Assembly (NCBI RefSeq): GCF_030684315.1
Contig: NC_081366.1
Span: 30,480,078-30,544,077, forward strand
Direction: 5' to 3'
From: Stegostoma tigrinum
Lineage: Eukaryota
DNA length: 64,000 bases
Both the position numbers and the translations under genes were made by a program. Below, in pieces: positions 1 through 64,000 of this stretch (positions within the stretch are counted from its first letter, which is position 1; the number at the start of each line of letters is the position of its first letter). Below the pieces are notes generated by a model. It was given only the letters and a program-made list of their open reading frames with translations. It was not told where the DNA came from and searched no databases.

Positions 1-494
1 ATTATCTCCATTAACATTATGTTTACTACGCCACCATGTTGTGTTATAATAAATGACCTGGTTAATGTTTGTCTGCAGTATTTCAGTGCAGTAATTTTGA
101 TCTGAATAAATTGTCAAGAACCCCAAACCGCTGGATGCAATTTGCACTTGACTGCTGTTTATCTCTAATACAAAGAACAAGGCATGGTTTTCTGACATGA
201 CCAGAACACACCACTGACTATGATTGATTTTCCAAGGTGAGCTTGTCTGGGTAATGTTTTTGGAACATCTTGGCATTAACTGGATAAAGCGCTTGAAGTG
301 ATACACGGAAAAGTTGTTGAAGCTGTTTGACTCGTTACAACATCAAGTAGTTAGAAATCATGTAAAAAAAATGAATATTTTCCAAAAGAATTAACCTGTA
401 CACGTAATGAATTGCATGGCTATTTCAGTCTTTCAAAATCTAATCTCAAAAGAACCCTGAGTGTCTTGTATGAAAATGTTGTACCTCTACAATT

Positions 495-1130
495 TCAACA
501 AGTAATTGGGAAAGCTAATAGAATGTTCTTGTTTATTGTGAGAGAACATAAGTGAGGAGGTTATGCCTCAGTTTTACAGAGCACCAGTGAGACCACATCT
601 GGAGTACTTTGTGCAGTATTAGTCACCTTATTTAAGCAAAGATATAAATGCATCAGAAGCAGTTTGGAGAAGGTTTGCTACACCGATACCTGGAAAGAAT
701 GGGTAATGTTATGAGGAAAAGTTGGACAAGCTAGGCTTGTTCCTGATTGAGTTTAGAAGGGTAATTTTATTTAATTGAAATGTATGAGGTCCTGAGGAGT
801 CTTATCAGGGTACATGTGGAAAGTTTGTTTGCTCTTATGGCAGAACAGAGGTCACTGTTTCAAGATATGAGATTGTCCATTAAAAACAGAGATGAGGAGA
901 ATGCTTTCCCAGAGTATTATAAGTTTTTGGAACTGCCTTCCCCAATCAGTGGGGATAGCAGTGTCATTGAATATTTATAAGGTAGAAGAACATTGATTCT
1001 TGATTAGCAAGGAGGTGAAAGGTTATCAAGGCCTCAGAGAATTTGAAGCAGTCAGATCAGCCATGATCTTGTTGTACAGTAGAGCAGCTCCAAGAGGCCA
1101 AATTGGAAAACTGCTCCTAATTTGTATGTT
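495..1130 (+). mobile_element. Decayed CR1-like LINE 3' fragment
   Basis: gtgagaccacatctggagtac (VRPHLEY), tcaccttatttaag (SPYL), gagtttagaag, and a CR1 3' UTR (gatcagccatgatct). Many frameshifts. Confidence 0.8.
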
Positions 1131-2199
1131 TTTTCACCTACTCTCTATTCTGATAAAGGTTTCATGGAGGAAAGGTAGAGTTTACAAGATGAGATATCAG
1201 AAAGAGTGGAGTCGGTTCTATCCAAGGCTGTGTATTAATGCAGCTTTATTGTTATGACTGTATTAGGATGTGAATAATTATAGCATGTACTTTTACTTTC
1301 CAGCAGACATTTGATTTAATACTTCACAGCTTTTATGATTAAACATGCTGTAAAGTCCTTGGAGAGTGATAAATTAAGTGTGTTGAAGTTTGTGACAGGA
1401 AGACTGGGCACCCAATTCAATTATGTGTCTCATCAGACACTGTTTGAAAATTACTCCAAGCAATTGTGGCAGAATGAGAATTATGAGCCATGTGTTGAGT
1501 ACAATCGATGTAACACATTTGAGTTTTAGTGAGTTATAATGACTTGCTGTTGTGCCATGAATGGGTTTAATTGAATGGCTGTGCTTGATGGACTGAACGA
1601 CCTTTTTCTCTTTTTGTTTTATTGTAATTTTTTTCTGGTTGATTTGTCAAGTGTGTTAGTACGTTGGATGGTGGATCATACTTTTCGCCATTCGCTCCCA
1701 CGTCGTTAGCCATTGGCGAAAGGTAAATATTATGCAAAAGGAAATGGAGTATGTAAATCTCGATGTAACCGAGCGTCACCTTTCCATCAGCACACCTTGT
1801 GCAGTGCCTCTCAGGAGAGGCAGCTGGAGGTGGCACCATGGTGTCGTAGACCTAGTTACAGAGGAGTCTGAGGAGGCGTGGTCCCTTCCTGAACATGACC
1901 CTCAGACCCACCAGAGTCTTATAGTGCCTTGGTGCCTACAAACCCCATCTGTGATTAAATAACTTCATGTCCTTTTCGGTGTTTGGAGGAGAAGTATATG
2001 ATAAGAGTAAGCTTTTGACAGTAAATCCAGAATGAAGTCATCCCAATTATCAGGCACCTTTGGCAACTCCTGTAACAGAGCGGGAATAAAACAGTCGTGC
2101 TTTTATCCTTCCCTTTTAAACAATACCAGCAATGCCAAAATAAAGATCTTGAAGCTTGGTCAACTTGGGATCTTCACTCTGCTTGACCACGTCTGTGCC

Positions 2200-2645
2200 C
2201 GTAAGACCTCAAGATGTCGGGGCAGAACGAGGCCGTTCAGCTTGGCAAATCTGCTCTATCGTTCGATCGTGGCCGATGTTTCTCAATCCCATTCTCTTGC
2301 CTTCTTCTGGTAACCCTTGATCCGCTTACTAATCAAAAACCTATCTATCTCAGTCTCAAAGACACCTAATGACTTGGCCTCCCCAGCTCTCTGCAGCAGT
2401 TCCACAGATTCAGCACCCTCTGGCTGAAGAAATTCCTCCTCATGTTAGCTGAAAAGTGTCGTCCCTTCACTCTGAAGCTATGCCTTTTGGGCCCTTGTCT
2501 CTCCTACTAGTGAAAATATCTTTTTCAAACCAGCTCTATCTAGGCTTCTCAATATTCTTTTAGGTTTCAGTGAGATTCCCCCTCATCCTTCTAAGCCCCA
2601 TCAAGTACCAACCCCACACCATCACCCACTCCTTATATGACAAGC
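2200..2645 (-). mobile_element. CR1-like LINE 3' fragment
   Basis: Reverse complement of the same CR1 3' end (ggctgaagaaattcctcctcat, taacccttgatcc). The minus ORF ends in RRMRGNLTET. Confidence 0.75.
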
Positions 2646-2699
2646 CCCTCACCCACAAACAATCCTGATAGGACACATAAACTTCAAGGCTTAACACTG

Positions 2700-3885
2700 G
2701 CACACCACAGAAGGAGGAGTTTCTGGTTATAAGCTGTGACCTGATTGGTGTAGTCTGAAGGTCAGGGGTTACTTCCACCGCTGGGAGAAATGATCATCTC
2801 TCATCAGGTTGTTACCACCTGCCTCAAGCTGGGAAGTCCTCAGTCAGTAAGGTGTGATCTTGTCATCGTGTGCTTGCTTCACTGGGTGCTTGCACCTTAG
2901 AAAGTCACTTCTTAACAGGCTAATCAGTCATGGATGAATCAGGTAAGACAAGCTCAACAAAGGAGACTCTAAATTTTCGTATCACAAACTGGAATGTAAA
3001 GACCACACATCCTAGACTTGGCAACAACCTTCTGCAGGATCATAACACACGTAACAGATGTGATCAAGAAAAAACTTCTAAGGTCCATTGCGGACTTGGT
3101 ACTGTGTTGCAGGGAACTTGCCTCCTCAATGTGGCTTTATCAAAGAGAAAGCCTACATGTTCTTATGGCAGGTGATAATCCAACAGGACAATGGAGTGTG
3201 CTTCACAGGAAATGAAAACACTGCTCATGATGACGGGACCCCTTTGCTGAAGTCTCCGAGAGACTTTTGACTCTTGCCAATAAGCATAATCTCAGTTCAC
3301 CTCCAGTATCGTAACACTCTCCTCTGCTTCTGAGATCCGAGATCAGTTCCATAAAGACATTTGATACTGCCCTCAGCAGAATTCTGAGCACTGAGGGACT
3401 GTACCTTCTAGGGGATTATGATGAAAGTATGGATGCCCATTATAAGGCTTAGTCAATGTCCATAGGAAACAAAAGAATCAGCAACATGAATGGAAATTGA
3501 CTGAGGTTAGTAAAGCTATGCTGTTACCACGGCCTCTATGACAAGCAGCATGTTCCAAGCCAAGCTGTGCCACAAGGTTTCCTGGAAACATCAAGACCAC
3601 ACCACTGGATTTGGATCTATCATGCTCAACAGTGTCATCGTCACTCCTGGCAATCTCAGCGCTGGTTACGACATTGATCACTCGCTGAAGTGCAGCAAAC
3701 TCAGGCTTCACTCATCAAAGCTATTCCATTGCTTGGATCATTGTGCCATCATTATTGGCCCAGGAATTCATCAGAATCTTTGATCAGGCTCTTATTGGCA
3801 TCGGTCCCCAAGGCCAGAGCGCTGTGTCGAAGCAGGAACATGCCCTCAATGCACTCACTATTTCAGGAAAAGAGGTCAGACAAAT
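2700..3885 (+). mobile_element. Decayed RTE-clade LINE, 5' part (AP endonuclease)
   Basis: Fragments ITNWNVKT, CHKVSWKH and YDIDHSLKCSKLRL resemble the RTE endonuclease motifs (ATWNVRT, HKVSWRH, DTDHSLV). Confidence 0.7.
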
Positions 3886-3889
3886 GCTC

Positions 3890-6800
3890 AGATAAAAGAA
3901 GCAAGATACAACAAGTGCTGGAAGCCTGAAATAAAAACAGAAACTGCTATAGAGAACCTCAGCAAGTTTGGCACTGTCTATGAACTGAGAAAAACACAGC
4001 TAGCTTTTTGAAATAGCAAGGTGTAGAGCTGGATGAACACATCAGGCCAAGCAGCATCAGTAGAGCAGGAAAGCTGACGTTTCAAGCCTAGATCCTTCTT
4101 CAGAAATGGGGGAAGAGGAAGGCAGATCTGAAATAAATAGGGGGAGATGGGGAGATAGAAGATGGATAAAGGAGAAGATAGGTGGAGGGGAGACAGATAG
4201 GTCAAAGACGTGGGGGTGGAACTAGTAAAGGTGAATGTAGGTGGGGAGCTAGGGAGGGGATAGGTCAGCCCAGGGAGGACGGACAGATCAAGAGGGCGGG
4301 ATGAGGCTTGTAGGTAGGAGATGAGGGTGGGGCTTGAGGTGGGAGGAGGGGATAGGTGGGAGGAAGGACACGTTGGGGGGCCGGGGACAGTCTGAGCTGG
4401 TTTTGGGATGTAGTTGGGGAGGGGAGATTTTGAAGCTTCTGAAGCCCACATTGATACCATTGGGCTGCAGGGTTCCTGAGCAGAATATGAGTTGCTGTTC
4501 CTGCAACCTTCTGGTGGCATCATTGTGGCACTGCAGGAGGCCCATGATGGACATGTTGTCTGAGGAATGGGAGGGGGAGTTAAAATGTTTTGCGACTGGG
4601 AGGTGCAGTCCGAGCATAGGTGTTCTACAAAGCGCTCCCCAAGCCTCTGCTTGGTTTCACCAACGTAGCGGAGCCCACATTTGGAACATCAGATACAGTA
4701 ATACCACATTAGCAGATGTGCAGGTGAACATCTGCTTGATGTGGAAGGTTTTCTTGGGGCCTGGGGATGGGGTGAGTGGAGGGGAGGTGGTGTAGGGACA
4801 GGTGTGGCACTTCCTGCAGTTACAGGGAAAAGTGTCAGGTGTGGTGGGACTGGTGCAGAGTGTGGAGCGGACAAGGGAGTCACGGAGAGCGTGGTCCCTC
4901 CGGAAAGCAGATAAAGGTGGGGAGGGAAAATGTCTTTGGTGGTGGGGTCGAATTGCAGATGGCGGAAGTGTCGGAGGATGATGCATTGGGTGGTGCAGGG
5001 TTGGGGAACGATGAGGTTGGTGGGGTGGTATGAGAGGATGAGGGGGATTCTGTTTGATTGTTATTGCAGGGAGGGGGTGTGAGGGATGAGTGGTGGGAAA
5101 TGCGGGAGACATGCTTGAGGGCATTCTCAACCACCGAGGGGGTTAGTTGCAGTCCTTGAAAAACGAGGACATCAGAGATTTACGGGAGTGGAATGCCTCA
5201 TTCTTGGAGCAGTTGTGGTAGAGGTAAAGGAGTTGGGAATAGAGGATGGCATTTTTGCAGGAAGGTGGGTGAGAGGAGGTGTATTCTAGGTAGCTGTGGG
5301 AGTCGGTGGGTTTGAAACGGATATCATTTTCCACATGGTTGCCAGAGATGAAAACAGAGAGGTCCAGGACGGAGAGAGAGGTAACAGAGATGGTCCAAGT
5401 GAACTTAAGGTTGGGGTGGAAGGTGTCATTTAAGAGACTGCTGGACATGCATATGGTCACAGAAATTTGAGGGTGCATACATGAGGATCAATGGTCGGCA
5501 CAACATTGTGGGCTGAATGGCCTGTTCTGTGCTGTACTGTTCTATGTTCTATGTGTCGGTGAAGTGGATGAACTGTTTGAGCTCCTTGTGGGTTTAAGGG
5601 CCATTGTAGGTAAGGGAGTGGGATTGTTCCACGTAACCTACAAAGAGGCAGGCATAGGGGCCCATGTGTGTACCCATGGCCACCCCCTTTGTCTGTAGGA
5701 AGTGGGAGGAATTGGAAGATAAGTTGTTAAGGGTGAGGACGAGTTCAGCTAAGTGGATGAAAGTGTCATTGGATGAGGACTAGTCGGGCCTGCAGGACAT
5801 GAAGAAGCGGACGGCCTTTCGGCCATCTATATGGGGAATGCAGGTGTGTAGGGACTTTACATCCATGGTAAAGATGAAGTGTTAGGGATCGGGGAATTGG
5901 AAGTTCTGGAGGAGGTGGAGGGCGTAGGTGAAGTCCCGGACGTAGGTGGGGATTTGCTGGACCAAGGGGGAGAAAATGGAGTCGAGATAAGTAGCGATAA
6001 GTTTGGTGGGCCAGGAGCAAGCGGAGACAATGAGTCGACCAGGGCAGTCAGGTTTGTGGATTTTGGGAAGGAGATAGAAGCGGGCGGTGCAGGGTTGGGG
6101 AACGATGAGGTTGGAGGCAGTGGGTGGGACGTCACCTGAAGTGATGAGGTTGTGGATAGTTTGGGAGATGATGATGTTTTGTTGGTTTTGGGTGGGGTCA
6201 CGATCAAGGGGGCGGTAGGAGGAGGTGTCAGATTTTTGAGTCTGGTCCGACTTGTTCGGAAGAACAAATAAAGGACAAGTGGTGGGATAGAAAGAAGGGA
6301 TAGAGTCAGAGCGAAGGGGTGTGTGGGGCGGACGCAAGAATCCAAAGGGACATCAGTACCTGAGTTTTGTGTTCCTTAATAGCTGAAAGGAAAGGGAAAG
6401 GTTTTCTTGTTCAGGCATCAAATGAGACAAAGAATGAAATGGAACTGGAGACCAGGACAGCTAAAAATTGGTGATGGTGCTGATGGAGGGAGAGGCGGAG
6501 AATGGTGCGTGGCACCAAGTGTGAATCTCGGAGTGGCATGGGAACAGCTGACCAAGCTGCATTGTATGTCATACAGTAACTGTAATCCTGAGTACATCAG
6601 GAACTTGAAAATTGGAACCTGGGTTGAAAGCTGCGCTAGGCAAGGTGGAACCAGAGACAGTCACTGAGGAGGGAGATGTGGCCGTGAAAGCAAGTTTTGG
6701 TGAACACTTCATGAAACACCAGGAGGGAGATAGAAAACAATGAATGTGAACAAACCTAAACATTAAAATCAAAGTCCTCTGGAGAGAAAAGCAGAGTGTC

Positions 6801-6965
6801 TTCAAACATAGCTGAAGAAGAAATGGCAGTGAATTAAATACTTAAATAAAAGCAAAGTTCTGCAAATCCTGGAGATGTGAAATAACTAAGTGCTGGAGAA
6901 ACACAGCAGGTTCAGAGCGAGAAACAGAGGTAATGTTTCAAGTCTGTTGTGACTGTTTTTCAGTA
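3890..6965 (-). mobile_element. Disrupted Penelope-like retroelement (RT and GIY-YIG endonuclease)
   Basis: Minus-strand peptides FYLLPKIHKPDCPGRLIVSACS, GVAMGTHMGP (~5660-5690), KPTDSHSYLEYTSSHPPSCKNAI and CTSANVV...YVGETKQRL. Terminal repeat at ~4015-4105. Confidence 0.88.
5428..5552 (+). mobile_element. Young, severely 5'-truncated CR1 3' end inserted in the Penelope-like element
   Basis: Ends in (TTCTATG)n and is flanked by GTGTC at 5423-5427 and 5553-5557. Near-identical to ~49075-49200. Confidence 0.85.
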
Positions 6966-8225
6966 AAATGCTGATTGGTTTGAGCCGAGTGGGATTGGAA
7001 TCAACCAGTTACTGCAACCAAGAAGAGAGCCCTCATGAACTACAAGCAAGACCCCAGCAAACAAAATCTAGATGCCCTCAGAGCTTTCAGAAGACTGTAC
7101 AGCTACTAGTTGAATTCTGCAACAGTAGATAATGTGATGTTGAATCCAGGGTTGCTGGAGGGGTTATGGAAAAATAAGAAAATAACATGTCCAGCAGTGA
7201 TCACTTGAAGAGAACAACAGAGGTACACCCACTCAACCTAGCAGGCAGCTGGGTGGAGTACTACCTTGAACCCTGTACTATGGAGAACTCAGTCATTAAA
7301 GAAGCTGTCAGTTCCATTCCAGTCTTCCCTGTCATGGAGGAACAGGACAAGGACCTCACTATCGTTGATCTCAACCAAACCATTGACCACCTTGCCAATG
7401 GTAAAACTCCAGGAAATGATGGTGTTCCACCTAAAACTATCAAACATAAAAAACTGGCACAGTTGCCATATCTTAATGATGTGTTATGTCTCTTTTGGAT
7501 GGAAAGATATGCATGATGCAAAAATGTACACCATGTACAAGGGGTGTCACAATGAGAGGAAGGAGATTTCTCAGTAACTGTTGCAAAGAATTGTCAGGGA
7601 GATCTTTGCTTCTCTTACTTTTGCCAGATCTAGTGACATATCTAGCCTGAGTTGCATTGTGGTTTCAGAGCAGGCAAATCAACAGTCAGCATGGTTTCCT
7701 CACTTTGGCTGTTATTGAGAAGAGCATTGCGCGCCACACACCACTCTGCATTGCTTCCAATGACCTCCTCAAGGCCTTTGATCTCATCAACAGAGCAAGA
7801 TTCTTAAAACCGCTGCAGAAGTAGGCTGCGATCCTGGGTGTCATTATTGTTTTGCCATGACAGCACATCACAATTCTGTCTGTCACAATGGAGCAACAGC
7901 AGATATTTTGAAGAGCAGCAGTGGGATAAAGCAGGGCTGCATCCTGGCACCGATATTCTGTCCTACCTGCTGTTTTTGTGCGCTTGCAGTGGCTCAAAAA
8001 AGAATGTCCACCTGTAAGGCAAGCTGTTCCATTTGGTAACATGATACGTTAAAGTGCATAATTGTACTAGTGCATGAGTTACTGTTTGCTGATGCTGCTG
8101 CTCTAGTATACTACTGTATACTGAAGTTCATTTGCAACAACTTTTAGACCAATTCTCTCGGGCCCTGTGACATGTTGAAACTGTCAATGAGCATCAAGAA
8201 TACCAGTGTTATGGGCCAGGTTATA
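6965..8225 (+). mobile_element. Decayed RTE-clade LINE, RT part (continuation of 2700-3885)
   Basis: GKTPGNDGVP, tgtggtttcagagcagg (CGFRAG), aaggcctttgat (KAFD), SSGIKQGCILAP and ttactgtttgctgatg (LLFAD). Confidence 0.78.
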
Positions 8226-8300
8226 GAGGCTGAGCTCAGTGGCCCTGGTGGAATCCAAACATTGGTAAGCAGGCTATTGCTGTGTAAATGTTGCTTGGTA

Positions 8301-8470
8301 ACCATAAGACCATTAGACCATAAGACATAGGAGTGGAAGTAAGGCTATTCAGCCCATCAAGCCCACTCAGCCATTTAAATCATGGCTGATGGGCATTTCA
8401 ACTCCACTTCCCTGCACTCTCCCCGTAGCCCTTGATTCCTTGTGAGATCAAGAATTTGTCGATCTCTGTC
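8301..8470 (-). mobile_element. CR1 3' end with heptamer tail (AGACCAT repeats on the + strand)
   Basis: Minus ORF reads EIDKFLISQGIKGYGESAGKWS, the typical CR1 ORF2 C-terminus. Tail accataagaccattagaccataagac. Confidence 0.82.
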
Positions 8471-9720
8471 ACTGACCCCTTCCATGACTTTGCTGATGAT
8501 TGGCAGCAAACTGAGGATGAAGTAATTGGGCAGGTTAGATTTATCTGCTTGTTGTAGATGCACCTGAGCAGTTGTTCACATTGCCAGTTGATGCTAATGT
8601 TGTAGCTGCAGTAGAGTGGTTTCATTGGGGCTAGTACTGGAACACACATCTTGAGTACAATGGCCAGAATTTTGTCACTGCACTTATCCTTAGCTGTATT
8701 TAGTGCCATCAGTCATTTGTTGAGATTAAATTGAGTGAATCAAGTTGACCTGAGACTGGCATCTGATACAGAGGGCCTCTGGACGAGGCTGAGTTGGATC
8801 GTCCACTCTGTATTCCTGGCTGAAGATGATTGCAATTGCCTCTCAGCCTTGATTTTTGCACTGATGTCCTCAGCAACCCCATTATTGATTTTGTGGATGT
8901 GGAAACTCGTCCTCCTGTTTGTTGCTTAATTGATCATCACCACTCATGCCTGGGTGTAACACGACTGGTTGTGAGATTGATTGACTGATTCCCTCTAGCT
9001 AACACCTACTTGTGTTTTTTTTTGTCCCGCAAGTGATCCTGTGTTCTACCTTCACTGGGTTGACACCTCATTTTTATATCTGCCCCACTGATGCTGCTCC
9101 TGGCATGCTGTCCCACATTCTTTAGTGAGCCAGGGTTGACGGCTGTAGTGCGATAGAGGGGTATGCCAGGCCAGGTTATACGTTGTGATTGAATTGAATT
9201 CTGCTGCTGCCAGTGGCCCACAGCGTCTTGCAGGAGCCCAGCTTCAAATTGGCGGATCTATTCAAAATCTGTCCTATTAAACATGGTAGCGGATGCCACA
9301 CAGTATCCTGGAGACCATCCTCAATTATGAAGACAGGATTTTGACTCTACAAAAACAGTGCAGTGGTGACTTCAGTTGATTCTGTCATGGACTGTCACAG
9401 CTTCGACAACTAGATTGGTGAGGACAAGGTATAGTAGGATTTTCCTTCTTGTTGGTTCCCACACCACCTGCTGAAGACCTAGTCTGGCAGCTGGGTCCTT
9501 TAGGACTCGGTCAGCTCAGCCAGTACTGGTGCCACTGAGCTATTCTTGATGATGGACATTGAAAATGTCTGCCTAGAGTGTTACCCTCAGTACTACTTCC
9601 AAATGGTCTTCAGTATGAAGGGGTGCTGATTTAACAGTTGAGTTGGGTGTGGAGCGACATCCATTGTAATCAACAGGAGATTCTTTTGCCTTTATTTGAT
9701 TTGATCCTATGAGATTTGGA
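8470..9720 (-). mobile_element. Old CR1/L2-group LINE fragment (endonuclease-RT linker)
   Basis: Minus peptides VLKMCVPVLAP and SNLPNY..LSLLPIISKVMEG. A related + strand copy lies at ~56040-57600. Confidence 0.6.
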
Positions 9721-10424
9721 GACTCACAGCTGCTGCTTCCCTCTTGTATATCTCTGTGTCACCAAATTGGGTGGAGTTATTTGGTTAATGTTTCATATTG
9801 GTCTTTTTTGAAAAGAAGAATGTGCACCTTTAATTGGCAGAATGTGAAATGGCAGAAAGAATGAACATTTCAGGAGGGGCATTTGAGCCAAAGGGAGTCA
9901 AAACTCCAGGTTTTAATTGTACACATCCTCAAATGAGGGACGAAATTGCAAATCTCTAGAAACTACAGGAGAAGTTTGAACGTGTTTGTTGTCAAGGGAA
10001 ACTGATACAATTAAATTGACTGCTTCTTTTTACACTGTGCCTCCACTGAATAAAGCCCGAGTGATTTATAAACGGTCAAACTGAGCCTACACACTTCATT
10101 TATTTATTGTGAGGCTGTTTCAAAATATGGTTTTGAAATATGGTCTCGCAAAATTTGGCTGTTCCTCCCCTTGAGGGGTATTCTGCCATTTCATTAGATC
10201 TTGACTGATTTGTTTCTATATCTTCTATGCCGATCTTTACTCCATATTCTTAAATAACTTTGTATTACAGCAATTTATCAGTCTCAGTCTTGAAAACTTA
10301 TATTGAGCAGCACCTCCAGCCTCTTGATGGAAAGTCTTCCAGATTTCCATTACAATTTGAATGGCAAAAGTGTCTCTCAATGTTTCTTTGAAGACCTTTA
10401 TTCTGCATGCCCCACGACAATAAA

Positions 10425-10745
10425 TGTTATTTCTTTTCATGAGTTGTGGGTTTTACAGGTAAGGTCAATATTTGCTTCCCCCTAATTGCCCCTTGAACTG
10501 TGTGGCTTATTCGGCCATTTCAGGGGACAGGAAGGAGTCAACCACATTGCTGTATGTCTGAAGTTATGCATAGGCCAAACTAGGTAGGAGCTGGCAGGCA
10601 CTAATGAACCAGATGGGTGGCCAAGTGTGTTGAGCCTAGCTTCAATTCCAGATTTTGTGAGTTGAATTTGAATTCCAACATTGGCATGGTGGGATTTGAA
10701 CCCACGTCCTCAGAACATAAGCCTAGGCCTTTGGATTGCTGATCC
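10425..10745 (-). mobile_element. tRNA-derived SINE (family A)
   Basis: Reverse complement of the SINE at 33165 (gggatttgaaccc B-box, taatgaaccagatggg, cctaattgccc). Confidence 0.7.
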
Positions 10746-11393
10746 AGACATAATATCCGCATCTCCTCTTTGTATCCATCATAACTACTCTATTAAATTC
10801 ATTTATAATTTTAATTGCATTGATTTAGGTTACCCACATATGTCTAAACCCAGGTCCAGTGATCCATGTTATGCATTCTGAAATTTAACCCCTTAAGCTG
10901 TGATGACACTCAGTTGAATCTGGACTGAACCCTCTCCAGGGTCAGTATATCTATATGAACTGCAATGCTGAGAGCTCAAGCCAAGAGCCCAAGTGCAAGA
11001 TTTAATTGTAAGAGAGCTTGATCAGGGACCAAGAGAAACTTGCTTGCACAAATTTGTGCCGTTGTGAAAGAAACTTGCAGGTCAGTGGTTGTAGGAGAAA
11101 TGGGCAGTACTGAAATTAGGTTGGATAGGGTAAAGTGGGTGAAGGGACATTAAAACATGATGGGTCAATATGAGTTACTAAGGTGAAGGATACATGGCAG
11201 CACAGACAGACTGGAATGAAAAGATTTTTCCTCCCTATTGGCTGCAGCAGCTGGATGAACTGCATCTGAGTGTGGGAAGAGGTAAGCTGCATTAGCGAGG
11301 CATGTATTAGGCTGCTTAAAGTACACTTAAAAATAAGAATCTGCTAAAGCCCATATAATTATAACAAGACAATAATAACATTTATTTTTCCAG

Positions 11394-11605
11394 GAATGCT
11401 TGAAGTTGATGAGCTGATGATGGAAAGGATCATTGAGGAGCTAGAAAGTCAGTGCCAAGAGAACATGAACCTGGCAATTGAGACGGAAGAGGGTCTTGGG
11501 ATTGAATATGATGAGGATGTGGTATGTGATGTCTGCCGTTCCCCAGAGGGAGAGGATGGTAATGAGATGGTTTTCTGTGACAAATGCAACATTTGCGTTC
11601 ACCAG
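11394..11605 (+). CDS. JADE2: JADE2 internal exon: end of EPC-like domain and start of PHD1 ([13 protein letters not shown]...[10 protein letters not shown])
   Basis: Acceptor tttatttttccAG at 11392-11393 and donor CAG|GTAAGA. The peptide [33 protein letters not shown] is JADE family, and CRSPEGEDG matches JADE2 as I recall it. 212 nt, phase 1 to phase 0. Confidence 0.95.
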
Positions 11606-12609
11606 GTAAGAGCTGTTGTTTGATCATGTCCTCAATGTTCCAACAACGTTTATGAATGCGACTTCCTATTTAGTTTCGTGGTCTAGGTGCACCAACACAC
11701 CAGGATGACAGATGTGAAAAACTGGGAGTGCTATTCTGAAACTGGAGCATGAATCAATGGAGCTTTACTGTAAAACGTAACGTGCATATAACATGAGACT
11801 GCATGATGATGATACACAGGCAGAATGGTAGTACAGAAAGCCACTAAGTCTATCAAACCCATTTTTTCAATATACATCATCCTTACTGTTCAATGGACCC
11901 CACTATCTATTTGTTCTCCTGGTAAACATTCATAAGTAAAGGTTTTATACTGTTTCTCCTGCGTTATACAACACGTCTTAAGTATCAAGCTCACCTTAAG
12001 TAGTGCATTCTGTAACTTTGGTGTCATGCTGTATGGCCTGTATACAGAACAGTACCTTCAGTTTAGAGCCAGGGGCTGCTTTGGTAAATGAACCTTGAGT
12101 CTCTGGGTGTAGTTCTACCTGCCTGATTTGAGGGAAAAGATGGGAAAGCCCAGAAATTGAACACAAAAGCCTTACCATTTAACACTTGGTCATGGAGGAA
12201 AGCATCATGTCTTTTACATGATCAAAATTAAATTTATACGTTCAATATTACATTTAACCCTTAGTCCCTGGTCATTCATGTGAATCTGTACGGTATCCTC
12301 CCCGCAGAAAATATATCCACATGAGCACCATGATCTTCATCATGTACTTACATTTTTGTATAGATTACTATTTATTTACTGTATTTACAAACCACAAATT
12401 TCCTCAAAGCTCCTGAACAACAGGTACTTCCCCCAAACTACCACTCACCATGAAACCAACCAGTGACATAGTTTCTTTTCTACTTGCATTGCAGACTTGA
12501 CCCTAATCTCTGCTGAATTCAGTCTGCTGTCTAGTTTCATTGAAGCCAGGATTAAGTTCTAGATTATTTGAAGATATGCTAGAACAAAAGAATTTTAAAA
12601 CTTTGTTCG

Positions 12610-12890
12610 TCTTAACTATGCTAAACAGTCATTCACAGGATCCTAACCCACAAGATTCAAGATGACACACGGTGTGACTCTTTGTGAGCTCCCTGCAGCA
12701 GATCTAACTCCAGCACTGCTTTACAGCTGTTCTATCTTGCTAATCTTGATCTTCCCTAGCACATGCCTTGTGCAATTGAACCTGTATGCCTCTGTCTGAG
12801 TTTTTGTTTTCACAGTATGATCTGCCTGTACTGCTTGTAAATAAAGCTTTACACTGTACTTGGGTACACATGACAATAAATCACATCAAT
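12610..12890 (+). mobile_element. Rex1/Babar-like LINE 3' UTR fragment
   Basis: tgcctgtactgcttgtaaataaagctttacactgtac...acacatgacaataaatca matches the 3' end at ~30480-30545. Confidence 0.65.
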
Positions 12891-14055
12891 TGGTGTTCGC
12901 CCAACAAATGCAGCTGGCAAATAAGTATGTCCTGCAAACAGCTCCACCAATATATGTAAGGGAATGGAGTGGCTTAACTAGTTAATCAGTTCTCAATCAG
13001 TTGAATGCTTTTGTACAAAGCTCTGACAAAGAAGAACAGCACTATTTGATTCGTGCATTATGTATTTTTTTTTCAGTTTTCAACAGTCTTAATCATTTTG
13101 TTTTGAACTCTATACTTAAGCTTCGCCGGCCCCTTGAACTCTAACCTTTTTACCTTCACAGTCGCTTAACATCACCTTGACCAAAACTTTGCCCACTGTT
13201 TCCCAATTTCTCCATTCAGACTTTGCTTTATTGTTGAAGATGTGCTACAAGTGCAATATTTTGCTTTTAAAAATAGCTATTAGCAATCGATTTTACCCCT
13301 ATCTGAGCTTTGACTGGCAAGAAAGAGTGCAATAAATAATATACCATTTGTATTATTGCTTGCTTTTGTCAAATTTTAAATAATATTTGCTTTGTGCTTG
13401 AGCTCAGGATTTATCAGGTTTCAAGCATATATAGATTTAGGCCAATGTTAGGCTTTTACTTTCACATTAAATGCCATGATTTGATCCTTTAAATTGTGAT
13501 TACCAACTGCCTGCACGCGCACACAGATCACAGTTGTGGTAAATACATGCAAGTTGAAGGTAGTGCCCTAGGGTTTGATAATTCTCGGAAAATAGCCAAC
13601 TGGTTTGTGCGATGTCTGACAAAACACCCATCTTGAACTTTAGATTCCCTGCCATAATTTTAATGAAAGTTGAGAGCTCCAGGGATATGGGTGAGGTAGC
13701 CATTTATGTTATTCTGCCTGCTCTTACAAAGTCAAACAGGAGAACTGTGGAAATTCTCCTCACAATATGTATATGTGATAAACAGTGGTTTGCCTTAACA
13801 GTAACTTGTCGCTTACCAGTTTTAAAAAAATGTTTAAATGCTGTCCATGCTGTGTGAGAAGAAAATTCCAATTTGTTTTACTTGTGCCATTTAAATACTT
13901 ATTCCAAAATCAGTTAAGATGGTTAGTTCTGTAAAGCTTTCGGTTGACTGCTGACTTCATTACTGACAGTTTCACAGATATCTACGTAAAGGTTTATTTG
14001 CTTGAGTTCTCACAGGAGATATCTGACCACTTGTTATTTTTTTAAACCACAACAG

Positions 14056-14223
14056 GCATGTTACGGAATTTTGAAAGTGCCCCTGGGCAGCTGGTTGTGT
14101 CGGACGTGTGCCCTGGGGGTTCAGCCAAAGTGTTTGCTGTGTCCCAAGAGAGGAGGTGCTTTGAAACCAACTCGCAGTGGCACAAAGTGGGTCCATGTTA
14201 GCTGTGCCTTATGGATACCTGAA
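14056..14223 (+). CDS. JADE2: JADE2 exon: end of PHD1 and zinc knuckle ([18 protein letters not shown]...[10 protein letters not shown])
   Basis: Acceptor acAG|GCA and donor GAA|GTAAGA. 168 nt (56 codons), in frame with the previous exon. KRGGALKP is JADE2-type (JADE1 has KKGGAMKP, from memory). Confidence 0.96.
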
Positions 14224-14833
14224 GTAAGACATCCATCTGCATGCAGCTTCACAGCAGGCTCCCAACAAACTACCATGATCACATTCTGAGACAAAGGGCT
14301 GTCCAGCACTTTTCCTGTTGAACAAGCAGATTACATTGATTCATTAAATATCGAGTTGATAGAAAAATTGTGGGGAATTGGCTTTGCTGTGAATGATGTG
14401 ATCATGTTACAGTTGTCTAGAATTGAATATTAGAAGGTTAGCAAAACAGTGTGGATGAAAGTTTTCTCTGTAACCTGTTGGACTTTTTTTACAAATTCTG
14501 TTCTTTGCATGACAAATATATTCATGAGAATTAAATGACACGAAAGATGCAACAGAGCTCTCTCATCTCTGAATCTGATAAAGTCTTTTTGCTCAGTTGG
14601 TTACAAATGTCCAATTTGAAATGAATGTGGATAGTCTTAACCACCCTGCCCCTTTCCCCCTGAGAATGAGGGAACTAATCTGCCCTTGATTTGACAGCAA
14701 CTAGCTATCTCATTCAGACACCAAAGAAGTGGCTAATGTCGCAAAAGAGATTGACGCAGTATTGTTACTCTTCTGAGGTTTAGGATTAAGGCCTACTGTT
14801 GGGAGAGCAGAAGAAATCTTCCTCTGAATTTGT

Positions 14834-15065
14834 TAATACAGTGTGGAGCTGGAGGAACACGCAGCTCAGGCAGCATTAGAGGAGTAGGAAAGGCAATGCG
14901 TCGAGTTGGGACCCTTCATTAGCCGATGTTTTCAGGATTGATGAAGGGTCCCAACCTGAAACGTTGACTTTCCTGCTACTCTGCTGCCTGACCTGCTGTG
15001 TTCCTCCAGCTCCACACTGTATCGACTTCGAATTCCAGCATTTGCAGTTCTTGCTGTCTCCCTCT
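14834..15065. mobile_element. Palindromic Penelope-terminus-derived mini-element
   Basis: Inverted arms of about 80 bp, with a perfect 25-nt match between 14836-14860 and 14998-15022. Homologous to 4015-4105. Flanked by CTCTGAA(T/C)TTGT at 14822-14833 and 15066-15077. Confidence 0.8.
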
Positions 15066-15669
15066 CTCTGAACTTGTCTGGTCAGTATCTGTTTTGGGAG
15101 TGCTTGATGGGCACCCGTAATTATTACAGATTCATTTTATTTGCACAAACTTCCTTTGCTTTGATAAACACACAAATTAATTAGGAAGCAAAAGAACAAA
15201 ATTATTCTATGTATCTGCAATACCGTCTGCATCAGGAAGAAATGCAAAAGTGAGCTTGCACTGAAAGGCTAGTGGTTCTTACTTTGTTTAAAATAAGTCA
15301 TGCCCCATGGAGGTCCAAGCTCTTCTTATTTTGTCATTGCATATTTCTGTGATGGAGTGCCAGGACATTCGCACACATGCGGTGAACCCCTCTTCATTGC
15401 CATAAGGCATCACTGCACATTTGTTTGATCTTTCTGCTGAAATTATGTTCTACAGATTCTAATTACAACAATTTCAGAAAGACTGTGGGTGCTTTATTAT
15501 CAGTTAGAGTAATTGGCTAGAAAAATGACACAAAATGAGCCGGAGGAACTTGTGCATTGCCTGGATACTGTAAGGACTGTTGCCATCAAATGTAGTCAGT
15601 TCAGCTGAGATGGTGGGAATGCGTCTCGAATGATAATATGAAATAAAACGAGCAATTGCCTGGGAAAAG

Positions 15670-16020
15670 AAAACCGCACTGTTTAGGAGCAGGAGTGGGC
15701 CTAATGGCCGTTCTTCCTGCTCTGCCACTTAAGATTTGATTGTAACCACAACACCACATTCTTGCTTCATCCTGCTAACCTTTAACCCTGTTTCTTACCA
15801 AGAATCTATCTATCTCTGCCTCTAAGATGTTAAAAGACTGTGTATTCATCACTTTTTGAGGAAGAGAGTTGCAAAGACACTCAACCCTCTTAGAGAAAAA
15901 TACAATTTTCCGGCTCTTTCTTAAATGGGCACCCATTCCCCTTCCACGTTCTTATGTTGTCATTACTGTTACTAGATTTGTCCACAAAAAGAAACATCCT
16001 TACCTCATCTTCAGTCAAAT
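15670..16020 (-). mobile_element. CR1 3' fragment
   Basis: ccaagaatctatctatctctgcc and a CR1 3' UTR in reverse orientation. Confidence 0.65.
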
Positions 16021-17250
16021 CACCTGCAGATTCATGAAAGAAAGCCAGCACAGATTTGCACATCCTGTTTCAACTAAATTGCTTCAGTTTTTTGATGAGA
16101 TAACAGGAAGGATTGGTGAAGGCAATGCTGTTGGTGTGATGTACATGGACTTCCAAAAGGCATCCAATTAAATGCTGCACAACAGACATAAGAACCACGT
16201 TAGAGCTTGTAGAATAAAAGGCGCATAACAATGTGCATGAGTGATAGGAATCAAAGAACAGTGGTTCATGGATGTGTATTTGGGCTGGAGAATGGTTTGT
16301 AGTGGAGGCCCGTAGAGATTAGTGTTGTTGGCCCCTCTCTTTCTGATTTCTCTTGTAGTAACCTAGATGCACAATTGAGTGTGCAGGAAACTATTTCAAA
16401 ATTTGAAGACAGGATAAAACTTTCAAGTATACTGAATTAGGGGAAAGTATTTATTTCACAACAGGTTGGTGGAATAAACAGCCAATGAGGTTTAATGCAG
16501 AGAAGTGTGAAGTGATTCATTTTTGTAGAAAGAGCGTAGTGTGACAATATGAAATAGAAGTGTAATTCTAAAGTGGGTCCAGAAACAGAGGCGCCTAGGT
16601 ATTTATAAATCATTAAAGATGGAAGGACATGCCAATAGAGTGGTTAATAAAATATAAAGCTTTACAAATAATGGAATACAGTACAAGACCAAGGAAGTTA
16701 TGTTAAATTTGCATAAAACTCTGTGTTTTGGCCTGAGCCGGAGTATCCGGTCACAACACCTAAAGAAGGATGTGAAGACAACGGAAAGGGTGCAGAAAAG
16801 ATTGACCTGGATGGTTCCAGGATGAGGAACCTATTGTCTAGAGAAGAATTGGAGATATTGGGACTGTTTCACCGGGAAAGAGCAAGTTAAAAGGAGATTG
16901 GATGGTGATTTTCAGAATCATGAGGAGTCTGGACAGAGTAGGTAGGAGAAAAACCTTTCATTCTTGATCCTTCCATCAATAGGAAAGGGCACATATTTAA
17001 GGTCATTGGAAAAGAAGCAGTGGCCACATGAGAAAAAGCTTTCTCACGCAGCAAGTGCTTAGATCTGGAAAGCACCGCCTGAAAGTGTGGTGAAGGCAGG
17101 TTCAATCAAGGTAGTCAGGAAAGGATGGATTATTTGAACTGGGAGAATGGGCTACCATGAAAAAGCAGGAGAATGCAACCAAGTAAGGTGCTCCTTCGGA
17201 GACCAGGCCCAGATATATTGCATTAAATAGCCTTCTGTGCTGTTATTTTT
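16020..17250 (+). mobile_element. Decayed CR1 LINE RT to 3' end
   Basis: LLQFFDEITGRIGEGNAVGVMYMDFQKA (CR1 RT), tttaatgcagagaagtgtgaagtgattcattt (FNAEKCEVIHF) and gtgcagaaaaga. Confidence 0.8.
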
Positions 17251-18173
17251 CTGTGTCTCCACCTTGAAGGCATTTCAGTTGCAAGTTTGAAATAATAAAA
17301 GAAGATTTAATTTCACAATCTTGAATCTGCAATTAAAGTATGATGTTAGGTAGTTAGGGAGCTTTGCCCTATATTTGATGTGTGTGTGTGCTATCTGTTC
17401 TGGAATTGTTTTCTGGTGATTCTTTGTGCTAGCATTAGCAGGAGACTACTTAGGGAAATTAGTATTTGCTTCATTAAAGGAATTAGTTGCTGTTGCTTCA
17501 GATATGAAATTATGTTAAATATAAACAAATAAGATTTACAGGAATAACTAAAACCAGAATGTGATACAAATGTACAATGAGTTAACTGTAATCTAAATGT
17601 TGATTGACCTGTCTGCATCTACAGTTTTACTGTTTTTATTTCCAATTTTTGTAAGTTCTGTTTTATTTCTTGAAAGCTACACTGTCTGTTAAAAGCAGTG
17701 CCAATTCTAGTTCGTGAAGTGATTGTCTTAATAGACAGGACTCATCTTCTGTCATTAAAAGTCAGACACCAATTAACTGAAGTTGATTCAGGTCTTTTAC
17801 AGTACCTGCATTGTGATTCACATTGCCAAACTTGAGTTACAATTCTGGTTGATAAACAGAGTAAGATAGAAAATAAGTTCTGTAATGATTGTACCAAACA
17901 TCACTGTGTAAGGCCACAAATTGAGCCTACTGAAGTCTTTGTCCAGTTCTCACCACTTAGCAGTTCACAGCATCACCCTGAATCAGATGTGTTATAATGA
18001 CTGAATCAAATGTGTTACAGCAAACAATCACGTGATATGGGCAGATCCTGAGGAAAGATTTGTGCTGTTATGGTAACAAAACAGGTCCTATGAATACATA
18101 AAAGGCAAGAAAAAATGCCCACAAATATTGCAAGCTCTCTCTCATTAAATTTTACTGTTTCAATTTGTTTTAG

Positions 18174-18290
18174 GTAAGTATAGGTTGCCCTGAGAAGATG
18201 GAACCCATTACAAAGGTGTCACACATTCCTGCTAGCAGATGGGCTCTGTCTTGTAGCCTTTGCAATGAACGGACTGGGACATGTATTCAG
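18174..18290 (+). CDS. JADE2: JADE2 exon: [39 protein letters not shown] (start of PHD2)
   Basis: Not in the ORF track; translated by hand. Acceptor tttgttttAG and donor CAG|GTCAGT. 117 nt (39 codons). Confidence 0.95.
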
Positions 18291-20412
18291 GTCAGTATGG
18301 ATATGTTTGTCTATTTTCAGTATTATTCTCCAACTACAATGTGAGTGTAATACCATTTGTTCTAAGAGGAGTTTAGGAGGTGATTAAAATGCCATGTTAG
18401 ACCTTGCCTGATAATTAACTCACTGCTTCTTTGTCTGAACCTTTGTTTTGGCTGATCGTAGACAGAGAATTTACATCTTTGTGGAAACTTGGAATGTAAT
18501 TGTCTTGGATTCTCCTAGTGGTGACAGTTTATTAAGGCTTTGAATGGCTGACTCATACAAACAATGCTCCAAATTAGATCCGCCTTCCCAGCCTAACCTG
18601 TGCAAAATTAGCTGATTTTAACCAAAGCAACTGTAAGAGGTTTGCAGGTTGACACAGCACTCCCAATTGAGGAAGAAGAAAATTCATCTCGGTTTCCACT
18701 ATTGATCTCTGCTGAACAATGTTTTCCAAATGTGCATCTTGTGGACTGAAGACAGAATCAGGCTTGCGATGTGATGTCATCTGTGGGCAAACAGTCCCCG
18801 GTGATCACTGTCTAAGCTCATATGTTACAGATTGTCTTTTACCCATAGACCACTGCTACTTGGAGAACTGTATCCCATTAGATTGCCAGGAGACAGGAGA
18901 AAATTGACAGGGGAGAAATGGAGGGATAAAAGCATAGACATAACAAAGTGAGACCCAGTTTAAAACTTGCATGCTGTGTTATTACGGGTATGTTTGCATG
19001 TTCTCACATTAAAGAAATTTCATGCTATTAAAGTTAATTGTAATAATTTTGGTTTTACTTTTACATGGAATTTGCAACCCAGAAACAGGTTTGGCCCAAC
19101 AGATCTAGTCTAGTGTTTGTGCTTTGTGTTAACATTCATAAATTTACCAATCTCCCACCAGGACTGTTAATAGCTTCTGTTTATTCGAAGATCTGTTATC
19201 GGATTGCACAGCAGTTAGGTTTGTTACAGAAGTTCAGCCGCTACTACAAGAGGAAAGCACAGCAACTTTCCCTCACACTACGTACTGCAAGCAACATAGA
19301 CGATGGCCACTAGTCACATATGCTATATCTTGGTGACTCAGCTTCTTAAAGTGGTATAGAATGTCCCACCTTACATTGTCTGGTCCAATCATCAGAATTC
19401 GTCTATCACTCTCTCCCTCGTTCATTCATCCAGCTTCATTTTAAATAGATCTATAGTAAACACCTAAGCCCCAATTATGTGGTCATAAATTTCACATTTT
19501 CATCTACCCTAGCACTGGCAATCCTGGGCTTTCTTACCGCAGTGAGCTATTCCTCAGGTTGGAACCGAAGTAAGGCTGTTGCTGTTCCACCAACAGAAGT
19601 GCAACAGGGCAGGACTTAGCTACAACAGACAGTTGCAAATCCTCAAGATAATATTATTGGCCTATTTAGAATGGCTAGCCCTGTAGGATGCTTCAGAAGA
19701 ATGGGATTGCTTCAATGAAATGAAGTTTGCAATTCCTTAAATATTGGGAAAAGGCTTTTCCTATTTTTCAGAGTTTGAAGCTTAACCAGCCGGCTTTTCT
19801 CCTCTTCTCCAAAGGGTGGTGAGGGGCCACAGTTATGTTCATTGTTAGCTTAATTTTGCAACTTGTTAGGGGATGTTATCCAAAGCTATAATTGATGGAA
19901 CGTCTGGCAAAGCCCTGGAACCCCTGAGAAGCATTATGACAGAGGCTTTTGAGTGGATCGAAGATAAACAGTTTCTGATCAGGTTCAAAAATCCGAATTG
20001 AAAACATATCCTTTGGATGAAGTAGCATTAAAAACAGATGGAACAATTTTATGCCAATTGTTTGCAGCTACATTTGCCATTTGATTAAATTGGCAAGCTG
20101 TTAGCCTCAAACAGTTTACTTTTAATATCCTCAGATGTTAGTACCAAAGGGTAAAATAGTTCAGTGTGTAAATCCCACAAAGACTGATTTTTGTTTCCCT
20201 TATAGTCTGTGGTTTAAAGTTTTAAACCATACTTAACACCACACACCCCATATTGAAGCTGTACTGTCATCATCAGAAAATGGGGTCACCTTGGAAGTAA
20301 AATCGAAAAACATAAACAGAATAAAATGCTGCAGGCTTTTGTTCCCTTTTGAAGTATTCTTAATAAGAGTATCATTATACTGATGAGTATTTACTTTTAT
20401 TCCTCATTCTAG

Positions 20413-20931
20413 TGCTCAATGGCTTCCTGTATAACAGCATTCCATGTGACATGTGCATTTGACCATAATTTGGAAATGAGGACTATTCTTGCAGAGAATG
20501 ATGAAGTCAAGTTTAAGTCCTATTGCCTGGATCACAGCAGCACTATCACCAATTCCTGCAGCAAACGGGACGAAGCCATGAGCAAATTAAATGAGGCACG
20601 GCAGCTCTCTGCAACCACTGAAGGGATGGTGGAGGTGAATCAGAGCGAGTGTGACTTGGAGAAAGCAAGCCTGAGGAAACAGAAGCTGCAACAACTTGAG
20701 GAGGAGTTCTATGAACTGGTAAATCCCTCCGATGTGGCCCAGCAGCTACAGATGTCTGATGTCCTGGTGGATTTTTTCTATCAGTACTGGAGACTCAAGA
20801 GAAAGTCGAATTTCAACAAGCCGCTGCTGGCTCCAAAAACTGATGAAGTGGACAATCTTGCCCAGCAAGAACAGGACATCTTATACCGGCGACTGCGGCT
20901 CTTCACACATCTTCGACAAGATTTGGAGAGG
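20413..20931 (+). CDS. JADE2: JADE2 exon: rest of PHD2 and the ING/MEAF6-binding region ([16 protein letters not shown]...[11 protein letters not shown])
   Basis: Acceptor attctAG|TGC and donor AGG|GTGAGT. 519 nt (173 codons). [15 protein letters not shown] is JADE2-type. Overlaps ORF 20419..21012. Confidence 0.96.
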
Positions 20932-23619
20932 GTGAGTGTGAGCTTTAAAGCTAATTACACCTCCTCCAGATTACTGTTGAGTCAGTGGTCACTTGGTTAT
21001 ATTATTTTCTAATCCTTAACATTATTGTATGGACATTTTTGTGCTTGAAGGACACACAAAAGTACAATAGTTAGTACCAACTTCATCTGCAAACGTACAT
21101 CAAGTTGAACCTGTTCCAAAAATTGAATAGAAATTATTAATGAATATCAGTGATTACTCCAATAGAGTGCCTTCATACTCATGGTTATGATATGCACAAT
21201 CACATTGGTAACTAGGGGAAATGTAAGAGAGCTTTGGGCATATGAACATCTTTGTTCCCCATCCAACTGTGGCTGAAAACTGGTGTATGTGGAATTGGTG
21301 AAATGATCCATTTTCTCTGTCATTTTCACATTAACCTGGTAAAACAGTGTTTGGTATCACAAGAAAGATTGTCTAGTTTCTGTATCCCATGGCCATCTGA
21401 AAATAATAGTCCTTTACAGATTGGGAGTTACCTCAATTATTTAATATTAAACATACAACTTCCTAACGAAATTGTGAATAGTGAATTACAAACATTCAAG
21501 AAACACTGCCTGTTTCCAGGGAGAACCTTCATCACCTTCTTTTAAAAGTTAATTTGGTTCAGTTGGCAACAGGCAAGCAACAATGAAACAGGACAATGAT
21601 CTGTAAGTATTGGCAGTCACTCGCAACTATCTGTTAGTCTCACTCCCGCTGAGTGGGTTAAAATTTGACTGAATCTGTTTTTATCGCTGTGGCACTACAC
21701 ACAGGTAGACTCTCTAGGCCTTTCTTTGTTCATCCTTTCACAGTCTGATTTTTGTTTTGTCGTCATTATCTTTGCTTGTAGCTTTTTTTCTTCTATTCAT
21801 TCTCACTCACTGCCCTATCTCTAGATTTCTCCTATTGTTTTAAACTTTGTCTCATCTAAGTTTCACAACTCCTGTCTCCTTCTGATTTTGTCTCTCTCTC
21901 TCCTATCCACAACCTTTTTTATCAGTCAGGCGATCTCCTTCAGATTTTTCCATCACTGCTGTAAGATTGTTAGAATTGTACCCATTTACACAAGTCAGAG
22001 AGATTTTCAATATGCTTTTAGCAAAGCTGCAGCAGATTAACAGGATAAGTGCAGAGAAAATTATTTCTTTGTGGTTGACTGTATGAGATTGTGAAACCAC
22101 GTCTACCTAAGTGAAGAGTATCTTGTGTAAAAAATGTTTTATGTTGGGTATTAGTGAACTAACACTGAAGACGTGAGAGTGTGAATAATAATTCACTGAT
22201 ATTTGATTCTTTGACAGAAAGTTCAGGTTACAGGCTGCTTGTGGAATTTGTGTTCTCACCTGCTTTTAGTCAGTTGCCCAGTTACCGCTCTCAGCAGCAG
22301 TTATTGGCTTGGCACAAAGAGGAAAAGAGTCAAATTTGTATCAGCTAACCACTAACTTTATTAGTTTAGTGAAAGTAGACATACAATTCACACTGTTTTG
22401 TTTAAAAAAAAGGTTAACAGCAGGCATGCAATCCATCCAAGACTAAAATCTATGTCCACACATTCTAGGTTTCTCTGACGCTGTCTAAACAGTCAAAGGA
22501 TTTAAAAGCTAATAGCCAAGAATAAGAGCTCCCACTGGTCAGGCAGTCTCCATGCTACCAAGCACGAAGATTGTTCTCTGGAGTTTTTGCTGCTGGCACC
22601 CTTGAAATCCAAAACTGTAATGTCTTTTCTTTGGTTCTTACCCCATCTGGCGAGCCTGTGCTTTTCCTTATAGGCTCGTTCCAAGGCCACTGTTAAGATT
22701 ACCTCAGTACTGTTCCACCAAATAAGGATTTGCACCTATGTCATTCCTCTGAGCTGAGCCAGTTCAAGCCAGCCCAAGTCAGTGGCTAGGGGCTCAGGTA
22801 ACTTCAGTTCACACGGTGCTGTTTTTAATGTGTGAGCAGCACTGGGTTGACAAGTCCATTGGGTAATTTTGCTGTTTGAAAGAGTTTGTACTCAAAGCTC
22901 TTGAATTCTATCTGCGTTTCTGTTTCTTGATTCATTTTCTTGCCTGGTTTCCAGATTCGAGAGAGTTAAACTTGCACAATGGCAGGAAAAGTTAACCTTT
23001 GCTCCATAGCACAAGTGAATCTGTTTTGCCAATCGTTTGTAAATTTCTGACTTTGGACTATTTTTAATATCAATATTCAAGAACACTCAGTTCAAAATGT
23101 CACTGAGCCACATAGACCAAAAAATGACCCTAGTTCAATCCCTGATGCTTGTCAAGTGTAATTTGATTTAAGCTTGGCTAAGAGTGGAAGCAATGCAGTC
23201 ATAACCAGTGTCCCTGACAAAGTGTTCCAAAAAATCATAAGGATACCCTGCTTTCAAGTGTACACAAGTGGGCATTGAGTGAAAGACAGCTTCTGTCTCA
23301 GTTGCATTGCCCCATAATGTTGACAAAAGATCTTAACTTGACAAAATATCAGAGAGTTTCCAGAACCTCTGAATGTGCAGCCTAATTTAGGTCAGTAACT
23401 TCAGAACGAAAGAGGTAAGAAGAGAAAGCTGTAGGCTGACTAAATGGGAGGGAATATGGAGTGAACAGAAATATAGACTTTGTTTCAGTAATCAGTGACT
23501 GTTAAACTAATCCCCATTGACCTATTGCAGATTTTATTGTTCTTTTTGCCTTCCCTTTCTCCGAGAATCTTAGTGGGACCTAACATCTTTGCTTCTTTAT
23601 TCCTGATGACTTGAACACA

Positions 23620-24300
23620 ATAGACAGCTTGGAAGCTAAGAAACAATCATATAATCATCAAACCCTTTCTTTCAAAGACACCACATCCTGTACAGTTATC
23701 ATGCGTCAGTGACTCATAAGAACGCTACAGAAATCTCACCAGCAGCGGCTCCATCACATCGCCTCCAGGTTTATTGGGAAGACCAGCAAATGCTAACGTG
23801 GATCTTGACGTCACCTCTAAGTATTCAAGTAAAAGTCCCGCAAGTCGTTTTCGATGGACTGGACATTGTGTCTGTGTGGTTGAAAATTGTCCCCATCAGG
23901 TTCTTTCCAGTCAACTTTTAAACAGCCAGGACAGGATAAAGTCCCTGAACCTCTCCTTAAAGTGCAGAGCATTGACGCTAATAATTGGGAAATGCTTGCT
24001 ACCATTCATTCACAAAGGTAATATCTGCCCATCAAGCTTTATCACATTTTCGAATTTGCACCTTAATGTCGAGGCACAGAAATGACAGAGGAAGAAAGAA
24101 AGGAAAGGAAACAATTCTTGCCACATGCATCCCCTATCTCATTGTGCCCCCATGTTTCTAATGATCGACGAGTTGAAAATTAGACTGATCAGCCATGAGG
24201 AGACATATGATATATCCCAAGGACCCCATAGCCCTTAACTTGAGGAACCAGCCGACGACAAATCTTGCCAGCTGGCCATTCGATTATTACCGTCTGTCAC
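23620..24300 (+). mobile_element. RTE-clade LINE 3' fragment
   Basis: LQVYWEDQ, RFRWTGHCV, PHQVLSSQL and SLKC resemble the RTE C-terminus (ILQI.WED, LRW.GHV, PKQ.LYSQL). Confidence 0.6.
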
Positions 24301-25439
24301 AACAGTGAGTGACCCCCATCCCCTGCCATCCTGTTGTTTTTGATTTTTGCTTGTTGGACTTAAGATGAGGGGGACAAACTTTACATGGCGTTCTGGTCTT
24401 ACCACATTTCAAATTGAGTTTACAGTAGGGGACATCTGAGCACCTAATTGCCCATTGCGAGTATATACCATTAAATCAGAAAAACAATGCGGGGAACTGA
24501 TGGTGTAGTGGTAATGTCACTGTACTAGTAATCCAGGTGCCTAGGCTAATCTGGGGCAGTGCATTAAAATCTACTAATGGAATTTAAATTCGACTCACTC
24601 AGTTGATTAGTTCAGAAAATGTGGACCCTGGCTTATGTGCTACCCTAGACTCATGGCACCCCATTGAAATCTTCTCTGAGGCCCCAGTGGTTGGTCCACT
24701 AGCAGCCTCTGAAATTTCAGATTAAAATTAATTGTGAATTTAATGCTGCAGATTGAACCCCAAATATAAACGTATGAGGACTTGACTGGAAGGCAATCAA
24801 CTGCAGTACCGAGAAGTGGGACGCAATTAGCGGGACTACATTTTGCCTTCATATCTGGGCACGTGTTTGAAATTGAACCAGCCTTGCTGCTCCACGGATA
24901 GTATAGCTCTATCTGAAATGAGTTGCACAGCCTCGAGCCTGTTCTCAAAAGGCATCGCCAACAGTACACTGTTGAGGTGAATTTGGCAACACACCGCAAG
25001 CTGTGATGAGGATTCCTTGTGTGGGCACAAAACTGTTTTTTCCGTAGCTAAAGCTATGCATGTTACTACAGTAACAACTTACTTCTTCCTTGTTCTTGCC
25101 TGTGAGTCTTATTGTGTTGTTGATATCAATAATGTGATCTTTGTTGTACCATTGTCTCAGCTGCATGTATTTATATACCTGAGACAAAGGTACAAAAAGG
25201 CTAAGTTAAGATACCAACAACATAGTAAGATACTCGGGAATTTTATGAACAAGAAATCTATCTAATTTCCCTCTAAGACTCAACCTGTAGCCTGTTCTCA
25301 TGTTGCAATACTCTGTGTCTCTTTGATCAAGTCTTTTTCTTGTACCCTGGTTCCTGACGTGTGCAAAACAAAATAAGCTTTTACTTCTTGTCTCATTCTA
25401 ACAAAACCTAATATTCATATTTTGCCTTTAATAAAATGC

Positions 25440-26640
25440 CTAAGCTGCTCCACAGGAGTCTTGGAAGATAAAGTTATACAGCAACCATAAGGTGATATTG
25501 GGCCTTAAAGGAGGGAAAACCGTAATGAATCATTGGTAGAATTCCAGAAATTTGGGTCTTGCAGATTGAGGACACAGTCATCAGTCATGGAGCAGTTAAA
25601 ATGTGTAATGCTGAAGAGGTCAGAATTAAATGTGTGGATAAGCTGGAGGGTTGTGGAGCTGGAGATTCAAGATAGAGGAGGTAGAACTCATGAATGATTT
25701 GTAAACAAGAATGTGAATTTTTAAAATCAAGCTTGCAAGAACAAGAGTGATTGGTGATTAGGTCTTGGTGTGAGTTAGGACACTGACTGCAAAGTTTTCG
25801 ATGACATCAAGTTTACAGAGAATGTGCAATACTAAATAAAAATTAAAAGAACTGCGGATGCTATAAGTCAGAGACAAAAATAGAAATTGCTGGAAAAGCT
25901 CAGCCCAAAGTGTTAACTCTGATTTCTTTCCACAGATGTTGCCAGACTGGCTGAGCTTTACCAGCAATTTCTATTTTTGTCACAGAATGTGCAAGACCAG
26001 ACACAATCGCTTTGGGATAGTCAAGTCGAAAGAAGTAACAAATGGATCAGTTAGAGTTGCAGCAACAGAGACAAGGGTGATAGAAATAGGTGATATTAGC
26101 GATGGTGGTCTCAAGCTCATTTCAAATATGACACCAAGGTCACAAACAGGAGAAAATAACTTCACTTTTTCCTAATTATTAGTTGTGGGAGATTCCTGTT
26201 CATCCAGTACTGGATGTAGGAGAAGCAGCCTGGAAATTTAGCATGACTGTCGGAATCAAAAGTGGTGAGAATGAGGTAGAGTTGAGTGTTGCCAGTGCCC
26301 ATGTGAAAATTAGTGCTTTGTTTCCGGTTCATGTCACTGAGAGACGACATATGGATAAAAAATAAGGGGGAGAAACTTGGGAGCACTGAAGGTAACTATC
26401 CAGGAGCAAAATGAGAAGCCTTGCAGGTGATGTTCTTGCTATTGTGAGGTGGTTAACATTGAAAGCAGTTGAGTGTGGTCTCACCCAGTGAACTGATCAT
26501 GGAGAGACGTCGAAGGAGTGTGGAAGGAGTCAGGTCAGTGGTTTCAGAGTTTGCAAACTGGTCAAGATGGGCGAAGAATCTCTCAAAAGGCTAGAAACCT
26601 TTGTCACAATCACATAAGATGTCGTTGATAAGCAGATTAG
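25440..26640 (-). mobile_element. Decayed L2-clade LINE RT to 3' end
   Basis: Minus peptides FHMGTGNTQLYL (degenerate FHMYADDTQLYL), CFSYIQYWMNRNLPQL, VCDLGVIF and FVTSFD. Confidence 0.7.
25830..25983. mobile_element. Hairpin Penelope-terminus-derived mini-element within the L2
   Basis: 33-nt inverted repeat (25873-25905 vs 25949-25981, 1 mismatch). Perfect 11-bp direct repeat AGAATGTGCAA at 25819-25829 and 25984-25994. Confidence 0.75.
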
Positions 26641-27129
26641 ATGAACTTTGTATCTGTTGTTTGTGTGACAAGATCCTATTTCTCATCACATAAAATAAAT
26701 TCATGCAAGCCATCATTTTAAAAGAATGTTGATTTGAGATTAATTCCCAATGCTACAGCTCAACTCTTCAGCTGCTTCTGCTGCCAGTGGGGCTTAGATT
26801 TGAGTGCAGCTTTGCCTAATTGCTGGTGTGAAATGCTGAGGAAATTCTGTGCCAGTTTTTGACATAACTAGTAAAACTAGTTATGTTCAGCAAGCAAAAC
26901 ACACTAAGCATGGGCTGAGTGCTTAATGGCTTTTGTGAGAAACTGGTTTATTTCTGAGCAGTGACATTCCTTACCTTGGTGAATACTGATGCAGAGTAAT
27001 ATGTAAGTAGCCGGCTGGTCATACAGAATTGCTGGAAAAAAAAGATACATTTTATCATAGCATTTTGTCTTGCACTCATCAGGACAATTTGAAATACCAA
27101 TACAAAGAGAAAAATGACATCTGTGCTCT

Positions 27130-27750
27130 GTGGGAAAGGAGTTGTAATTGTTTAGTAAGTGCACCCTAATCCAAAAGGGCAATGGCAAGTTGGTGGAGTG
27201 GATATTTGGGTGGTGGATGAGGTTAAAGTATGACGTCATGCACGTTGGTAGAAATATTATTGGAAGACTGTATAAAATAGAGGATGCAATTCTAAAGGGA
27301 CTGGAGAAGCAGAGGGAGCTTCGTGTATGGGTGCGCAGATCATTTAGGTTGGCAGGCTAGGTGGAGAAACCAGCTCATAAATCATACAGTGTCTTCAGCT
27401 TTGTTAATATGAGTATAGAATCCAAGAGTAAGGAGGTGATGTTTTACTTGTGTAAGACACTTATTAGACTCAGCTGGAGTACTACATATTGGAATTGTGG
27501 GTGCCACGTTGGACGAAGGATATGAATGCATTGGAGAGGGTGTAGAGGAAATTTACATGAATGGTTCCAGGAAAGAGAAACTTCATTTATGAGGATCGAT
27601 TGTGAAGAAGTTGGGACTGTTGTCCTCAGAGAGAGGAAGGCTGAGAGGAGATTCGATAGAGGCTTTCAAAATCATGAGTGGGCTGGGCATTAGATTGAGA
27701 GAAGCAGCTCCTGTTTGTTAACAGCTTCAACCATGGTTAACAGAAGAAAT
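27130..27750 (+). mobile_element. CR1 LINE fragment
   Basis: VMHVGR...ILKGLEKQRELRVWV, cagctggagtac and aggctgagaggagat. Confidence 0.72.
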
Positions 27751-27759
27751 TGGGAGCGT

Positions 27760-28780
27760 ATTAGAAGGTGAAGGCCTAAGAAGTTGCAAAGAAAGAATTA
27801 AGACTGAGAATTGGGAGGAGTTTAGAATTCTGCAAAAGAAAGCTAAGGAAAAGAGTTACAAAGAGAAAATGAGAGTAAAAAGTGAGAAATACATAACCTA
27901 ACTGTTAAAGCTGCGTGCAGAACATACAAATGAAAAGGTTAGCTGAAATAATTCATGCAGCATCAGGCAAACCTATAATGGGGAACATTGAAATGGCAGC
28001 AAAACTGATAAATACTTTACTCTTAGTTCTGCAGAAGGGTCACCGGACTCAAAACGCTAACTCAGTCTTTTCCTTCATGGATGCTGCCAGACATGTTGCG
28101 CTTTTCCAGAAACTTTGTTTTTGTTCCTGATAAATACTTTATTTGTTTTCGTGGAGGAACCACTCAACAAAAACTGTAGAGAATCTAAGAGCTAAGATAT
28201 TAACATTAGTTAAAACAGGTAAGGAAATTAATGGGACTTGAAGTGCATAACTCCCTTAGGCCTGATGATCTGTATCCCAGATTGTGGATGTGGCTTTCGA
28301 GATAATAGATGATAGTCCACTTTCAAAATGCTTTAGCCACGTGGAATCCAGTGAATTCTGAACTATTCTGGAGTTCTGAAATGTTGGCCCCTATTTCAAT
28401 AGAGTTGGAGTGTAAGAGGAGGGAAGTCACACTGCAGCCGTACAGTATGCTGGCCAGACCATGTTTGGGGTACTGTGAGCAGTTTTGGTCCCCATATTTA
28501 AGGAAAGATGTCATTTCATTAGAGGCAGTTCAGAGAAGATTCACTAGGCTGATCGCTGGTATGGAGCATTTGTCCTATGAGCAAAGGTTAAGCATGGTGG
28601 GACTCCATTTGCTGGAATCTAGAAGAAGGAGCGGTGGTCTCATTGAAACATGTAGGATTCCGAAGGGGGTTGACAGTGTAAATGCTGAGTGGATATTTCC
28701 CGTCACGGGAGAGTCTAGGACTGGTGATCATGGCCTCAGAATAAAGGGTCACCGATTCAAAACTGAGATGTGGAGGCAGT
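27760..28780 (+). mobile_element. CR1 LINE pieces; the last is interrupted by the Rex1 element and resumes at ~30560
   Basis: ORF 28309..28809 reads ARPCLGYCEQFWSPYLRKDVISLEAVQRRFTRLIAGM...FKTEMWR. Confidence 0.8.
28020..28126 (+). mobile_element. Solo Penelope-terminus mini-element with a decayed hammerhead motif
   Basis: Perfect 15-bp direct repeat CTGATAAATACTTTA at 28005-28019 and 28127-28141. Homologous to the reverse complement of 31965-32065. Confidence 0.78.
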
Positions 28781-30550
28781 GCCCGAGAGTCAGTATCGGA
28801 CCAAATTAAAGGCCTAAACCAGCCAAAAAGACTCCCGACGCCTGTTGCAAAGCTTAAACAACATAATGAGATATAAAACAAAGAACAGCAAGACAATGGA
28901 CAAAGACACAGCCCTCCCCGTTGCTCTCAATGCCTTCTATGCTCATCTCAAGCAGAATACCAGCAGTGTGGTATCACCTGCTCTGAGAGCCCTGTACGTA
29001 CCTGTTCCCTCTGTTCCCACTGTAGATGTCAGATCAGTCCTCCTGGGAGTCAACCCATGGAAAGCGATGGGCCTGGAAAGGGTTCCCAGCCCTGTGCTTT
29101 GATCCTGTTGGATCAGCTGGCATAGGTATTCACTGACCTCTTCACCTCTCCCTCCTACAAGCTGAAGTTCCTATCTCCTTCCAGAAGACTATCATCATCC
29201 CCAGAGCCAAGAAAAAAAACATAGTGTTTCTTAAAGTCTACCGACCACTGGCTCTGACCTCCATAATCATGAAGTGCTTCGAGACACTGGTCATGGTCCA
29301 TATCAACTTCAGGCTCCCACCCTGCTTCGATACCCTGCAGTTTACCGACTGACGTAACAGTTCCACAGTAGACGCAGTTTCCCTACCCTGTACTCAGACT
29401 GAACAACAAGGACACTTACATCAGACTCCTGCCACTCAACTACAGATCTACTTTCAACACCATTATCCCTACCAGATTGATCTCAAAACTCTGCGATGAA
29501 GGTCTCGGATCCTCAGCTTCTTGACTTATAGATAGCAATCAGTGAAGATAGACAACTGCACCTCCTCCACCATAACTGTCAACACTGGAGCCCCCCCCCG
29601 AAGTGTGTGTTCTTGGCCCCCTAGTGTACTCCTTATACACACACAGTGTGTCGCCAAATTCCAAATGAACGGCATCTACAAGTTTGCTGATGACACCACT
29701 GTGGTAGGACCGATATCAAACAATGATGAGTCAGAGTATAGAAAGGAGATCGAGGCTTGGAGACATGATGCAATGAGAACAACCTGTCTCTCTCTCTCAA
29801 TGTCGGTAAAACTGAAGAACTGATCATTGACTTCAGAAAGAACTGAGGAGAATATACCTCCAACTACATCAGTGGAGCAGAGCTGGAGAGGATTGAGAGC
29901 GTTAAGTTCGTCGGACATTTGATGACCAACAGTCTGTCCTGGACTTCCAATGTAGATGTGACAGTCAAAAAGGCACAACAAAGCCTCTTCTTCCTCAGGT
30001 GGCTCAGGAAATTTGGCATGTCCATAAGGTCCTTCACCAACTTTTATAGATACACCATTGAAAGCATACTGCCCGTGTGTATAATAGCCTGGTATGGCAA
30101 CTGCTGTGCCCAGGACTATAAGAAACCACAACGTGGTGTACACAGCCCAGACCATCACGGAAGCCCATCTTTCATCACTGAATGCCGTTTATACCTTTTG
30201 TTGCCGTGGAAAAGATGGACTCATCCCACCCTGGTAATGCTCTCCTACTACTTCAGGCTGAGGTACAGAAACTTGAGCACACGCACCAGCAGGTTCAAAA
30301 ACAGCTTCTTCCCTGCTGTTATTAGGCTGATGAATGGATCTCTCTAACTTCAAGTAATGTTGACCATCATGTTAATACTGTTATTGCTTCACACATGTCC
30401 TGTGCAGTGTAATCTGCTTGCTTCGCTCTGTCCAAGGTTTTTATCACCTTATGATCTATATGTCCTTGCTTACTATGACCTGCCTGTACTGCTCGCAAAT
30501 AAAGCTTCACACTGTACACAGTGGTACACATGACAATAAATCAAGTCATC
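28780..30550 (+). mobile_element. Rex1/Babar-clade LINE, 5'-truncated and frameshifted
   Basis: LNAFYA, LTSIIMKCFE, NTGAP, IYKFADDTTVVG, LSWTSNVDVTVKKAQQSLFFLRWLRKFGM and TSRFKNSFFPAVIRLMN. The 3' UTR ends aataaatcaagtcatcatc. Confidence 0.9.
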
Positions 30551-30559
30551 ATCATCAGA

Positions 30560-30810
30560 TTGCATTTATTTTGTTCGGAGGGTTGAGTCTTTGGAGTTCC
30601 TATCCACAGAGGGCTGTGGGGGTAGAGTTCTTGTGTATATTTAAGACCAAGATAAATAGATTCTTGATTAGGAGGGGAATCAGTGGTTACAAGGAAAGGG
30701 GAAGAAAGTGAACATTGGGAATATCGGATCAGCCATGAATCAGCGAAGGGTGGAGCAGGCTCGATTAGCCAAATGGCCAATTCCTGTTCCGATTTCTAAT
30801 GGTCTTATTT
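30560..30810 (+). mobile_element. CR1 3' end (continuation of the element split by Rex1)
   Basis: LWSSYPQRAV...IFKTKINRFLIRRGISGY followed by a CR1 3' UTR. Confidence 0.75.
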
Positions 30811-30859
30811 CACCTACTCCATCCAGTTTCTCTGCAGTCACTGCCTTTAAAGTCTTGGA

Positions 30860-31490
30860 TGCAACCCATCAAGTCCTAGCAATTTGTCTGCCTTTGGTTC
30901 TATTAAATTGTCAAATGCTTTGTCTTCCATGACAGAAACTGTAACAAGCTCATTCTGGCCATGAACACCATGCTTCTCTGATAACTTTGAGTGTTACTAG
31001 CATTTTCCACTTTGAAGACTGATGCAAAGTTTTGATTTAAATTATCTGCCATTTCCCTGTTTCTTGCTGTAAGTTCCTTGCCTGAATCATCCAAGGGCCC
31101 CACACTTAGTTTAGCGACTTTTTTCTATGAACCCATAGAAGCTGTTGCTGTTTGGTTTTAGATTTTTTTGCTAATTTATTTTTGTTATCAATTTTCTACC
31201 TCTTATTAGCTTTTTAATTACCCACAGCCTGTTCCTAAAAAGATGTCAAATCCTCTGACATATCCACTAGCTTTCACTACTTTATATGCCTATGTTTTTG
31301 ATTGGATGCTTTCCTTGATCACCTTTGTTAACCGTGGGCCTTTCATCTTTCTCACAGTGCCCTTTTTGACGAGAATAAACTTTTGCTGACCTTTATGAAG
31401 TATCTGCTTAATTATCTGCCATTGCTCATCCACTGAGTTTCCCATTATTCTATTTCCCAACTGTACACAGCTCTTTCTTCATAGCTGTCA
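30860..31490 (-). mobile_element. CR1 LINE internal fragment
   Basis: Minus peptide GPLDDSGKELTARNREMADNLNQNFASVFKVE. Confidence 0.7.
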
Positions 31491-31961
31491 GTTTACAGGT
31501 GACACAAACCTAGATGGGACTGAGAGTTGTGAGCAGGATGCAAAGCTGCTTCAAGGAGATTTCGAAAGGCTAAGTGAGCGGACAAAAATTGGGCAGATGG
31601 AATAGCGTGTGGAGAAATCTGAGTTTTTTAACCTTGGCAGGATATGGAGAAATACAGATACGTTCTTGAATGATGGGAGGCTGCCTTCTTGAAACACTGC
31701 AATCCATTTGGTGTAGCTAAGTCCAGGATTTTGACCCTGGCCTGCACTTTTGGTCACAGTACTTGCATAACTTGTTCAGTTCAGTTTCTGATTGTTCGAA
31801 TCCTCCAGAATGTTGATCGTGCAGTATTTAGTGACGGTAGTGCCATTACATATAAAGGAGCAATGGTTAGATTCTCTGTTGCGCATGGAAATTTGGACAT
31901 AGACCGCTTCGGTGTCTGAGCTGTCACGAGCAGTGCTGAACTAGCAAACATCCCCACTTCT

Positions 31962-32090
31962 GAAACAAAAAGAATATTGCTGGAAAAGCACAGCAGGTCT
32001 GGCAGCATCTGTGAGGGATAAAAGAGCTAACGTTTCGGGGTCCAGTGACCCTTCCTCAGAACTCCCCCCACCTCCCTGACAGACTGTGCC
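31962..32090 (-). mobile_element. Penelope-terminus mini-element with a well-formed hammerhead motif
   Basis: ttgctggaaaagcacagcaggtctggcagcatctg...aacgtttcggggtccagtgacccttcctcag. Homologous to 4015-4105. Confidence 0.75.
32024..32064 (-). ncRNA. Minimal type I hammerhead ribozyme motif (predicted)
   Basis: Minus strand reads GAGUU CUGAGGA A GGGUC-ACUG-GACCC C GAAA C GUU AGCUC. Core boxes, stem II, palindromic ACGU stem III and stem I (GAGUU/AGCUC) are all present. Confidence 0.6.
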
Positions 32091-32099
32091 ATGCCACTT

Positions 32100-32880
32100 T
32101 GTCCTTCCATACTAAAACAGTGTTTACTTACAGGATCCGTATCCCTCTATTCCTTTCCTATTCATGTATTTGTCCAGGGACTTCTTAAATGCTGCTACTG
32201 TGCCTGCTTCCACCACCACCTCTGGCACCACGTTCCAGGCACTCACCACCCTTTGTGTAAAAAGCTTGCCTCGCACATCTCTTTTAAACTTCCCCATCCT
32301 TGCACCTTGAACCTGTGTCCCCGAGTAATTGACCCTTCCACCCTGGGGGAAAAAGTCTCATACCTTTCACGCTATCTATGCCATTCACAATCTTTTAAAC
32401 TTCTGTTAGGTCACGCCTCAACCTCCTGTGTTCCAGCGAAAACAAACCCAGTCTATCTAACCTTTCTTCTTAGCTAAAATAACCCACACCAGGTAACATC
32501 CCAGTAAAGTTTTTCTGTACCATCTCCAAAGCATCCACATCCTTCTGTGCTGACCAGAGGGTCACAGTATTCTCAATGTGGCCTATCTAAAGTTCTATAA
32601 AGCTGCAGCACAACTTGTCTATCCTTATATTCAATGCCTCTTAAAACAAAGGCAAACATGCCAAAGGCCTTTCTTACTACCAGATCTGCCTACACTGCCA
32701 CCGTCAGTGATCTGTAGGCCTGTACACCCAGATCCCTCTGCTTATCAATAGCCATAACAGTTCTACTATTCATTGTATAATTTCCACCTGTACTGGACAT
32801 TCCAAAATGCATCATCTCACATTTGTCTGCATTAAACTCCATTTGCCAATTTCCTGCCCATGCCTCCAGCTGATCTCTGT
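32100..32880 (-). mobile_element. CR1 LINE RT to 3' end
   Basis: Reverse-complement CR1 motifs (cgttccaggcactcaccaccctttgtgtaaaa, catccacatccttc, cacatttgtctgcattaaactccattt). Confidence 0.78.
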
Positions 32881-33164
32881 TAGGATGCTATTTATCAAGA
32901 AAGCAGAATTTCCTGCCTAATGGGCAAGTTGCTAGTAATTTTTACGTCAGGTGTGAACAGAAGATTGGCAATAATGGCTAAGGTGTTCATCATTCACCCA
33001 GCCAAACTCACCTTTGTATTAACCTTAACAGAACACCCTTGTCTCCAACTTCCCTTCCCAACTTACAGATTTTCTTCTCTTGGAAAGACCATGTCATTCC
33101 TTCGTCACCACTGGCCGGTGTTGTGTACAACTGCTTATTCAGTAGCACTGAAGTTGTCTTGATA

Positions 33165-33602
33165 GGGAGGCAGTGGCCTGGCAGTATTAACACTGGACTG
33201 TTAATGCAGAGATCCAGGTAATGTTCTGGGGATCTGGGTTCAAATCTCACCTTAGAAGATAGTAGAAATTGAATTCAATAAAAAATCTGGAATTAAGAGT
33301 CTAATGATGACCATGAATCCATTGTTGATTGTCAGAAAAGCCCACCTGGTTCACTAATATCGTTTAGGGCGGGGAACTGTTATCCGCACCTGGTCTGGCC
33401 TACATGTGACAAGGTAGTTGATTCTTAACTGTCCTCTGGGTAATTAGGGATGGGCAATAAATGATGCCCACATTTTGTGAATGAATAATAACTGCAGCCC
33501 AACTGCAGTGATTCAAGAGGTGGCTCACTTCCACCTTCGGAAATGATGGGCAACAAGCTTTGACCTTGCCAGCCCTGCTCACACTCCTATGAATGAATAA
33601 AA
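33165..33602 (+). mobile_element. tRNA-derived SINE (family A) with a duplicated LINE-like tail
   Basis: A-box-like cagtggcctggcagt and B-box gggttcaaatc. Body ctggttcactaat...ctggtctggcctacatgtgac, and the tail gggcaa...gaatgaataa occurs twice. Confidence 0.8.
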
Positions 33603-33727
33603 CTCTCAAGCCAATCTGGTAGTTCTGTTATATTTGGGACAAGTTGTTTGAAGATCCTACTACAGCTGTCATTTTGACAATTTGATGGGACGTTAAGAGA
33701 ATGTTACTGTTCATTTAATTTAATAGC

Positions 33728-34565
33728 TCATAAGGCATAGGAGCAGAAATTAGACTATTCGGCCTATTGAGTCTGTTCCGCCATTCAAACATGGCTTATA
33801 AATTCCTCAACCGCTTCCTTCTGCTTTCTCCCCGTAACCCTTGATCCCCTTGATAACCAAGAACCTATCTATCTCAGTCTTAAATGCACTCAATGACCTC
33901 GCCCCCGCAGCCTCCAGTGGCAGTGAATTCCATAGATTCACTACCTGTCTGGCTGAAGAAGTTTCTCCTTATCTCCGTTCTGAAAGGTCTTCCGGTCACT
34001 CTGAAGCTGTGCCCTTGGTTCCTAATCTCTCCTACCACTGGAAGCATCTTACCAACATCCACTCTATCCAGACCATTCAGTATTCTGTACGTTACAATTA
34101 GATCCCCCCTCACCCATCTAAACTCCGATGCATAAAGTCCCAGAGACCTCAAACGTTCCTCATATGTTAAGCTTTTCATTCCTGAGACCATTCTTGTGAA
34201 GCTCCTCTCAACCCGCGCCAGGGCCAGTAAATCCTTCCCGAGATTTGAGGCCTAAAACTGCACACATAATACTTCAAATGTGGCCTGACCAGAGTTTTGT
34301 AAAGCCTCAGTAGTACATCCCTGCTTTTATATTCAAGTCCTCTCAAAATAAATGCCAACATGGCATTTGCCTTCCAAGCTACTGACTCAACCTGCAAGTT
34401 TACCTTGAGAGAATCCTGGACTAGAACTCCCAAGTCTCTTCGCTCTTCGGACTTCTGAATTTTCTCCCCATTTAGAAAATAGCCCATGCTTTTATTCTTC
34501 TTACCAAAGTGCATGACCTCTCACTTACCCATGTTTTACTCCATCTAACACTTCTTTGCCCAAAT
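33728..34565 (-). mobile_element. Relatively young CR1 LINE 3' 0.8 kb
   Basis: ORFs 34176..34514 and 33880..34191 read MHFGKKN...ERRDLGVLVQDSLKV...LYKTLVRPHL...LTYEERLRSLGLY. Confidence 0.92.
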
Positions 34566-35158
34566 TGTTGATCTAGATGTTCCGGAAGTTACCACTACGT
34601 TCCCAAGATGGAGAAGCATTATTCCTCCGCTTAATGAATACAGAATTCATCAGCAAATGAGAATAGAAAAATAGACTCTCTTCCACCCAGCAGTTCTGTG
34701 AAACAAGAAAAAAGCTCAGTTAATGAGGCCCATGATGGTTATGGTTATTTTGGAAGATCTCACTTTTCCATCCATTTATCTCGATTATGATAATGTTTTC
34801 CCTATACTTTCCTATATGAACACTCCTATTCCAGAAACTGACGCAATAACAAATCTGTCACATCAGTAACATGTATTTGCTTAGGTCATGAAGTCAAACT
34901 GTAGGAGTTTTCATATGATGTAACTGTCTGAACCATTTCAGAAAGATTCACTGTATCACTCTGTGACCAGTTGTTCAATTTTGCAGGCCTTTTTCGCTTG
35001 GTGGCGGAATAGTTGGTGGTCTTTTGTTGGCTTATTCATGTGGAAACAGGTTGGCCATCGTGTAGAAAGCTGATTATTGCACGCTGTAAGTTTGATTGTG
35101 TCTTGATATGTTCCCATGTAAATTATTCAGAAGGACAATGATGTTCTCGTTTTAACAG

Positions 35159-35276
35159 GTCAGGAATTTGTGCTACATGGTAACGCGGAGAGAGAAAATG
35201 AAACAATCAGTTTGTAGACTCCAGGAGCAAATATTCCACCATCAGACCAAACTGATCGAAGAAAATCTGCATCGAG
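35159..35276 (+). CDS. JADE2: JADE2 exon: [39 protein letters not shown]
   Basis: Translated by hand. Acceptor ttttaacAG and donor GAG|GTAGGG. 118 nt. Continues the conserved DLER|VRNL motif of the long JADE isoforms. Confidence 0.95.
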
Positions 35277-36349
35277 GTAGGGCTTTGCTGAATTCAAGTA
35301 CTTTTATTTTATATTAATCCTCATTTTTAGGTTGACAGCCTGTCCTTTGGCTTCAAATATTATGAAAATCTGTTTAGGAAATGATAAGAAGAAAACAACT
35401 GGTCATCATTACAACCGGTCTGGTTTTGCTTTTCTATTTAATTAAATACTTTTGAAGTGTAATCACTGTTAATAATTCGGCAAACACAGCATCAAATTAC
35501 AGACAGCAAGACTCCACAAGTGGTCTTTCATCTCGCAATGATCAGGGTACCTCAAGAATACAAAATCAGGCGGAAGACCAACATGTAAACTACATGTGAG
35601 TGCTAATTGTTTGGCAGTTGGGCATTGATTGTGGCATTGACATGGAAAGAAATGTCTTTTCTCAACTGCACTCAAAATAATTTTCATTGTGCATTGTGTC
35701 CCTGACATTTTTTTCGACAATATTGACCAAAACTAAGATTAAAACATTGAAATCGAAATGGGAGTATCAAACTGTTGAGGTATGATTTAAGAGAATGTCC
35801 TATTGTCAATGTTGTGAGATGAACATTTCAAATAAATAAACATGATATGTCAAAAACCTATGACAGTGAAGATTTGATTTTGAATTCATACCTTCTTTGA
35901 GTGAACAGTCACAATATATGGGGCATAATCTCAAAGGAAGGAATGTGTACAGTGTAACATGGAATGACAGTAATTGTAAACAATTGGACAGAATTATATG
36001 TTGGATTTCAATATCATTTCTTACATTGAAATGAAATATTCCTCTCCAGTATTTCATCCTCCGATTAATTCACTGGTGATTCCCTTGCTATTTTCTGTAT
36101 AACAATGGCTAGATAAAGCTTGCATTTCAAAGTAATATGTCATACCCTCAGGATCAATTATTTTTCAAGCACAGCTCAAGTATATGTTGCAGCTATTTCC
36201 CTGTAGCTACATCCTATAAGTTGCATGAGACCATTCAGTTGGTTTGTTTCAGTGGTATTGGCCAAGTCATGAACATTGGCTACAACACCAGGAGAATACC
36301 TGCGTTTCTTCAAAAATGTGTGCTGGCATGTGGATGAGCAGAGAGAATT

Positions 36350-37235
36350 AAGGGTCCAAATATAGAAATCATTGAGAACTAAATGACAGATTAACAAAAC
36401 AATTAAAGACAAATGGAATCCTGGACAACTCATTTGAGGCTGGGAATACAAAAAGGTAGAAGTTATGTTGCAACAGAATAGACATAAGTTGAGATTCCCC
36501 AACTGGAATCCATTCTGAGCACTCTTCCAAAGGGAGGATATGATGGCCTTGAATTGGGTGTAGCCCACAGAATGACAGAAGTGTTATAGCTGAGAGGAGG
36601 CCATTTGGTCTTCCATGTCTGCCTCAGTTGACCAATTGACCACTGTGACTTAGTGCCATTCTCGTGCCTTTTTTCCTATACCCTTACACATATTTTCTAT
36701 TTAAATAACCATCCGACACCTTTTTTCTCAATGGAACCTGCTTTCACCACACTTCCAAGTAGTTCATTCCAGGTTTACCCAAAATGATATTGTGGCTCTT
36801 GGATAAATTATCAGGACAAGGTGCACATACCTGTAGTCCATCAGATATAGAACATCAAGGTGTCATCTTAGTGAAATGTTTAAAAAGCTTCAATGTTTTG
36901 ATGGGCAAAGTAGGGAAAATCTATTTCCTCTCAGGGAATGACCAGGAACAAGGGTGCATAATGTGAAAAAAAAATTCAGGAAACACTCTTAAGGGGTGAT
37001 GCTGGGAAGCACTCCTTTCCACAGTGGAAATCCAGAAATTAGCCCCGCAATCCTACTGGGTCAAAAATAATGCTGCTGATCCAAGGCCAATTGAAACTAC
37101 CCTAACAGCCGTTAGGGTATTGAGAGTTACAAAAACAAGATCTGTAGCTGAAATTAAGATATATGGATTGGTCAGGCCTAAATAAATACTGTAGTGGACA
37201 GGCATGAAGAGCTGAATGACTTCTTTCCGTTCATA
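36350..37235 (+). mobile_element. Old CR1 fragments, with an opposite-strand CR1 tail at ~36580-36780
   Basis: ggaatacaaaaaggtagaagttatgttg, caactggaat and gggaaaatctatttcct. The minus tail is ggaggccatttggtc...cattccagg. Confidence 0.55.
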
Positions 37236-39030
37236 TGGATTGGTCTTCTCTCCGGAACAGACTAGTGAAACTTCGATTTATGTCTCATAAGGAGAACTGT
37301 TCCCCCAGCAATCCTGCAGGTTGCTCGATGTTGCACTGAACTGTAAGCCTTGGTTATGAGCTCAAACCCTGATTGCTCCATCTTCTGATTAGTCAACCCG
37401 TGCTAAGCAAAAAGAAACTAATTTAACTGGTTGTTCATCTCTTTGCAATATTTGGGATTTTGTTGGAAAATTGTTAGGAAATACAATCTTTGCACGTAAC
37501 ACCAAGGTACTCAGCATTTTGAGCCATTTTGATGTAATGTTGTTATGTCTTTGGAAGAGTTACCATATTCAAGATACTAAAACAGAACAGAAAAGCTGGT
37601 AGTTTAAATGTAGCAGTAGCTTTAGTTGTGAAGAAACCCAAGCGAACTTCATTTGTTAAGACATTTATTATCACAAAGAGCTCATTTTAACAGTGGGACT
37701 ACAAGTTGTTTCTTATGTTATGTATTTACTTCTCTGCTGGTATCTCAGTAATAAGTCACCCCCTTTGTCTGTTGTAGTGTTTAGGTAGTCCATTGTTTAC
37801 AAGCAGTCATTTGCTATTTCTCCTTTGTTTGTTCATGGGATGTAGACATCACTGGCAAGGTCAGCATTTGTGACCCGTTGTTAAACCCTACTTCCCTCAG
37901 GATGCCATTCTTCCTGAGAGCTGAGACCGTAGCTTTCAACTCTCCGAATGAATGCTTACAACTCCATTCTTTTCCCTCTTAATTTCCACCCGACAGCTAC
38001 AACTTGTATTTCTATAATGCATTTTATTTTTGGGAGAAAGATCCCCTGAAAAGATACAGGACCATCATGAAGCCGAATTTAACACTAAACCGGGTAAGAT
38101 ATTAATACACCTGGCTAACGTTTAGACAAAAAGCTATGTTTAAGCTTTTGGAGCAGATTTGTAGCTCGGGTTGTGGATGTTGCAGTTGGTTGGCTCGCCG
38201 AGCTGCTTCACTGTTCCACAAATGTTTCATTACTCTGCTGGGTAACATCATCGATGCAGCCTCCAATGAAGCGCTGTTGTGTATTCCTGCCTGGTATTTA
38301 AACTCTGGGGCCCATTGAGTTGGATTACCTCACTTCTGGTTTTCCTTTGCAGTATATAGAGTGTAGCTCAACGTGTTCGTGGATGGCCTTCTTAGTAGAG
38401 AAGCAGGTCTCTGGGAATTCCCGTGCTTGTCTCCGCTTGGCCTGTTCTAATCAAACTGGTGATTTTCCTTATCCATGTGGATGGAGAGGAGTGTGTATTG
38501 GTCATGTCTATTCATGTAATAGGCATTTTCTCACCCAGTTTTTCGGGTATCCGTTGTCCTATTACACAAATGATACCAGGAAGATACTGCACACCCCAGC
38601 ACACTCCTCACACTACCTTACACCGAGAACACATTCGAACTGGCCACAAGAATCCTACAACCACTGGGCATCAGAGTAGCACACAAACCCACATCAACTT
38701 GACACAACTGCTAACCCGAACTAAATGACCCTTTACCCACTGTGGTTAGGACCAATGTCATATGCAAGATCCCCTGCAAAGACTGTGACAAATATTACAC
38801 TGTACAGACAGGAAGGAATTAGCCTCAAGAGTACACAAATATCAAATAGCAACAAAAAGACGAGTGCTCACTCATCTCCATCCATATGGATAAGGAAAAC
38901 CAACAACACCAGGATCCTGGGACAGGCCAAGCAGAGACAAGCACGAGAATTCCTAGAGACCTGCTTCTCTACTAAGAAGGCCATCCACAAACACATTGAG
39001 CTAGACCCTATATATATTCCACTGCAAAGG

Positions 39031-39147
39031 CTGTGTAGATTAGGCAGGGTATATGGGTATGGGTCTGGGTGGGATGTTCCAAGGTTTAGTGTGGACTTGT
39101 TGGGCCAAAGAGCCTGTTCCCACACTGTAGGGATTCTGTGATTCTGT
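39031..39147 (+). mobile_element. HE1/V-SINE 3' tail fragment inserted in the Penelope-like element
   Basis: gggtctgggtgggatg...gtgtggacttgttgggccaaagagcctgttcccacactgtagggattct matches the tail at ~46920-47005. Confidence 0.7.
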
Positions 39148-39232
39148 AAAGCCGCAAGTGAGGTAACCCAGCTTAACGGACAATGAGTTTAAATACCAGG
39201 CGGGAAAACACAGCAGCGATTCATCGGAGGCT

Positions 39233-39272
39233 GCACTGATGATGTTACCCAGCAGGGTAATGAAACATCTGT
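39233..39272 (+). ncRNA. Minimal hammerhead ribozyme motif (predicted)
   Basis: GCA CUGAUGA U GUUACCC-AGCA-GGGUAAU GAAA C AUC UGU. The core is intact; stem III looks CpG-decayed (CG to CA). Confidence 0.55.
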
Positions 39273-39479
39273 GGAACAACGAACCAATTCAGCGAGCCAA
39301 CCAACCTCAAAAAGGTATGTTTTACGGAGTGTATTAAAGAGGGGAGAGAGAGTAAGAGAAGGGTAAAACATGTTTGTGAAGAAACTGCCAAGCGGAGTTC
39401 TATTCGGCTTAGACTAGAGATGGAATTTGGGACCAAACTGGGCAGTTCAGGCTAGAACATCAGTAGGCACATTTCCAGT

Positions 39480-40005
39480 TACTTAAGTTTTGAGGGCCCC
39501 TTAGCTAAGAAAATACTGGCCTTGAACGCAGTCCCGAGAAGGTTCACTAGGCTAATACCAGATATAGGCACTGCTGTATGAGAAAAAATTGAGTAGGTCA
39601 CACCTATACTCATTGGAGTTTAGAAGACTGAGGTGGGATCTTATTGAAACATACAGGATTCTTAGAGGACTTCACTGTGTAGGTGAAAAGAGGTCGTTCC
39701 TCTTTGTGGGTGAATTGAGACTGAATAAGAGGTATCAGAGGTCACCCATTTAAGACAGAGATCAGGAGGAATTTTTGGCTAGTGAGTCTGTGGAATTCTT
39801 TGCCACAGAGGACTGTCAGACTTGGGTCATTTAAGTATGTTGAAGGCTGAGGTAGACTTCTAAGCAGTAAGGGGATCAAGGTTTATAAGGAAATAAAATA
39901 AAAATGGAGTTGAATATTATCTGGTTAGCCATGATCACATTGAATAGCACAACAGAAATGCTCGGTTGAATGGTCTGCATCTACGCCTATGTGTTACAGT
40001 CTTAA
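39480..40005 (+). mobile_element. CR1 LINE 3' fragment
   Basis: gaaggttcactaggctaatacc, tatactcattggagtttagaagactgagg and catttaagacagagat, followed by the 3' UTR. Confidence 0.8.
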
Positions 40006-40479
40006 GATACATTTCCAGATTTTAGAGGACATTTACTAGTTTGTGGGTTGGAAAGGTGAAACGCAACAGTTAGTTACAGTTCAGATCTGTCGATGGTAAA
40101 ATCCAGGGTCTCAAAACAAAACACAAACATCCTTTCTCACATTACTGTAGCTCACTTAGACTGTATTCAGGGAATTCCCCTGACATTTGCTTAAGTTAAA
40201 TTTCAGCACCTGGGTCTTTTTTCTTAAGTTCCCATCACATTTTGAGTCCTTTCTGGAACAGCTAATGACAACATCAGTAATGTACTATCCTTTTTAATTC
40301 TTGATGACAGTCTAAGTAGTTCAGACTCTCCTTTACAATCACTTGAATTGTCCTATATACAGAAGAAAATTAAGTACGCACCCAAATTGACCAGATGCAC
40401 GCCAGTTAAATGTCAAAGAAGGATCAACTGTATTGAATAAAGTTGCTGTCATCAAAGAAGAAAAACCATAAAATGAAAA

Positions 40480-40750
40480 AAGTTGTATTTATGTAGCACT
40501 TCTCATGAACAATGGACTTATCAAAATACTTTACAGCCAGTGAAGTATTTCTGATGTGGAATCACCACTGTAAAATAGAGCCTCATCTTAATCCCTAATC
40601 TGAAAGACAAGTCTTTGGACTGCACAGCGCTCCCTTAATGCTCCACCACAGTCTTAGCCTTGATTTTGTTTTTGTATGCCTGAGTCCTGGCAGAAGATTT
40701 GACCCAAAATCTTGTGACTCGGAGACAAAAATGCTAACAATGGAGCCACC
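40480..40750 (-). mobile_element. Old Deu-type/tRNA SINE fragment
   Basis: Reverse complement resembles 62232-62830 (ctgaaagac...gcgctcccttaatgc...gatttgaccca...tgactc). Similar pieces occur at ~36120-36340 and ~47075-47195. Confidence 0.5.
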
Positions 40751-42194
40751 CCTAGCTCAAAAGCATTTGTGAAATGTTTAATGGTTTACACCTAGCAGCC
40801 TCCGTAACTGCGGAGCATGTTACTCAGACTGATAAATGAAGGGGTGTCCCCAGTTGTAACCACAAGTTGCACACTTCCTTGCAACAAAAGTCATTTAGAG
40901 AAATGGAACAGAACTAATTGAGTGGGCACAGGAGATGGCAACTGCTGGGACAGAACTTTAAGCTTGGATCTTCTTCACATAATTGTAACATAACTCTGTT
41001 TTCCTGTACCTTGTCATTCTGATAGCCTGCTGTTCCTTAGCTGAACATTTTCTTTAAACTCAATTGTCAGTGTTTGTGGAAGAATTTTCCTTGTGCAAAT
41101 AGTGCCCTTTACTCGGTTTCATTTCTTTGTGGAGAAGACAGGAGACAAATGTCCAATATGTAATATTCACAATTCAGTTTTCAATGGCCAAACATTTCTT
41201 CCTCCTCACTGCTAACCCCTGTCCCTACAAGCTAGAGGAACTCGACCAGCAGCTCATTTGAAGAAGCGAAGGGGTAACAAAGAAATTCTTTAAGATACCT
41301 TTAGATTTAATTTGCATGTGGTTTGGCCTGCATTTCCTCTGGTCTGTGATGCTGTCATCAGAACAAGGGAGGTGACTTTCACAAGACAGGGATTCAGCAG
41401 GCAGACTGCCTTCCACCAAACTGCAAAGTGCTGAACATAGAAGTAGTTTAGTTTAACGCTGCTGCACTCCTTATTGTGTGCTTCAATTGATCACTTGAAG
41501 ATGTTTTTAATATTAGCAAATTTGATGGCAGACATCAAGTTCTGCAACACTGTATGGTGTTGACAAATGGTGACAGCCATGCTGAAGAACTTGTACCTGA
41601 TTAAATGTCACCAGATTATTGATTTGTACTGTACACTTGATTCATCATAAAACAATCTGCATTATGTCATACTATAGTTGGTATATGTTACATCGAGCGA
41701 TGATAATAGACAGATGAATAAAACTGGACAGGATTTTAACCTCCATCATGTTACTAAGCAAACCTGAATGAAGAAATTTCACTTGAGGAATGCACCATGT
41801 CTTCACCTTGACAGAGCATTTCTTTTTTAGGAAACTCTATTCAGTGTAGCTGATGCTCAGTCACTTTTCAAGCCATACCTGCTTTGCTAATAACATTGTT
41901 TGTAGGTTCAAGGATCATCTTTGAAGATGCTCAATGAATAAGCAGCAGTGATCAGTCACATTAGACTGGATTTTCCCAAAATTTGGACGTGACAATTTCA
42001 AGATGTTTCATGGAGGCTTCCCTCTCGGAGTTTGAGTGAGTTTTCTCATGCAGTTTTACAGTTCTCACCTCATTGAGTTGGCACCATGGTACTACTCTCA
42101 TAATGTTTTTCACTCAGCAGAGACAAGTGCTTGCAAGTGCTGGGAGTGTTCACGCCGTTAGCACCATATTTAAACCCTAGCTGTGTACCAATTC

Positions 42195-42940
42195 AAACAC
42201 TGCAAGGCAGGAGTAGGCTTTCACACATCTTCGCAGTGTGTGAGGATCTCCAAAAGATGTAGCTGAGAGGCAAATTGGCACTGCAATTTGTGAAGGAGAC
42301 CTGGCCAGAAGTTGTCACTTCAGACCACCAACAATTTATCCTGGTTCGTCCATCCACATTGACGATACTGTTAAGAAAGCACACCAACTCCTCTACGTCA
42401 TCAGAAAGCTAAGGAAATTCAGCATGATGACAGTGATTCTTAACCAATTTTTATAGATGCACCACAGAAAGCATCCTATCCAAGTTTATCACAGCTCAGT
42501 ATGCCCCAGATTTCAGGAAATTAGAGAGTTATGAAATAGTCCAGCCCATAATGCAAACCAGCCTTCCTTCCATTGACTCTGACTCTGTCTATATCTTCTA
42601 CTGCCTCAGGAAAGAAACCAACATAACCAAAGACCCCTCCCTGGCCAGTTATACTCTCTTCCAACCTCTTCCATCTGGCAGAAGATATAAAAGTTTGAAA
42701 ACATAACAGCAGATTTCAGTGAAGCTTCTTCCCCATTGTTATCAGACTTCTGAGCGTATCTCTCATATGAGAGTTGATTTTCTTCTGCACTGTCTCTGTA
42801 GCTGTAATGCTGTATTCTGCATTCTGTTCTCTTACCCTGAAGCATTTGTGTAAGTTGTGATTTGTCTGATTATCGTATAAAACAGTATATATTGGTGTAT
42901 CCTGATACATGTGACAATTACGAATCAAATCAAATCCAGT
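42195..42940 (+). mobile_element. Rex1/Babar LINE 3' fragment
   Basis: aatttatcctgg...gttaagaaagcacaccaa...agaaagctaaggaaattcagcatg, then ccatctggcagaagatat and agcttcttcccc. Tail aatcaaatcaaatc. Confidence 0.8.
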
Positions 42941-45654
42941 TTGGATCACTACCATTTGCCTTCTCCAGTGGAATACCTAAGAGTGTAGGAAGCTTAATGC
43001 CCTTTGGCACTTTGCAAGGGTAATTGTCACCATCGTCTCTCTGCTACTTCATTGCTACTTTGAAGAGGAAGACACAGATCTCTGAGGGAGAAAAAACAAG
43101 GCTGTCTCCTGCACCATCCAGTAGATTGAGTAGCCAGTGGTACTTTAGTTACATTATTTTTAGGAGACGTTTTGGTGAGCACATCACTGTCACATCTTTC
43201 CACCTGGTTGTCCCAGATGATTGGCACTCTCAGGGACTATTGGAGACCAGGCATCTGCTCAACCCCTAAGCAAGGAAAGATCCCATAGTGTCAGCCATTA
43301 AGAGCTTTGTGTGAATGTGCAAACGGGCACAGGCAGGTTTGTCAGAGACATCTGGGATACTGAGTCAAAGGTTGGAGGAATCCCACCAATGCGACCTGTG
43401 CCATACTGGCTTTGCATTTGTGTGCCTGGTTGTCTCCATGGACAGGTCGGGTCATTGCCACGGAGAGCCCGGTCCAACAGAATGCTCTGGCTGCCAGAGA
43501 TGTATGCAGACCCCCACTCCATTACTCAGTGACAATGGCAAGACAACAGGAGGATGAGGACCTTGAGCTGACTCCAGGTTCCCCTTCCTCAACAATGCCA
43601 GCCGGTAAGCAGACACATTCCACATACATACCCACAGAGGTTTCGCTCTCAGGACAGTCCAGAAGTTCACGGCTCCTCCAGCTCCACTTTGCCTGTGACT
43701 TCAGTTTGAAGAGGAAGAGAGTGACCCTGTATTTGACTCAGGTTACCTCCTGATCTCATCTGAAATTTTGGATCACAAAGACCTCTGGGGTTGTCTTCCC
43801 AAAACCCCAGTAGGGCAGCCTCCCTCCAGCCCAGCTGTGAAACTCAGGACAGCAGCTAGACGAAGTGGAAGAGAAAAGTAACTGTAATGCTTCCTGACAC
43901 CTTAATGAGCACCTTTTATCTACACCCCTCATATCACCCGAGAAATGCACCATTGCATTTAAGAGCAGGTTTCTTTTTCATTCACTCATGGGACATAGAC
44001 ATTGCTGGCTAGCCAGCATTTTATTGCCTCTCCATATGCTGTGAAATTCTTGCAGTTCAGGGTCTGAGGAAAGCAGCTAGGAGCCATTGTACAGCCTTTG
44101 AGACCTTGGAACATGCTTGTAAATTGTGGACTGCAGGAGCCACTTTGTGGGTTGACTGTGATTACTCTGCTTCACAGAGAAAATGAGGATTAATTTGTAA
44201 TCAACACATTTGTCACTGCGTGAGGTAGACATATTGAGTTTTGTGACTACAGATGTATTTAACCTGTAATGGATAAGTGCCTGATTAATGAACATGTGCC
44301 TTGAAGAGCTTCACTGTACTGGCAAATATAGCTTGAGTCCTCAGACAGGAATAAAACACTTACTCCTCTCCCCATGGGTGTGTTGGCAGCCATTTTCTCA
44401 TTTCCTGTGACACATTGGTGATTCACATAAGAATGAAAAGGATCACAGGAACAGAGGAACAGTCTCAATGTTTTAATCTAGAGACCCCCTCTTGAGCCTT
44501 CATGTTCCTTTCTTCCCCATGTTTGAGCCTCCCACATTCACTTTGCAACTCCTACTTTGCCTTATGAGCCACACTCCTACAGATGAGCTATGATGAGCAT
44601 TGTTATGGGTCTGCCACATTCTATTGAAGCTAGGGTAGTGATCCGTCAGTGTCATGCTTGACCCCTCCCTCCCCTCCCCAATGATGAGAACCCTTCCCAC
44701 TTCTTCCATTCTTAAATATTGCAGTGCCCTTCCCTTCAGAGTTATTGTCCCCTCTGCATCCTGGCACACTATCTGCAGTCCCCATGTTTGACTTCCCCCA
44801 TCACAGCTGTGATGAAGACCGATAACTCCCTTGACTTCCACTGAGCAGACACCAGAATTGACTGTGACCCACCGTCTCTATTATGGAGAGTTATAACCTG
44901 GTCACATCAAGTAGCTGAGTGACTGTGACCAAGCTGTTGGACTGAGATCTGACTACGCCTTTGAGTGGCTGTAGTGGCAGCCCCTGACTAAATATAGTCC
45001 CCCTTGACTAACCTAGGGACTGCTTCTGTAGACCTTGAGACATGGCCATATGGTCGAAACACAGGGAGTGAGATTGCCACATAGACTGCAGGCCTGTGGA
45101 GTAGTCGTGACGTTAATGTGGCACAGTGCTGAACAGGCACGTCCATCCCCTTGACTGTTCTTTGAGACAAACATGATGAACTACCTGGCTTTCTGTCGGT
45201 TTGAAAAAGCAAGTAAGACAGCAATATTAAGAGCGTTTTAAGTTCTGAGTGAAGCAATAATCCACATAAAAGCAAGGCAGTGTGTGAGCTGCGCTTACCT
45301 AAGCGGGCTCAAAGTAAGCGAGTGTTGAGAAAGCAAGCTAAAAGCACAGGGGTGCAGTCTGTTCCAATACATGAGATGGCTGACTGTCCCTGTCCATAAA
45401 GCTAACCAGCAGCAACATTGCAATGTAAGGTCCGGTGTGTCCAAATGTGTTGTATTAAGGTGGTGAATGTTATTATGAGTCCCAGAAATACCATGATCAT
45501 GTGGTGAGGTTGGTGCTTTGCTGATGCCAAATCCCAAGGAAGGAAAGTGTAGGAAACCACTGCCCATGCCCTGAGATACTAGCAAATGCTGGCCATGATG
45601 GAAACCCTTAGAAGACATTATTGATCTACAACCCCTGGTAACTGGGCAGGCAAT

Positions 45655-45968
45655 GACTCTGTGGTATTATTGCTGGAATGTTAATCTGGAGACCTAGGTA
45701 ATGTTCTGGGGACCCAGTTTGTATCCTGCCATGGCACATTGTGGAATTTGAATTCGATAAAAATCTGAAATAAGTGATGATCCTGACAAACCCATCTGGT
45801 TCACAAATGTCCTTTAGGGAAGCAAATTGGCATCCTTACCTGGCCTGGCCTACATGTGACTCAAGATCCTCAGCACTGTGGTTGACTATTAAATGCCACC
45901 TGGGCAGTTAGGAATGGGCAATATATGCTGGCCTACCTAGCAACTCCCTTATCCTGTGAATTTTAAAA
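45655..45968 (+). mobile_element. tRNA-derived SINE (family A)
   Basis: Aligns with 33165 and 51562 (gtaatgttctggggaccc, ccatctggttcac, tggcctacatgtgactc). Confidence 0.8.
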
Positions 45969-46611
45969 AAATCTCTTGCTTTCATCTTAAGAATTAATAC
46001 TATCTACCTTTCCTCCACTACTTGGGGAAAATGGCAATTTTTATATAAATAGGCTGCAATTAGGTAATAATGACAGATTAATACTTGCAAATAAGCCCCT
46101 CAATGCTGATTGGTGAGATTTACATTTCAGCCGTTGAAACCTTCAGGAAAAAAATCAAATTGCTTTTCTTGACATCAAGAATCTCATTTTTCCATTCTCA
46201 CCATGTTCTCCCAACCAACTCGCACATGCCATTCAGGAGTTGGGAAAATTCTGTCCACTATCTAAATAATCCTCAATTATTGCTGGTTATTGACTCTAAA
46301 ACAGATGGATATTTTACTCTTTTATTGTCCATGACATTGTGATTATCTTAAATGGTATAATTGACTCCACAAGTAATAAAAGCAAGAGTAAATGCAGAAC
46401 TTGTGTTAATTCAACATCGTTCACTAATTTGACATGTCCCTGGCACCTTTTGGAATTGTTATTGCGATGTTGCAGACCAGTAGCGCACAGAGCAATTCCA
46501 AAACAGGAATGAGAAGTGGCCAGATAACTTGCTACAGTGATGGATGAGAATACATGTTGGCCAGCACACCAGGTGCGTTCCTGCTGCTCTTCTGTGAGAT
46601 GCTGTTTCAGA

Positions 46612-47005
46612 CTGGAGTGGCTCAGTGGTTAGCACTGCTGCCTTACAGCGCCAGGGACCCAGGTTCAGTTCCACCCTCGGGCGACTGCGGAGTTTGCACA
46701 TTCTCCCCGTGTCTGCATGGACTTCCTCCGGGTGTTCCAATTTCCTCCCACAGTCCAAGGATGTGCTGCCTAGATGTGGATTGGCCATGCTCATATAGTG
46801 CCCAGGCATGTGCAGGCTAGGTGGATTGGCTGTGCTCATATGGTGTCCAGGGATATGTAGGCTAGCTGGATTAGCCATGGGAAATGATGGGTTACAGAGA
46901 TAGGGTAGGATTGGGGGTGTTGGGTATGGGTGGAATCCTCTTCAGAGGGTCTGTGTGGACTTGATTGGCTAAATTGCCTGCTTTCCACCCTGTTGGGATT
47001 CAGTG
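46612..47005 (+). mobile_element. HE1-like V-SINE
   Basis: tRNA head tggctcagtggttagcactgctgcc...ggttcagttcc. V-domain ggagtttgcacattctccccgtgtctgc...tttcctcccacagtccaa. CR1-like tail. Confidence 0.88.
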
Positions 47006-47284
47006 ATCCTTCTAATATTGCTATATGCTGTGGTTTTGTTTTTTAACTCCTACACGGAAGTGGCAGATAATTCCTCAGTTTAGCACCTCATCCAAAAGAC
47101 AACTCTGCACTGAAAGTCAGCCGTTATGTACTTAAGTCAATTGATTGGAAGTTGAACCCACAAACGTCTGCCTCTGAGATAAGTGTTACCACTGAGGCAA
47201 GGTGCGAATACTGCTTTAGCTATTCTTTGTGAATATGCGTATGTCTAGTGTTTTTTCTCCCCACTGCTGAAAACAGTAACATGA

Positions 47285-47615
47285 AAGGCCTGGATAGAAC
47301 AGATGTGTGGAAGAGGTTTCCTCTAGTTGAAGAGACTTGTACTTGCAGGCACAGCTGTCACAGTGAAGGGTTGACCCTTTAGAACTGAGATGTGGAGGAA
47401 TTTCTTCAGCCAGAGAATGGCTAGTCTGTAGAACTTATTGCTACAGAAGGCTGTGGAGGCCAAGTACTTAAGACAGCGATGAATAGATTTGGAAGGCGAT
47501 CAAGGATTACAGGGAGAAGGCAGGAGAATGGTGTTGAGAAACATATCTGTCATGATCAAATGGCACAGCAGACTCAATGGGCCAAATGGCCTCAATATGC
47601 TCCTATATCCTATTC
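47285..47615 (+). mobile_element. CR1 LINE 3' fragment
   Basis: ccctttagaactgagatgtggaggaatttcttcagccagaga and gatcaaggattacagggagaagg. Confidence 0.8.
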
Positions 47616-48865
47616 CTGTTAATGAACCAGGTATGTCCTGTGTAGAGGAGAGATTGTTTGTTTTTTTTAAACTGTGGGTCCTTGCTTAACTGGAGTGTTT
47701 TCACTGCTTGCTGCCGAAAGCACTGAATCCGCTAACTTCAGTTTTGTGTTGTTGTTGTCATTGTTGTGTACATGCCAGATCATAACTGGAAAATTTTGGA
47801 TGACGTCAGTTACTTCCTGTGATTGCTGTACAATTCCAGTTGTACATTTTGTTACAACGGGGTTGAGGCTAATTGCACTGAGTGATGTGGGGCCATTTAA
47901 TCTTATTCTGTGTGGGTGTTTGTTATTTTAAAGTTTGCTTTATCAGCGTTTTGAACTCCACGCAGTGGACACCAGGCAGCTTGACAGTGTTTTTAGATCA
48001 CAAGTAAGGCCGACCACATTCTAGTCAATCTGGTGAGTGAAGTCAGAATGATGTGAAATAGGTTGTTCTGCAGTTCTCTGCTTGCAACTTGAAAATAACT
48101 GATAAACTAGACTTGTGTTAACTATCAGTTCTGTGTGAACTAACCTCTGTAGGCGGTGACGTGAATTAGCAGCAGGGAGATTAGGTTTTCAGTATTGTGC
48201 CATTGACTGGCTGGAAGGAGGATGTATCTTGCTGGGCGTGTGTTGGTGTGACAGAGGATGTGTTGTATGTAATGCAAGGCCACAGCAATGCTTGTGTACT
48301 CATTGGCAATGAGAAGAGAGCAGCAGAGAGGGCTGATAGTGGTGTGAGAAAGGAGACCTTGTAGGCCAAAGCAGCAGCACCTGAAGGAAGCTCGTTATTG
48401 AGATCGCTTTAAGAACCTGTAAAGTCAGAGAAGTTGCAGCAACAGGGAATCGGAACGCTTTTCCTCCAGCCGGCAAATTAAATTGAATATTCACTTTCAA
48501 CTAAATAAAAAGAAGTAAATCTGGGCTTCCCTTACAGTGCTCAGTTATTTTGGGATAAAAACATCATTAATGGTGCGCAAAGTAACTGCTGTTTTTGCCA
48601 TGGCGGATTATCTTTCCTAAACAGTTGTCATCTTTAGCATTATCTGACTTGTATGTGTTTCCAAAAGAGGTCATTTTTACACAGTGGATCCACAGAAATG
48701 TAATTGGTTGCCCTCTGAAAAGGCCTAGCAACCGCGTAATTTCACTGAAACTGCTGCATAAGTGGTCACTCTGGGGAGTACTTTCTCCGCGACAACCTCA
48801 GCAGCTCAGGAAGGTGGTTCACCATTACCTCCTCAAGAGTGGGCATGGATGCACAATAAATACTC

Positions 48866-49204
48866 TGGCTATCAACTCTATCTATGCCTCTCATTATCTT
48901 GTATAGCCAGAGACTATTTCCCAGGGCAGAAATGGCTAGCACGAGGGGTCATAGTTTTAAGCTGTTTGGAGGAAAGTATAGAGGGGATGTGAGAGGCAGG
49001 TTCTTTACGCAGAGAGTTGTGGGAGCATGGAATGCGTTGCCAGCAGCAGTTGTGGAAGCAAGGTCATTGGGGTCATTTAAGAGACTGCTGGACATGTATA
49101 TGGTCACAGAAATTTGAGGGTGCATACATGAGGATCAATGGTCGGCACAACATTGTGGGCTGAAGGGCCTGTTCTGTGCTGTACTGTTCTATGTTCTATG
49201 TTCT
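48866..49204 (+). mobile_element. Young CR1 3' end with an inverted 5' segment and 7-bp TSD
   Basis: Open frame QRLFPRAEMASTRGHSFKL...RFFTQRVVGAWNALPAAVVEA, (TTCTATG)n tail, and AATACTC at 48859-48865 and 49205-49211. Confidence 0.9.
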
Positions 49205-50699
49205 AATACTCCTGTTACTGGCAAGGCCACATCCAGTGAATGAATAATAATAAAAAAAATCTCATCAATGCTCTTTTGATAGCAAATCCGTAAGCTACAC
49301 TACCAAAAAGGATAAGTGCAGTAGATGCACAGAAACACCACCACCTGTAAGTTCCCCACCAAACTACACACTCTGACCCGGAACTATTACCGTTAGTTCA
49401 CTGTTGCTGGGTTAAAACCCTACAGCTCCCTCATAACAACATTGTTACAGCGGTTCTCCTTACGGGCAGTTAAGGATGGACAGCAATTGATGGTGATGTC
49501 AGTCAAAAGTGTTAGACCTGGAAATGTTCATTATCTGCGCGTTTGGCTGTGTTACATTATCCCGAAATATCCACCAGTCATATTCAAAGATTATCAAACC
49601 TAAAGTGAGTATAAATGTGGATATGAATGTGCACAAACACTTAGGATGCAAGAAAATGCCACATCCACACCATCATTGTTGTCATCATCAAATGTTTATT
49701 TATTTAGTTTCCATTGTGACTAGAGACTAAATTAAGGTTCACTTTGCAGCCAGTTACAGTAAAATACAAAATTACAAAAAAAAATCAGTGGAGCAGAACA
49801 AGGTATTACATCAAAACCGGTAGATAACTTGTTCATAAAGACAACACAATGAGATGTTCAAGTTTAAATTCACCTGGATGTTTTGTGATGTTTATGCTTC
49901 AACTGCATTTAACCGTCATGAATGTACATGAGGCACTTCAGGTGGAAGGCTCAGCCTGCTGGTGCCCTATTTGAATGCTGCAGAGTTCATTTGGAGTCCA
50001 GAGTGGGTCTGCTGTGTGTGGTACTATTCTGCCATGAATCATACCAGGCACCATATTAGTGAAGGCATTAATGAGTCCAAGTAAAATCCAATGAAATATA
50101 GATAAACAACAGACAAACAATGACATCAGTCAGCATGTAATATTCAGTTGACACTAGCACTGCCATGTTGGAGCTGCAGTTTCAAGTCATTTTTTTTCAT
50201 AACTTCACACAACTAATGCCAACACTAAATGGCAGGAAGGACCCCCTCATCACTGCCATTGAATGGAATCGTCAGCTATTACTTACAGGCTAGTTGCTGG
50301 TTGAATTCTTCTAGCTGTTGGCAGAGCTTGTACATGTTTGATCCTTTCCATAGCAACTTGGAATGGTTTGTAGTGAGTAATGTAGCAGACACTGATCGCT
50401 TTTTGTTGTTGTCTTCAAGTCTTCAGTTGCATCAGCATGACTGGCTAGGGTTTCTACTTGATATCCATGGCATGGAGGTTGAGCAGAAGCTGCTCAGAGA
50501 AAAGAAGGGCTATCAGGAGTCCTTATCTCCAGAGGGATTGGGAGAGAATCTATTGGAATATTGACTGCAAGAGTGTTGTGACCTTCCTGGAAGTCCCTTT
50601 CCATACAGGGGTCCAGAGCCAAGATGAGAGCGGCCTGAGCTCCCCTGGTAGCACTCGGACATTGGCTGAAAGTTGAGGAATGGGCCATTCAAAGTTTTT

Positions 50700-51250
50700 G
50701 AGAAGATTTGTAGTACAGGTTGTGGATGAGACTGTAGACTTGCTCACCGGTCAGTGTGTTTGATTGCAGACATTTCGTCACCCTGCTAGGTAACATCGTC
50801 AGTGCACCTCTGGTGAAGCGTTGGTGTTCTGTCCCTCTTGTTTTTTATATATATATACGTCTTGGTTTGCTGGGGTGGTTGGTATTATTTCTGGTTCTAT
50901 TTCTCAGTGGTTTGTACATCAGGTCCCATTGGAATGCCAGGTCTCCCTGGCATGTCTCTGTTTGGCTTGGACTGTTATGGATATGTTGTCCCAGTCAAAG
51001 TCAGTCCTCCTTTGTCCATGTCTGTTGAAACAGAATTGGTCATGTCTCTTGGTGGCCAGCTGGTGTTTGTGTATCTTTAATGTCAGCTTTCTTCCAGTTT
51101 GGCCTATGCAGTGTTTCTCACAGTTCTTGCATGGTAATTTGAATATTATGCTAGTTTTATTGGTGTTGGGTATGAGATCCTTTATATTCGTCAGTAGCTG
51201 TCCCAGGGTGGTTGGTGGTGTGTGGGCTGTTAGAGAATGGGCCATTAGAG
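50700..51250 (-). mobile_element. Penelope-like element 3' end (GIY-YIG endonuclease and terminus)
   Basis: ORF 50919..51245 reads TSIIFKLPCKNCEKHCIGQTGRKLTLKIHKH...QAKQRHARE. Related to 38145-39312. Confidence 0.85.
50765..50806 (-). ncRNA. Minimal type I hammerhead ribozyme motif (predicted; best preserved)
   Basis: Minus strand reads UGCA CUGACGA U GUUACCU-AGCA-GGGUGAC GAAA U GUC UGCA. 7-bp stem II, GUC cleavage triplet and 4-bp Watson-Crick stem I. Confidence 0.65.
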
Positions 51251-51349
51251 ACAGCTGCAGTAAATCTTATCCCGTATTCTGAAATGGTTGATTCTATTTG
51301 ATAACTAGTTAATCAGAAATTGAACTCTTGTATTTTTTTTCTTTGTAAT

Positions 51350-53610
51350 GTGAAAATCACTGCAGCCACAGGCATTGTTGATGCACTGACTGTGATATTT
51401 AAGGATTCCTTTGATTCTGGAAAGGTCCCAGACAATTGTAGAAATGACAACATGACACCCTAATTTAAAAAGGGAAAGATGTGCAATCCAGGTGATATAG
51501 GCTAGTTAGCATACCATCTGTTATTGAGGAAAAGGTGTCCCTTATAAAGGATTAAGACCCAGGGGATTCAGTGGTCTAATGGTATTAGCGCTGGACCGTT
51601 AATCCAGAGACCCAGATAATGTTCTGGGGACCTGAGTTCAAATCCTGCCATGGCAGATGGTGGAATTTGAATTCAATTTTTAAAAAATCTGGAATTAAGA
51701 ATCTAATGATGACCATGAACCCATTGTCGATTGTCAGGAAAAACCCATCTGGTTCAGCCAACCTTATCTGGTCTGGCCTACATGTGACTCCAGCCCCACA
51801 GCAATGTGGTTGACTCTAAAGTGCCCTCTGGGCAATTAGGGATGGGCAATAAATGCTGCCTGGTCAGCGATGCCCTTATCCCATGAATGAATAAACAAAA
51901 AAAATGTAGCAGACTATTTAGGAATATCTAATAAGCAGAGTCAGCATAAACTGGTTAGCAAGATTAGATCACATGGAATCCAGGGAGAGCTAGCCATTGG
52001 ATACAAAATTGGCTCGAAGATAGAAGAGAGAGGGTGGTGGGGGAAGGTCACCATTCAGACTGAAGGCCTCTGACTAGCAGTGTGCTGCAAGATTTAGTGC
52101 TGAGTCCACTGCTTTTTGTTATTTATATAAATGATTTTGATGTGAACATAGACAGTATGGTTGGTAAGTTTGCAGGTGACACCAAAATTGGAAATGTTTT
52201 GGATAGCAAAGAAGGTTACCTCAGTGTACAATAGGATCTTGCTCAGGTAGGTCAATGGGCCAAGGAGTAGCAGGTGAAGTTTAATTTAGATAAATGTGAA
52301 GTGTTGCATTTCAGTAAGGCAAATCAAGGCAGGACTTATACACTTAATAGTAAGGTGCTGGTGAGTGTTGCTGAATAAAGAGACCTTGTGGTGCAGGTTC
52401 ATAATTTCTTGAAAGTGGAGTCACAAGTAGTCAGGGTAGTAAAGGTGGTATCGAGCATGCTTGCCTTTATAAGTCAGATTACTGCATTAATTTTGGTCTC
52501 CCTGGAATAGGAAAGATGTTGTGAAACTTCAGAGGGTTCAGAAAAGATGTAAGAATTTTGCTGGGGTTGGGCGTTTGGGCTACGGGGAGAGGCTGAAGAG
52601 GCTGAGGCTATTTTCCTTGGAGTGTCGGAAGCTGAGAGGTCACCTTTCTTAAGGTTTATATAATTACGAGGGGCATGGATAGGGTGACCAGCTGAGGTTG
52701 TTTTGCCAGGGTAGGGAAGTCCAAAACTAGAGGACATAGGTTTAAGATGAGAGGGAAAAGATTTAAAAAGGATCTGAGGACGGAACCTTTTCATGCAGAG
52801 TAGTACTTGTATGGAATGAGCTGCCAGAGGAAGTAACAATTACAGCATGTAAGAGGCATCTGGATAAGTACACGAATAGGAAGGGTTTAGAGGGATACAG
52901 GCCAAATGCTGGCAAATGGGACCAAATTAATTTAGGATATGAGGTCAACGTGGACGAGTGCACCAAAGGGCCTGTTTCCAGCGTACATATCTATGATCCT
53001 ATTACTGTTAGCCTTTTTTTAAAAAAGGAAATAGAGTATAAAATTAGGGACATCATACTGAAAATAGGCAAGGCATTAGTTAAAACTCACCTGGAATACT
53101 ATGAACTGTTTTGGCCCCCTTTTATAACAAAAGATATATCTAGCTGTCCAGAGAAAGTTCACTCAGCTGATCTCAAATATGCAGGGACTTTGAGTCAATT
53201 GGACCTATATTCAGTGGGGTTTAGAAGAATGAGAGGTGACATTATTAAAACATATTAAGATTCTTAGGAGACGTGACAGGGTATATATGGAGATGGTGTA
53301 TCATTTGTGGGTGTGTCTAGGACCAGAGGGCATAATTGCAGAGTAAGGGGCACTCAAAATAGAGATGAGGAGGAATTTCATCTCAGTAAGTAGTGAATCT
53401 TTGGAATTTATTACTGCAGAGTTTGAATCATTAAGTATATTAAAGGCTGAGATAAACAGATGTTTAATCTGTAAAGAAATCAAAGGTTATTGGGAGAATG
53501 GGAGGAAAATGAAATTGAGGATTATCACATCAGCTATGATCTCAATGAATGGTTGGTGAGTAGACTTTAATGGGTTGAATGGCCACCTCTGCTCCTGTGT
53601 CTTGTGGGCC
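51350..53610 (+). mobile_element. Cluster of CR1 LINE fragments (RT and two 3' ends)
   Basis: taagtttgcaggtgacaccaaaattgg (KFA.DTKIG), aaatgtgaagtgttgcattt and ALVKTHLEYYELFWPP...GFRRMRGDIIKTY. 3' UTRs end at ~53000 and ~53610. Confidence 0.82.
51562..51900 (+). mobile_element. tRNA-derived SINE (family A) inserted in a CR1
   Basis: B-box gagttcaaatcc, full body and tail gggcaataaatgctg...atcccatgaatgaataaa. Confidence 0.85.
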
Positions 53611-54049
53611 ATAAGTCCAGTGAACAATGACATTCATGTAACAAAGAAAAAGATACAAGATTTTTGATTCTACTTGATAACTGGTGTACATTTGGAAATG
53701 TGGGAAAGATTTATTACACCACATTTCATCTTGCTTCTCACCTTGCCCGATTTTCCAATTGTCTTTTCATGAGTCACTAAAGCAACTCGCGAGTTTTCCA
53801 GTTTCATCTTTTAATGAGTCCCTTGTGACATAATTTAGCCACCAGTGCAATTACAGGAGTAAAGCACTGAATCACAAACCTTGTTTGTATACAATAGGCA
53901 TTCTGGATTGCTTTGCGCTGTACTATAAATGAAAACGTATTTAGAGACCTGACTGATGCTTTGTGAACCTAGTTTTCCAGCTTTTTGTGTTTCGTTTCGA
54001 TCAATTTTCCTCTCAACATTTAGTCATTGTCGAGGTTTTATATTGAGTA

Positions 54050-54990
54050 CAATCTAGCAAATGACATAAAATCAGCTGTAAGAAAGTCTACAAGTAAGTA
54101 GGCAGGTCGTTTAGGTAAAACGATAGTGACTCCATTAAAAATGAAGACAGGTGAATTTATAACAGGGAGCATAGAACAGGCAGAGAAGCTAAATGATCAT
54201 ATCGTGTCCTTTGTCACTAAGGAAGATTCAAGAAATTTCTCAGAATCAGAGATCCAGGTGACTCAGGAGAATAGGATTTGAAGGAAATAATTAAGAACGT
54301 CGTACTGTATAAGAGAAATTCGTGGGCTGACAGTTGATGAGTCCCCAGAAGGAGATGGCTGTTAGGATGGTCAATCCATTGGTAATCATCTTCCAAAATT
54401 CCATAGATTGTGACATGATTCATGCAGATTGAATGCTTGCAATTGTCACCCTTCTTTTTAATAAAGAATCAAGCAAGAAACAGGGAACTACAGACCCAGC
54501 AGTATTATATCTGTTCTGAGGAAAATCCTAGAATCTATCATAAAGAACATGATAAAAACAAAAACTGAATAGGCATAATCAGCAGATTTGTGAATGGAAA
54601 ATCGTGTTTGACAAACTTGTTGGATTTTTTGATGATTTTGTTAATAAAATCGATAAAGGGCAATCTGTGGGTGTAGTATGTTTTGCTTTTGAAAAGGCTT
54701 TTGATAAGGTTACCCCACAGGAGAGTGGTTAGCAAAATTAAAGCACCTGGTACAGAGGATAATGTGCAGGCATGGGTTAATGCTTGACGAACAGACAGAA
54801 AACAGAGAGCAGAAATAAACGGGTCTTCCTCTTGTTGGCACACTTGACTAATGGGGGTACTGCAAGGATCAGTACTCGGGCCAAAGCTACTCACAACATA
54901 TACAATTGATTTAAACATTGCAACAAAATGTAATATTTCTAAATTTGAAGATGATTCAAAGATAAGTAGGAATGTGTTGTGAGAGATGAA
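54050..54990 (+). mobile_element. CR1 LINE internal RT fragment
   Basis: gggaactacagacc (GNYRP), aaatcgtgtttgacaaacttg (KSCLTNL), aaggcttttgataaggt (KAFDKV) and ggggtactgcaaggatcagtactcggg (GVLQGSVLG). Confidence 0.82.
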
Positions 54991-56039
54991 GGTTCACCCG
55001 ATTTGTTCCTATGATAGCAGGATGGACCAATGAAAAATTGTTCCTTTTTATTTTTCTGTATTTTCTTTATTTTTGATTGTGGACTGAAATTGAAAACAAC
55101 CATTTTAAAAATTAAGGATTATGGAAGAGATTACACCACTCTTTTAAAGCAGATTTCCGACACTCATTGTAAGTACAGTTTACATTGCTGTTTGTTCAAG
55201 CAGCAGGGGGCCAGTTAACAAGCTGTAACCAGGTAACATGTACAAAGGAAGATTCGGGCGGCAACAAGTAGCTGATTGGTGATGACTAGTTGTCAGTGGC
55301 AAATACCTTCTGACTGCTAACAACTTGTGGTGGCTCCCATGTTCCTAAGTGTTTTGACACTTCTGTTCTTTAGAGATTTGCAACACTGCCATAATTGGGA
55401 TGCCTCGTCAAATTCCCCTTTACTCTTCTTGGAACAAAAAGAGCAGGACTAACAGTATTGGAATATCAACCTGTAACAGACCATAGAGACAGACTAACCC
55501 CATCTGGTAGAAATGTGATACTGCATTTACAATTTGGGCTGTACCTGCAAAGCATTTATTTGAGGTGGACTACTGATAGACTACACAGTGGAGGCCTGAG
55601 ATCTCATGCTGCCTGCCTGGTGTCATGCTACATTTCGGTCCTATGTAAACATGTCCTATAATAACTGGACTAAGCTATTCTTCCTCACTATCTTTTCTGA
55701 TAAGGTCACCTTCACTTGGTCAGTCATTCCTGCCTATGCTTGACTTTGGTGCAATATTTACTAAGGGCATTTAGGCAGCGTCTATCACCAGGAGCAGTTT
55801 AGTAGCCCCAAGACTGACTCTGCTGGCCAAGTCCTGAGGGTTATTACTGCCATAATGAATTTGCAGCAGCTGGTGAGAAAATAAAGACGAGAACAATCCA
55901 TTTGACCTCCCCTCACTGTTCTACCAATCAGAGATACATCACAGAATTGGAGGAGTGGTCATTAGGATAGTGGCTGTGGAGATTGGATCCCATCTTCACA
56001 CAGAAGGGTGATCTTTGTAATAATACATGACGCAACCAT

Positions 56040-57600
56040 AATGGTATGTCAAATAGATTCAGCAGCTCACCCCCAGACATCTACAGCATGTTATGGGCCA
56101 GCAACAGCAGCAGAGTTTACTTAAGCATTATTATCAAATTAACTAGCCCGCCTTGGCTTATTTAGGGATACAGGAAGGCATGCTAGGAGTAGCACCAGTC
56201 AGACCTAAAATCAACCAGCTAAAGCTACGAGAGGACTACGTGCACACTAAATAATTTCCATAGGCAGAAATAAAATACTGTAGTTGGCTGGAAATCTGAA
56301 ATAAAATCAGGAAATACAAGATATGGGCATCAGTTCTGGCAGCATCTTTTGAGAGACACTCCATGAAGTTTTTACGCTGGGCCTTCCCTTATAACCGCCC
56401 TGACGAAAGCCTGACTTGTTGAGAATTTCCAGAATTTCCTTTTTTTGCTTCCATCTGTTTCTACTATAAACAATCACACAACAATGGATCAGATCAAAGC
56501 TCTGCAGTTCTGCCACTTCCAGTCACGGATGTTGGTAGACAGTCAAACCGCTAATGGTACAAGGAAGCTTTGTGAGCGTCCCCATTCTAGATACTGAGAG
56601 AGCCCAGCATGAGAGTGCAAAAGACAAGGTTGAAGCATCTGAAACCATCTTCAGTTAGAAGCGCCAAGCAGATGATCCACCTTGGCCTCCTCCTGATGTA
56701 TTCACTTTCACAGGAGCCAGTCTTCATTCAGCATAGTGCACTCCATGTGAATGGGCAGCTGGATGCGATGTAGTCTGTTGGCTCAGGCAGTATTCTGGCT
56801 TTAGTGCTGAAGCTGTGCCCAGAAGTAGTTGAACCCCTATCCAATCTGATGTAGTGCAGTTACGACACTGGCATGTAACCAGTAAAATAGAAAACTGCCC
56901 AATTATGATCTGTCCACAAAATGAGGGACACACCTAATCCAACTAATTCACATTCAAATCAGACTACCTTCAGCCATCAACAAAGCGATGTTGGGGCTCA
57001 TCAACTGTGCTAAGAAACCGTACTTAGCAATAAGCTCACGCTTATTCAATGTAGCTAATACTACAAGTATTCATCTCGAGGTTTCATCATTAGTCCATAA
57101 GATGCAGAGCTCCGACATTGAGTTGAGAACTACATGATAGCAGCATTTGACTTAGTGTGGTTTCACGAAGCCCAAGCAAAATTGAAGCCATTAAGAATCA
57201 GGGGAAATCTCACCACTGGTTTGAATTACATTCTGCACAAAGGAAGTTGTTGAGAGCCAATCATTTCAGACTAAGGATATTACTGCACAGTTTCCTTATA
57301 TCTGTGTCCTAGGCCTAACCGTTTTCAGCTAATTTATCATGGACCTTGCACCCATCATAAGGTTTAAAAAAAAGTGAAGATATTGCACAATGTTCAGTTT
57401 CATTCATAATAGTCAGATAGTGAAACAGGCCAGACCTGCATGCTACAAAACCTGGACAACTTTCAGGCATAGGCTGATGATGGCACGTGACATTCCTGCT
57501 ACAAACCACTAAGAAATGAATACTTCCAACAAGGAACAATTTCACTCAAGTCTTCGTCAATGGTGTTACCATTGTCAAAAATGCCACCAGCAGTATCCTG
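56040..57600 (+). mobile_element. Old CR1/L2-group LINE, heavily decayed; resumes at ~58225-58400
   Basis: agtgctgaagctgtgcccagaa, gcagcatttgac and tgtcctaggcctaacc. Related to 8470-9720. Confidence 0.5.
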
Positions 57601-57619
57601 GACATGGAACCCAAATATA

Positions 57620-58222
57620 AACATCAGAAATAGAAGCAGAGATACATCATTCATCTCATCAAACTGGCTCAACCCATTTGATAACATGCTGGCTGATCGG
57701 ATTGTAGCCTCAAATGCACTTGCCTGTGATTCATTTGCTAATCAAGAATGTATCAAAACCAACCTTATAAATATACCCAACCTCCTCTGTACTCTGAGAA
57801 AGAGGATTGCACAGAGCAATCACCCTTTAAGGGAAAACAAAATTCTCCACACCTCTGTCTTAAACACAAGGCCCTTTCTTTTTAAGTTATGTCTCCTAGT
57901 TCTGGACCCTTGCACAAAGGGACACATCCTGTCAGGATGTTTCAACAAGATTACCTCACATTTTTCTAAACTCCAATGAATACATGTCTGACGTGTCCAT
58001 CCTTTCCTCATAAACAACCTCTTCATCCCAGGAATTAGTTGGTGAACCCTTTGTGAGTGAACTGCTTCTGATGTATTTATGTTTTTTTTCCAAGCATGGA
58101 GATCTAAACTATACACAGTGTTCCAAATGTGGTCTCATCAGTGCCCTACACAATTTCAGCAAAATTTCTCTCTTTTTATATTCCATTTCCCTTGCAGTAA
58201 TCGACAATATTCCATTTGTGTC
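57620..58222 (-). mobile_element. CR1 LINE 3' fragment
   Basis: Minus peptide GSRTRRHNLKRKGLVFKTEVWR; ttccaaatgtggtctcatcag is the reverse complement of LMRPHLE. Confidence 0.75.
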
Positions 58223-58429
58223 AAAGACTGGAAATCCCAGAGCAAGCAACTTGCATCTTGACTCCTCAAAAGTCTGTCCAGCATTTATAAAGTGTGAATC
58301 AGGAGAATGATGGCATACTCTCCACTTGCCAGGATGGTTGTAATTCCAACAGCAGTCAAACTAGACAGAATCCAGGACAAGATAGCTTAATCGTCTTCCT
58401 ACCCATCGCTTTAAACATGCTCTGACTTT

Positions 58430-58710
58430 TTATTTCATTCATACATGGGATGACGGAGTCGCTAGGTTATGCCAACATTTACTGCTTATTCCTAATTGCG
58501 CAGAGGACTGTTAAGAACCAACCACATGGGTCTGTGGGTCAGGAGTCACATGTAGATCAGACCAGGTACGGATGGTAGATTTCTACATTAATGGGTATTA
58601 ATAAAGCAGATGGAGTTTTTATATAAGCACAATTGATTATCAGAAAGTCACTATTATTCCAGAATTGAATTCAAACTTCACCATCTGCTGTAGTGGGATT
58701 CAAACCCACT
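58430..58710 (-). mobile_element. tRNA-derived SINE (family A)
   Basis: gagtcacatgtagatcagaccagg and ccatctgctgtagtgggattcaaaccc. Confidence 0.72.
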
Positions 58711-59389
58711 TCCACACGATTCACTGACTTTACACCCTCCCAGTTCCCAGTAACATCAACAGGGTGCACATCAGCAACTCGCCAGGTCTTCTTTGACACC
58801 ACCTTCCAAATTCTGACTTCAACCTCCAAGGCAAACAACAGACACATGGGAATACCACCTGCAAGTTTCCTTCTGGGTCACGCATCATCCTGACTTGGAG
58901 TACATAAAAATACATTCCTTCACTGTAGTTGGATCAAGATCCCTAACAACACTGTGGATGGACTGCTACGGTGTAAGAACTTTCTCTGCCTGAGGAACAA
59001 CATTGTTATGCCAAAAGTTGTTAGGTCTGGAATGCACTGGATGAAATGGTGATGAAGGCAAACACCATTGTGGCTCATCAAATTGAATTGAAAAGGGAGA
59101 TGATTGGGAAGATATTTGCAGGGCCAAGAGTAAAGGTTGGAAAAGGACAAGCTAAATTGTTCTTGTAGAGAATCAGCCCAGGCTCAATGGACTTTACCAT
59201 AACCATTCGATGTTGCCATTACCATCCATATGCATGCAACAAAAACATGATTCTTGAAAGAAAATGTCAGCATGCTGTGTAGCTAATGGCAGATTTCACA
59301 GCTGAGCCCAATCCTGTATTTTCAAACTGAACATCTCTGGTAGGGTTTATGAGATAGTGGCTGGACAAAGGAGTGTTGATTGACTTGTG

Positions 59390-59737
59390 GTTGACATAGT
59401 GGTAATGTCACTGGGCTAGTAATCCAGAACCCCAGGCAAATCGTCTGAATATATGGGTTCGGTTCGCACTATGGCAGATGACAAACTTTTATTTAAAAAA
59501 AAGCTGTAGAATTAAATCTGTCCTAATGGCAACCACTAGCAGGTTGACTGATGTCCTTTTGGGAAGGAAGTCTGCCATCTCTGCCAGACCTACATGTAAC
59601 TCCGGACCCATGTCAATGTGGCTGACTCTTAATTAAACTCTGCTTTGGCCCTCACAAGCCACTCAAATCAAGGGATAGTTGAAAGTGGGCAATTAATGCT
59701 GTGCAGCCAGCAACACCCATGTCTGAAACATGAATGA
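59390..59737 (+). mobile_element. tRNA-derived SINE (family A)
   Basis: tagtggtaatgtcactgggctagtaatccaga, gggttcg and cctacatgtaactcc. Confidence 0.72.
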
Positions 59738-59979
59738 TAGAAGAAGTGTAGAAATATTTGCTTCTTCTGCTGCCTCAGTTAAGATTAGCTAACTCAAGGT
59801 GAACTGGAAAACCAAAGAATTTCCTAATTAGTTGATAAAATGCCTTCCCGAAGTGTTCAGTTCTTTACAAGGACTGATTCACTGTCCATTGCTGGAATAC
59901 CCCTGTAAGCTATAATAATGGACAATTAGATTTTAGTTTCAATAAAGATTCCCTGGTTTTCTTAGAATTCTTAGGTGGG

Positions 59980-60205
59980 GGAGGTCATGGCCAAGTGCTT
60001 TTGTCACTGGGCAATTAGTTCAGGAAACTCAGCTCATGTTCTGGGAACATGGGTTCAAATCCAACTACAGCCAATGCAGAAATTTTAGGGTGCAGTGGTA
60101 GTGTCACTGCCTCTGAGCCAGGAGGCCTGGGTTCAACACCGTCTGCCCACCCCAAAACTCCTGCTCCAGGCATGTGTCTAAACCTCTCTGAATAGGTTGA
60201 TTGGA
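59980..60205 (+). mobile_element. Two adjacent tRNA-derived SINE heads
   Basis: B-boxes gggttcaaatcc (~60051) and gggttcaacacc (~60130), each preceded by an A-box-like sequence. Confidence 0.55.
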
Positions 60206-61349
60206 GAGTATATATAAAAGAGTTCTTGGCTGATGTGGCTGTGTTGATAAGTTTATCAGGAGAATTCACCCCAACCGATAATACCTGTGCTGCAACCATT
60301 CAGAATCACTTACCTTTGCTATGTGACAATATAATTAACACTTCAGAATATGAACGCTATATAAGAATTAGTTCAGTATTTTGATACACTATACAAGTAG
60401 CAATTAATGTCTCTTCCTGCCTGAATGAGCTAATTATCCTGATAGCCATGACAGACGAACAGGAATCTGAGGAAAACAGTCATTTTTTTATTTTGCTCGC
60501 ATGAAGAATGTCTCCTATTTATAAACTATAATAATTTGAGTATTTATAAAAGTTTGTTTATTTTTCTGTTAAAATTAACTAACTCAATATAGATCTGTGA
60601 CCTTCATAGTTTGTGACTCATTATCGGATCAATCTCTTTGCGTGTTGGGACAAAACAGTTGGGAATCTGATGAACATTTTCAGCGAATTCTTCTACCTTA
60701 CTAAAATACAGCTTGCTCTCAGTACTGTGCATTGATTCAGCAGAATCAGCACAAATATGCAGTTATGCTTTGTTACATCCTTTGAAGGGAATTCATTTGG
60801 GCTACATCACCCTTTGGAGTTTTCAGTGGCTGAGGCATGGGTACCTTAGGATTCAGAATTAATGGACAGTCGTCATTGTGTGCTTGTGTTCCTTTTATAC
60901 TGAAGAACTTTTGTAATTGATGTTGTTTAGGATTGTAGTTCCTGGTCTGCACTATAGCTAATTGATAGACTAAATGTGCTTGCTAGCATCAAGCTGCAGC
61001 ACAAAGGGCAGTCAGTGAAGAGATTTGGTAAGTGCTTGATGTTCCTTTTAGAATATCTTTTGTTGAGATCAATTGTACAGTTAACCATGAAATTCCTTTC
61101 ACGTGTCGTTATAAAGAGATCCAGTCCTGGGAGATATTAAGATATTGCTGTAGGAATTGTGCACACTATTCAGAATTGCTTAAACATTGTTTAGTATTTA
61201 AAATAAAGAGAAGCTCTTCAGATTCCTGTAATTCATTTCTAAGGAACTAAAATAGGATTGAGAAAAAAATTGCTATAGTGCTTTTATAAATGTTACTCTG
61301 ATATATGACATGCATTTTCCTCTTCCTTTGTCATCCTGTGTTTTAATTT

Positions 61350-61658
61350 TCTTTATTCATTCATGGGATGAGGGCATTGTTGACCAGGCAGCATTTCTTG
61401 CCCATCCCTAATTGCCCAGAGGGCAGTTTAGAGCCAACCTGTCGGTCTAGAGTCACATGTAGGCCAGACCAGGTAAGGATGGCAGTTTCCTTCCCTAAAG
61501 GACATTAGTGAACCCGTCAATTGTTAATGGTCATTATTAGATTCTTAATTGCAGGTAGTTTTATTTGATTCAAATTCCACCATCTGTTGTGGCGGGATTT
61601 GAACCTGGATCTCTGGAGTAACAGTCCAGTGATAATACCAATAGGCCATTGCCTCCCC
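61350..61658 (-). mobile_element. tRNA-derived SINE (family A)
   Basis: Full reverse complement of the 33165/51562 SINE. Confidence 0.85.
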
Positions 61659-62231
61659 TGTGGCGAACCTATCTTCAGCCTGGCTAAATTTCAGTGTTCT
61701 GGTCAATTTAACTGGTCCAACATACACAGCATGCAAGCTTGTCACTTGGCAGAGGTTTTTAAATGGGAGTAAGGATGAAAATGCTGCATGTTTGGGATCT
61801 TGCATGCCCATCAATGGCAGTTGCATTTATCGACATTGTAACAAGGGTTGTACTTACTAATTAATTAATTGGTCCTAAAGGAGTTTACAATTTCTTGAAG
61901 ATGTGGTGAAGTACTGCAATTATGCAAGTTTTCTTCCTTTGTAGGGCAAATTTGAGGTCTGAACATAAGTGATTGGTGAGCACTGAGTTCAGTCAAGTCC
62001 AAATCCATGAGTTCAGGGTTTAGAAAGAATGATTTGTTGCCCACCTTGTCTCTGCCCAATTCTTGCCCCAAATTTAAATCAGGGGTGGAGTTTTCTTAAT
62101 TCGGACATTCTGTGTTGTCAGACAAGAATGGCAGCTCTGCTGGGCATTGGGACAGTGCATAGTTTCCATTCCTGCTTCATCATTCTTTGAAAAAATTTCT
62201 GTGTTGATATCATTTATTATTCATGACATCA

Positions 62232-62830
62232 GCCTTGGCTCAGCGATGGCACCACAAAGTCTGAGTCAGAAGGTCATGGGTTCACAATCTATTTTAAAGA
62301 TTTGAGCCCATAATTTAGGATGACGCTTCAGCATAGCCATGAAGGAGTGCTGCATTCAATAACTGTGGTATCTTTTGAATTGAATGTTAAACCAAAGTCC
62401 TGTTTACTCATACAAGTGGCTGTGAATGATTCCAAGGCATCATTCGAAGAAGAGCTGTTGATAAAGTTGTGTTGCTGCAGTCGTCAATATTTATCCTTCA
62501 ACCAACATCATTAAAACGGATTTTATGATCATTAAACTCACAGCTGTTTGTGGAATCTTGGTATATACAAACTGGCTACCGTGTTTCTCAGTAAAGCAGT
62601 GCATTGGAGGAAAATATTTTATGTAGCAAGTAGTTTGATTTGGAATACATAACCCAGAGAGGTGGTGGAAACAGATTCTATTGTGTCTTTCAAATAAGAA
62701 GTGGATGAACATGTGCTAAACATTTACAGTGCTAATTATTTACAGGGCTAAGTGTTATTGATTGTTTTGTTAATTGACTGTGCGGCATTTTGGAACATTC
62801 AGAGGATTTGAAAGGTGCAATATAAAGCAC
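62232..62830 (+). mobile_element. Deu-domain SINE (SacSINE1/AmnSINE-like) with an internal CR1 fragment at ~62585-62750
   Basis: tRNA head ccttggctcag...gagtcagaaggtcatgggttc. Deu-like core atgttaaaccaaagtcctg...ttccaaggcatcattcgaagaagagc. Tail ggtgcaatataaa. Confidence 0.6.
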
Positions 62831-63504
62831 TTTTAAAAACTTTTCAGGAGGGAAAGTAATAACATGGGTTATATCAGGGTGTGGGGTTTTAGCCACCAGA
62901 GGCAGGTTTCCTAATTCACGAGCACTGTCACAGCAGATTGTCTTTTAGCGATAATACACCAGTTTTTTTTCCCCTTCCCTTTTTATTTACTGAAGGTGAT
63001 GAACTATACTGGAGTACAGCATCACAAACCCAGCAATTATATTCATTCTCCAGTTAACAACAAGCATTTTGACCACCTTTAGTTGAGCTGAACCCTATCC
63101 TTGCATTTACACTGACACACACAGAGTGGAATCCTGATCGATCATTGCCCATCTTAGCTGATGGCGATGGTAACAAATATACTGCTCCCTATGCTATTCA
63201 ATGGGATTGGCTAAATCACCACTGATCAATCACCTTTGTGTGTCTTTAGCACAAGCTTACATCAGATGTTACCTTTATGGGGCGAGTCATTGAAGAATTC
63301 CAATGAATGAATTAAGAAATAAAAGATTGAAAATCTTAAACAGGCCTCTGTGTCCAGCTTTATATTCATTCCTGTTAACTGGTAGTTTGCCCAGATTAGA
63401 TATGATCATGCATACATCCTAAACTGTCACTTGTTGTAATATCGGTACTGTAATTTATAATTTACTGAATTACAGCAGTTCAAAACAACTCAAATACGTC
63501 ACTG

Positions 63505-63615
63505 AAGAATAGTTTTGAGGAAGAGTCATAACAGACTCAAAACATGACTCAGTTTCTCATTCCATAGATGCTGCCATCCCTGCTGAGGTTCTCCGTCATT
63601 TTCTGTTTTTATTTA
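63505..63615 (+). mobile_element. Decayed Penelope-terminus mini-element
   Basis: ttgaggaagagtcataacagactcaaaac...agatgctgcc...tgctgag...ttctgtttttattt. Homologous to 28020-28126. Confidence 0.6.
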
Positions 63616-63944
63616 AAATATGTTAGATCCTGAACAAACTTACATTTGTAGGAAAAATCCGTCAGAAACTGTGCAACAATAGGTTATTGTTGGTTCAATT
63701 ATGTGCCTCTAATGCAAGTAAAATGCAGGAAATTCAGAGCTTTTCAGGACATGATTATTTAAAAGTCCTTTTTGGTAAAGTAGTAAAGTTGTACCTACAT
63801 TTGAAAATCATGCAGCCTTAGATGATAAAACTTGCTCACGTTAGGTGTCTTTTTGACTGTTTGATATATCATCCTCCCCTGAGCTTTCATGTCATCGCTC
63901 GTGTGTTTCTAAGTAGCTAAGCTGGGCTAACGTTATTATAGAGA

Positions 63945-64000
63945 TAACAAGGTGTAGACCTGGATGAACACAGCAGACCAAGCAGCATCATAGGAGCAGG
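63945..64000 (-). mobile_element. Penelope-like terminus, cut by the window edge
   Basis: caaggtgtagacctggatgaacacagcagaccaagcagcatca closely matches ~4017-4059. Confidence 0.75.

What the first reader, a model, noticed from the sequence alone, without database searches (positions are those of the whole stretch)
14822..32090. Family of ~100-230 bp noncoding, hammerhead-bearing mini-retroelements with 11-15 bp TSDs (retrozyme-like)
Seen: short units homologous to the Penelope terminus at 4015-4105 occur alone at 14834-15065, 25830-25983, 28020-28126 and 31962-32090. Further decayed copies lie at ~6840-6965, ~56285-56460, 63505-63615 and 63945-64000. Three have clear flanking direct repeats: 12 bp with 1 mismatch, AGAATGTGCAA (11 bp) and CTGATAAATACTTTA (15 bp). 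They have no ORF, tRNA head or poly(A). Most retain CTGANGA-A-stem-GAAACGT or a CpG-decayed version, with different stem II sequences that still pair (GGGTC/GACCC, GAGTC/GACTC). Inference: a high-copy non-autonomous system in which a ribozyme-containing RNA is mobilised by Penelope RT and GIY-YIG, as solo or fold-back units.
Basis: partly seen in the sequence, partly recalled or inferred. Interest (0 to 1): 0.7.

Follow-up and report, generated by a model that had tools for sequence, protein, structure and literature searches.

The report
Penelope terminal stubs, not retrozymes
These short hammerhead-bearing inserts are real and match the end repeats of abundant Penelope-like jumping genes; they are likely dead by-products of copying those genes rather than a separate ribozyme-driven element, although their fixed start point and one-tailed hairpins likely record how this class inserts.

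Summary
The units and three TSDs are real. They are not a separate family: each is the last 95-135 nt (hammerhead plus optional 33-nt tail) of Neptune-type Penelope-like elements with RT and GIY-YIG. In 125 evenly spaced 10-kb genome stretches, 5' ends of 338 arms run from -2373 to +51 relative to the hammerhead core; 72 extend more than 100 nt into the body. Short copies do not cluster apart from long ones and are not head-to-tail arrays. Of the four named units, one has an intact core and one has no core. In 87 of 90 fold-backs exactly one arm is tailed, and arm lengths are correlated. Best mechanism (inferred): both nicked target strands prime at two sites on one RNA and run off its 5' end, like strong-stop cDNA; occasional template jumps give longer copies and one-off tandem arrays. 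The layout is already described for this class. This scan noted the same thing before on other DNA, including this genome.

The parts
14822..14833 (.). Left TSD (12 bp, 1 mismatch) of the family A3 fold-back
14834..14917 (-). Untailed arm of the A3 fold-back (+5..+89 from hammerhead C3); core broken
14939..15065 (+). Tailed arm of the A3 fold-back (+1..+124); core TTGATGA...GAAACGTT with C3 changed to T; 21-nt spacer between the arms
15066..15077 (.). Right TSD
25819..25829 (.). Left TSD (11 bp) of the family B fold-back
25830..25904 (-). Tailed arm of the B fold-back (+66..+133); no hammerhead
25904..25983 (+). Untailed arm of the B fold-back (+19..+95); no CUGANGA
25984..25994 (.). Right TSD
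28005..28019 (.). Left TSD (15 bp, exact)
28020..28126 (+). Solo untailed family B terminus (-4..about +99, plus 5 extra 5' bases); core broken; 88% identical to the family reference
28127..28141 (.). Right TSD; its first 5 bases also match the element's continuation
31964..32063 (-). Solo untailed family B terminus (-4..+96); intact minimal hammerhead core with pairing helices I and II; no convincing TSD
4009..6352 (-). 5'-truncated, decayed Penelope-like element, family A2 (RT and GIY-YIG remnants, CT-rich 3' UTR, hammerhead at 4103-4076, untailed end)
63940..64000 (-). Solo untailed A2 terminus, continues to window-equivalent 64038
63511..63613 (+). Older B-like solo terminus (-4..+96, 76% to B), stem II GAGTC/GACTC, core broken, no TSD found
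6840..6965 (-). Decayed older terminus, no TSD found
3893..4003 (-). Decayed older tailed terminus abutting the 4009 element
56285..56420 (-). Heavily decayed older terminus, no TSD found

Best explanation
The units are solo or head-to-head copies of the terminal repeat (minimal hammerhead plus optional 33-nt tail) of Neptune-type Penelope-like retrotransposons, likely made when the element's enzyme nicks both target strands, primes at two sites about 33 nt apart just downstream of the ribozyme, and runs off the RNA's 5' end. Shown: identity with PLE termini, a continuum of 5' ends with a sharp peak at -7..0, two 3' ends, the one-tailed/one-untailed rule, correlated arms, about 14-bp TSDs, and ORF start lying 3' of both ends. 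Inferred: the peak is the transcript start, since position -4 fits an initiator motif in three families; the stubs are strong-stop-like cDNAs; longer copies need a jump from the RNA 5' end to a point further 3'; and the stubs are dead on arrival because they lack the ORF-start region that a related PLE needs in vitro.
For: Termini extend into RT and GIY-YIG coding sequence. A natural full-length copy, L187, has a 1073-aa ORF, an inverted pLTR and a 14-bp TSD; its Pfam RVT_1 (E 1.8e-5) and GIY-YIG (E 0.0018) matches are both below the curated cut-offs. 29 of 30 fetched family B body loci run into the B terminus. Of 338 arms in 1.25 Mb of evenly spaced sample: 72 start upstream of -100, 23 at -100..-8, 105 at -7..0, 137 at +1..+50 and 1 at +51. 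Simulated random truncations give no such peak: 38 true and 29 called in -7..0, of 599. 3' ends are bimodal, as for the two RT start sites of the anole PLE. 87 of 90 fold-backs have exactly one tailed arm, P 9e-23. Arm starts correlate (rho 0.60; both long in 16 of 87 against 3.5 expected). Paired arms share variants (39 against 15.7, 24 A1 pairs). Short A1 copies have short nearest neighbours less often than chance (0.13 against 0.41). The ATG lies at +166. Identical internal junctions occur in both arms at 4 loci and repeat in tandem at 2.
Against: The transcript start is inferred; no RNA ends were observed. The initiator and TCT consensus motifs are recalled, and A1 solo copies mostly begin at -3 (C at -4 in only 4 of 17). 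Older subfamilies have few long copies (starts upstream of -300: B 3 of 80, A3 2 of 31, against A1 41 of 141), so the clustering test has little power there. Only 26 of 157 single insertions had a detectable TSD. Core positions in short copies are slightly less mutated than controls (4.5% against 6.1%, P 0.08). Several ORF-start loci do not show matching starts: L160, L163, L169, L175 and L182 have unequal starts, and in L161 the inverted arm reaches further 5' than the junction. L178, L181 and L184 end away from the two usual 3' ends. Shared arm variants could also come from gene conversion.
Confidence: 0.75

Rival explanations
1. A self-propagating non-autonomous mini-element (retrozyme- or SINE-like): solo units are transcribed and copied in trans by Penelope proteins.
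For: Very high copy number; 191 of 247 insertions are 260 nt or shorter. Sharp 5' boundary. TSDs. Stem II differs between families yet pairs. pLTR sequences can act in cis for trans-mobilisation in Adineta. Vertebrate retrozymes are reported to derive from pLTRs.
Against: Continuum into Penelope bodies. No clustering of short copies. 88 distinct junction types in 90 fold-backs, and the two repeats are symmetric alignment overlaps. Full CTGANGA...GAAACGTH core in only 47 of 92 A1, 9 of 51 A2, 1 of 19 A3 and 9 of 38 B arms. Stem covariation is between autonomous families. The predicted cut site is at +28/+30, so the units are not cut-to-cut monomers.
Confidence: 0.1
2. Ordinary target-primed 5' truncation from the 3' end of tandem transcripts, with the -7..0 peak caused by RT stalling or repair at the ribozyme fold rather than by an RNA end.
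For: Long copies show a smooth truncation gradient. The peak coincides with the 5' edge of helix I. The anole study assumes multi-copy transcripts.
Against: A structural block would be expected at the 3' side of the fold, met first by RT (inference). It does not explain correlated arms, or equal starts of successive repeats at -6..+4 in 5 loci, or of inverted and direct arms in full-length copies (L187 -368/-360; L191 +1/-2).
Confidence: 0.12
3. Solo units arise at the DNA level by recombination between pLTRs of full-length copies, as solo LTRs do.
For: Suggested for some solo pLTRs without TSDs in Adineta. Many single copies lack a detectable TSD.
Against: The ORF-start region gave 102 first-look candidates against 3000 (likely a cap) for the terminus. 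Recombination cannot make the 90 head-to-head insertions with one tail each.
Confidence: 0.03

Closest known systems
Endonuclease-positive Penelope-like elements, Neptune/Nematis type (Craig et al. 2021, PMC8557442, passages read; Arkhipova et al. 2013, PMC3846280, passages read)
   Same: RT plus C-terminal GIY-YIG, DKG, CX4CxxC linker and two cysteines between the GIY-like and YIG motifs. pLTRs, heavy 5' truncation, an adjacent inverted copy, a 30-40-bp tail often at one end only, TSDs, solo pLTRs.
   Different: In the passages read the tail is 'often' one-sided; here it is so in 87 of 90 fold-backs. No fixed 5' run-off point is described there. The Adineta paper explains inverted repeats by self-priming on antisense RNA.
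Poseidon PLE of the green anole (Frangieh et al. 2024, PMC11167929, parts 1-2 of 4 read)
   Same: Hammerhead at the pLTR/ORF junction, two RT start sites that define the tail, both strands cut and extended, uncut RNA as main template, ORF-start sequence needed 3' of the start sites.
   Different: There the ORF begins at stem II; here the ATG is at +166, beyond the tail. Different clade. That paper does not assign one start site per strand or describe run-off stubs in the parts read.
Minimal hammerheads of metazoan PLEs (Cervera and De la Pena 2014, PMC4209133, parts 1-2 of 4 read)
   Same: Extra base before stem II, short helix I (2 bp in A, 4 bp in B), palindromic CG insertion for dimer formation, mostly single motifs ascribed to truncated PLEs.
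   Different: Sharks are not among the genomes discussed in the parts read.
Non-LTR retrozymes (Cervera and De la Pena 2020, PMC7229834, passages read; Li et al. 2026, 10.64898/2026.07.22.740005, parts 1-3 of 5 read)
   Same: Type I hammerhead, no coding, PLE-derived, TSDs longer than 4 bp when present. One locus elsewhere in the genome (L135/L156) is a 3-unit head-to-tail array of about 445 nt with a hammerhead in each unit.
   Different: Retrozymes are head-to-tail arrays, mostly with canonical hammerheads, expressed as circles. The window's units are single or head-to-head, with minimal and mostly broken cores.

Membership tests
EN+ Penelope-like element (terminal fragments) | Linked in cis to an RT + GIY-YIG ORF | tested here: met
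   Family A has a 1073-aa natural ORF. Family B has GIY-YIG in cis, and 16 of 30 loci hold matches reaching the YIDD region (contiguity not checked one by one; no full-length B copy recovered).
EN+ Penelope-like element (terminal fragments) | pLTR repeated upstream of the ORF, often with an inverted copy | tested here: met
   L187, L190, L191, L194
EN+ Penelope-like element (terminal fragments) | Optional 30-40-bp tail | tested here: met
   3' ends near +91-94/+124-127 (A) and +94-99/+130-133 (B)
EN+ Penelope-like element (terminal fragments) | Variable 5' truncation | tested here: met
   Starts from -2373 to +51
Neptune/Nematis clades | CX2-5CxxC linker between RT and EN | tested here: met
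   CNRRKCYTC in L187; definition
Neptune/Nematis clades | Placement in RT phylogeny | not tested
   No reference RT set was at hand; no tree built
Non-LTR retrozyme | Head-to-tail tandem monomers with a hammerhead in each | tested here: not met
   Window units are single or head-to-head. In the 125 sample loci one true array was recognised (L135); other same-strand neighbours within 500 nt were not inspected one by one.
Non-LTR retrozyme | Intact, active type I hammerhead | tested here: not met
   1 of the 4 named units has an intact core; cleavage itself was not assayed
Non-LTR retrozyme | Independent amplification as a non-autonomous lineage | tested here: not met
   No clustering of short copies in A1/A2; weak power in A3 and B. 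The L156 array junction was found only at its own locus among 40 scored of 160 candidates.
Non-LTR retrozyme | Expressed as discrete linear and circular RNAs | not testable with these tools
   Only contig-level runs were offered

The most novel reading that the evidence does not exclude
These stubs are a genome-wide fossil record of the unsolved PLE insertion cycle. A dimer primes each target strand at a different one of two sites at the front of one RNA. Run-off gives strong-stop stubs; transfer to the downstream repeat regenerates the pseudo-LTR, much as in LTR elements; jumps on short RNAs create head-to-tail hammerhead arrays in one step, the likely birth route of animal retrozymes.
Probability: 0.45. 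Interest if true: 0.6.

Novelty: new member of a known kind. Interest (0 to 1): 0.3.

Why it matters
As a family it is ordinary: PLE terminal stubs with passenger ribozymes. The value lies in the rules. How PLEs make pseudo-LTRs, inverted ends and one-sided tails is stated as open in PMC2377424 and PMC8557442 (passages read). The 87-of-90 tail rule, correlated arms and fixed run-off point give strand-specific predictions that the existing in vitro PLE system can test directly. With roughly 600,000 insertions extrapolated, these stubs also matter for repeat annotation and for avoiding false 'retrozyme' or hairpin-RNA calls.

Tried and rejected
Rfam scan: no hammerhead family at E<=5; minimal variants are presumably below the models. 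Pfam on window ORF fragments: no RT or EN hit. The top-30 genome hits were not used for end statistics because ranking favours query-length copies. Splicing as the source of 5' ends or internal junctions: rejected, no acceptor AG at the discrete starts in A1 and no shared exon upstream of solo copies. Cap-derived extra 5' G: no clear signal (B, G at -5 in 4 of 12). Ends at the predicted cut site: 4 of 259 A arms start at +28, not above the local background; 3 of 20 ORF-start loci have a segment starting at +28, a weak hint only. Selection on the core in short copies: inconclusive. RNA: no RNA holder listed. Contigs of four runs laid on 25500-28500 showed no empty site among the joints listed, 135 more not shown; these say nothing on expression or polymorphism. 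Circular RNA versus end-to-end jump on a linear RNA was not resolved: repeated identical junctions fit both, and L161 (two different 3' points) favours jumps. Literature: searches found no paper on twin priming, strong-stop transfer or a solo-pLTR family for PLEs; one search listed one review, not read; listings only. Dfam and Repbase could not be searched, and most subscription papers and bioRxiv supplements (Li et al. 2026 retrozyme tables, which include one cartilaginous fish) were not visible, so the families may already be catalogued.
Full report
Scope. I checked the named units, then sampled the window's own genome (G000, 3.2 Gb; window at C15:30480078-30544077). That the host is shark-like is my inference from the repeats and comes from no call. 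Positions such as -4 or +124 count from C3 of the hammerhead CUGANGA.

Observation. The four units and three TSDs are present. 14834-15065 is a fold-back with an untailed arm (+5..+89) and a tailed arm (+1..+124). 25830-25983 is a fold-back with a tailed (+66..+133) and an untailed (+19..+95) arm and no CUGANGA. 28020-28126 and 31964-32063 are solo untailed units starting at -4. Only 31964 has an intact core; 28020 and both 14834 arms are broken. The 31964 unit has no convincing TSD, and none was found for 63511, 63940, 6840 or 56285.

What the units are. Extension from the termini gave RT plus GIY-YIG coding bodies for family A, and a GIY-YIG body for family B. A3's body may be borrowed from A1/A2 in that procedure, since only 2 long A3 copies were sampled. 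29 of 30 fetched B-body loci (30 of 42 matches) run into the B terminus. Locus L187 is a natural full-length A1 copy: inverted arm, upstream pLTR, 1073-aa ORF starting at +166, downstream pLTR, 3612-nt unit and 14-bp TSD. Pfam gives RVT_1 and GIY-YIG below their curated cut-offs. Its CX4CxxC linker marks the Neptune/Nematis type; no tree was built.

End statistics. 125 evenly spaced 10-kb stretches on the large contigs (15 further requests did not exist) held 366 arms. I dropped 13 at locus edges and 15 under 75% identity, leaving 338. Starts: 72 upstream of -100, 23 at -100..-8 (0.25 per nt), 105 at -7..0 (13 per nt), 137 at +1..+50 (2.7 per nt), 1 at +51. Random truncations of 47 real long copies produce no peak. 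All four terminus types have long copies, though fewer in the older ones. 3' ends fall in two groups about 33 nt apart, the PLE tail. The arms form 247 insertions with usable flanks: 157 single and 90 head-to-head. TSDs were found in 57 of 90 fold-backs (controls 0-3) and 26 of 157 singles (controls 0-1 per class), including 4 of 32 long singles; median 14 bp, 65% AT against 58% (77 TSDs). Extrapolation gives about 630,000 insertions.

No independent short lineage. Nearest neighbours of peak-start copies are not preferentially peak-start copies: A overall 0.47 against 0.53; A1 0.13 against 0.41; A2 0.62 against 0.61; A3 and B underpowered. Some alleles are enriched in short copies, but these are A2/A3 subfamily markers also present in long copies; one (position 75) was seen in 7 short and 0 long copies. 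Fold-back junctions are 88 distinct of 90. Intact cores fall from 47 of 92 in A1 to 9 of 51, 1 of 19 and 9 of 38 in A2, A3 and B. Core sites are not clearly protected in short copies (37 of 828 against 283 of 4662, P 0.08).

Mechanistic rules. 87 of 90 fold-backs have exactly one tailed arm (P 9e-23); singles are split 73 tailed and 84 untailed. Arm starts are correlated (rho 0.60; both upstream of -50 in 16 of 87 pairs against 3.5 expected), and paired A1 arms share variants more than shuffled pairs (39 against 15.7). The anole PLE cuts and extends both strands, starts at two sites that define the tail, prefers uncut RNA, and needs ORF sequence 3' of the start sites. Here that region follows only the upstream pLTR and is absent from all stubs. 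I infer that priming happens at the front of the RNA, one site per strand, and that cDNA runs off the 5' end. Position -4 reads as an initiator in A2/A3 and B and as a TCT motif in A1 (consensus motifs recalled; sequence). Solo copies lose identity at -4/-5, and A1 already at -4.

Template jumps. Among 28 independent ORF-start loci (30 fetched of 44 matches, three from one locus), many join ORF-start sequence back to a pLTR position x. Five have x at -6..+4 in both repeats (L167, L170, L173, L174, L176). Four carry the identical junction in both fold-back arms (L156, L162, L180, L181), and two repeat it in tandem (L156, L164). In full-length or near-full-length copies with both an inverted arm and an upstream pLTR, the starts are -368/-360, +1/-2, -545/-354 and -354/-172. 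Against: L160, L163, L169, L175 and L182 have unequal starts; L161's inverted arm passes x; three loci end at unusual 3' points. L135/L156 is a real retrozyme-like array of three units of about 445 nt, but its junction was seen nowhere else among 40 scored candidates. Circle versus linear jump is unresolved.

Comparison. Solo and inverted pLTRs, one-sided tails, TSDs and single minimal hammerheads are described for PLEs. Retrozymes are defined by head-to-tail arrays and circular RNAs, which these units lack or which could not be tested. Searches found no paper with the twin-start run-off model; coverage is incomplete. Earlier notes of this scan reach the same reading on this and other genomes. 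I formed my reading before the first look-up, and those notes are not independent support.

Verdict. Real feature; ordinary class; not a retrozyme family. Interest 0.3, carried by the testable insertion rules.

Noticed in passing
L135:6768-8434 (G000:C13:10.007 Mb; also L156-L158): Young head-to-tail array of three units of about 445 nt (pLTR from -123 plus ORF start), with an inverted unit sharing the same junction; meets the tandem definition of a non-LTR retrozyme; junction not seen elsewhere.
   Followed up: partly
L156, L162, L163, L166, L177, L178, L181, L184: Arms coming from downstream stop between about +103 and +138, at or near the tail where the other strand would have primed; weak hint, biased by the probe used.
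   Followed up: partly
L101, L115, L117, L146, L182, L184: Secondary preferred starts near -88, and others near -123, -172 and -355; ORF-side junction points recur near +249, +283, +314 and +326.
   Followed up: partly
window 3893-4009: The A2 element's 3' end abuts an older terminus right at that copy's predicted cleavage region.
   Followed up: no
window 25108-25229: AT-rich 122-nt hairpin scoring 47 bits to MIR837, far below the gathering score of 117; likely a small inverted-repeat element.
   Followed up: no
window 38180-39310: Nested long inverted repeats (126, 93 and 47 nt arms); another fold-back insertion of unknown family.
   Followed up: no
window 5422-5554 and 49069-49201: 133-nt repeat at 98% identity, one copy inserted inside the Penelope element.
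   Followed up: no
window 20413-21012: Open frame with a PHD-like zf-HC5HC2H match; likely an exon of the host gene in whose introns several units lie.
   Followed up: no
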